A DNA stretch of 64,000 nt from Tubiluchus corallicola (Eukaryota; Animalia; Priapulida), in NCBI GenBank assembly GCA_030141605.1, contig JAQGDQ010000039.1, positions 681,146-745,145 on the forward strand, written 5' to 3'. This document shows positions 1-64,000 of the stretch, in pieces. A program made the translations under genes and the position numbers. Every line of letters starts with the position of its first letter. Position 1 is the first letter of the stretch. The notes under the pieces were generated by a model. That model was not told the DNA's origin and made no database searches. It was given only the letters and a program-made list of their open reading frames with translations.

Positions 1-236
1 GCGACTTCTGTGCACAATTTTTAAACAAATTATCAGTGTTCTTACTGCAGAACAAAATTAAGCAACAGCATGATCTTTGTGAGATTGCTTTTTATTTATG
101 ATTCGAAAATTTAGTCGAACATCTTTAAAATTGAATTTGATTCGGATTCGAAATCTTGAAGTGCGGTTTGATTTGAGTCTGAAGGTCAAAAATTCTATTC
201 GACTCGAATTCGTTTCTGATAGAGAATGCTCACGCC
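1..236. mobile_element. Partial copy of the TTCGAA-rich hAT-type MITE (cut by window edge)
   Basis: Similar to the right half of 21141-21527. Ends gaatgctcacgcct. Confidence 0.65.
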
Positions 237-431
237 TTTTCTCTTCCACACGATGAGTGTGACATCACACAGCTTTTTTGGTTAGGCTTATAGAGATTAG
301 TGGCTACAATAAAGACTTAATTAAGCGTGAAATAGTATGAAATGGAGGTTGAGATATCACTAAATATGAAATATATTGCGTATAAAAACTTTCTTGTCGT
401 TTCTTGTATACCTTTTCCTAAGTCACTATCG

Positions 432-530
432 GAACAACCCAGTCAACAACCAAGGAAAAACCAAGTAAACAACCAAAGAACAACCCAGTGAACAACCAGG
501 GTAAAACCAAATCAACAAACAAGGAAACAG
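432..530. repeat. Degenerate AACAACCAAGG short tandem repeat
   Basis: Direct reading. Confidence 0.7.
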
Positions 531-3500
531 CGAAACTTCTTAAATGCCAAAACAAAAGACAACATCGTAACAGAACTATCAACGTACATGCTCACTAATT
601 TATCAGCCTATCACTACAAATAATGCAAAATTTCTCGTCTGTAAGCTTCCGTTCACCGAATAGAAAATTATAGTACCACTACAAAACGTGATAACTTAAG
701 CCCATGCACTTGTTAATAATATTTTTACAGATTCATCGTTTATAACAAAAATATATTATTACAGTTGCGACACGAATCATTTGATACTACTGCATTATTA
801 TGTACGATCGGGCAATTTAGCTAGCTTAACATATTGGATGCTAATCTTTATTTCTAACTTACAGCAAGAAACGGCGGCTAAATTCTCATTTGATAAACTA
901 TTGCGTCAGCGCAAGATGTACAGTGTTCGAAAGTCTGTCAGATTGTAAATTCATCAGGCATCAATTCGTTAATCATTCAAATATCCTGCACTCGCATCGC
1001 AGCTGTTTTGTTTCAAATTTCGATGGCTAAGTGAATGAAAATCTATATGAGACCACCATGTTAATGCTATATAAAATGGGTGGTTGAGTAGAGTACAGCC
1101 AGCAACTGGATGACACCAGTGACAACTGGAACCCTCGGATCGCTGCTACAGTTTGTTGGTTGCAGTTAAGCACACGGCAAGCCCCTAGTTTGCACTCAAT
1201 GACAGGACTACTTATTCCGTTGATGGGTGTGGCAGGACCGAAACATAGCAAAGTATTAAAGATAAAGGTTTAAGATGATAAATTATGCTTTGTTGCCAGT
1301 GATGTCTAGCTGTCTGTCCAGTGGCGCCACAGACAGACATGTATTTGCTTCAATGAGAGAAATAATTGGAGGCGCTATGGCATATGAAACCACTGGTCAC
1401 CCATCCACTTACTTAACCAACTATTCTTACTGCTATTGCAGTATTTTGTGAATGCAGGGCATCTTGTTACCTTTGTTGCTGCAGTTACATTTGTGTTATA
1501 ACTAGTTGTTGATGTTGTCGTGATACTTTAACTTTATCAGCAGCTGCTGTCTGTCTTCGTCGCTGTCGCTAAAATATGGCCACGACGAATAGGCCACATT
1601 CGGATGAACGCACACAGGAAGACCCTGTCTCGAGAAACTGGGTCAATATCGACTTCCGAACCGAACGCGTAAACGTCAACAAGACATACACGCAAAAAGC
1701 CTTATGTTGATCCATTCAACAAACGTATAATATGGAACGTGTTTATAGTAACGTGTAGTAAGCCAAAATTAGGGGTGAGATTGCTTACGACTGACGAGAC
1801 GTGATCACGTGCACTACACGTGGCGCTGACAGAAAACCTACGTATCAAGCCGAAAGACATTCACGGTATACATCCGTGTGATAAAGACAGATGGCGACGC
1901 CTTAGCAATTTCTTGACTAATCCTAGTAATTCACTATGTCAGTTTGTCAGTAATTCACTATGTCACCACCACTTTGTCAGTAGTCACCGGGTATCGGACA
2001 CTGCACAGCCATTGTCCAGCGACTTGGTACTCACCCTACTCCGTAACTAAAAATTTTGCATTACAACATTATGCCCACTATTGCACTTTTTACCATGGCT
2101 CATTTAATAAAATAACGATTATAACTAATTTTTGAAGGTAACTAGGAGCCTAGTAACGCTGTTATAATATGCAGTCAATTATAGGCCAATAAACGCCTAG
2201 TCCAGGTACGTGGGTAACAACAATAATCACTAATGTGTGTCAGAGGTAAAAATAGGGCTGTCGTTATGCTGCGTGAAAGCAAAAAGTGGACCCTGGCTGG
2301 CTGCAAGTGTTAAAAGTCACAACAATAAACACAAGCCTAGTCAAAACTTTGTGCTCGGTGTAGTAGGTAAATAACATAAACATTGACAGAAATAGCAGAA
2401 AAAACAGTTGTTTCATTCCTCTTTTGCTTAGAATAAACCGTTCCACGCAGGATATTCAGTCGGATTGTCAATATTAGAACAGAAAAAGTGCATTCAGTGC
2501 CTTTCACACAATCGGACAGCAATGCCAACTTATCCGGCTATGCGATGCCGTTTTCATATGCGAAGAAAATTGCCAAAAATGCTGTAATAATCAACTAATC
2601 AACACTTGTTTAAGTTTACGGGATGCAAGGATACATTAATCATCACCTGCTCTGTTCTTATTTCTACTGCTGCACGTGCGAATACAGTTAAAGTTTCCTC
2701 AACTACCATATATTGGGAAGTTACCTAACATTTTTTTCTTCTTAGACTTATGCAATGGTTATGTAGCCTACTAAAACAATTTAAACAGAGCACATTACTG
2801 GAAGGGAGAAGTGCAAGATCGAAAGCATCAAAAACAATCCTAAAGTAATCAGCTTGCAATTGCCATCAACTGTGAAACAGTTAAAAAACATAAGCGGTTT
2901 TAAGGGAAACTAGCTTTCCAGTATTATCTTTTCATGTCTTTTGAATAATATCCCGTGGCCCAGTATTGGACTTGCTTTCTGTACATTTTAAAGATGTACA
3001 CTGTTCTTAGAGTACATTCTCTCTCACTTTTGAAGTTTTCCTCTGAATGAAATTTCTTTCCTAATTATTCCCAGGATAAAATTGCGACCCTTGAATTTAA
3101 AATTCATACCTTGGCAAGCAAATGAGGACTTCCGTATGAGAATCACTTTTTGATTCAAAAAAGTAATATTCGCGGCATGTAATAATTGATAATAAGGACA
3201 TGTAGATAATTGGCACATGTAAATAATATTATTGAATTTACTAATTATGATTAGAAAGTTTGCAGTGTGTCTGCAGTAAAGTCTGCATGCTCATCTAGTT
3301 GACGAATTAAGAAAAACAGACAAATGGCAAGTTAATAATTTATTCTTGATTTAACTACTATGGAATCATTACACCACAAACGGTTGCAGGTTCAGAACCA
3401 CGTTCAAAGTTCTTACATCTACTAACGTATTAGGTAAAGTGCATATAAACAATCGCCATTAACAAAAAAGTGTGCTCCCAGTATCATATAAGTCTTGAAA

Positions 3501-6500
3501 ATTCGTTCGTTTACTAATTACTTTCAAGCTAGCGCCGCTTCAATCTATGTACAGTATATACAGTACAGAAACTCTGTTTCTAAAATTCTGCGAGCAATTA
3601 TCTCTTTAATTGAAGCATAAAATCGCTGTTTTTTCCTCGAACGCGGTAATTTCGACGATAATTATTACTGGTTAGACTAGTTTGTTAGAAATGTAATTAA
3701 ATTGTGCCTTGAGTTTACACTAATGAATTTCTTTTCATGTCTTTTGAATTCACTTGATTTGAATTGAATTGAATTTTATTTGTACTTTTATTAGCTCTGA
3801 GCGTAAGCTGAACAAAAAATCAAAAACTATGTGGTAAGTTTCTTGCCAAACACCGCAGTGACTTTTCTTCATTGTTGTTCCGGACTAAATGTACAACACT
3901 AGCGCCCCTATAGGCAAATTTTGAAAACTCGTATCTCCAGGCCACGTAAAACCACTAAAAATGTTAAAAATCGCTTTTCAATAATTATTAATATAAGTTT
4001 TCTGAATTTCTGTTTTCTCTACAGAAACCCCACTTAAATATATCCGTTCGCAAAACAAGTCTCCAAACCATTTGAATTTTAGATTACGTTCGATATTAAT
4101 TATTTAAAGAAGAGACTTTGCATTGATTGAATGAAAGTAGAAGATAAAAAGTGCTGTGCAGGGCTTGCCGGCGGCAATATTAGGCTTATTGATCATCCAT
4201 ATCCATCTTCTTCTAACAATTAAATCATTCCGCCAAAAAGACGCTTCTCTTTACCCATCACAACTCAACATGTCGACTGTTCGAAATTGGGCAGCTGCAC
4301 GAAAGCACAGAAGATTACCGGCGGTAAACCGAATTAGCATGCTCCTGCCAAAACTAATTCTTCTTACTTATGAGAACATTTGAGTTCACAACTTGTATTG
4401 AAGCAAAATACGAAGAGGATTAAAGACTGGGTTGGCAAAAGTTCAAGCTGACATCTTTCTTTTCAGGACATTCCTTTCCATGCTTATTTTCATGACTGAG
4501 AGACGCCAAAGTCAGGTACAAGCGAGGGTGCCAGAACTAAATTTAAGAGGTTTTGTAAAACGGCCACTTCATAAAAAGGGAACTCTACTTGACGGCCACG
4601 ACGTTGATGGTCGCGGTGATGATAATGATAAGCATATGCACAAATGACATACGATTGCCCAACCATTACTTTTATGGGAAAATGCTTGATTACTGATGCA
4701 GCTATTTGCGTGGACATAAATTGGAAATAATAATAGTCTTACAATACAAGCCTTTATATTTTAATAGTTATTTTTAAAAATTGAAAATTTTAAATTACAA
4801 AAGATCTAGATAGGTCTGGGTCTATGGAATCGGTCCTTTTGACTTTTTTGCACCTATTAAAACATTTTATAACAATACATGTACTGCATAACATTAAACA
4901 CTACGGATTGTCTCTAACGACCGATAACTAACTTGATTACACCACATCAAAGAAACAGTTTTTATTTAGAAATCGATACAACAGCTGCCATCTACTAACA
5001 ACTTTATGAACTAATCATTCCATGCATATGCTACATGCGACATCTTATAATATTCTATAATGAATTAAGAATAGAACCAACAATGTACAATCGATGAATC
5101 AAAATTGCACAAAGCATTGTAGAAGCTACAGCTCTATTTATAGCAATTATTACAGTTAATTGATAAAATTCAGTCTGCAAGTAATTATGCAGATGCGTAT
5201 CTCCAGGAAGCGGTGCTAGCGCGTACATTAACCGCTCTTCAAACTTCTCTTCAAATTTCCCATAAACTATTTAATTACCGGTTGCTGCATGAATGACTTA
5301 ATTTGCTAATGCTCAAAGTTTTAGCCAACTGGGGCGGATTCAGCACAGCAGTAGTGCAACAATAATTCCATTACTACAACACGACAACCACAAAACCATA
5401 ATAAAATGTTTCATATGCATACTGCACAAGTTTTTGTAACTTAAAGGGGAACCACCTTATGATGCTTTATCCTTTATTGCCACCAGGTGTCACAACATTG
5501 TGCATAACAACATTCATATAATCTAATTATAACTTGCAAACAATAGTGTACTTTGAGATTTAGACTTTCCTAATTTTCGCAAGTACAGAGCGATCGATAA
5601 TAACCTATCATTTTATCAAAAACACCCAAAAACATAAACGCCCTAAACGCGAAATAATGAGTCTCGAACATAATGTCTGCTACTTAATGATTTAAATTAT
5701 AATAAAATGTGTAAGTACTGCTCATTAGAACAGTGTAAATCAATATTACGTCAAAGCGAAAGGCGAAACCAAACACAGACTTTATACAGCAGAAGCATTG
5801 TAAAACACATTGTATCATCGCAGTCATTGTCATCATCACCATCATCATCATCATCACCTCCTCACTGCCAACGCTACAGCGGCTTACATCAACAGTTTGC
5901 ATGCAGTCTTACCCACAATCACAATATTAACATGAGCATCACATTATCGCAATCATCCTCATTTTCGTAGCTATAACTGTCTTTGAAATTACATCGCCGC
6001 TGTCGCCAGCATCACCATTTTGTCGACAATGAAGCCATTATCGTCATTTTTCACCTGTCTAGCGAGGTGTTGTAAAGTAAAGAGGGTTTTTACACGACAG
6101 ACCATGAAACTACTCTGGCGAAATCAGCAGAAACTGAATTAAATTGAAACATAGGATACAATAGGAATGGGTGATCAACACAAGATCAAACACCAGCGTG
6201 ATCTGTGATGGTAACAGCTGTTACTAGCGAAATCGACTTCGGAAGGCATGCCAGAATGACAGTATCTACACAGAGGTACCAAATTAGCTATTTTTGCTCA
6301 TTCCCGGAACACCATGTAGAAAAAAATGCCTGTGGGTCCTTTTTACAAATGCCCCTACCAGGACGAACAATAACAAGATAATTTGAGGTAACGTTTATTA
6401 TCTGGACATTCAATGACTCGATGAGTTGAACTGCTGAATTTAATATACTTGCCTTTATCAAGTTCAGTTTTAATAACTTTGTTATCTTGTTAAAATTGGT

Positions 6501-6662
6501 ATTATTTTGCTTTAATTGGTCATCGGTTTCAGGATTCCAAGAGTCTGTCAGAATTTAGGGTCCAAGGCTTATTAACCTTAACCTGTAACCTTATTAACCT
6601 GATGGTTAATCCGCCTCTGGAACTTACCATAAATAATATAGGAAATTTATAGGTTTTACACG

Positions 6663-6782
6663 TCAAAGGTAGACATAGAAATTTCGAATGTGTTTTGGTA
6701 ACTCAAAAGTGACTTAGGTAAATCAAATGTAGACATAGGAATTTCGAATGTATTTTGGTAACTCAAATGTGACTTAGGTAAG
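6663..6782. repeat. 60-bp tandem duplication
   Basis: tcaaa(g/t)gtagacatag(a/g)aatttcgaatgt(g/a)ttttggtaactcaaa(a/t)gtgacttaggtaa occurs twice. Confidence 0.9.
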
Positions 6783-7578
6783 TAAAATGTAGATGCAGTA
6801 CTTTGAATAAATCGGTAATTAACTCATTTAAGTGCAAATTACGAAAAGATAAAACCAAATAAAAATTATATTTTATGGTCACGGTGCTATCGATACAACG
6901 ATAATTCGGTGGACAAATATAATGCAACGTCGACAAATTATAGTATATAATGAGTGTGCAGCGATATAAAAATATAAATTTTTCTCGTAACTGGTGATGC
7001 AAGCAACCTTGACATTGGCAGTAAAGCGGATGAAACTACTGCGGCCACATACAGGGCACGCATGAACAGCTAGCTACATGAACAAACACCATTGGAGAAA
7101 CTTGACAACTAAAATAGACAAGAAATTGACTACATAGAAAGAACGTTCGATTGTTTGTTTTGCTTGAACAATCTGGGAACACTTGTGGGATGGATGCTTG
7201 AACTAAGAGTGATTGATATTGTTGACTCTCAAACGTTCGTGTTTGGACAGACTGTGGGAGGGAAGATAGCTCTCTCTCTCGGTGTTGCTTTTGCATTGCT
7301 TACTGGTTTGTTCTTAGCTTATAATTTTGCTGATTAAGCAAAACTAACCAAAGGTAGCTTAATTGAGCACTTGCGGTTAGTAAAATACACTACAAAGAAT
7401 CTGGGCTCAAACTGCTGCAACCACAGAAGAGTGGCAAAAAGTTATAAAAGTCTGGTAAAATAAGCAGGTTAAAAGCAAGGAACAAGCTCTGCGTTTAAGC
7501 ATTATCGGAGAAGCCTGGCCAAATAGTCAGATGAAAATACAATTAACATACTCACGCTGAAAAGGTTCACTTAGTGTC

Positions 7579-10736
<3,158 letters not shown>

Positions 10737-10997
10737 CTAAACCACGAGTATTTTTAGGAGAAAAAAGAAAAACAAACACTTCTACAATCACCTGCATAAT
10801 GCAAAAAAATGATCTGAAATGTTATCGGCTTATGCGCGTATAGACAGTTTCATTCAAAGGCAGCTTCACGTGAAAAATGACAAACATTTGCCGTGATCGA
10901 TGCTTGCTCGTCTGTACAAGCGGCAATTTCAAAAGGCGACAGCAGTCTACTACAGTAACTGTAATATGCAATTTTATTTTTAACTAAATAGTTTACA

Positions 10998-11461
10998 CAG
11001 GGCTCGATTTACCAATATGCATAGTAGGACATTGGCCTAGGACCCGCGGGTATTTGGGGGCTCGCTGAAACTAATTTGTCGCACTGCGAGCTAACCTACA
11101 AGTTATAACCTTTCTAGTGTGTACCGGGTATTTCATTATAATAATATGTTCAAAGTCAAGGGCTCCTGTACAACAAGTAAGCCTATGGGGCCCTAAGTAA
11201 GTATAAGGCTCGGCGTATGAGGGCTCTGTACTATAAGTATACATATGTCCATTGTACTGAAATTCGTATTTCTTAAATTATAGTAGGCCTAAGTATGACA
11301 TTATGTAGTATTGGTTGACGCTTGGCCATTGCAAAAAATTACAGTTATGCAATACAATATACATAATATTGGATACTGAAACATGCCAACATTTCTATAA
11401 ATTTGGCGGCCTACTCGTGAGTTGGGCATAGGACCCAACAGTATAGGTAAATCCGGCCCCG
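10998..11461. mobile_element. hAT-type MITE
   Basis: TIR CAGGGCTCGATTTACC / GGTAAATCCGGCCCCG. 8-bp TSD AGTTTACA/ATTTTACA. Confidence 0.75.
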
Positions 11462-12521
11462 ATTTTACAAAAAAATCATGCCTTGTCTACCAACAAATGT
11501 TTTAATGCGTGTAAAACAAAAAAACAGCATCTTAATTGTTTCATTAATAAACAAGATTTGCTTTTGGTCATCGATGGCGGACCAAGTGGCCCATTATTAA
11601 TTGTAACCTTTAATTATTATGCAAAAAAGAGGTAAATATGTCTACAAGCTTCTTGTAAAAGTAAACTAATAAAATATACGTTGCTACATGTATAATTTTT
11701 TTCCTTAGAGGCCATATATTTCACAGAAACCTGTTTAGCCTTTAATAATTAGTTCAACCTGTTTTGTACATTTACACGTTGAAACAGGTAACTTGATCAT
11801 AACCACTAACTTCGCGACTTTTGTCGACTGCTAATTATTACAGGCCAACAAATTAGGCTGAAAATTGGCGGACTGAAAGCCTTTTTTCATTTTCCATCAG
11901 AAGCATTTTATCAAACATCAGAGTCAGAGTTCTGAGGACTTTTACAAATTGATACTTACAAAGAGACAGCACAAACGTACTTTTTTGAAACACACTTAAC
12001 CTCGTGATTTTTAGGTCCACATCGCCATAGTCACAGTCAGCATCTTAGTGATCACGAAAGGTCTCTTGACTGGCCCAGCAATTAGTAAGATTTTTTGCTA
12101 CCTTAAATCCTTTGGCTTTTTGCACAGTCATAATCTGTCAAGTTTTAAAGGGTATATTTTCAGGAAAGTAATAGGGGTACGCTGCTAAATTCAATGTCAA
12201 CTCTTGATTGGCTTGCTCTTGGTAACTCACTAATCACTGATCAAGAAAACTGTTTGTTACGTTGATATTGAAAATTTCGGAACAGACATCCACCCTCATA
12301 GATCGCACAAAAGTCAACGTAAATACATGTACAATATTGTACATGTAGGCAAATTGTTAACTAATATGTAATCAATATTAGGGCTACCCACTTAGGCCAT
12401 ATCTACATCTAGGTCTACAGTGTGATCCGTTTAAAAAAGGAACAAGAATAAAGTTGATGGCTACATAAATACGTAACTGCTGAGCTCCGGTCTAAATTAC
12501 CAAATTTTAGTGAAAGTTAAC

Positions 12522-12755
12522 CACTGTCGGATTAAGGTATAAGCTAAACATATTACACCTTAGGGCCTTTCAAGAAGATTCAAGATTGGCGTTATACTCA
12601 TTTTTATAATTAAGTAATAATTTAGTCATAAAATAATAGGTATTGTTCACTTTGCTATTAAATAATTAATATTTCAAGTTTTCTGGAACCAGCTGGTGTA
12701 ATTTAAAAAAAGGTTCTCATAGCTTAAGGACTCAGTAAGTCTAAATCCGGCACTG
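12522..12755. mobile_element. hAT-type MITE
   Basis: TIR CACTGTCGGATTAAG / CTAAATCCGGCACTG. 8-bp TSD AAGTTAAC/AGGTTAAC. Confidence 0.7.
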
Positions 12756-15700
12756 AGGTTAACACTTACTCATGCCCTTACTCTTCATCTACAGTAAGTG
12801 TTACAATCTGCATATTGCTGAGGACTTGGTGGACTTGAGAAACGCACTGAAGGAGTAGTAATCTTACAAAAGAATATGTGTGGGCACAGTGCAATAGGCG
12901 AAATTGTAATACATATCAAAATAGGGCAAGGAGCAAACGATGAGGTGGACAGCCTATGAAATTTAAGAGAAGCATACCTATAATTGCTGATGAACACAAT
13001 ATGGTTCGTAACAAACTGGTACCAATTAACATCACTCACAAGACAAATAAACAAATTACAGTATTTTGCGGCTTGTTATTGTTAATTTGTTATTAATAAT
13101 CACCCTAACAATACAATGAGTTTTTCATTAATTTACATTAGGTAAATCTATTAATAAGGCCCATCACGACCACAGTTACTACAAAAAAAACTTAGATATA
13201 GTTCATTTAACCTATTATTAATTTTGGTTGTAAAACTCATGACTGTCATGTCTCTGGATATCATTAGACTTTTCCTTAATTTTATCCTATTTATCAATCA
13301 ATTTATTTATCAATTAAATCAATCTTTCACAGGAAGGTTACACTCCTGCAAAAGTAACAGTAAATACATTTTGCAAAATATTGATGATGCCCCTGTCACA
13401 TTCTTATAAAGTTATTAAACACTGTTACGAATGTACTGCTTTTTTCTTAAATTTTCAGCGTTGAAATGGCCTTTATACAAATGTGATCGCCTGTTCTTAA
13501 TGAACAACAAGTTGGTTACTAGGAACTGGCTCTTTCATCTATTTATTGGGAATGGATGTAATATAACGGGATGAATACAAGACGAAGGTGCCTAACAGTG
13601 TTACACTATCACAAGTTAATATGAAACCAAACAAAACTGTACGAAAACTGCAAAATTAGATGTAATACATTTACAGGAGCCTACAAAGACAAATCATTCT
13701 ATGCTCAGGAAAACGTACAATTATGCATCAAAACTTAATCTTGTGCGTACCACATAGTACATTTTACACATATATTTCAAATGACACATAGTCCTAGTGC
13801 GTCAACTAAATTCACAGTAAAATAGCTTCGAAAACTGGCCTAAAATCTTACTGGCCGTTTATAATGTCACATTGTCAACCAGTAATACTAAACTCTGCTA
13901 CATGCTTTCTGCAGTAACTGCAATAGTTGAATCTGGTACTTCATCAGTTTTAACAACTAAAATTATCACAAATAGACAATGAAAGGAATTAACTCTGGAG
14001 TAATTAACTTGTAATTGTGGTGTAAATTAGGAGATAAAAAATGCCTATGTCTATGTCTAACTGTAAAATCACAGAAACAAAATGTAGTGAGCTCTTAGCA
14101 TCACAGCTCCAGTACTAGCTTAATTAGCACTAAAGCAATAAGATTAGCTTTTATTTACAAATATAATATAGGATGCAGCCTTACCAACAAACAGAAATTT
14201 CTCATACAGATTAAGATAGGTTAAGCCGGATTTAGGTTAGCCTAATTACCACTATTATGGATCTCAAAAAAGTTTGCTTTTTCATTAGGCTGTGACAATG
14301 AATTAATTCACTTTACTAGCAGTCAAAGTGCTCAAAAGTCACAATTATTTTATCTTTTTAAACATATACTGCAATCTTGTACACATTTACTAAATTTAGT
14401 TCAATACTATACTTATGCTATACTTGCCACGGAAAGCAATATTATCAGACGTTTGACTTCATTCTTGTAAATCATTAACTATCTTAACTATCTAAGTAGT
14501 TAATAAACAAACACACACATATGCAAATCAAACAAGCAGGTAATAATTTTCTAGTAGTAGACTTTGCTTGAAATATTATAACGTAACAATCACAAAATTT
14601 TCTATCCACTATCTTTATACTAAAAACAGTACATCTACTTTATATTTCTTCAGAGGTACAGTTTATACCAGAAGTACACAACTCTTACTGCCAACAATAT
14701 AGTTTTAGTAGTTAAACATAAGTGATGTAAATACATTATTAATGTACACTGCATATGAATTTAATCACGCGGTGACTTGTTAGCTGCTCTTTTAAAGTCA
14801 CAAACATCAATGAGCCAATAACCACAATTTATGCAATCATGAAGCCACAATGTTAAAAACAAGTGAATTTTAGTACCATTACATAATTCAAATATAACAT
14901 CAGTTCTACAGTCTACAAGGAATGATGGAAGCAGGTGCTCTATTTGGAATACAATTGCTCGAAATGCGACGACTTGGAACTTATTTTTATGACCAAAACA
15001 CATTTTGAACAATTTTACGAGTCCAAATTTTTGTGAAATTTTGACGCACAGTCAGGGATGGCTTGACCAGGTAGGGGCCAATCTTAATTTTCAGTTGCTC
15101 AAAACTGATGTAACCATATAAACAATGGAATATACTGAGCCTCAACGACTGTTGCTCTTGTGAAACTGCCGTCAGACTTGCAGTCTAAGATGATATCATT
15201 ATCTTTGTTACTTCATTTGTAATACCATTGTAATAAATTTTATGAAAAGAGACGTGAAAGGGGGAGGGGAATGTCGATGGGCCCTGCCATAGGTTAATAC
15301 TGCACTGTTTGAGATCGTAAATAATTGGAATGGTATTAAATAAGTTCAGCAAATACTCAGATAATGCCCAAAAGAAAACAATCTGTCAAACACTTAACAA
15401 CAATGCATTACAGATAAATTAAAGTTCATTAAAATGAAAGTTCAACAAAAATGGCTACCAGTTAACATTCTGCAGGAATTCTTTAAACTGCAACTTTGAC
15501 TTCGAAAAAATGAAGAATGAACTGTAGATAAATGCCAATTCCTAGTTCTTAATAAAAAGGGCTTACTGGAAAGATCTCACTACCAGAATCTTATAGAAGT
15601 GGTACATGCTGGCTGCAGCTAGTAAACATAGGCTACAAAAAGATGAGTACCAGATAAGTTATTGCTTAAAATGGATTTGTTTAACTTTAAGTCTGATTTT

Positions 15701-15924
15701 CAACCCCCGGGGGATTCTCAGCACATACGTAAATACTATAATCACTCAACTTTTTTTTCAGGTAACTAACAGCAATTTCTTCAATTTCTAAGAACAGAAA
15801 ACAGTAAGCAGACACTTATTTTGCGTAAATTTGTGATTAGTGCATAAAGTTTGCAAAATCAGCTGTTCCTGTCAGACATGAACAAGGCAAAGCTTTTGCA
15901 CATGATATAGACTTTCTCTCTTAT

Positions 15925-16113
15925 GACCTCAAAATCTCAAAATGATGATGCTCACTTTTACGACTGAAACCTTAAAAACCCAAATGATGCTGTTCACTAT
16001 TAGAACTGAAACCTCAAAAACCTAAAATAATGCTTATCATGCTTGTGACTGAAACCTCAAAAACCTAAAATGATGCTAATCATTTTTATGACTGAAACCT
16101 CAAAAACCTAAAA
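15925..16113. repeat. ~43-bp minisatellite, ~4.5 copies
   Basis: Core ACTGAAACCTCAAAAACCTAAAATGATGCT recurring at ~15963, 16005, 16048 and 16091. Confidence 0.85.
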
Positions 16114-16628
16114 GCTACTGACCACCAATGAAATATAAGAATCACAGAGATAAACAATATGTAGCAATCTCAGATATTAGTCTTAGCATTAAATGCCAGA
16201 TAGATTAAAAGTCGAAATTATATAAACACGAATATAATGCCTAGGACATAGCATATGCAGTTTTCACTGGTATTAAGAGACCTTTTTCACAAGAAAGTCT
16301 AAGGGTTAGGTAGGTATTACACTAAATAATCTCTGCTTACCCAATTTTTAATCATATGTATCTAAACCTTGCTAAATTTTTCATAATAAAAAGACACATA
16401 GTAAACACGGTAATACAAAGAGGTAAAAAAGTTTAGCTGTAATAATAGTTATCAAATTATATCACACCAATTTGTTAGAATATTAGAAAAGCTTTATGTG
16501 TTAAACATTATGGATGAAGCCAAAACTGCATTCAGAATCTAAGAAAATCCCATTTAGTAGCTTGACGATGATTCCAACGGTTACAAAAAATTTCTCCCCA
16601 TCTGCGTGGTCAGGACAGCCATTAAATT

Positions 16629-19600
16629 TTAATGAGTTTTCTTGTGGAACAGCCATGCAGCAGTACCAGCCAACACCATAAACAGAGTGTTGACCATTGG
16701 TAGAGTGGACAGCAGAGAGATAGTAGAAATGGCATGGCCACTGAAAAAAATAAATAAAACATACCTGTAGCAGTAAATAATGAATAATGACAACAGTATA
16801 ATTATGACTGAGTGAAGTGCTGATTGTCACATAAAAATTCAAGAAGTGGCTACATCGTATATATGTGCCACTGTGCAAAATTTTGGGATGACTCCTAAAG
16901 TTTCGAATTAGAATTATCACTAAAAATCTGTCTTCCCTATCTGATCTGATATACATATATATATATATAAAATATAGAAGCACTAAGTAAGATTTCATTA
17001 AGATAACGAGTGCTTTTGAAGTATGATATCATCACCGGTATCTTGGAATTGCGATGTCACACTAGAAACTCTGGACTTCGTTCAACTATCCCTTAAATTT
17101 AATTACGATCGGCTGTGAAATTATACACTTCAACTTTGTGATCCAACAATCTTTTTTATTTTATTATTTTCTCTTCTTAATTTTTGCAACTTTTAACTAT
17201 TGCAAATTTGTCTCACACCACAGCAGCAGAGTAGTGCTTGTTGTAAAACATAAATGTAAGCTGTACACAATATATGAACATTAACAAGCTGTTAACGCAC
17301 AAAGTGAAAGTTCCTGTATATTCCTGTAAAATTTGTAAATATTTAAGTGCATATAGAGCTGCTTAAGTCCCATAATTCACATACTGATGTTGTTTATTAA
17401 TGACCATTTAATCTCGAGCAGTGAAAATGACTGTCTAATGGTCCACTACAACTGTAACACAAGCCAGACAAAAACCTAATTTGGACTTCTTGATGCCAGA
17501 CTAAACTGACTCATAAACAAATAGAACACCAAGAAAACTGTTAAAATGCCTAAACGTTGCAAAAAATTAAAGTATTTTACTGTCACAGCAAGTAGCATGT
17601 TCTCTCTTTTGACGAATGTTGATATTCCAAAAATAATCCAAGAACAAAATCCTGTTGAAAAAGGGTTACAACGTTTTGAAAAAAGCTACAGTAACAAAAT
17701 ACTCATTTACTTACCTTGCACACCCATGAGCTGTCCTGGCACCAAAGATCATTAATGCACCACCAATGAGGGCGTGCACTTTACTTGGACCAGGAATTTC
17801 ACCAAAAGTACCAGAAGCTCTAGCTGACAGGAATCCACCAAGAGCAATGCCACCACAAAAGAAAATCTAGAACAATAAATGAAACAATTTACAAACAACT
17901 ATTAGATATGGATGCAACATGTGTCAAAGATTTTCATTTGCAGTGATTTCTGTAATTGCTAATTATACTAAAAATTACTTTGCTAATGATCGTGCTCCCT
18001 AGAGCATAATGAAGTGCTGACAAAGCGAATGTCATCACGAAGTCAAATGATGGAATCGTTTGTTTTTTTCTATGAGTCTATTTTGAAAAACTAGTACAGA
18101 ACGAGAAGCATTGTTCTCAAATAGGTTACTCAACTAGGTCATTTAGAATGCCATTTAATGTTGTCATGAATCCCTTTTTTCATTAATATGTTATTTAGAA
18201 TACTGTTTATCCGTTTATCCAATTTACCATAAAAACTTAGAATACAGAATGCAAATCTATTATGATGTCACAATATAAAAACTGACTAAGAACTTATTAC
18301 AGGGAACAATGAGAATGAGAACAACACCACAGTAAAATGGATGACTTTGTAGAGTTTCTTTACAAGTGAGGACAAGTGAGGAACCCAACAAATATTTAAC
18401 AAGTTTAGCTATGCCATTTTTGTGAGAAGTTTTTGGTGTGCTGCTGCAGATAACTTACTTTACCATGCGGTTTTCTATGACCTCGAAAACAAAGGCTCCA
18501 ACAACAACAATAAAATGTCAAAATATTTGCATCAGAACATATCTTGGCCAGTACTTTTTCATTACACATGATCTAGGACTCATCAGGACATATATACAAA
18601 CCTGCCACCAATTTTTCATTCCGCTACGAGTTTTTGCAAGATATGGCGATATTTTCTGCAGGGGATTGCAACAGAAGGCTTGCGAAACAATTGAACAGTA
18701 ACTTGTGCTTGCACCCACGTGTTTGCTCAAGATTTGCACAATTGGAATGTTCAGCAAACCAATCGTGACGCCTGTGAACAATCAAACAATCAAAGCTACT
18801 TTCAATTGTACTGTACATAACTATGGACAATGGTAACAAATGATGTATTACAATTTTAAAATTTATTCCCCAATCCTTGCCGTTGTACATTGCATACATA
18901 CATATATCCAGGTAACTCTTTGAATCATTAGCCTTGTTTAGCACTTCGCAAGCTGGATGCCAGTAACTCAGCAGCAGCAATGCCTAATTGCCTACTGAAC
19001 AAAGACGGATATAAATGGCAAAACTGGAAATTATCTAATTCTCAAAGACAATCCTCTAAGATGAGACACACACACACGGGTGGCAAAGGTGTCTTAACAA
19101 CATCTAGAAATATAGATCCTCCAAGAGTGAAGTAAATAGTTGCAGCTGTAAGTAGCAGCAGCAAATAGTACTACGAGCATTATGCCAAGTGACTATGCCA
19201 CTGCTTATCCATTACTTTATTGATTATACTCAGTGTTTCTTAACTTAAGCCAGTGGTTACCCATCTATTTACGATCAGTCTTGCTGTTGCTTAGCTTAGA
19301 TCTCTCTACGTCTACGCATATTATGACCACTCAGCTATTCTCCTGTGTACACTAATATTCCTGTGTAAGTTTAATAATTGCATATTGGTGACATGTCTTC
19401 AACAAACTCAGCCTAGCTTATAAATGCTATACTGTCCTTTCCAACTCCAACTCTCCAATAGTAGGGAAGGGTGGCTCATTACATTTATCTTCACATTGCT
19501 TAAGCTGATCAATAATTATTTTTGATCAGGTAAAAAGCATTAAACTGGTACTGTACGATTCGTTCACATTTGCTGCAAAGACTGTAGTTGGGTTTACACA

Positions 19601-22600
19601 AAATTTTATAGGCACTATTATCGAAACAACTGAAACTATACAAGTTGCAAACACAACATAGACAATATTGACAATATCTTTCTCCATCCTATCAGATATC
19701 CATTCCCTCAAAAAGCCTAAAGGGTACTAATATAGCATACCTCAGATCATTTTATTCATGGTAGACTTCTATGAATTATTTGCAACAAATTAACAATAAC
19801 ATAAAAATAAAACGTAGCAGCAATTCTTAACCAGATATAAATTATGGTATTTCATTAATCAATAGTAACAGTTGTTGGGAAAAAAGGTAACATCTTTTAC
19901 AAGGTTGTTTTTCACTTAACTTGAAGCCAAATAACTGAAGAAGCTACACTGAAAATTAAACTCTATCTACAACTAGGAGTAAATTGTCTTTCATTGAGCA
20001 ATAATAAACATTATATAATCATAACTGAATAGTGAATGAAAGTAAATAGTAAGCAAAAGGTTACCTGCCAGCCAAGGTGCACAGGCTTGCTGACTGAGCC
20101 AGTTATCAGCTACCGTTTCCACAACCTAAGAGAACAAAAAACATTTTATTAAAAGCCATTTACAGTAAATAATTCGGAGAAGTTATATTAAGAAACTATG
20201 TGAATTAAAAAAGGCTGATGTGCATTAATCATACTCAGCATTGTTTATGCTGTGTCATTTTTATGGCAGCATTACAAGCTGTCAAGCTCTACTGATGAAC
20301 AGGACAAATCCCCACTCATTTCCCCCATGTGGACAATCCCCAGTGGCTTCTTGTTACATCAAAAAGTAGTAATTGTGAAATACTTTTTTGAAAATTTAAA
20401 TTATTAAAATAAATGTTAGCTATTATATTTAGCTAATATGTGTAGTAGCCAAAAATGATACACAGAATAACTATTTCAAATTAGTTAGCCAACATAAGGA
20501 AAGCAATACACTGCAAGGATTATATAACATGGGAAAAGAGAGACGGTTTGCTATTATGTTCGTTATAAGTTATTACAGACATGGATTGTCAATACTAGTA
20601 GTTGTTATGGATTTAGATGTATAAGTTTAGCAAAATCTGGAATCATGTTTGCTGTGGCCTCAGTCTCGAATGTTTTAAAAAATTGTAGAGACACTTGGAA
20701 CAACAAACCACAGGTTGAATCATTCAACCTGTAATAATTTAAAAGAGACAATCTTCATCTGTGGTTACCACACTTTGCTGCCATTCCAGAGTTTAAGGGT
20801 TCGAATTCTGCAAGCATCAAGGTTTTTTTAGCCATGTTCGAACCCTAGGACTCTTTGGTCACTTTCCTAAGTTTCCTCAGCCTTAATTTAATTCACGTAC
20901 TGTGGGAAGAAAGACGACTGAGTGACAGGCTAACCAACTTTCCCCCTCCATCTATTTTAACACATCCAGGCATACGTTATTCTTACTTTTCTTTGTCATC
21001 ATATTTCAATGATTTTAGTGAGACATCAATAATAATAATATAAAATAAGATACTAATAAGATGAGATATTAATAAGATGTCAATGCTGCTTAGAAAATGT
21101 ACGAAAATCGTGTTTATACGTTTATACTATTTGCAAAGACTAGGGGTGAGCATTAAGCGTTTGAGTTTGAACATCTGAATCAAATTCGAATGAGTTTTTT
21201 TTAGTTTGAATTCGATTGGAACCTAAAATTACAGATTCGAGTAATTCAGCACTTTAACCACATACGACCATTATCATTAAAACATTTGAAACATCATGCA
21301 ATTAGCATAATTTAGCTCCAATTTTTGTGCACAATTTTTAAGCAAATTATTGACCAAAATCGAGCATTGCTTTGTAAGACAGCTTTTCACTGGTGGTTTG
21401 AAAACTTGTTCGAAAACAGTAAAAATCACCTCGAATTCAAAATACTGAAACTCAGTTCGATTTGAATTCGAAAATCACAAATTCGATTCGATTTGATACG
21501 CTTTCTGTTAGAAAATGCTCACCCCTAGCAATGACCACCAAATTTAAGATAGAGTAAAATTGTTAGAGATAGGCAAAACAAGTCACCTTAAGCAGTGCTA
21601 ATGCGAATTAATGTGTAGTGTGTTAAGATGAAAAGTATGGCCACTGACAACTGCAACAATTGATAAACCATAGCCTCTGTTATTGGTCTCTTTTCATTTT
21701 TTCGTTGTAATATAGATCTGACTTAGATCATTCATTCAGTCTTGTTTACCTTATAATATAAATTACCTCTTCCTTCCAAGGGAAAAACTTCTCAAGTAGC
21801 CAAATGTCCCCAACAAGAACAAGAGCTATCGGTGGAGCTAAGAAAAAATAGGGTGTTGAGAACATCGCCTGAAGCCTAAAAATAAAAAAATATAAATAAA
21901 TATGAATAAACAATTGCATTTTAATAGTAACTACCAAATAAAATTGGCATATTTTACAAAAAACTCATGAGGTAACTACAGAACGCTAAAGAATATTCCG
22001 TCTTAATAGAAATTGTCTTAGAAAGACAGTATGAAAGAAGTAAGAACATAGACACGACTTATTAACTTTCACAAATTATTTTCCCACAAAACATGCGTAT
22101 CATAAAACATAGTAAAACTAAGTACACTAATTTAATCAAAATGATGAAAGAACGCCATTATGGGGATTTAGGCAATTTTTACTTAAAGAAGAGCCAAAAT
22201 AAAGACTGTTGCTTTTGTGGAATAAGAATGACAGGTTAATTTTTTACGAAACTGACTGACATCTAAGGCATTTACACAAAGTAAGTAAATTCTGTTTGCA
22301 ATGTCCATAACAACTGCCGTAGGAACTTTCTTATAAACAGGAACTTAGTCAGCTAAAACTTAGCCAACAAGCATGGTTACAATAGTTAAAAAACAAACAT
22401 TGTTTTATACGTTTGTTGATGATAGTCATCGGGAATGTAGGATTCAAACAGCAAGGCTATTCACGCACGAATGAAGCAGCAGTACGCAAGTCTTGCATAC
22501 TCGGCTATATTCAAACATGGCATAAAATTCTTATCTGGAACACTAATGGCGCATTCAGACTAGCGAGTTTTCGGTCGCGAGTTTTTTTATGTGACAGGAA

Positions 22601-25600
22601 ACTCGCCAGTGTGAACTGCTTTGAGAGTTACTGTCGGCAACATATTCAAAACTCTCTGACAGTTGCTGCAAGTTGATTAAGTGTCTAGTGTGAATGCCTC
22701 ATTGAGTTACTCTTGACACTTCTCGTAGCGATTAGAGAAGTGAGTGTCAGCTTGTGCTTACTGTCAGAGAATAACTGGTAGCAAGTTTTGCTCTCTAGTC
22801 TGAACACATTTGCAAGTTACTTGGTGAGAAAACTCGCTAGTCCGAACGAGTTGTAAGCAGCATAAGGCCAGAAGGAAAACAACAATGTGCTTTTACAAGA
22901 ATTCTCATCGGGACAGTTTCAGAACAAACATGATTGTAGTGGAATTCAATTTCAAAACAAGCCAACACAAACGACACTACTTAGCTCAAATGTTTCAAGA
23001 GTTTCATTTCTTGAAATGCAACTTGAAGCAGGAAATTTGTAGGCAATTTGAAAAATGCTACAAAAAAGATACATTCTTGGGGAAGAAGGGGGAGGACTTG
23101 GAAAAAAGTTTCAGCTAACTTGCCTCTACGAGTGCTAAGCCAACTTAGCTTACGTGTATCTAAGTCAAATAAGTCAACAAGTATGTAAAAAGATATGTGT
23201 GATTACAAATATTACGTGTATCTTTCAGGTAACATCAGTCCTTTAGGTGCCGTAAGCGAAACTACAAATGGTTCCAATAACCCATATGTTAGAGCACCGA
23301 TGTATCCACCCAGTAAAGTATATGCTAGAAACAAAAAACAAAAAGGTGAAAATTTTTTTACCATAAACAGCAGCTATACACAACTGCTATTGAACTTTTG
23401 CTATTGTTTACCTAAGAATTTAAACAGTGCATCAAGTGAGTGCACGGCTCTGATATACAAGTTTGCTTAAGTTTTTCTCCTTTATGCATTGGACACTTTT
23501 GACAGATTTGACCATAACAGCCAAAAATTAAACCAGATACAAAACTTGCCAAGTAAGTGTTTAAAGCTTCTATAAGGATATGTAAAAGCAATCAAACACA
23601 AAATGTGTTAAAAGATTGAGTTAATAAGTTGATTATTTCATGCAACCAAAATTTATAAATAACTAGCATGATTAGAACAATAAAGTGACTGTGTAACTGC
23701 ATAAAAATCTTGAAATTTTATGTTTTATGTGTAGACGCTAAAGAAAAAACAATTTTTACCGATTTCGTGGAGCACCATTCTCGTACATTTGGCTTAATGG
23801 CTTTAAAATTTCTCATGTGAAAATGTATGGTGCAAAAATTACCATTCATTCTAGTTCTAAAAAGTGACGAGAAGCTGATGTAATGAGTTTTCAAACATCC
23901 CCCTTTGAACTGCTGGCATAACAATGACAGTACATCTGCACTTTTGACTTTTGCACCGCAAATCAATAAGCTGGGTCGGAGTGGTAGTGATTACCTTCAA
24001 GCTGTGGTAATATTTGCTAAAAAAATCTATTTTATTCACTGGGGTTGTGTTGAATACAACAAAAAATAACCATTCTAGTTCATTTAAAGAACTTGCAATA
24101 AGTTTACTTCAAGCTATGTAATTGTGGCTTACTATATCACGAGTAAAATATATTCAAGACAGGTGCAGGGCGAGTCAAGAAGGTGGCTCCGTTTGAGAAA
24201 GAGCATAATTTCATTATCCTAGAGGCCTCAAAAGGTCATAATCAGGCCCTGGCCTTTACAGCTTCAGTTAAGGCTCAAGCAAACTAACTTAATGACTGTA
24301 CAAGCATTTTTAAATAGCCATGAAAAACAGATCGGCGCTACAAAACTCTCTAACTTTTTATTTTTTAACTAACAAGGAACTGTAAAAACTTCACATAACC
24401 ACCATAGCACACACGCAACTTTAGTATAACACACTAAATAGGGTAACATCTGTATGCTCAATACACCAGCATGTAACAGGGTACTTATCTAAATTGTACT
24501 CTGCAAAGCACTTGTTGAATTGATACTCTGCAAGTAACTAATGAGAAAATCTGTATTAAATTCTGCAAACAAATAGAAAATTGAGGTCTGATTAAATCAG
24601 AAGATAAATATTCTAATCTATAACAAAACCGTCATCGTATAGGTGCTTTTACGTTCTAACATGGCACGTTCCACCTGTTGATGCCAGTCCACTCCACTGC
24701 TTAAGCCCGCTGCATCATCCTTCAAATTGCAAGGTGTTTGTTAAATCTTTTTGCAGTATATCTATATATGTCAGTAACTACTGACCTTAACAGAGGCTCT
24801 TGAGGTAGTCTTAGGGCATGACCAATCCAATGCAACCTTCTTATTTGTATTTGTTTACTACAAGGATTTTTCTTCACCACATCATATAGATCATCATTGG
24901 ATATTCTGACAGGCCATTTAATATCTAACAATTTTCTATAGAGACATATTTGAAAAGTGTCAATTTCCTTCTGCTGTTTAACTTTTAACTGGTGATTAGA
25001 TGAATTGTTGACCAGTGACCACAGCTAAAACGCTGTGTGACTAGAAATACAAAGCATGCTTATTTCTTTTTGGCTATGAAACAACATAGAAGTGACCAGA
25101 TCTATTCTTTTTGTGGTGGTATGCATGTAACATAGATTTTACCAAGTCACATGTAAATGCCTTGTTGTCTGCCATGGCAGCAGATTAATTTGTAAACAAC
25201 AGCTTCTCGGAAAATAAATTAACTTTATTTGCTAAACCGCTTAATGAATTTTAATTTATTTTGCTTAATTTATTTTTATTTCCACTTTAAATTCACATTT
25301 TTTTCTCATACTCACTGTTACATGGATGGTTTAATTTTATACAACTTAAAACAATAACCTGATATAAACATAAATTTGAAGACTAATTAGATTAGTATTT
25401 TTTTAACCAAGACTACAAACTTAAAATCAGAATTTGGGCATGTCTAACAAACAAAATCAGTAGTGCAGACTGTGTTTAATATGCAGAGATGCTAGCTTTT
25501 CTTCAACATTTAAAAGATACAAATGTTTCAGATAACTGTGAAACCTCAGTTATTATTAAGATAAAATTGATGAAGTTGCTAAGTGCTACAAAAGTACTTA

Positions 25601-28600
25601 TTCAAACTGAGAAAATGGTGAAATCGTAGGTGGCTAGAGGCATAAAAAATATAGTGAGTGTAGTCACCATATTCTAGATTACTGATTTAAAACATCTCAG
25701 GAATTGTGAACAGTAACAGCTACCCAGCTAAAGTGGCATGAGCTTGTAATTTACTCTTTTTTGCTAATGTAACAAATCGTATGCTTTTTACACAACTGCC
25801 ATAAACATTCACAATATACCAAAATATATGCGGTAGCATTGTATACTGTTTCATGACACTCTAATAAAACTGTGTTAATGAACTATAATCTGAATCACGT
25901 TCTGGAATGACAACTTAAAACATTTGAAACTGATCAAAATGATGAATTTTTAGCTATTTAAAAAACACTACAAACTAAATTGATTTACATGATAATCATA
26001 AAAAATAATATCTGTTACTAAGATATTGTCAAGGTAAATAATTACATACTGCTTCTCAGTTAAAAAGCTGTAAATAACAAATTAGGGATCATTACACTAG
26101 TAGTCGCTTTGAGAGAAGAACAATGTAACAGTTATCACACTACATATACACTATATATAGTAACAGATCTTACTATATATCATTCCATTGCCTTAGTTGG
26201 AACTTTACCAACACCTTGGTTAATCCTGCTTATGCCTTGACTTCCTGGAAGTTGATTATGTAATATTATCATTAACCCAAAAACATCAGCAAACACAACT
26301 ATGAGTTGGTGAAATTAAATTTAACTACTTATGGCATATAAAATCGATATAACAAAATCAGTACCCAGCGTCAAGAACAAGTAAGAAGTACATACTCGTG
26401 AAAACAAATTTATTATTTCTATTTCATGATTCATGACCAGCATGAACAAACAGATGTAAAATTCCTACATATGCAAGATGAACGTTGATTTTCTAAGTTG
26501 CAATAAAATTTTCAAGTTATGTGCAAGTTTTGCACCAGCTTTCCTTAAAATCATAAAGCATTTATTTATCAACCTCTCAACCCGCCTGCCATGAGATCCT
26601 ACCAAGACCTATGGTTTACTGGCATGACAAACTACACAAAAATTTACATACACACTACATGTAACAAATTAAAACATTTTACGAAACTATATTACATAAT
26701 CAATTATGTATTAATATTACATAACTCTGTGGTATAACACCAAGACCTATGGTTTACTGGCATGACAAACTACACAAAAATTTACATACACACTACATGT
26801 AACAAATTAAAACATTTTACGAAACTATATTACATAATCAATTATGTATTAATATTACATAACTCTGTGGTATAACGTAAAAATAAGCTCTGCTTTTAGT
26901 CGTCTGTTTTTTTAATTCTAAAACAATAAACGATACAAAAATCCAATTACCACAGTAGCAATGAGTGGAATGATGTAAGTCCAGAGTCTTGACAAATAGC
27001 ATAAACTCAGGTCAGCAACCAAATGACATAAAACATGTTTTTTGTCTGCTTCACAGGCTACCAAACCTTTTGAAAGAATCTGTTTCATCTCTTCCATGTC
27101 TGTTTCATCTTCAGGGACCTTTTCTTCAATGATACGCAGCGCCTTGTAAAAGATGGCTTTCACAGCATGTATTGTTGTGGCATCAATCATCATGCGAACA
27201 GCTTCGCCTTTCCGAATTTTTACGACACTCCTCAAAACAGCTGGGTTGTTCTAACACCTCTCTAACGTGGCAACAGCCATTACTTGTGGTATTGCGCAAA
27301 AATTAAAGACGCTTTGATTATGAAGTCATGACAGATACAACGTCACATCAGGAACATGTTCTAGGGCATTAGCAATTAACTCATTTAAGCACGGAACTCC
27401 AAGGGATTCGTTACTGGCAAAATTTCCGAGATCGTCTGCGTACTTCTGCCAACATTCTTTAGGCCAAAATTTCCATCCATCGTTGTGGTCTTCAAGGTAG
27501 TCACGGATTATGTTAGTTTTTTGCAAAAATAAGCCCATGGAATTCGCTAGTTTGTCATCCTTGCCAACAATCTCGTCTTCAAGCTTGGAAGCAGAGAACA
27601 ATCTAGACAATCCTATGCCAACAAGACCTGCGACGTAGTGACAATATTGGTCCCATTCTGAAAATGTGTCTATGTCCTTTTCAAGAAAAACCGTCATTCC
27701 TGCCCCCATTTTCGCACAAATGTCTGATATCACATCCTGATACATTACGTCCAGAGAGCGAAATTCTTCGGAAACATCAGTAAACTGTTCCAGAACTATA
27801 CCATTTTTATCATTACTGTCCCAATAACACCATTCTGGGTCGTACAGATGTTGATAGAATGTTTTCAGCATTGGTATTTTCTCCTCGGCCGGGATCGTCA
27901 TGTCGTCTTCAATGGTATCCAGCGCACGCAAAACAATGTAGAATATACACACTGCGTGTCTTAGCTCTCCCTCCAAAGCTCGTATAACGGCGGCAAAACT
28001 TCGACTTGTTTTGTTTAGCAAATTGTAACAAGTACGAGCTGAATCCGTCATGTCATCTTCGTCTACTTTACTCGAAATAGACACAATTTTGCCACTCTTA
28101 AACTGGAGAAGAGCAAAGACCTCTTCCGGATGACTGAGAGACCGCAGGAAATCCATGGCTGTTGCACAAGTGTAAACCTTTGTGACTTGTACTAACCTGC
28201 AGTGATTAATTTTTTGAATAATAATTAAACGGCAACATATCCTTGCAATAACAATACTAACATAAAGCAACGCCGACAGTAAATGTTTAGTGTTGTAACA
28301 CAGCGTGTCTACCGATGCATGGTGAAAGAACTGTACCAGGAACACTATTGGCTGTTTACAAACTCCACCAGTGCATTCAGCGAATGAGCGATTCCGAATA
28401 TCAGCTGATCATGTTATGACAGCTAACTAGCTGTGCGCAGAAACTGATGCAGACTGAGGAATGCTGAAGATCGAGTTTATAAAATTGATAGAATTTTCTC
28501 TCAACGCAGTTTGAGTTTTTAACGAATTGTATTCATTCAGTGAATCATGAATTAATTGTTATTAAACAGTTATGATTTTTTTTCGGTTTATGTACTGTAT

Positions 28601-31600
28601 TTGACATTTATATTATATTACTTTGCCAATGTACATTGTATGTATTTGTGAAAATAAAATTGAATTGAATTGAATAGTTAACGATAGTGTAAAATTGATT
28701 TTTGTGTTTTCGTCAGTTTCTGCATAATATCATGTATGCAACAAGTCTACAACTACAACCTGACTTGTGTACTGGAACAAATCATTCAAAAATTTAGAGC
28801 ACATTCGCCGCTGGACAGGGCTAATTTTCACCAGACCACATAAGTCAGCGCATTTTACAAAGTTATCGAGCAAGAAAATGTAAGAGTTATAATGCGAAAT
28901 CGGCAGCAGAAACATACATCACGTCTACTATACTTGCAACAATTACAATCAAACGTGGCCTTGTACATATGATACAACGATGCTAACCTAATGACGGAAA
29001 TCTAAATTGGGTTGAATCTCCATAAGTGCTTAGTGGATATCCAAGAAGTGACGTCTAACATAATGTCAATCATTTTCGTTGACTGCCCAATCAGCGTGCA
29101 AGTTATTTCACACCCTTGCAGAGTTTACTTAACACTGAAACGTTCGGGACATTTAGCTACAGTTGCCTCTAATACTGTCACGAAAAATGCTCAACTTTTC
29201 GTTAGTCAGCGGGAAAAATATTGACCTGACTCTAGACTTTATTATTGTCAATTGAAATTGCAAGTGAATTAGTAGAAATATATAGTCTAGTTTCGTTTAT
29301 AGGTAGAAATGCACACAGCTTACGCCTATATAAATTGCAAGTGAATTAGTGGAAATATATAGTCTAGTTTCGTTTATAGGTAGAAATGCATACCGCTTAC
29401 GTCTATAAGTTGCTGAGTAAACCATTTCGCAATCAAGAAAATACACAGTTTAGTTTATGGCTTTGCATGTTAGACAAAAACAACTATTTCATTAACTTTA
29501 AATTAGGACAAAACAAAAAGTTTTCTTTTCTGGCCAGGTTTTATTAACCTTAATGAGATCTTCAGAGTCAAAATTAATTCAAAAGTGGTCAAAACTTATA
29601 TTATACATCAATGTAATGTTAGTTAATTTTACACTATTTTTCTGGTTATAATCGGGGTTAAAGGCGCCATTGGGAATTATGTGACTCGGGCATTCAATAT
29701 AAAGGTCGTCAATGGAATTGAACTATTAAATTTATTCCATTTCCGTAGCCTGACAAACGGAAAAATACAAAAACTTAATAAATCTTGCAGACAAGCACAT
29801 GATTAATTAATATAGGAAAATACATCGCAGACTTAAAGGCAAGAGAGACCTGCAAGGCAAACTGACTTAGTTTCTTTATTATACTCATGTCTCTATATTT
29901 TGTAGTGCTTTGAAAGTTCATGTCTACATTCTGTTTAAATTGAAAAGTCATTTTTTGGCTACTTGAAGTGTTAATTTCGAGTAAGAAATAGCTGCTGCTC
30001 TGCAAATTTGTGCTTATGAAAAAGTGCAATCAGTTTAATCTGCTGATTAAACATTAGTTGTGACTGTCATGATGTTTAGTTTAGTTTAGTTTAGCTTAGA
30101 CAGTTGTTGACCTGCGCGAGCTGTTGTCCCAAATGTAGCTGAGCTTGCTTACGTTACAGCGGGGGCAGAGCGATATTTGACGTCAATTGTTTTGCAGGCT
30201 ACAATGCTCTGTCAAGTTAGAATAAAACACAAATCAAATGCTAAATAGTTCTTTATTGATCAGGCTTAGACAATGTTATTATTACACTATATATTTTGAA
30301 AATGTGGTATATGGGCAATTTTGTGTATATTTTTGTACTTTTATGTACACAAATCAATAAGTGATTATTTTCTTAAGCTGATGAAAAATGATACAACTTG
30401 GTAATTATCCAAGAAACTGCCACATTTCTTGCACTTTTCTTGATTTTTCTTTTTTATCCATTTTCCTCTTTTTCCATCTAATTGTTTTTTCATTTCTTAT
30501 ATATATATATAGATATAGATATACATAATTGCATTTTCAAAATATATAGGGTAACAATAACATTTATATGCATTTTCATAATGACAAATGCAATAATAAC
30601 ACAAATGGTTAGTATTTAGTGGCTATTTAGAACGTTAATAAGAATAAAAGTACGTTTATCAGCTGATATACACGTTAAGCTAGTCTGTTAGTTAATTAAC
30701 AGCGTATTTAGTAAAAGCATGATATCATTGTTTGAGAAGCTTGGTATTACATGTGACTCACAAGACAAAATTTTATGCCATTATCCCAACATTGCGTTAA
30801 CTTATATAAGTGCAAGTGCCTTTAGCATTTAAACCTTCAGCATATCCCTCTGACACTTGACTCTCAGCCTCATATTACTCATCATAAAATTTCCACCCCT
30901 CCCACATTGTATTCTATAAACTTTTTCCTTTGTGTTTCATCCCAGATTACTTTATCCTTCTGATTCTGAATTTTTACTCCAGTTACATTTCAAGTTTTCA
31001 ATTCTCTGATATACTGCATGTCTTTCTATACTTGAGTTACAATTTCTCAAAACAACACAAAAAATTTATGCCCTTTTTAAAATTCTACTATGATTATAAT
31101 GTAATGTCGTATAATATAACTATTTTAACTGTAAAACAAGAGATTTGGAGATTTAGTGCACACAACTGGTTATTTGCTTTTACTTGTATTCATTTGAGCA
31201 TCCGCAAACATACATTCACTCACAGTATGTGCAACTATTTCCGTAATTCAACAACATAATAATGTCTGTCGACTCTCTGTTCTGGTATTTGGGCAATTAT
31301 GTGCCTATTTTTGTACTTTCATTTACACAAATCAATACGTGATTATTTTGTTAAGCTGATAAAACATGATACAACTTGGTCATTATCCAAGAACTGTCAA
31401 ATTTCTTGCACTTTTTTGATTTTTATGTATTTATCCATTTTTACTCTTTTTTTCCATCATCCCTTCCTTCAGTCCTTATGCCCAATTTTGTTTTGTTCTA
31501 TTTTATTTATTAACAGGCAAGTCTAATAAATTGCAAAAGCTAAACAGTGCCACATTGTCAAGATGCCTTATATCGCTTTTACAGGAAAACCGTTTTGCAT

Positions 31601-32726
31601 AAATCCCTAGGCAAGCCCTACTGTGCGAAAATATGTAACACTTAATTAACAACGATTAAAGCAAAGCGACTACACAATAGGTTTGCCCTATTCAGACAGG
31701 TGTTAAACGTGTTAGCTTCACGCTGGGTTAGGCAACCGGAATATTCACTAAGGTAGGTACGTGTTAATAATTTTGCTGGGTGTCCCTTAAAGTGCTGCAA
31801 GACTGCTAAAACACCATGGATGTTCACGCAAGTCAGCAGTGGGAAAACACGCAAGTAAAAATTTTTTCTGCATTTTTATCTACAGTAACTGCGCACCTGA
31901 TGATCACCCCCAGTACATAATGCAAAAGCGGAGCAGTGATCTCAGCCGCCGCAAGAGTTAGCTGGCCTTTTGTTATTAGTTAATCGTTTAGCGGTTGGTT
32001 CCAACCTCCACGGTCTTCATATAAAAGCTGTGTTAGACTACTACTATTCCATTCCCCAAGCAAGCTAATTACAAAATATAAAAAAATGAATAGCACTCTA
32101 AATATAAATATCGGAAAAGTACAGCAGTTTCTCTCCTTTAAGAAGTTTCAATTTCATTGCTGGATTTATGTAAAATATTCAACTAGCTCTCTTTTTCAAG
32201 TCACAATTAAAACTACAGTGTTTCACTTCAATTTAGCATACTGACTGATTGAGATTAGCTACTGAAAAATTTTTTTTGAGTCTGTCAGTTACTACAGCTT
32301 TTTAAATGGGCAACTAGTATAAAAAAGTTTGCTTTCCAAGTTATTTTACCATGTTTAATAGAACATTTTCGCTAACAACACGAGAGAAACAAGAAAAACA
32401 GACACCAAACACGTAATGTAAAGAGATGACATTATAATTATAGAATGTGCACTATTGTGTAGTAACTAACAAGATAGAGAACAATTTAATTTTTTTATAG
32501 AACCACAAAATGGCCTCCAGCAGACTTTCTAATCAACAGGCAAAACTGAAGTCGAATACCTGCATTATGCAAAATGCTTGATTATAACATTTATTGACTT
32601 ATCTAGTACTTAAACTAGTAACTGTTAAATATCAAGCTAAGTAGCCCAAGCTATCAGAATAATTGACAGTAGAAACAGACCCAAAATTAATTATTAATTA
32701 TAAAATAAATTATGACATGAAAAGTA

Positions 32727-32758
<32 letters not shown>

Positions 32759-35700
32759 GTTTACCTCATACAAAAATATACAGCTTACAAAAATAACAGG
32801 TTTTAGTAGAATGTGATTAAATGGGATGCTAGTAACATATCTACAGAAATTCAACTTTGTAACATTCGCGCTGATTCACAGTACTCCTGTAATTGTATTA
32901 CAATATATGATGTTGCAAGAATATACTTAGTACCAGGTATCTTAAAACATAATCTTTTCTTCATAAAACATAATTTTAAATGAGTTCTTTATCTTTAACT
33001 TCACATTTTCGTTCAGATCTACAGTACAACAACATTTTAATCGTAAATTTATTTGATTTTTATTGACATAGTAGCAAAACCTTGGAATTCTCAACGTGCT
33101 AGATTTTGCAGTGTTTCTCACAAAATTTAATTTACGGCTATCTATTAAATATTTTGCAGGTATTGTGCCACAAAAATACATTAACAATTTACGCTTTCAT
33201 TTTGTCCAAAACCGAATATTTTTCTATAAGCAGTGTTCCACTCTACCCTGATGGCATTAACTTCGTGGTTTGATATACGACTAATTTTGTATGCGTAGAG
33301 CAAAATGTTAGGTAATATGTATTGATCGTAGAAGGCTATTATGTCATTACAATTGTGGCCCATACTTGAAGGCCAGTGTCAGTGTATTGGCCTTCATATC
33401 GTTTTTAATGCTACGGCTCCCAAGTGCAGCAATGTTGGTTCTGCACACACCCCTCTCTATTGAGTACTCATTGTACATCGTGACAACTGTTTCATGAGAA
33501 ATTATAGAGACTTAGGATCGAATTTTACAGAAATGGTTATTCCTTTTTTAAATACCATCTGCGTATGTTTTTGGGAGGCGTGTTGTCTCCACCTTGTGAT
33601 TCGTCATCGTTGCCATTATGTGATTCCACTGTACATCCTGTATTACTAAAGATACAGTACCAAAGCGCTCAATGCGTTTTGTACAGTGGTTGCCTAGAAT
33701 GTCTCCTGTTAAACTGTGTGTGGTTCTAGCTACAGTGAAGCTTTCCCCATGGCTGCCGGCGACAAAAGTAGCCGTTCAAATGTAGTGTATGCTTACACCT
33801 GTGGTGTGTGCCCGGCATCTTACAATGGTTAGATGAAACGTCATCTGTGCACTAGAAGTGGGAGGCATTGCAAGGACCAGCTTCGCTCCCACCATACTGC
33901 ATGCAGAGGTGATTTGGATGGCTTTGACTTTGTACTAACATCTTGCATAGTACAAAAAATATTCAGGATCTCAAAATAACACAGGCCTTGTACATAGGTA
34001 ACACCATGCTGCACTCTATCTATTTTTGTGTTTTAAATCATTTTGACTCAATTCTATCAGGCCCTGTAATGGTCCTCGTGGATCGAGTCTCTGCATTGCT
34101 TTCAAATATTGTAGGGTTCTGTTATTGTGTTTCCCCTGGTTGTAAAAAAGTGCAAATGCAAAGAAGTTGTTTGTTTTATTTTTCTAATGCTTATTTCTGT
34201 GGTTCTTCATGTAATCTTAGACTAATGGTTTACTGTGTTGTGAACTTTTTTGATATATAAAGTAATCTCATATATAAAGTAATTTTTTACATTTCTTTTG
34301 AATTTCTTTCTGGTTATATCATTCTGACAATTTAAATTCTAGTCTTTGAACTTGTAATGATATATTGTGTGCCTTAATATTGCAATATGGAATGTACTAA
34401 TTATTTCTTTTTGGCTTGATTTATAGCATTGAAAATGACTGTTACGATCATCTGTGCATAATGAACTTATTGACTCATAAAGGCCAGGACTCTTTCATGT
34501 ATAAAACAAACGTTTTTCCTGTGCAACAAACAGTCAAATTCTTAGTCTTAACTAGCACATTTCATACGTAGTTGTTTCGTATGCTTATAGTAGCGTATAT
34601 TTTAATGTTAAGCCAAATGAAATTAGTGATGTACGATTACCGCGAGGCAAAATAAATTCTACCTTACCTTATCTTGGACTTTCAAAATGTACAGAAATTG
34701 TAAATTTTTAATTACCAACTGCCACGAAAATAGAAAATTTTTTTGATATAGTTTTCTAGGAATACCACAAACAATTAAAATGATTAGTATCTGTTCATCT
34801 AAAATTTATAGTTCTTGATATCGACCATAATAATTTTTCACTTACCAGCATTTTCTACGCCTGCTCCAAGCTGACAATAAGCAATACTGGGAGTCTGCAA
34901 ATAAACTGAAATTAGAAAGTCTAAAAATAAATACTGAGGTGAACAAGATTGTCCGATCAGAACAAACATTGGATTGTCTCTACAATCTTGAAGTAAAGTT
35001 AAGTTAGATTTTAAGTTCATAGTGACCTGCAAAACACAACAGCAACCAATAGCTTTCATTGTTTACAAACCACTGTTATCAAACATTAAAAAGTTCGTTT
35101 TTCAATCATATCAATTTCACAAACAACACTCTTGCTTGACTATAGATGACTAGATATATAGACATATATTTTATCCTACATCAAAGTTAATCTACAGTAA
35201 TAATAATGGCATCGAAATGCTCACGAATAATAGAAGCTTGAGAATGTCACAATTATCAGAAAATAAGGCACATGGCCATAATTTGCAAACTAGTTGCCAT
35301 TTGACACAACAAGATACAAAATGCAGTTTGCATGACCTGTTAGAACTTTGTTTTTTGCACGGCTTCAAGGATTTTTACCTAACGAAACAGCTTGACAAAC
35401 CAAAGACAAGAACTAATGCTAATATCTCTTCAGTGGAAGTCATTTGGTGAGACATACTAGATTAAATGATGCAAGAGAAACTTTAGTAGCAAAGGCTTTC
35501 AGTTTATTTCAAAATTAACAAAACAAACAGGAAAAGGCCCAGCAATTATAAACTTTTATTATTATGAAAATATTAATCAAAAAGCAAAACAAACAGCTTT
35601 AAAATGCATATGAATTTCCAGAGAAAAAATAGTGGAGCAAAAAAATTATATTATAAGTGCACATACCGCACCACATAGGGCCATGCCTATACCATGAATG

Positions 35701-37121
35701 GAACCCCCAACAGCACAAGCTAATGGTCCCTTGTTGTTGTTTTTGAGACCATTAAGATGGTCCTGCAACAGCTGCCGAGTTTGCGGATGCATGTCGGGAA
35801 TTAGCATCATTGCACTAAAAGACACTAAACCTAGAAGACACAAATTATAATGTAGCTTAATACTTGAGGTATAAGATGTACGTAAGATGTAATAAAAAAG
35901 TATTATAGTTGACATATATAAAAGTATTTATTTAAATGAATGGCATTGTCTGCAAATGAATGATTTTGTTACACATTACTCCACTAAAGCAAGAAAACAG
36001 CTACAGAAAATTAATAGCAATTCATTACAAAATGTATGTAAATGACAAGAAATGAGAAAAAATAAAACTACCAGGCCTGGAGCTGATTGCAATTACAATT
36101 ACAAGTTCTGCTGTAATTACAACTGCAATCCTAATTATTCTTATAAATGACAAAAACGGTAATTATAATTGTGATATAGCCTAGTAATTGATGTAATCAG
36201 TTTTTAAAGATAAAAAATTTATGCTAAAATGCTTGCATTATTTTCATTCTTTATTGAATTGACGAAAACTAGGTCTACACATTCCTCCATTCACTTTAGT
36301 GTCTATGGCAGATTAACAAATAATGGTATGAGACACTCAAAAAGTACAAACCTTTCTTTTAGTTTCAAACAAAATAAGTAATTGTAACTGTAATTGTCAC
36401 TTTCTTAAGGGTGTAATCGTAATCCTGCAGTGTTCAAACTGTGACACAATTGCAATCGTAATCTTCCTACTATAATCGGCCCCATGCTTGCCTCCCAGCG
36501 TCGTCATTATTATTAATGAAATCAAACTGAAGAATATAATAACCATTGTACATACCAGTGGCAATGGCTGACATCCAAACTTTTGACATGCAGAACTGTT
36601 CCAGGCCAAACTGCCCCTGAATGAGTCTTGGTTCAACAACTGAAATTTATTAAATACTACTTTTTTGCACAGAGCTTATTGCAAATACTCAAAGTAGTTT
36701 AAAACTTTTCTAAGTCACAGCTACTCACTTTGCTAAAAATATAAGTGGACTCTTATATAATTTTTTACACTATTCCCAGCAAGACAAAAAAGTGAAGAAT
36801 ATACACACCGGACAGCTTCATAAAAAAACTGATATTAAAACAAATCCCTCTACCTCTACTCTTTTCCAAAGCAATTCCCATCACTATTCCAGAAGCAGAT
36901 GACAATCCAAGCTTGGCTAGCGTACTGAGCACAGACCATCCTGTGCTCGACTCTGCAGACTGAGATTGACCGCTGGTCGAATTCACATACAAAAGTGGTA
37001 GACCAACTAGAAACTTTCTATTTGATCGTAACTGGTGTAGCAATGGTGCTGGATGACGTATTTTACCATTTGATGAAGCTCCATTTGAGCAAATACTACT
37101 GTGCCACTTTAACGTACTCAT
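16629..37121 (-). CDS. YeeE/YedE-family (TsuA-like) thiosulfate/sulfur-compound transporter, 10 coding exons, 425 aa
   Basis: Hand-spliced exons, all GT-AG and phase-compatible: 37121-36854, 36639-36556, 35830-35667, 34894-34846, 23324-23216, 21875-21767, 20125-20065, 18771-18602, 17866-17715, 16740-16629 (1278 nt). The product has Gly-rich TM segments and family motifs GIVMGIALEKSRVVEP..IQGQF, GGSIHGIGMALCGA-TPS..QLGAG, LLGGYIGALTYG, GASTSY, WWQ and GGALMIFGARTAHGCASGHAIS. Confidence 0.88.
18850..19740 (-). mobile_element. Highly decayed CR1-type RT fragment
   Basis: Traces DIVNIVYVVFA..(SIIVP) resembling D.VY.DF.KAFD.VP, and F..LY.SL...WHP. Confidence 0.4.
21141..21527. mobile_element. hAT-type MITE (TTCGAA-rich family)
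   Basis: TIR TAGGGGTGAGCATT...AATGCTCACCCCTA. 8-bp TSD GCAAAGAC/GCAATGAC. Confidence 0.85.
22547..22853. mobile_element. PIF/Harbinger-like palindromic MITE
   Basis: Inverted termini share TTC(A/G)GACTAGCGAGTTTTC, with TAA on both flanks and internal CTAGTNTGAA repeats. Confidence 0.65.
24640..24990 (-). mobile_element. RTE-like LINE C-terminal fragment
   Basis: LDIKWPVRISNDDLY...QIQIRRLHWIGHALRLP. Confidence 0.7.
26601..26876. repeat. Exact 138-bp tandem duplication
   Basis: 26601-26738 matches 26739-26876 by eye. Confidence 0.92.
26918..28156 (-). pseudogene. FDFT1: Squalene synthase (farnesyl-diphosphate farnesyltransferase), intronless, two in-frame premature stops
   Basis: ATG at 28156 in a strong Kozak context (GCCATGG). 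Motifs TSRSFAAVI, LRALDTIEDD, YCHYVAGLVGIGLS, MGLFLQKTNIIRDYLED, FNFCAIPQVMA, VKIRKGEA and a C-terminal TM anchor all lie in one frame over 413 codons. That frame contains TGA at 27326-27328 (codon 277, Arg in homologs) and TAG at 27251-27253 (codon 302, Tyr in homologs). It joins ORF-track entries 27326..28345 and 26918..27235. Confidence 0.92.
28340..28415 (-). promoter_or_regulatory. Candidate FDFT1 proximal promoter (CCAAT box, E-box)
   Basis: Minus-strand CAGCCAATAG at ~28345-28354, ~190 bp upstream of the ATG. Palindromic ATCAGCTGAT at 28400-28409. Motif match only. Confidence 0.3.
28575..28675 (+). repeat. LINE 3'-tail fragment, same family as 45430-45522
   Basis: Shared ctttgccaatgtacattg..gtatttgtg.aaataaaa(ttgaa)n. 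Confidence 0.65.
29255..29407. repeat. 77-bp tandem duplication
   Basis: aaattgcaagtgaattagt(a/g)gaaatatatagtctagtttcgtttataggtagaaatgca... occurs twice. Confidence 0.9.
30313..31457. repeat. Diverged ~165-bp direct repeats ~980 bp apart
   Basis: 30313-30478 and 31291-31457 align (gggcaatt.tgtg..tatttttgtacttt...ttttccatc). Confidence 0.85.
32729..33350 (-). mobile_element. Non-LTR retrotransposon 3' fragment with (AAT)n tail
   Basis: Peptides RVEWNTAYRKIFGF..NESV / LMYFCGTIPAKYLIDSRKLNF. (ATT)n at 32729-32757. Confidence 0.7.
33480..34030 (+). mobile_element. Penelope-like element remnant (GIY-YIG endonuclease)
   Basis: ~33765-33870 translates SSRSNVVYAYTCGVCPASYNG*MKRHLCTRSGRH, matching the PLE VVY-x-C-x2-C-x3-YIG-x-T-x-R-x-L-x2-R-x2-EH signature. 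Confidence 0.7.
36072..36490. mobile_element. GTAATT/AATTAC-rich MITE-like element
   Basis: Termini CAGGCCTGG / CCCATGCTTG with inverted arrays of (A/C)ATTAC and GTAAT(T/C) hexamers. No clean TSD. Confidence 0.5.
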
Positions 37122-37658
37122 TCTTGTGCTAGATTCAAGATAAAAGTAGAATATGATAAGTGAAACAAAAAAATAATAATTAGACAAATATGACTTATCA
37201 GACAATAAAGTATACTGTTACACGAGCAATCAGAGAAATATTAGGTGAGCAAAATGCTATAAGGACTAATCTAATTAGCCCAGCTACTAGTCCGACAAGC
37301 AATACACGCAGCAGATGCACAGCTATTAGGAAAAATATCGACCTACACAAATTTACACTTGTCTTCTGTTAACAACTAAAAGCTACTAATCTTGTTGATT
37401 AGTGTGAGCGCACTGTGCGCTACTTCGGCAAGTGCGTTAATTCGAGTCTGATATGGGGTTTGAAGAAAATTCAGGATCGAGGTTCATGGGTCATGAGCAT
37501 AACGACACCAATCCTGGACACCCCTAAGTACTCAAAACTATTGGTGCAGCATATACGCATTAAATGAAACATGCAAGGATATGCATTTTCGAAGGAGAAA
37601 TATAAAAACAAAAATTTTGTAACACTGTGCCCCCAAAAGATCAGATGTCCTAGGTTAC

Positions 37659-37945
37659 AAATGTCTGCTTTGATTTAGCCTATTACTATTCTGGAGTCGT
37701 TGTAAATGTATATTTTCGACTTAGCTTATTACTAGTCTGAAGACACTTTAAATGTCTGTTTTTGACATAGCTTATTACTATTCTGAAGTCACTGAAAATG
37801 TCTGTTTTGACTGTTATTAATGTTCAAAAGTCACTGTTAATGTATGTTTTTGACTTAGCTTATTACTATACTGAAGTTACTGTTAACGTCTGTTTTGACT
37901 TCGATTTCTTGACTTTCGTAACTACTAATCTGAAGTCACTGTAAA
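37659..37945. repeat. ~45-bp minisatellite, ~6 copies
   Basis: Unit AATGTCTGTTTTGACTTAGCTTATTACTATTCTGAAGTCACTGT with substitutions. Confidence 0.85.
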
Positions 37946-38444
37946 GCCCAAGGTCTATTTTCACACGATGAATTGATTTTGTTATTTGTATGCTTTGTGT
38001 AGTCATGTAAGCTTTTATATATAATCCACTAGGCTCCTCCCTTCTCCCCACAACATTCTTTGCTTTTGAATATCAAGAATTAACATGTTTTATATTCTGA
38101 ATTTAAGTGATAATAAACTATCTAATCTAATCTAACGTGCCTATTGAAGCAATCCATCAAATCGAATACTCAATCTTTCGCCGAAAATCGACAGGGAACT
38201 GCATTGTGGTAGAGTGCAAAAACTACTTACAAAGTAAATTGTGCAGCCGACATTAAAATTAGTAGAAGCTACAATAATATAAAAGTTTACCCACACTTTG
38301 ACTCTTTCGCATCAATCGCGTGACCTTCAACTCAAACAATATGAGAGATCTTCCTGAATTTTCAATAATTGATCCTGGCGTGCCCACGGATATTATATTA
38401 TACCATGGATATATTACTCTATTTCTTCGGCTCAGTTCAATTAT

Positions 38445-38645
38445 TAGAGGCGAGTATCCTCTACCAGAAATCGAATCTAATTTGTGCCTTTCGAATTCGA
38501 ATCAAAGCGAAATTCAATATTTCGAATTCGATTTGAGCTTGAAAGATTTACGAACAAGTATTCGAACCCTCATTAAAAAGTTGTTTTACAAAGATCATGC
38601 AATGGCCCTATTACTCGATTTTGTTCTGCAATATAAAACCACCAT
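38445..38645. mobile_element. TTCGAA-rich hAT MITE, first half of a split copy
   Basis: Begins TAGAGGCGAGTAT (degenerate TIR). Reverse-complement similarity to 50-236. Confidence 0.65.
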
Positions 38646-38654
38646 TTAAACTAT

Positions 38655-39200
38655 CTAGCAGTACGTAAGTAAGTAGGTATCTTTATTAATCACCCTTTTT
38701 ACAAGAAAAACACAGAGCATGAAACGATAATATGATACAAAGTGTGAAAATTATTAAATGAATAAACTATCTGAGTTAATGATATTTAAGTGATTGGTGA
38801 AAGGGTGGTGAAAAACTAATAGTTACCAAAGTCAACCACCCTGTAAGTAATGTTAATATTAGTAATTAATTATATGCGCAATTATCTTGACGAAGATTTC
38901 AGAATAAGGTGTGATAAATGGAGCATAAAGTTTACAAATGGAGCATACCAAGTTGTTTAAGTAAGTAAAAGAATGTTGAGTGTACTAAGATAGAACTATT
39001 GAGATTTAGGTTTAAATTTAAACATACATATCAAGGACATAAGGACATAATAAATACATATAGTGTTGATATGCTAAGTAATGCGCATACAGATGTGTAG
39101 ATTTATGCAGAGAGAATTGCCTTACCTCTCAATTTTCATTTACATGTTAGTACTGCACATGACACATTTCCAATATGGCATCCAGATAGTCATAAGGCCT
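38655..39200 (-). mobile_element. LINE 3'-end remnant
   Basis: Minus-strand AATAAA with an (ACTT)n-like tail near 38665-38690 and degenerate ORF2 C-terminal coding near 39170-39200. Confidence 0.35.
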
Positions 39201-39254
39201 CTATCTCCTGTAAAATTACATAATTATAATAGTACTAATGGTATACTAACGGCT

Positions 39255-39527
<273 letters not shown>

Positions 39528-39539
39528 AATTTGCATGCC

Positions 39540-42500
39540 TAGCAGAAAAAAACCAAAGTTATTAAGACTAACAGATGACTTGGATATAGACTTATATCAT
39601 AAAGTACAATTTCAGAAGTAGCAGTGTAATGATATATGTGAAGATGGCATTATTACTATTTCTATAGCAAAATTCATGGTTAGTATCACTGTAAGTTGGG
39701 GTTTAGATCATCACCACGTATTATAAGTGAGTTTTTACCATTCATATGTATATATAAGGCTTGGTGAGTTCAACTTGAGTGGAAAATAGTAGTTTAAGTT
39801 TCAGTTCTGTAAACAATTCCAAGACTAGGTATATAGAGAAATAAGCATGTTTTTGTAATTTGAGACAAAGTAATTAAGAAATTTGTTTTTTGAACTACTG
39901 AGGAACAGGGTTCCAAATTCGTGAGCCTTGGTACTTGAGCGAACGTTGAGCTTTGGGTGTATTGCATCTTTTGACACTATAAGTGTTACTTGATGCAAAG
40001 CAAGTTTGGTAGTTATGCAAAGCTGAAGGTTCATTCAATTATCCATTAAATAGTTTGGGTAGCTTATGATTCTTGAGTTTGAAAACAATTTTAGCCATTT
40101 CTAGGTTATAGATATCAGTTATTTTTAAAATTTTTAGTTGATTATAATAAGGTGTTGCATGGTCCCTGAAACCAACAAAGCAGAGAGCTTTTACAATTTT
40201 GTTTTGAGGTACAGCAACATTCTGTATTATAGTTTTGTTGGCCGATCCCCATGTAAGTATTCCGTATTGTAAGTAGGGAAAAACTAGTCCGTAATATATA
40301 AATTTCAAAGTTTGCGTATCTAGGTAGTACTGAAGTTTATGTTTTATGTGTGTACTCCAGTTGAGTTTGCTATCGATAAGAACATCCAGATATTTTATAT
40401 CATTGGACCGACTAATACTTATATTATTGATATTAATTTGGAAGTTGTCCACATCTTGATTGGGTTTTTGATTTGAAAAGAGGATAAACTTAGGTTTTTG
40501 ACAGTTTAATGTTAGTTTATTTACTTTTACCCAGGTATCAATTTTATTTAATTGTAGGTTGACAGTATTTTGAAGATTATGGATAACAGGTCCAGCCATA
40601 AATAGGTTAGCATCATCCGCAAACATCCATGTAATAAGGTTAGTACAATCAGGGAGGTCATTAATATACAATATAAATAGTAATGGTCCTAAGGTAGAGC
40701 CCGGAGGAATCCCACATGTGACTTGAGCCAATTTAGATTTTGTATCCCCAATGGCAGTAAACTGTTTGCAATTCGTAAGATAGGAAACAAAGAATTCAAG
40801 TGCATGGCCTTTTATACCATAGTGGTTAAGTTTATCGATTAGTATATTGTGTTGGACAGTATCCAGAAAAATTTCACACGTATACAATTTATTATCAACA
40901 TTTTCTAGTATTCTGTCAACTAATTCAGATGTAGCAAGAGCAGTAGAGTATTTTTTGCGAAAACTAAACGGAAAATCCGTTAGTATGTTAAATTTTGTTA
41001 AAAAAAGCTCAAAACGATTATATAGTAATTTTTCAAACTTTTTTGACATTGGGGAAAGTAATGAAATAGGTCTATAGTTATTTAATTCATTTGGTGATTC
41101 AGCTTTGTATTTTGGAACAATTTTAGCAATTTTTAGCTTATCAGGGAATACAGCTTCTGCGACTGATTTATTGAATAGATCAGTTAGCAGAGGAGAAAGT
41201 ACATGACTAATTATTTTGCAGTATTGGATTGGTATCTCATCTGGTCCTGAAGATTTATTACTATTAATGTTATTTATCTCATTAAGAATTTCCTGTTCAT
41301 GAATTTGGCAATGAAAAACATGTTTTGTATAGCGTTTTTAAGAAAGTCATTATGACTAGGGTTAGTTTTTTGGATTTTAGTAGCTAGCTTATTACCTACA
41401 GAGGCAAAGTGTTCATTGAGAGCATCACATATAATTGCCTGGTTACTTGTTTCCATTCCATTGACTTTAATTTTATTAGGTAAGATACTTTTAGTCTTTA
41501 TTGATTTTAAATATCCGACAGTTATTCATGGTTTTTCATATGTTTTGGTTTGTCGCCTAGAGTTTTAAAAGGCAAGTGCTTATTAACTAAACTACTCAGG
41601 GTGTCAAAAAATACATTAAACGCTTCATTAGTGTGTAGAGTAGAATAATCGATAGTATTAAAAACTCCGTTTAATTCACAAATAAAATTTTCTTTTACAA
41701 AATTAGCTTTATCCCTTATTACTACTTTGTGATTTTTTCGTTTAGATAAAGTCTTATTAATAATTGCAAAAATAGGTAATGATCTGCTACTTCATAAAGT
41801 ATGATACCAGGTATTATAGGGTTTACTAGATCATTAGTATATATGTGATCGATCAAAGTTTGCGATCTACTGGTGGTCCTAGTTGGTTTGGTGATTAAAG
41901 GAAAAAAGCAGTTGGCATATATCATTGCACGATAGTTAGATACAAAAGTTTTGCTTTCATGGTGTAGCAGATTTATGTTAAAATTCCCACTGATGTACGC
42001 AAGTTTACCGTACTTATTAATTGTGGCTAGAGTTTTAGCACCACCAGCATTAGTTGGAGAAGTCTCTTGCAAGAAAGTGTAACACGAAATACTACACAGG
42101 AATTGCCTGCTATCATCAAGTCTATTTTCAGAGACACCTATAAGGTCAGGCCAGGATTGAAAATTACACAATATATCCAATAAATTAGTAAAATGTTTAT
42201 TTACACTGGAAACGTTTACGTGTATAAAAGAGAAATCATTGGCACAAATTTTGTACTTGGGGTCAGACTCCATCTGATTTAATTTTACATACCTGCTGTC
42301 ATATTGAATGGTGAATTCATCTGGGTAGCACATAATAGATCAGAGTAGAGAGAGACCATATCAGTAAGATTCAGTAGTTCAGATTGGTCACCCAGTGCAT
42401 GAAAAAACTCATCCTCAGTTAGACTTTGATATGGTAGCGGGCTGTTGATACACTGCAAACAGAAAAAGGAATTGTTAGTGTTAGTTAGTAGAGCAAACTC

Positions 42501-42580
42501 ATCATTGGATAATAAAGTGTGTAATTTTTGTGTACCCAATTTTTGACGATATCACAAAAAATTGCACTTCAGAAATAGTT
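39540..42580 (-). mobile_element. Decayed CR1-group non-LTR retrotransposon ORF2 (PHD finger remnant, APE endonuclease, reverse transcriptase)
   Basis: ORF 40039..41049 has RT motifs GIPPGSTLGPLLFILYIND and MFADD. ORF 41722..42333 has APE motifs (HVNVSS, DLIGVSE, GNFNINLL, PTR...TLIDHIY). 42285..42570 has a PHD-like remnant. Multiple frameshifts. Confidence 0.9.
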
Positions 42581-42599
42581 TTACTACAATGGCATTTGG

Positions 42600-43650
42600 T
42601 CCCTTCGATGATGGAACTCGATGCTATAAGTAACATTTAGTCCCAGTGAACCACGAAGTTTCACCACAATATCATCCATTTTGCGTTTTCCTATCAATAA
42701 TAAATAAACACAATAAGCAGTTATATTTGTTTTGGGACTACAATTCGAACTTATTAAATCACTCTTCGCATCAAGATGCAAAACAGCTGAGTTTCTTGAT
42801 ACTATTATTATTAATTATGTTTTTCCAGTTATTATTTGCTTCCAAAAAACTAATGTCACAAAAAATCCATGGATAGCTCCAGCCATGTAATATATTACAC
42901 CAGTATCAAGCTCAAAAATAAAAAGTATAATTCATTGATCAAACAAACTTCAGATGCATCTGCAGCTGACTACAAACCATATCACAATAAACTAAATGAC
43001 ATTATTAAAAATGCTAAATCCACTTATTATCAAAATAAGTTAAACAATGTTAAAGTCAATTTAAAGAAAACATGGGGAATTATAAAAGGATAATTAATAT
43101 ATACAAACTTACAAAGATAAATTAATCATTAATTTCTGTAGAACAGATGTGGCACGGCAATTCACTACAAATGTTGGTCCAAGGGTTGTAAAATATTCAG
43201 CCAAATCAAAAATTTAAAAAGAAATATAAAGCAATCATTTTCCATAAATACAACACTTCTTAATATCCTGCACCTACTGCAGCAGTCAACCACAAGCCTG
43301 GTACAGATTATGCAAAAACGACATCATTGATAAATTTTTGGATCTGATGTAAACATTGCACAATCTACTGTCTTTTTTCTACTATTTCCACTAACACATC
43401 ATTCTATCAGTCTTGTATGGTTTAACCTTTCTCCCTGTTCTTTTTTTGTTCACTTATCAGTTCATTTTTATCTGGTTCACATGACAGTGGGTTTATACAA
43501 GCCTCTGCTTCTCTTGCCCACAGCAGTACAATTATTCTTTTATGAATGAATCATAATAATTTATTGCAGTATGAAGTAACAATTTTATGTTCCCATGTAT
43601 TGAATGTCACTATGTTGTACTGAATTTGATAATAATAAAACTTAAAAAAA
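42600..43650 (+). mobile_element. Internally deleted CR1-group LINE fragment with A-rich 3' tail
   Basis: Endonuclease-like LYLFWDYNSNLLN and linker KLNDIIKNAKSTYYQNKL...KKTWGII. Ends aataataaaacttaaaaaaa. Confidence 0.65.
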
Positions 43651-43843
43651 ACTAATAATTAGTTTAAATGTTGTGCTCAGAAATCTCTACTAAATTGCGC
43701 TAATTGTGTGACATTAAAACATTTTAATGACAAAGGAAGGTATGTGGTTGAAGTGCTGAATAATTGGAATCTACAATTTTAGGTTCGAATCGAATTCGAA
43801 CTAAAAAACTCATTCGAATTCAAACGTTTGATGCTCACCCCTA
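43650..43843. mobile_element. TTCGAA-rich hAT MITE, second half of a split copy
   Basis: Ends ATGCTCACCCCTA. Reverse-complement similarity to 21141-21345. Confidence 0.7.
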
Positions 43844-43934
43844 TCAGTCACTCACTTAGTACCGTTTGCTGCTTAGCTCTAGCTTCGACCGGCTGAAATA
43901 AAAATAATAAAAAACGGATGCATAAGTTGAAAGG

Positions 43935-44110
43935 TATGTATGTAGCCTAACCAGCAGGCAGTAGACAGACAACAAAAAGAGATAAATAAAGAAATGGGCG
44001 TATAGACAGACAAGTGTACACAAACAGACAGATGAGGGAAATGATGGGCAGATGGAATGACAGAAAAATAGACAAATAAAAGGTTGCATGGACAAACAGA
44101 CAGAGGCAGA
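43935..44110. repeat. Degenerate (GACA/GATA)n microsatellite
   Basis: Direct reading. Confidence 0.6.
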
Positions 44111-44224
44111 TAAAATGTAATGCATAAGTGTTCTGCTGTGCAAAGTCGACAACCTAATGGTCACAACCCAAATGGCCTATTGGCTACTGTTCATATGTTC
44201 ACTGGTCAACTGTCTGCTGCCAGT

Positions 44225-45522
44225 TAACGGGTCTTAGGAGTAAAGACAAAGGCATCCAATGTTGCCTGTAAGGCTGAACTGGGTTTATATCCTCTCCTTA
44301 TTGCAGCAGCAAAAAATCATACAAATTTTACTTGACTGCCGCCCACAAACCCTGAAAGACTATATTTAACACTCTGAACCATATGGCTCTATTCTTGCCC
44401 ACATGGAGACTTATCCCAAACTGTACAATATAACCTGAACAAAATTCTAAAAACAGGATATGAAAATCTATTTTTTACTGAAATGTATAATGATGATAGG
44501 AAAAAGGGAGGCCATAACAAGCTCAGATTTTACAGAAGGTTAAAATGCAAATACAAAATAGAGCTTTACCTACACATTATTATGAACAAAAATCATAGAA
44601 ACGCTATCACCAAACACCACGTGAGTGATCATGATTTGGAAATCGAACATGCTCGTTATACCGAAACACCAGAACAAGAACGAGTATGCAATTATTGCAC
44701 AAACCCCTCCCCTAAAAAACATGAAATAGAAAATGAAATGCACTTTGTTTATGACAGCCCACTTTTTGCTGAAAATAGAACAAATTATGAAAATAAACTT
44801 CACAGTCTAACTTTTTTCTCTAGAAATACCATCTCTCTCATGCGGCTGTTTAACAGTAGTGTTCAACAAGATATAATTCATTTTGGACAAGTGTATTTAC
44901 AAACTTCCAAATAAGAAAAACAAACAGCTAACACTGGCTACACCTTGTTGAACCTTTTCAATGTTTACTCATCTAGGTAATATCTAGGACTTTTTAATAT
45001 CTAGGTATACTTTTGCATTGCATAATGTATAGTTGTTAATTGTTTTTAATACTGTTTCCTTGTTTTTCGTAGACTTTGTTTTTAATACCGTTTCTTTGCT
45101 TTTTGTAGCCTTTCTGATTACAACTTCTAATTTATACATCTATGGCATCAATGCAAGAAACTTCTGGCAACAACTGCAGTCCCTAGGGAAGAACAAATCA
45201 GCACTTTGGCAGCAGACTCTAACCTCAATTATTTTCAACTCTCATTCTCTTATTTTTTTATAATCTTTCATATAAAAAGTTGGTACTGATACCAACTACT
45301 TTTAACCCATTTCTCTGTTTTCATTGCTAATTATACAATTTTTATGTAACTGTGATTTCTGTATCAGTATAACATATCTTAATATTAGTCTTTGTCTATA
45401 AGAATAACTTTGCATACAGCCTACTGTAATTTTTTCGGCTTATGTTGTATTTAACATGTAATATATTGCTTTGCCAATGTACATTGCACGTATTTGTGTA
45501 AATAAAACTAGATTGAATTGAA
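44225..45522 (+). mobile_element. Non-LTR retrotransposon 3' fragment (RTEX-like C-terminal zinc-knuckle region plus 3'UTR)
   Basis: RVLGVKTKASNVACKAELGLYPL; NKLRFYRRLK...HDLEIEHARY...ERVCNYC...IENEMHF. Ends AATAAA+(ATTGA)n. Confidence 0.7.
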
Positions 45523-46034
45523 TATGTAAAAACTCAATGGGTTTGTTCCACACCGGTGCGTCAAAGATATCCTGGTAAATTTTTTGAAATCAGGGCGGGC
45601 TGTTTGTGAAATTTGTATTTAGAATTTGGGAAGCTCACTGTATCACCAAATAATTGACGTTTGTCAAAAATTATTTTGTGTCTTTTTATTTATTTATTCA
45701 ACTTAATGTCTGATTACACAAGAGAGTCTTCGCTGCCGTAAAATAATTTTTAAATACTGTTATTGTTAGGATTTAACATTAGAAGCACAGTAGTGCTCAG
45801 AATCACCATTAGTACTATTGTTATTATACCGGTAAGTTGTGGGTAACTGTTGGCGTACTAATACTAGTAGGTGGTTTTGAAATAAAGTAATTTTTAAAAA
45901 CATGAACAAGGAGGCTTGAGAGGTGAATCTGGAAATATCTATGTACCAATGCTTCAGATGCAAGCTCAACTGTTAAACACATCCTTTTGTAGTGTTTTTA
46001 GATTTACTAAGGATTTAATGGAAGGCTAAATGAT

Positions 46035-48020
46035 ATGACATTGGTCCTTTCAGTAGCGGATATTATTATTACTCCTGAAGCTGTATTAAAAAGATACACA
46101 AAACTCAACATTTCGAAGTCGGCGGTCCCAACCTTCTATCATTTATCTTGTCTTACAAAGTTATCCTTTCATCCAAGGATTCTAAACAAACTAGTCATTA
46201 GAACCGCTGTCCTGTTTTTTCAGTAAGTTGTTGGGTAAGGGACGATTACCAGGTACCTCAATTTTGGAAAGAGGCACATGTGACACCTACCATATATGTT
46301 TGATGGCAAACGATCTATTATCGGACTGCCTACACTGTTTTTTGAGCAAATTGTCTGGCATAGCTAATCTTCCTACTGAACTAGATGCTTAGACTATGGC
46401 TGTTGATAAAGGCAAACCTCGAGGGGAACTACGATTTTGCAATTTAAGCATTTGTTTTTATCCCACATGAACGCTTTCTTATTAAAGGAAAACCTTACCA
46501 TTGTTTAGACTCAATCTCATTTTAATTTACTGTCAAAAATATACATTTTCTTGCCTATAAAAGTTAGCAATTGTTTCTTATATTTGAATAGTTAGCTTAG
46601 AAAGTTAATTAACGGCAACCGAACACAGCTATTGCTTACGTCAGAAACTAACCACAGTTTGTGCATTCCCTTGCACGTCAAGCACATTTGTGTGAGTATT
46701 ACAATACTGCTTAAACGTGATGTCACAAAAATGCGCTCTATGTCATATGACGTCAGAAACTAACACTGCAGTTCATGATCATGGTACTGCATTCTATTTG
46801 TCAGCCACGCGCATGTGATAAAAAGGCGCCGTTGCCAATCTTAGTAGATTCACTGAGCCGCTCCTAGCTTTTAAAGTTTAACAAAATTTGAGTATTCGAG
46901 GTAATTATTATTAATCTAAGCTTTGATTTAAAAAAGCTATTGTAGTTTTCAATATTTTATTGGATTCTTTATTCTGAACTCGTGTTTACACAATCGTCTG
47001 GTTTTCTTTAAGCTACAAAGTTACAAGTTAGAGGGTAAGCTTTTAGTAGGGATTCGTCGGCTCCTAAAGGGATGCCACCAGTTTACAGTAATTAGCAGTC
47101 ACAAATCTAATTTTTCACAACTAAAATCGAAGATTCCACAAGAAAGGGTACTTGGTCCGGTGTTGTACATTGTGTATGTGAATGACACTTCTGAGGTTGT
47201 GAAGTCCGACCTGCTGATGAATATTGGAATATGACACCAAGATGCACTGTTCTTGAAAAATTCGATAAAGCCACAAGCCTACAATAAGATTTGGACAGTT
47301 TCATAGAGTGGGATGTGATGTATAAATTGGTTACAAAACACACTCTTTGACTACATTATGAGACATGGATATTTAAGAACAGCCTCGGAAGCAACAGAAC
47401 TGGAGAATCCATGTGTGTGAATGTGGATTTTACCTTGAAGTTTTCCAAATACGTAGAAATTCAAGTGAGTAAGGCTAGCTAGATGCTTGGGTTAATCAGA
47501 AGGTCATATGAGTTCCTGGATGGAATGACATTAAAATTGTTGTTTGTTGCATTAGTCATGCCACACCTTGAGTACGGTATAACTGCACGGATGCCAGGTT
47601 TGTTAAAGATAGGAAACTAATTAAAGGAGTTATTCATAGAAAAATGGGATGGTCCCCTGGAATAAAGGAACTACCTTACGAGGCACGACAAAAGGCCTTG
47701 GATTTGTTTAGTATGTGATACAAACAGGCAGAAGGAAACATGATCATAGACGTATGTAAGTTTTCACGCAGAATGTACAGTATGTATGCTGAGATTCTGC
47801 TAAGCGATTATCAGGCAAGAACCAAGGGACACCCATACAAGTTAAAAAGAGAGAGGGCATCATCGCACTGCTACATGAAATAACTTCTTCAGCTTGAGGG
47901 TTGTGAGTTGATGGAACAATTTCCCAGAGAACATGGTTTCTACAAGCTCTGTGGCTTCTTTCAGACGAAAACTACATGAAACATGGCAGAACTACCAATA
48001 CAACGCTGTGCCACCAAAAT
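46035..48020 (+). mobile_element. Decayed CR1-type LINE reverse transcriptase, split by a MITE
   Basis: Degenerate RT peptides: KLNISKSA..FHPRIL, WKEAHVTP, AVDKGKP..DFA..AF..IPHERFLIK|LQSYKLEGKLLV, IPQERVLGPVLYIVYVND, ALVMPHLEYG, FFSLRVVS*WNNFP. Confidence 0.8.
46486..47007. mobile_element. Non-autonomous Kolobok-like DNA transposon (TTAA TSD)
   Basis: Flanked by TTAA (46482-46485 and 47008-47011). Imperfect TIRs AGGAAAACCTTACCATTGTTTAGAC and revcomp AGAAAACCAGACGATTGTGTAAAC. Removing it restores the host LINE reading frame. Confidence 0.8.
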
Positions 48021-48319
48021 AGACTTTGAAGTGTTAGATACGTAGTTATGATCAATCAACAGGTAGAGATACCTAACTCAGGAATCAGGATCCATTTGTT
48101 ATAACATACTGCAGGGCATCAACCGAGAGAGTTGTCAAGTTGCAGGAACGCTAATTACGAAAGAGTGAGACTTAAGTAATGTTGCAGTGAAGCGGGGATT
48201 TCAAGTCCAGAATCTGATAAAAATTGTTTTTCGGGTCCTGTAGGAAAAAACTTAGTATTCACACTATTCACTGATTTTTTAAGTGCACAAAAATCCCAAA
48301 CTGGTGTTCTACGATGTGA

Positions 48320-48545
48320 TGGATAGAATAGCCATTGGCTGCTGGCTACAACTGAATATTACTTTTCCTAATGTTAAATTTGGCGTGCATTTTCTATAAT
48401 ACATGTTCATGTATTCAATAACGCTCAAATTTTTAAAATAGCGTCTTTTTAGTTTTATTTGGCATTTTTATCCGAAAAAAGTTTATTACGTTTGACTTAA
48501 CATTTTGGGTTTTAATGAGAAACTGACAGCTTCACAGCTTAAAGG
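48320..48545 (+). promoter_or_regulatory. Candidate DLGAP5 promoter / 5'UTR exon
   Basis: Inverted CCAAT (ATTGG ~48334), E2F-like TTTGGCGT (~48379) and donor-like AAG|GTACTT at 48545 upstream of the 49517 acceptor. Motif match only. Confidence 0.25.
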
Positions 48546-49531
48546 TACTTTAGAATTACACATAGTCCTTACACTTGTTTCTGTTTCCATTTGTTTTTGA
48601 AGATTAACATGTTTGCTGAATGCTGCATGTATTAATTTATAAGCATGCCTCTGTTGTAAAAATTTCAAGCTTGTCAAATCAGTGCTCAAAGTGCCTGAGA
48701 AGAGCTGTAGGGTCTTGTTAGCTAGTGAATGTGGGTAATGTACAATGCTTGTGCATCCGGTCCTGGTCCAGTAACTGCAGGCCTGGTATATTCTTAGAAA
48801 TATGAGGGTGGGGTACATATTACTCCCCGCCTGTTGATGCAGTTGGATTTTGGAGGTCTTTTTTGAGATTAAGATCACAATTTTTGTCCCTAAAAGAAAT
48901 TTTATTTTGCTCTAATGATCAAGCAATAGTTACATAACTCTCGCTGTGATGCTGTCTATTTTCCTTATGCATAATAATGCCTCAGTCTGAAGATTAGTTT
49001 AGCTGCTTAATATTATAAGCACATTTTTATTGCTATATGTACAAAGATGTTAGGTTTAAGGCAAATTAAGAACTGTATGTTTTTCTCTAACAATAATATT
49101 CCACAGTAAATAATTAAAATTATGCAGATATGTAGTATTCCCGATGTGATATTATATTGATACTGGAGCCTCTAGGCTGTGTCATTTTGCTGCTTGAATG
49201 TTTCACTCTATGTCTGTAAGGCCAGTGGGGCCAAGCCAGTCAAACTTAGCTCATGTTAGTTAGTGCCAGGTGGGAAAAGCTCACTGTAACATATTTGTTC
49301 TTGTCATTGATCTTGAAGGCTGGCAGGCCTTTAGGTATAAGGTATTATAAATCACTTTTACTTTTGCTTATCATTTGCTTAAAGCCCTGTTTTTAACTTT
49401 CCTAAAACTTGTTACTTTAAATGGTTGCTGTTTCGTTAATAAGTTATTTTATGAAGAAATTTACTAATAACTGCCTAGTAGTAGAAATTATCCTGAAAGT
49501 TTATTACTTGTTTTCAGTTTGTGCTGTAAAG

Positions 49532-51514
49532 ATGGAGCCAGGTCGTTCCAAACACATGGACAAGTACAAGTGGCAGCAGGCATCACGCCTTCCAAAGAGA
49601 AAACAAGAAAAGTTCAATAGAAGCAAGATTGCCCGCGATGAAACTCTCCAAAAGCTACGAAACATTCCAGAAGAACCGAACCTTCCAGAAAATAAACGTA
49701 AAAAGCTTACAAGAAAAGAGCAACTTGAAATGTGGCGTAAGAAGCGGGATGCAAAAAGAATGTCTGAACGTGTGAATAAGCAAAAGCAACCGTTCAAAGT
49801 TTACCACGTTTCACCAGATATATTTGGTGTAATGAAACAGGAAAAAGCTGATACTGCAACAGCACCGAAAGGTAGTGGTCAGGAAAGAAAACCTGCTATT
49901 ACCAAAATCCCAAAGAAAACTCAAAGGGGAATACTAATTGATCCGTGTAATAAACAGAAGGGAATGAAGCCAGAAAAGCTAAAAACAAGGTTTATGCCAA
50001 AACCTAATATCTCTTTTGCTCCTGAAAATTTTGTGTTTGGAGCACCATTAACAGAAAAACCGGCTGGTTCTTGCTGTTCGACGCCACTGGTTCAGAAGTC
50101 TGAAAATATTGTACACCTTGTCGATCCTATCGTTTCATCTCAATCATCTGCATCAGATGAAGATAGCAAACAAGTGAGAAATGATTCACCTGCAGATTTT
50201 GAAAACAAGGATTGCAAACAAAAAATACAAATGAATCATAATGCAAAATTTAATGACAAAGGGGTTATGCAGCAAGAAGGATCGGAACTAACGCTTAATG
50301 AAGATCAAGAGCATGAACAGAAAACTAAAGGTAACCAAAACACAAGCTGTGATGGCAAAAGTAATGCTCAGTTTATGGCAAATGCCAATGTAAAAGAATT
50401 TTCTTTGACTGGAAAAATGGATGCAGAACTTAAAAACAGAGGTTCAGTCTTTGGAGACACTTGTGCCATTGAACCTTTAAAGCACAACATGGATTTCAAT
50501 GACAAACTCAAATGTGCTACTAAACTTTTACCAAAAGATCACATAGAGGAGCATTCGACATTAAGGCAAGCTGAAGAGGATTCTTGCCACTCCAGCAGCT
50601 CTAGTGTAAAAGCATTTCGAGATCTAATTGCTTCTACAACTGACCAATTTACAATGGAGATTGAGAAATGGAATCCAAAGATTGAGAATGTACCAGAAGA
50701 AGTACAAGGTGAAATAAGATCTATTGTTGGACAAGCACAATTATTCATGAACGAGCGACTGGCACAATTTCAGACCCTTGTCGATAACTGCGAGCACAAG
50801 CATGGTGAGAAAGAAACAACATTATGTGACTTGCAAGGATTTTGGGATATGATTAGTTATCAGGTGAATGACCTCAAAAGGCAATTTGAAAAAATAGAGA
50901 GTCTGGAAATGAATAATTGGGAACACCTAGTCACCCCAAAGCCGAAATATATTCAGAAAAGGGTGAAAAAGAAAAGAGCTGTGAGCGAGAAGTCAAAAGA
51001 GAGAGCAGCTGCTGCCCAATCTCGTTTAACAGCTTTTAGAGCTACTTTGAGAACCCGTGCTAATATGAAGAAGATGGCTGCTTATAGCCCAGTTGTGCAA
51101 GCTGCTTTAGTGAAAGCACACCAAACGTCAAAAAGTAATAGCCCTTTAATTCAAATAGGAATATCTGCTCTCGCTAAGTTATGTGCAAGTCCAAGCAATG
51201 GAAGGGAAGCTACTCCACAAGTAGATACTGCACTAGTGACTCCTCCTGTTCAAGATGAAGGTAGCTCAAAAGAAAACAAGTTGGCTCACTCATTGCGACG
51301 GTCTTGCAGACTCACAGAAATAAGTCTGCTATACACACCAGCTCAAGAAAAAGAAACTATGTTAGTGGGTGAGGGTAGTGATTTGATGAAATTTTCCCCG
51401 TTTGTATCGCCAAAGGGGACTGATCATACAGAAACGAATTGCCTTTTGGAAAATCAAAATTCCATAGCCTCACCGTACTTGAGGAGATCTACACGATTAA
51501 CAAAAAAAAAGTGA
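49532..51514 (+). CDS. DLGAP5: Disks large-associated protein 5 / HURP / Mars-like mitotic spindle protein (GKAP domain), single coding exon, 660 aa
   Basis: Acceptor ttttcag at 49517, then ATG at 49532. Basic N-terminus with RKEQLEMWRKKR...QPFKV, GKAP domain (IRSIVGQAQLFMNERLAQFQTLVDNC...DLQGFWDMISYQV...NNW), a KEN sequence and many SP/TP sites in the C-terminal tail. Confidence 0.88.
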   Translation: MEPGRSKHMDKYKWQQASRLPKRKQEKFNRSKIARDETLQKLRNIPEEPNLPENKRKKLTRKEQLEMWRKKRDAKRMSERVNKQKQPFKVYHVSPDIFGVMKQEKADTATAPKGSGQERKPAITKIPKKTQRGILIDPCNKQKGMKPEKLKTRFMPKPNISFAPENFVFGAPLTEKPAGSCCSTPLVQKSENIVHLVDPIVSSQSSASDEDSKQVRNDSPADFENKDCKQKIQMNHNAKFNDKGVMQQEGSELTLNEDQEHEQKTKGNQNTSCDGKSNAQFMANANVKEFSLTGKMDAELKNRGSVFGDTCAIEPLKHNMDFNDKLKCATKLLPKDHIEEHSTLRQAEEDSCHSSSSSVKAFRDLIASTTDQFTMEIEKWNPKIENVPEEVQGEIRSIVGQAQLFMNERLAQFQTLVDNCEHKHGEKETTLCDLQGFWDMISYQVNDLKRQFEKIESLEMNNWEHLVTPKPKYIQKRVKKKRAVSEKSKERAAAAQSRLTAFRATLRTRANMKKMAAYSPVVQAALVKAHQTSKSNSPLIQIGISALAKLCASPSNGREATPQVDTALVTPPVQDEGSSKENKLAHSLRRSCRLTEISLLYTPAQEKETMLVGEGSDLMKFSPFVSPKGTDHTETNCLLENQNSIASPYLRRSTRLTKKK

Positions 51515-52357
51515 GGCCTTTGCACGTTTGTTTGGGTCTTGTACACTTTGTTTAGAGTATGTATTTCGTTTGTCTGATGATTCTGTTATTGCAGTATGTT
51601 GTTGTATACTTATCACGTAGATCTGTTTTAGTATTGTTTGCATGCATGTTTATATTATGTTAGAATAGGCTCTGCTTATAATTTTTATACATGTACAACA
51701 TGATACATTTACTACATCATTGCTAAATTACTTCAAGCTATTTGTTTATTATCGTAATTTGAAATTCCCTCTCATAATTTTGAATAGATGCATTAAAATC
51801 TTAGAAAGTTTATGCCATTTCATTGCATGTGAAGATATACGTAGATTATTTAAATAACTATATATCAGCAATTTAATTGAAAGTCACAAAAATTTCTACT
51901 GTGTGCTATGGTCATGTTAACTTTTTTCTGTTGTGAGTTAAAGAAGTTTTCAAGTACATATGTATGGATGCCTAATAATATAAAAGTTTCTAATACAATT
52001 TTGCATTTATGTCTTTCATTATCTTGTACTCGCCACATAGCTATGAACATTTTAAACCATTTTCAGACCTCCATTTAAAGTACAACGCTTTTAAGGCTGC
52101 TTTGCACATAATCGTTATACCGATCAGTCTGCATCATTTGTTACACACATGTATACAAATTACATAGTGACATTAAGTTACATGTACTGTACCTTAGTAC
52201 TGTATTCTATAAAGTTCTGTATGCTTTCTGAGTCAATAACACAATTTTAGGACATGATGCTGTTCACATATTCCGGTGAGAAAATGCAAAATCAGATGGC
52301 ATGCTGCTATGTTTATATTTGCCATTTTGTATGACAGAATCTTGCCACATACAAATA

Positions 52358-53130
52358 CAGTCAACATCGGGCATAAGGGACAATATTTTCAGGTCCCGCG
52401 TAATAGAAACCCAGGTAAATTACCTCGCATATAAGGGACCCTATGATTGAATATTTTTTACATCCTAAAAAGCCTACGCTGAGACCCTGCGCGGGTCCGA
52501 CTGTATTCCCTGGTACTACGGTCGGGTCTTGTGGCTGTAATGATGCGGGTAACTAGTTGGTGGCAAGGGTAATGCCGGTGGATGGTCATGATGGATGAAA
52601 GAAATAGGTCGGAGCGCAATGTGTGACTTACTACCACAGGTCCATCGCAGCAAGTGACGATGCCGGGTTTATTGCATTGTAGTAATAGTAGTTACTGTTA
52701 ATGATTTTCAATCTCTCTGATTTGATTAGCCAGTTCCAGTTTGTTCGGTTACAACAAAATATAAATTAAATACCAAAAAGCTCTTTAGTGTCTCCGAAAT
52801 CGGTACAGTCTTAATATTATTTTCTACAGGCAGCTATATAAAACCAATTTTGATGGTGTGATAAACAACGTCATTTCACTGTTCTGGTAATTAGGATGAG
52901 TTTAAATAAACATCGAGTTTTGTGTTCAGCCCAAGACGATTGGATATGTTTCCATTAAATCAGTATAATATTGCAAACATTATGACAAACGATTCATTAG
53001 GCATTAGGCTACCAGATGAAACATATAGATCTCGCAGGTCTAGATACACCCTCAGTCTGACTTAACTTCGGATATAAGGAACAATTTTTTCCGTCCATTC
53101 CGGAGGCATCCCTTATTTCCGAGGATGCTG
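52358..53130. mobile_element. Tc1/mariner (pogo/Tigger-like) non-autonomous element
   Basis: TA|CAGTCAACATCGGGCATAAGGGA ... TCCCTTATTTCCGAGGATGCTG|TA, with internal ATAAGG(G/A)AC subterminal repeats. Confidence 0.7.
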
Positions 53131-53966
53131 TATTACATTCTAAGGCCTACACATTTTACATGTAGTCAGCAAAAATAGAATATATGGGTTAATTACTGTT
53201 TGCGGTATGTGTACTGAACAGTATGTCTACAGCAGCATCGGTAAGCAAGGAGCAGACATGCAGCTGGTGTTTGGTGAATGGTAAAGCAGTTGCTTCGACT
53301 TACACATGAAGTGTTGTAGTATTTCCTGTATTAGCAAATTTCTGTTGTGTTGTTACATAAATTTCCTAGTTATTCTCTTAGCTACACGTTTTTCCAAATG
53401 ACTTCTGACAGTGCACGAAAAGCCCAGGGCCTAGCACTGTGTAGTCACATGTTGACCATTTACTTGACCTGACCGAGTGACAAATTTGTGCCCATTGCTC
53501 ATAGTAATAATTAAGAATTAATGCATTTGTACTATATGTAGGTCTGCCGGCTCAACTTAGAGTGTTAGCTTTGAATGTGCTTCAAATTCTGGTCTCATCG
53601 CAAACATCAAAACATTTTTTTTAAAAAATTAAATAGGTCCTGCATCTGTAAGTTGGATTTGCTTGCAGTTTGGTGAACAGTATAAAAATGTTTAAATGAT
53701 TTTCGTAGAAGAGTGTGTCAATATCATGTAAGTCTACTCCGTAGAGTTGTGGTCTGCTCAGGAGTCAGGAACATGGAAGCTCTTTTTACAGGTGTGGTGG
53801 TCGCAGCAGATTTACGCACTTATTGTCGGAAAGGGGTGTAATGGTCCAGTTGCTCCTTGCGGTTCTCTTTTTAAGGTCGAGCGTAATCTGTGTCATTCTG
53901 TGTCGTGTAAGTCTTTTCCGGTTAAGTTGGGAATTAAAAAATCTTTAACAATTTAGGTTAATTTAA

Positions 53967-56900
53967 ATGGATGACACACTAGATGTTAGCATACAAAATG
54001 AGGTTAGTAAATTTCTTGGACTTGTGCGTTTTCTTTGTGTGGCATGTAAGTTATTTTTGCGAAAATTGCCTTCTTTATACCTAGCTTTTGCTTAGGCGGG
54101 CGCCATTTTTCTTCCTGTTTTTACTGTTACTGTATAGTAACTAACACGGGTATGATGGGTTTTATTGTTGGTGTGATGAGGATTACGCTTTTGGACTGTA
54201 TTTTCTTTCGCTAGCATGTTGTAATTATTGTAATTGCACTTTAATTCAGTCAGGGACTATGCAGCTGTGGAGATGATAAAGAAGCAAGTAATTCCGGTTA
54301 ATTTCTTAAGTTAATTTGGTAAATTTAACGATTATTATTAATTTACAGTAATGACAACTCCTAGCAGTTAGTTAACCTGATATATATACGTGCATGTGTT
54401 GTTGTGTTGTGCATATTTTTTCATTTTGTCAACTTGGTAGTGTCCGGAGATTGAAGAAGAAGGAGAGGAGCCGAAGATGGAGGACGGCAGAACTAGAGTT
54501 ACTTCATTAACTCAGAGATCTCTTTCCACTGACTCATCATCCAGTGGCCGACAAAAAGTATCCCGTCATCAGTTTCTCACCGAACGTGATCTTTGCGGAG
54601 ATTATTTTGAAAAATGGTCAGAGAATGATCAGGTGGATTTTGTTGAGTATTTAATATCACGCATGTGTCATACACAACATGGAGTCATCAATAGTTACCT
54701 CAAGCCATTGTTGCAGCGAGATTTCATTTCTCTTTTGCCAAGTACGTACCATTCTAAGTACTTCTGATATTTGGTGCAACTGATAGTATTTGGCGCAGGA
54801 TATGATTTTATGATTGTAGTGACTCATATCAGTGCATGAAAACTAATGTCATAGAGATGATGAGAAATAACGCTAATTTTTTATATAGTTTGCTAACTGT
54901 AGGTAGGTGCATTCCAAAGGTATGATTCTAGTTTTGGTGCAGCCGTTTTTTGCGGATTTATATCTGCTCGAACATGTATACAAGGTAGACACTACTTGGC
55001 TATTCACAATTTATTGGCTATTTTGCAAAAAGGCTAAAGTTACAATAGATATCTAATTATATTACTAATGGGTACATTACTGTACCTGGTTCAACCTACT
55101 CAACCTGTGTAATTGCTGGACATGTTTTGACCCAGAATCTTGCACTGTATTTTCATTTTACAAGAGAATCTCCTTTTCCAGAAAGGGGTTTGGATCACGT
55201 TGCAGAAAACATTCTTTCCTATCTTGACGCAAAGTCTCTGTGTGCTGCAGAACAGGTATCTAAAGAATGGTACCGAGTGATCTCAGAAGGTAACCTGTGG
55301 AAGAAGCTTATTGAAAGCAAAGTGAGGACGGACACCCTGTGGAAAGGTCTTTCAGAAAAACGTGGATGGTATGCATTTGCCTGTATTTTAGTTTAGTAAA
55401 TTAAATTGACTATAATCAATTTTTTTAGTTTTTTATCAGCATTCTTTTTAAAATCTTGCATGTTGTACAAAAGCCTCAACTGTTCACCATGCACAGTTAA
55501 CTAATTTAATGTTTCCAGATCTTTACTTCATGCTGGGTTTTTAGTAAGGTATTTTGGTGGTAAAAAGGGTTGATTGTAGATCAAATTTGATACTGAATTG
55601 TTCTTTCTAATAAAGAAGTTACTTCAAAAATGTGACTGTAACCTAATTGTGATAAGTGCAAAATGATCAGAAAACAGCTCCATTTACCATTAACACTAAG
55701 TATTATGAATAAGTGTTTTTTATGCAGCACACAGTTAATTGTGTTAATTAGAATTTGAAATTGTTAAATAAAATTGTCAGTATTTTTTGTTTCGTTTCTT
55801 AAGAAACCTGTGCACACATATTGTTCCACAAATGTACTTTGTTTGCAACTGAGCAAAATGCTGTCTTCAAATTATTGTCTAATGTCCTTTAACTCCACTA
55901 TGTGTTTATTTGGAATTCCTGAACAGTATTACAAACAAACATTTTTTAGTTAGAAAGCACAAATTCTTTTCCTTTATAAATTTATGCAAAACTACTGGAT
56001 GCTTGGTAGGGACCTTGGCTGAATATCAGCTAAGGATAAATCTGTAATTCTTATTCATTTAGGCATTTTTTTACCACACGCGATTGTATTTTGTTGATAG
56101 GAATAAGCATTTGTTCAAACCAAAGTTAGGAGAGCAACCAAAGGACCACAAATTCTATCGAGTGTTATATCCCAAGATAATACAAGATATTGAGGTATGT
56201 AAATTGTACGTTGAATGATCTTACTGTCGCATTGCTGTGTACTAAATCTTGTTCAGAAAATTTTTTTACTGTATCCATCCAACTGTTATGAGGTTCCATT
56301 CATATTGTTATAAATTACTTTTGTCTTTATTCAGGCTATTGACAATAACTGGAAATGTGGTCGACATAATCTGCAGCGGATACACTGTAGAAGTGAGAAT
56401 AGTAAAGGCGTTTACTGCCTTCAGTATGATGATCAGAAGATAGTGAGTGGCCTGCGGGATAACACCATCAAGGTATATATGTTGTTTGTTATGGTCTCTT
56501 TGCCTGATTTACATTCTTAAATCTAGTTTGGACTAAGCAAGTCCTCATCTAGACCAGCATTTAGACTGGCTGTGGACTACATAAAAAATGCAGAAAAATG
56601 CAATCAAAATCTGTTGATACAACTTAAAAAAATGATGCAAAATTTTTTGTATTGTCTCTCGTAAGTGTATATTTTTTAAAGCAAAAACCAAGTGTTTCAG
56701 GATATTGAGCTTATTTTAATATTTGTGAAAAATGTTTGAAAGTTTCAATAAAATTGCGGTACGTGTCTCTTGTAATTAGTAAAATCAATTTAAAGTCGTT
56801 ATCACTTCAATCCGCACTTGAGCGCACTCATTTTTAACGAAAATTGACGTCATCCGTTACTGTGCAAAATGTAAATACTTGCTATCCCTTCAAGTGCTTG

Positions 56901-57440
56901 AGCAAAGTTTTTTTGCAGCTACAGTTACTATTATCAATTACAGTCAATTAAAACTTTAAATGAGAAACTGTTAATGTTATTTTTTTTGCTTTTTGATGAA
57001 TTCTGTTGCCCGAAATGTAATGAAAACCATTTACCAACAACAACACAATAATCTCAAACTCAAAGTTTAATGCTACTTAATGCTTTATACCAAATAAATA
57101 TTTTACAAGTTAAAACTGAACTCTTTAAGCTAAGTGTAAAATCACCCAACACCTTTTTTATGTTTGCAGCCTTGCAGAATTCCATGCTTATATGTAATAT
57201 GTTGTGTAGTACATGCACATTTTGGGGTATAAACCTGCAGATTAATATTTACATAAACACCAAGATTTAGTGAGCTAGAATAGCAGAATTTCTGAGGGAA
57301 CTGCAGAAACTTTGTTAAGTGTGCCTCTTATGCTGTTCACCGGCTTACGCCATTTTTTCAAATGTGCCTGCAGCAAGATTCATTTGGTGAGAGACACAAG
57401 TGATTTAAATTTCTTTTGCATTATTAAACAAGCATTTTGC

Positions 57441-57484
<44 letters not shown>

Positions 57485-60400
57485 TAATTTCTATATTTTA
57501 AGTGGATATTAAAATACAATGTTGTTCAAGGGTTGTTTTTTTTTCTTAAAGTTAAAAAAGTATCTTCAGGCTGCAACTGTCTTTAACGTTCATGTTTAAT
57601 CTTTTGATTTTTCATTAAAGTCAGGCAAATTATAATCTTAACTTTTACAATTTGCAAATTATTTGCTAGTGATTCAGCGTAAGTAGTGGTCTTGGCCCTG
57701 GTTGCAGTATATAGAAAACAAAAAGTCTGTATGGACTTAATGTGGACTGGACTGGACTGCAAGCTGTAGATGTACAGTGCAATTCTGGTATAAAATCCTG
57801 TGTATTGTATTAACCTCTTTATGTGCGCAGAACGAAGTTTCTTTTCACTTTGAATTTTTAACCAGTTATTATAAGATAAGTCCAGGTGTCTGACCTCATT
57901 TTTTATCAGATTTTTAACTAGATTTTTGCTATTTTGCTGTGTTTTAACTATTTTTCTAGGCACTCTTTAAGTACATATCTTTGTCCATTTTCGCACAAAC
58001 ATGTTTATCATTAATACTAGTGATCAATAGATTACCTTTGGGCAAATCTTCATTATTTTGTTTTTCTTCCTGTACTAATTGATGTATCGTTATAGCAAGT
58101 ACCTTATTATTTACTATCTCTAGGCGAAAACTACATTAAATTCTATTACATACCTGTATATAATTGTGTTCCCTATGGCAAGAGTTCAGCATTGAACTTG
58201 TTGAGTTGTTGATTTAAGGATTAAGTCGTTACTCTGATCTAATTTATGTCAAATCCTGCTGAGTAATCAATCAGTTTACATCAGTTACAATTCAGTTTAC
58301 ATTGATTACTTGTAAAAAAATGCTAGTTTTTAATACTAATAAGTGGCAAGTTGGGTTGTCAGATTGTCCAGTAGTGCGTACTTGGTAACCGAAGTTAAGC
58401 AATGGTTAGCCTAGAGAGTGAGTAGATGAGTGGCATGGTTCAGTATTCGGTTGTGGCTCTTCCATTATTCCATTAGCTAGAGTGATTCTAAGGGTGCGTA
58501 AAGAGGATGGTATGATGCACTCATGAAAGGGTATAGCCACCAATCCGTGCTAAATTTTATAGAACATTGTGGCTTGGCAGTGGTCTGTTCTCCAAACTAT
58601 CCCATCTTAGTTGCTGAAGCAGTGATGTTACAATGCCTTCTTCTCGCTGATATTCATTTTTCACGAAACGAGCTGCTTGGTGTTGAACCTTCTCCCAAGT
58701 TGGTGATATTACGTTTTGTATAGAGCTCCACGCACAGCAAACATATTCCATATTAGGTCTAACTAAGGTGTGATAAACAATCTGCTTTACTTCCTCAGAA
58801 CTATCGGTGAGTGTGCTTCGTAGTAGAATGCTATTACTTTTAGATTTTATCTATCTGAATGGTCAACTTGTTTGACACTAGCCTGACTTCTAGTTACTAT
58901 TTAAGGAGATTTAGCATCACAAAGTTTTCAGTATTGAAAACTAATGTTACCGCTTTGTATTTACCTACTGTTGATTTTTCTTTACTCACAGATATGGGAC
59001 CGGAAAACGCTAGACTGCATTCAAGTGTTAACTGGTCACACAGGGTCAGTGTTGTGCTTCCAATACGATGAAAACGTTATTATAACTGGTTCTAGTGACT
59101 CAACAGTGAGGTAAGAATCACTTCTAATTAGATGTAGTAGTTCTTAATTCGTGAGTAGCACATTCTAAGAGAACCCTTTTTTGTTACGTATCCAGTTCAT
59201 GGATAATTACTTTTACTTTTACCGTTACTTTTAATTTCTGTAAACTAGCAAATACATAGCGTTAGTGTAGATACTTGTAGGGCAAACACCTCGGGCAGGG
59301 ATAAATACAATGGTTAAGTGAATGGTGAACTCAATCAAAAGGGTGAACGATACAGTTAGACAATGTTCGTAAGAAAACTACATTGAGTCGCTCTTTAATG
59401 CCGGGCAGTACATTAGTAACACTACAGCCTGTGGAAATGACAAACTGAGCCTTTGATCAAAATTAATACCAAACAACATTTTTTATGAATAACCCAAAAT
59501 AAAATGACTGGTCCACCTCTGTTATATTGTGCAATTGTTGTGCAGGTGTGGAGTTTAACTGTTGTTTAGGTGCCGTAAGTCATTTATTTCACATAACACA
59601 TTTACAACAATGTTGTGTACAAAAATACAGTGAAAAGGCCTATGATGAACATAGTACTATTTATTTACTGTTTCTGAATGAGAAACACCTCACAAACATG
59701 TCTACCTATATATAAATGTAAATGTGTTGTAGGGCAATCAAAAATCAGGGCTTGTAACATTGTCCCCACACTGTGAAAGTAAAAAAATGTAATGGATATA
59801 GGGTATATTGGGGTAATGTCAGCCACATTTAGATTTTTTTCAATGAGTTTCTTTGAACTTTGAATTTGCTTTAATATTTTATAAATACTATATACATATA
59901 CACACTATATAAATATTCTATAAAATGCCAGTCAGGTCATGTGACATAATTTTAGTGTATAATAATTGGGTGGCCGACATTAGCCGATGGCCGACATTGC
60001 CCCACTATATAAACTAAAAACTATAAGGTGAGTCACGTGATAAAGAAAAATATTTAGTGCTACAGAGCGGCATGATACAATGAATGAACCTCACATATGG
60101 GGTACTGTAAAAATCAAATCATTTGTGCATTCTGCTCCTGTATACTACTGCACACCTTTTTGGAACATTTCATTTTTTGTAATTTTTGCAAACTGTTGAA
60201 CTGCTTTGTGTTGATAGAGTGTGGGCTGTGAATACTGGAGAGATGCTAAACACAATCATTCACCATTGTGAGGCTGTGCTTCATCTTCGCTTTAGTGATG
60301 GAATGATGGTTACTTGTTCCAAGGTAATTACTGTTTATCGTTGTAATTTAAATATTTTCCTGTAAGCTGAGTTATTCTCACTGGTCGTACTAATCATACT

Positions 60401-63400
60401 ACTCAGTAGGCAATCAGTCTTGAAAGAGGCCCAATGTTTGTTTTGATTTGTCTTGGTTTTTTGATTTGATTATTATGACTTTATCAAGATATTTAATATT
60501 TTTTAGAATATTTAAAAATTTTCTCACATAAACATGTTCCAGACCTCTGACATAATGTTACGAAAAATAAGTGTAAAACAGCTTTACGCTACAGAATGTG
60601 TAATAAATGAATAAACGATTGACGTTTTTGTCTATAAAATACTTTTGTCTGTAATATAGAATATATTATGGATGTTTAGTTTTGCATTGCTCAACTCATT
60701 TAGATTACATAGAAAGTGTCATTCTGCTGATTTTGAATGTGTTAATAATGATGTATTACTTTGGTAAGCATTTGTTAGATTTTTTGGTTTTATTTCTTGT
60801 TTTCAGGATCGGTCAATAGCCGTTTGGGACATGCATTCACCAACAGAAATTAGTATTCGCCGTGTACTTGTCGGTCACCGAGCCGCAGTCAACGTGGTGG
60901 ACTTTGATCAAAAATACATTGTATCTGCGTCTGGCGATAGGACCATTAAAGTATGAAAAATATGTAGTACCTTTTTGTTAACAATTGTGTAGATACAATT
61001 TTGCTGTGTGACTATTATGAAGGTGACAAAGTTGCAAAATGATTGCATTGGTCATTGTTGTTTATTAAGGTATGGAACACGTCTACATGTGAGTTTGTAC
61101 GGACGCTAACGGGACACAAACGCGGCATTGCTTGCTTGCAATATAGAGACCGGTTAGTCGTTAGCGGCAGCTCAGATAATACAATTAGGTGAGTACTAGT
61201 TTTTGACAATTATAATTATCATCTATCACGTAACCATCATATCAAAATTTTCGCTATTTGTATTAATGTATCTGTGGACCAAAAATTTATTTTGCTGCCA
61301 AAAGTAGTGATTTGAAATGACAAATCTACTGTCAAAATTCATTACTGAATGATTTATAAAACAAAATTTACAAAATTGAGCTTACCTGTTGTTTTTGTTA
61401 AAAGTGCATGGTTTCTAATGTATACTGCAATTCTAATGCTTTTCTTTAAATATAGTTAACCAGAATTTTGAATATGGAATAAATTTTGTGATATAACATA
61501 ATATAATATAATTGTAATATTTAATTATTGTAAATACTGTTTATTAATATTATTATTATTTTTTTTGTATTGTATGATGATTATATCCCATGTGCGGGGT
61601 TCTGTCGGTGTAGCATTTTTGTATTGTAATGTATTGCATTGTATCTGTAATGCATTGTAAAGAATTGTAAAACTGTAGTGTCCTGAATCTTCAATATTTG
61701 TTTATAACTGAAGACTATACCCTTCAATGTATTGTGAGCCTATTTTTTGTGTAACAGGGCATTAATTTGTGTTTCTTATTTTAACAGGTTATGGGATGTA
61801 GAGTGTAATGTATGTTTACGAGTATTGGAAGGCCACGAAGAGTTGGTACGCTGTATACGCTTTGATAACAAGCGCATCGTTAGCGGTGCTTATGATGGGT
61901 ATGTAATAAAAAGATGTTCTTTTAGTTTTGTGCTACATAATTTGAAAACATTTATTTCCTAAGCTGCACATGAGGTACTAAGGCTGATTTCTATTTCTCA
62001 GTTTCAAAAAAATTTTATTTAAATTTTTCTTAGGAAGTATGAAATGGTTAGTTTCTTATTACAAAGTATAATTTTTTGTCTTGTTTCTTTTACGTTGACA
62101 TGTTGCATTTAGTTGAAAGCATCTCTGGGATCTATTTCTGTATTAGCTGACTTCATTAGACATGCATATGCATGTTCGTCTGTGGCCATAATATCATCAT
62201 GATTTTATGACATCATCATCGTTAGTCGACCATGAAAGTTCTAGATTCCAAGAAAAATTACCTGCAGTTAAGAAACATGAGCATCAGTTAATTGTTAATA
62301 TCAAATGCTTAATGTAGTGAATAAGATTAAAAGTACTTATTTATTATTTATATGGCACTATCATGTACAAAACATACAAAAATGTTGTACAGATGTAATA
62401 ACAGTACAAATAATAAAGCAAACATTTTACATAAACAAGCGTAATGTTTCCATGGGGAAGAATTAAAATACGATAGTAAAATGACCAAATTAATACTGTT
62501 ATTGATTTTATTGTACTAAGCTATTTTACAGTTCATTTCCTTGAGCAAATTTTGACTGTAAATGTTGCATAAATAATACAAGTTTTCCAAAATTGCCAAG
62601 ATTCAGTAGTTTAGCTTTTTTAAAACTTTGTGCATTTGTTGGTTCCCTGATATGGGAACCAAATGCAAAAAAACAGACATCAGATAGACCTGCGAGTATT
62701 AAGGAGTATTTAACTATTAAATTTTTGTTGCATGTTGTGTTTTTTTCTAGTAAAATCAAGGTCTGGGATTTGCAAGCGGCGCTCGATCCTCGTACGCCCT
62801 CCGGTCTCTTATGTCTTCGCACACTTGTTGTAAGTATTTTAATTAGATTATGTTATAGACTGAAGTTAACTATTAACTTGAGAAAATTAGTACTATTCTG
62901 TGATAAATAATGCTAGCTCATAATTTCCATTGGATTGCTTTTGTATAATGTTTTTTTACTTTATACTTATTACTTTATACTTTTTACTTTATAGCAACTT
63001 TTTACTTATGTGTTTTAATCCTACGGTAGACGGACAATAAAAATATTCTGTTTCTAATTGCCTGGGTAATATTTTTTATCGCACCCCTAGCCGGGAATAT
63101 TATAATTTTTTTATACGTTCATATACTTAACTTGACGCAGTATGAAAGCATATTTTTTGAATTAAAGATGTAAAACGCAATAATTATTGTAACATTGTTC
63201 TTTTGGGAACGCAGGATGCAGCCATGTTTTTCCACGGCTAACTCTCGGTGATGGTTGCAATTTTGTATGGTGGTCACTGTATTGGAGGCTAAAAAGTACA
63301 GAATTTTCTGCCAAATCCGTCTATTAACGACCGAGTAATGTTGCCACATACCATAATTATCAGAACATACACATTCGTGATACAAAAAAGAAACTATACA

Positions 63401-63914
63401 ATAATCGATAATTGTACAATAATTTAGTAATGCGCCACTAAAACTGATTTCAAAAATATTCCACAATTCAGCTTTAAACATTCACAGGGCTGTAAAAAAT
63501 TGTATTAAAGTTTATTATTCCCTCCCTACTGACATTTTTTGAGCTCATGAGGTAAGACAGAAACAAATCTTTTTTTGTGGACGGCCTTATAAAGAAAGCA
63601 GTCTCAGAAAATGGGTATTGTATATTGTTGCTTCTTTCACTGTATTGTATTTTTGTTGTGTACACACATTTACTATTACAAAGTTGTTTGTGGTATGGCT
63701 TGTGGTTGTTCTTGTAAACATTATAATTAATATGATTTTGCATCTTATTCAGGAGCACACAGGTCGGGTATTCCGGCTACAGTTTGATGAGTTCCAGATT
63801 GTTTCCAGTTCACATGATGATACTATTCTAATATGGGATTTCCTAAATGTACCAAATCCTCCTACCGACTCAACAAGATCTCCATCACGCACTTACACGT
63901 ATGTGTCTAGGTAA
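53967..63914 (+). CDS. BTRC: beta-TrCP / F-box-WD40 protein (BTRC/FBXW11/slimb ortholog), 12 coding exons, ~531 aa
   Basis: GT-AG, phase-consistent exons: 53967-54002, 54441-54741, 55182-55368, 56101-56194, 56335-56472, 58992-59110, 60218-60323, 60807-60950, 61070-61188, 61788-61898, 62751-62829, 63753-63914. Contains the D-domain ([23 protein letters not shown]), F-box ([20 protein letters not shown]), 7 WD40 repeats and the C-terminus [12 protein letters not shown]. The first exon is the least certain. Confidence 0.95.
54101..54109 (+). promoter_or_regulatory. YY1-like motif in beta-TrCP first intron
   Basis: CGCCATTTT matches the YY1 consensus CGCCATNTT, next to GGCGGG. Confidence 0.3.
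57442..57482. repeat. (TA)n microsatellite
   Basis: Direct reading. Confidence 0.95.
58330..58860 (-). mobile_element. CR1/L2-group LINE C-terminal fragment in a beta-TrCP intron
   Basis: MEYVCCAWS...[16 protein letters not shown]...[16 protein letters not shown]. Confidence 0.75.
59804..60008. mobile_element. Small MITE
   Basis: Inverted termini TATATTGGGGTAATGTCAGCCA / TGGCCGACATTGCCCCACTATA. Confidence 0.65.
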
Positions 63915-64000
63915 GGGTTGGCATATGTGGGGTAACTTAAAGCTTCCTCTAACTGCATCGTGTTTCTTAATACATTTATGGAAGTATCTTTTGTGGTGAG

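What the first reader, a model, noticed from the sequence alone, without database searches (positions are those of the whole stretch)
16629..37121. Intron-rich animal YeeE/YedE (TsuA-like) thiosulfate-transporter gene hidden in ten short exons
Seen in the sequence: ten GT-AG exons splice in phase to an intact 425-aa polytopic membrane protein with YeeE/YedE motifs (GIALEKSRV.EP; GARTAHGCASGH). Established: this family is characterised in prokaryotes (E. coli and Spirochaeta YeeE/TsuA thiosulfate uptake; SoxT and PmpAB in sulfur oxidisers), and I know of no functionally characterised animal member. Inference: nine spliceosomal introns and linkage to DLGAP5 and beta-TrCP rule out bacterial contamination. 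This is a domesticated animal gene (ancient inheritance with patchy loss, or old HGT) and points to an undescribed animal sulfur-oxyanion transport system.
Basis: partly seen in the sequence, partly recalled or inferred. Interest (0 to 1): 0.8.

Follow-up and report, generated by a model that had tools for sequence, protein, structure and literature searches.

The report
Animal sulfur transporter with shifted cysteine
This is a real, spliced ten-exon invertebrate gene for a membrane protein of the bacterial YeeE sulfur-transporter fold; it belongs to an old, unstudied eukaryote-wide branch that likely moves reactive sulfur rather than being a copy of the E. coli thiosulfate importer, and in this lineage one of its two key cysteines is replaced by threonine, with a nearby cysteine that may take over.

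Summary
Observation confirmed. Ten GT-AG exons on the minus strand (37121-16629) give an intact 425-aa frame. Five of nine junctions are bridged by one contig of a likely RNA run, and a 93%-identical unspliced-free relative (P0001) is colinear across all nine. It is a PF04143 protein with the YeeE fold. It is not TsuA: it misses both TsuA family cut-offs and lacks two of TsuA's three cysteines. Homologs occur in molluscs, echinoderms, hemichordates, amphioxus, Priapulus and several protist groups; RefSeq already auto-labels some 'TsuA-like'. The closest bacterial relatives found are split two-gene PmpA/PmpB-like pairs (79 of 80 loci, 68 alphaproteobacterial), fused here in reversed order. Shared intron positions and trees favour old vertical inheritance over recent transfer. 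New here: the near-invariant GxCPG cysteine (138 of 148 rows) is Thr in this gene and in Priapulus, with a Cys three residues upstream. Best reading: a cysteine-relay sulfane-sulfur transporter, substrate untested. No functional study of an animal member was found in ten searches. Interest 0.45.

The parts
36854..37121 (-). Exon 1 (ATG; ~55-aa disordered, basic N-tail; first TM helix; loop A start)
   Evidence: joint to exon 2 in X2
36556..36639 (-). Exon 2 (begins with Val90-Val91; Val91 sits at the StYeeE Cys22 position)
35667..35830 (-). Exon 3 (PmpB-like half; ends just before the GxCPG position)
   Evidence: (PF04143 E 0.025)
35673..35675 (-). Codon for Cys170, three residues upstream of the canonical site; Cys in only 5 of 123 homolog rows that keep the canonical cysteine
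34846..34894 (-). Exon 4 (49 nt); its first codon (34894-34892) is Thr173, at the StYeeE Cys91 / PmpB cysteine position
23216..23324 (-). Exon 5, after an 11.5-kb intron that holds a nested squalene synthase gene
   Evidence: joint 23324/34846 in X2
21767..21875 (-). Exon 6 (central TM helix)
20065..20125 (-). Exon 7
   Evidence: colinear with P0001
18602..18771 (-). Exon 8 (PmpA-like half, loop C)
   Evidence: colinear with P0001
17715..17866 (-). Exon 9; codon 17722-17720 is Cys387, at the StYeeE Cys293 / PmpA cysteine position
   Evidence: (PF04143 E 8.7e-7)
16629..16740 (-). Exon 10 with TAA stop
   Evidence: X2 contig on 16623-16727

Best explanation
The locus is a spliced ten-exon gene for a single-chain YeeE-fold membrane protein, a fusion of a PmpB-like and a PmpA-like half, that likely passes reactive (sulfane/polysulfide) sulfur across a membrane along a short cysteine relay, with Cys387 at the kept site and Cys170 likely standing in for the lost Cys173. 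Shown: gene structure, splicing in a relative, family, fold of a 93%-identical proxy, cysteine pattern, eukaryote-wide spread, split bacterial kin. Inferred: substrate (from the bacterial two-cysteine pair YedE1E2, which imports zero-valent sulfur and forms glutathione persulfide), hand-over to glutathione or a rhodanese instead of a YeeD/TusA partner, a role in sulfide/persulfide handling, and the cysteine hand-over. Thr173 sits at the loop position just before a short helix (residues 167-169 of P0001 in the model), so it would keep the fold but not the thiol. Which membrane it sits in is unknown.
For: PF04143 over profile 2-308 of 310, 115 bits; AlphaFold pLDDT 89.5 and top 5 of 5 Foldseek hits at E<=0.001 are StYeeE, TM 0.77 by target. 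Family consensus has exactly two relay cysteines: 138 and 143 of 148 rows; the St C22 column is F/Y/V. 79 of the 80 best bacterial loci are two-gene pairs with the same motifs, 0 fused, and they are the sister of the eukaryotic rows. PmpB = N-half with C91, PmpA = C-half with C293 (PMC11582611 passages); YedE1E2 takes up zero-valent sulfur and needs both cysteines (PMC10812762 abstract and passages). 6 of 32 bacterial loci scanned have clear sulfur-metabolism neighbours (flavocytochrome c sulfide dehydrogenase, CysNC, TauE with an SQR-like protein, MBL-rhodanese twice, further YeeE genes, 115 of 123 ORFs given); no TusA-like small ORF by motif in 80 loci. Cys170 is present in 6 of 8 rows that lack Cys173 (one splice artefact dropped) against 5 of 123 that keep it. 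Third-position-only differences (7 of 7 listed) point to purifying selection.
Against: No transport data for any eukaryotic member or for this particular bacterial pair subfamily (170-210 aa halves, longer than the ~130-aa PmpA/B). In StYeeE C91A is dead and in E. coli YeeE Ser cannot replace the cysteines (PMC7449682 passages); C-to-S kills YedE1E2 (PMC10812762), so Thr173 may mean loss of relay function. The Cys170/Thr173 pairing rests on about three independent lineages and the independent-pairs test cannot reach significance (4 pairs, median p 0.5). Most bacterial neighbourhoods (26 of 32) show no clear sulfur gene, and PmpAB of Hyphomicrobium is not thiosulfate-regulated (PMC11582611 passage).
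Confidence: 0.5

Rival explanations
1. It is a thiosulfate transporter like TsuA, used by the animal to move thiosulfate (for example to release the product of sulfide oxidation).
For: Same fold as StYeeE; the outer cysteine (C293 position) is kept; StYeeE tolerates C22A (PMC7449682 passage); RefSeq auto-labels homologs 'TsuA-like'.
Against: 33 and 21.5 bits against TsuA cut-offs of 400 and 645; C91 position is Thr; in trees the eukaryotic rows group with split pairs, not with full-length bacterial YeeE. The labels are automatic.
Confidence: 0.2
2. In this lineage the protein has lost the relay and now works as a sulfur sensor or carries another solute (for example selenium species), kept by selection for that new role.
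For: Long stem branch to the window+Priapulus pair (0.88); several other near-invariant sites changed (G175S, G395T, S403P, F111W); SoxT1B is a YeeE protein used for signalling and YedE/FdhT proteins serve selenium (PMC11582611 passages); other animal rows have degenerate motifs too.
Against: Cys387, Arg382, His391, Lys87, Lys109 and the glycine framework are kept; a spare Cys appears next to the lost one; SoxT1B itself needs all three cysteines (PMC11582611 passage).
Confidence: 0.17
3. It is a mitochondrial inner-membrane sulfur carrier, part of the SQR/ETHE1/rhodanese sulfide-oxidation pathway (pathway recalled, not tested here).
For: The N-tail has net charge +6 and no acidic residue in 45 residues, fourth of 74 tails; nearest bacteria found are mostly Alphaproteobacteria (68 of 80).
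Against: The family as a whole has no presequence: mean net charge -0.6, 10 of 93 tails pass a loose filter; Priapulus is only +3; no targeting predictor was available; weak dileucine-like enrichment points to secretory membranes instead.
Confidence: 0.09
4. The gene came into this animal lineage by a separate transfer from bacteria and then gained introns.
For: An AU test on the 72-row LG tree did not reject window clade + bacteria (p 0.558; the constrained tree scored higher).
Against: With the mixture model and 30 rows dropped the same constraint is borderline rejected (p 0.045) and the pair groups with molluscs (80/90); 8 of 14 deletion ends in homologs fall within 3 residues of this gene's introns (64 of 100,000 random sets); no fused form in 80 bacterial loci; the nested squalene synthase also groups with Priapulus.
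Confidence: 0.04

Closest known systems
YedE1E2 (Cupriavidus, Sinorhizobium) / PmpA-PmpB (Serratia): split two-cysteine YeeE/YedE pair
   Same: One relay cysteine per half in the family consensus, same two motif types; nearest bacterial kin found are such pairs.
   Different: One chain, halves in the reverse of the operon order, a central helix between them, longer halves; in this gene the PmpB-half cysteine is Thr with a Cys three residues upstream.
TsuA/YeeE of E. coli and Spirochaeta thermophila (PDB 6LEO, 8K1R)
   Same: Fold (TM 0.75-0.77 by target), half order, cysteine at the C293 position.
   Different: 19% identity; C22 and C91 positions are Val and Thr; far below TsuA cut-offs; no YeeD/TusA partner seen.
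SoxT1A/SoxT1B of sulfur oxidisers
   Same: YeeE family, sulfane-sulfur import and sensing rather than assimilation (PMC11582611 passages).
   Different: Three essential cysteines, sox gene context; no SoxT sequence was compared directly here.
Uncharacterised invertebrate RefSeq models (Priapulus LOC106806410; 'TsuA-like'/'UPF0394 YeeE-like' in Pecten, Haliotis, Amphiura, Diadema, Apostichopus, Asterias)
   Same: Same eukaryotic branch; Priapulus is 60% identical and shares Cys170/Thr173.
   Different: Most others keep the canonical GxCPG cysteine and are 30-39% identical.

Membership tests
YeeE/YedE superfamily (PF04143) | Pfam gathering score | tested here: met
   Exon 9 alone 29.2 bits against 27; P0001 115.3 bits
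YeeE/YedE superfamily (PF04143) | YeeE fold | tested here: met
   Model of the 93%-identical P0001: 5 of 5 hits at E<=0.001 are StYeeE; the window's own protein was not folded
TsuA thiosulfate transporter | NCBIfam TsuA cut-offs (NF052577, NF041049) | tested here: not met
   33.2 of 400 and 21.5 of 645 bits
TsuA thiosulfate transporter | Three relay cysteines (St C22, C91, C293) | tested here: not met
   Val91, Thr173, Cys387: one of three
TsuA thiosulfate transporter | YeeD/TsuB partner | tested here: inconclusive
   No TusA domain in P0001; no genome is held for the window
TsuA thiosulfate transporter | Thiosulfate transport | not testable with these tools
   needs assay
PmpA/PmpB (YedE1E2) type | PmpA-type half with GCxxGH cysteine | tested here: met
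   Cys387; 143 of 148 rows
PmpA/PmpB (YedE1E2) type | PmpB-type half with GxCPG cysteine | tested here: not met
   Thr173 in this gene and Priapulus; met by 138 of 148 family rows
PmpA/PmpB (YedE1E2) type | Two separate ~130-aa proteins | tested here: not met
   One 425-aa chain; the characterised PmpA/B and YedE1/E2 sequences were not aligned here, the link is by motif type and paper descriptions
PmpA/PmpB (YedE1E2) type | Zero-valent sulfur uptake | not testable with these tools
   needs assay
Mitochondrial matrix-targeted protein | N-terminal presequence | tested here: inconclusive
   Basic, acid-free tail in this protein, absent family-wide

The most novel reading that the evidence does not exclude
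Eukaryotes carry an unrecognised sulfane-sulfur transporter made once by fusing an alphaproteobacterial (possibly mitochondrion-derived) PmpB-PmpA pair, and a priapulid-type lineage rewired it: the relay cysteine moved three residues via a CxxC intermediate and the protein gained a mitochondrial address, giving sediment-dwelling animals a dedicated sulfur exit or entry for sulfide detoxification.
Probability: 0.1. Interest if true: 0.78.

Novelty: new variant of a known kind. Interest (0 to 1): 0.45.

Why it matters
How animals move persulfide/polysulfide sulfur or thiosulfate across membranes is poorly defined (recalled). A conserved, assayable YeeE-fold candidate in many marine invertebrates and protists makes that testable, and the data say the automatic 'TsuA-like' label on these genes is probably misleading. 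This gene is a natural mutant at a cysteine that is essential in every bacterial member tested, so it tests the cysteine-relay mechanism itself. The existence of animal YeeE genes is not new to databases, which limits the surprise.

Tried and rejected
Bacterial contamination: rejected (spliced joints, animal flanks). Pseudogene: rejected for the YeeE gene (open frame, third-position differences). Family-wide mitochondrial targeting: not supported. Dileucine sorting signals: three patterns tried after seeing the tails; [DE]xxxL[LIM] 8 of 91 against 4.0 shuffled (39 of 1000), PL[LIM] 9 against 2.0 (2 of 1000), YxxPhi 10 against 7.1 (143 of 1000); a lead only. A hand-entered Fisher test counted the P0056 splice artefact and is not used. 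Run search: no holder on record as RNA. Word-based homolog search found only 4 proteins; the HMMER scan was needed. No whole genome is held, so paralogs, partners and an intact second squalene synthase could not be sought. A second structural aligner gave no result. Earlier-findings look-ups were empty. Paper searches for squalene synthase + Priapulus gave 0; priapulid + sulfide + thiosulfate gave 5 listings, none opened; PMC6742746 (one mention of PF04143) was not opened.
Full report
Observation. None of 100,000 random sets of pieces of the same lengths was free of stops. Exon 9 passes the PF04143 threshold by itself. One contig of run X2, about 93% alike in exons, joins exons 1-5 at the predicted boundaries and covers both sides of intron 5; junctions 6-9 were not shown in tables that were cut. 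P0001, a 421-aa protein on a 2063-nt contig, aligns ungapped over residues 6-425 with 390 of 420 identical, which supports all nine junctions in a close relative. The seven exon differences listed for X2 are all at third codon positions. DLGAP5-like and beta-TrCP flanks are confirmed.

Family and fold. P0001 scores 115 bits over nearly the whole PF04143 profile. Its AlphaFold model (127-row alignment) has pLDDT 89.5 with a disordered first ~50 residues, and the only five Foldseek hits at E<=0.001 are S. thermophila YeeE structures. It is far below the NCBIfam TsuA cut-offs.

Spread. 1086 representatives score E<=0.001 and 124 score E<=1e-30. Of 30 clusters looked up, 15 carry an organism and all are eukaryotes: ten animal (Pecten, Haliotis, cuttlefish, five echinoderm clusters, Saccoglossus, Branchiostoma) and five others (Hartaetosiga, Sphaeroforma, Hondaea, Goniomonas, foraminifera); Priapulus caudatus (60%) and Aphanomyces came. 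The Atlas lists eukaryote-only clusters, commonest Rotifera and Ascomycota. No vertebrate or arthropod name turned up, but absence was not tested. RefSeq labels several as 'thiosulfate transporter TsuA-like' or 'UPF0394 YeeE-like'. The host is likely a priapulid or other relative of Priapulus: both this gene (100/100) and the nested squalene synthase (98, with a long-branch warning) group with it.

Origin. A scan of prokaryotic genomes (stopped at 15 of 64 parts; 545 confirmed, best 80 kept; pattern drawn from the second motif) returned two-gene pairs in 79 of 80 loci, none fused, always with the GCxxGH half upstream, 68 of 80 alphaproteobacterial. The eukaryotic protein has the halves in the opposite order, the order of full-length YeeE. 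In a 72-row LG tree the eukaryote-type rows (many unnamed) form one group (96) sister to the proteobacterial pairs, with all named animals in one group (91), but the AU test there did not reject placing the window clade with bacteria (p 0.558). After dropping 30 rows (three distant outgroups, long or oddly composed rows, near duplicates; chosen after seeing the first tree) and using the mixture model, eukaryote-type rows are 100/99, the window pair sits with Pecten and Haliotis at 80/90, animals are not one supported clade, and the same constraint is borderline rejected (p 0.045). Trees alone are thus weak. Independent support comes from introns: in the six homolog records with internal deletions of 20 or more positions, 8 of 14 ends lie within 3 residues of this gene's introns (64 of 100,000 random sets; tolerance chosen after seeing the data); five of the six were placed and lie among animals. 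The Saccoglossus model starts at intron 3, and 10 of 11 repeated segments in P0011 start at intron 7. This is indirect, but it points to an intron-bearing gene in the bilaterian ancestor. An alphaproteobacterial source is suggested, not shown, because sampling was capped.

Cysteines. StYeeE relays thiosulfate along C293, C91 and C22; C91A and C293A are dead, C22A is not (PMC7449682, passages). PmpB matches the N-half with C91 and PmpA the C-half with C293 (PMC11582611, passages). YedE1E2 imports zero-valent sulfur, forms glutathione persulfide and needs both cysteines (PMC10812762, abstract and passages). The eukaryotic branch has two: 138 of 148 rows at model position 173 and 143 of 148 at 387, while the C22 column is F/Y/V. 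This gene, P0001 and Priapulus have Thr at 173 and Cys at 170. In 132 rows, Cys170 occurs in 7 of 9 that lack Cys173 (6 of 8 once a Branchiostoma splice artefact is dropped) and 5 of 123 that keep it, the latter being CxxC forms. That suggests a shift through a CxxC state, but only about three lineages are independent and the paired test is not significant.

Mechanism. I commit to a cysteine-relay carrier of sulfane/polysulfide sulfur (0.5), ahead of a thiosulfate carrier (0.2), a degenerate sensor or other-solute carrier (0.17), a mitochondrial carrier (0.09) and a lineage-specific transfer (0.04). Substrate, direction, membrane and the role of Cys170 are all inferred. Bacterial context gives modest support: 6 of 32 loci have clear sulfur genes next door and none of 80 has a TusA-like ORF by motif.

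Prior knowledge. PMC11073785 (abstract, passages) says YeeE-like proteins exist in some eukaryotes; PMC8310684 (passages) says thiosulfate uptake in fission yeast is obscure. Ten searches of an open-access library (listings and abstract starts only, five papers opened by passage, no supplements read) showed no functional or evolutionary study of an animal member; subscription papers and supplements could hold one.

Verdict. Real gene, known superfamily, already auto-annotated in other invertebrates, functionally unstudied as far as found; mislabelled as TsuA; this copy is a variant with a displaced essential cysteine. New variant of a known kind, interest 0.45.

Noticed in passing
window 28156-26918 (-), inside intron 4: Intronless squalene synthase (PF00494 E 4e-37; 59-66% to animal enzymes) nested on the same strand, with two in-frame stops (TGA 27328-27326, TAG 27253-27251) where 35 of 36 homologs have Arg and 34 of 36 Tyr. 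Runs X1 and X2 read a sense codon at the second stop; 22 of 24 listed X2 differences are third-position, but only 2 of 6 listed X1 coding differences are, so this copy may be a recently decaying gene or allele, or an assembly error. It groups with Priapulus squalene synthase; loss of this enzyme is typical of arthropods and nematodes (recalled)..
   Followed up: partly
window 49421-51514 (+): DLGAP5/HURP-like gene with a single ORF of about 660-697 aa (GKAP domain), largely without introns.
   Followed up: partly
window 54441-63914 (+): beta-TrCP exons (D domain, F-box, WD40).
   Followed up: partly
window 40039-42339 (-): Broken LINE-type element (RVT_1 E 2.6e-17); high-copy repeats also at about 21200-21500, 22550-22830, 24100-24800 and 29000-30100.
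   Followed up: no
P0011 (911 aa, unnamed): Homolog record with one segment repeated about ten times, starting at the position of this gene's intron 7: tandem exon duplication or a mis-built model.
   Followed up: no
P0014, P0010, P0087, P0132: Other eukaryotic rows with degenerate cysteine motifs; P0014 has the same Cys170/Thr173 pattern and has also lost Cys387.
   Followed up: partly
L073, L080: Alphaproteobacterial loci where the split pair lies beside one or two full-length YeeE genes (L073 also TauE and an SQR-like fusion), implying different jobs for the two types.
   Followed up: no
window 26598-26876: Near-exact direct duplication of about 130 bp in intron 4, just downstream of the squalene synthase (seen).
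   Followed up: no
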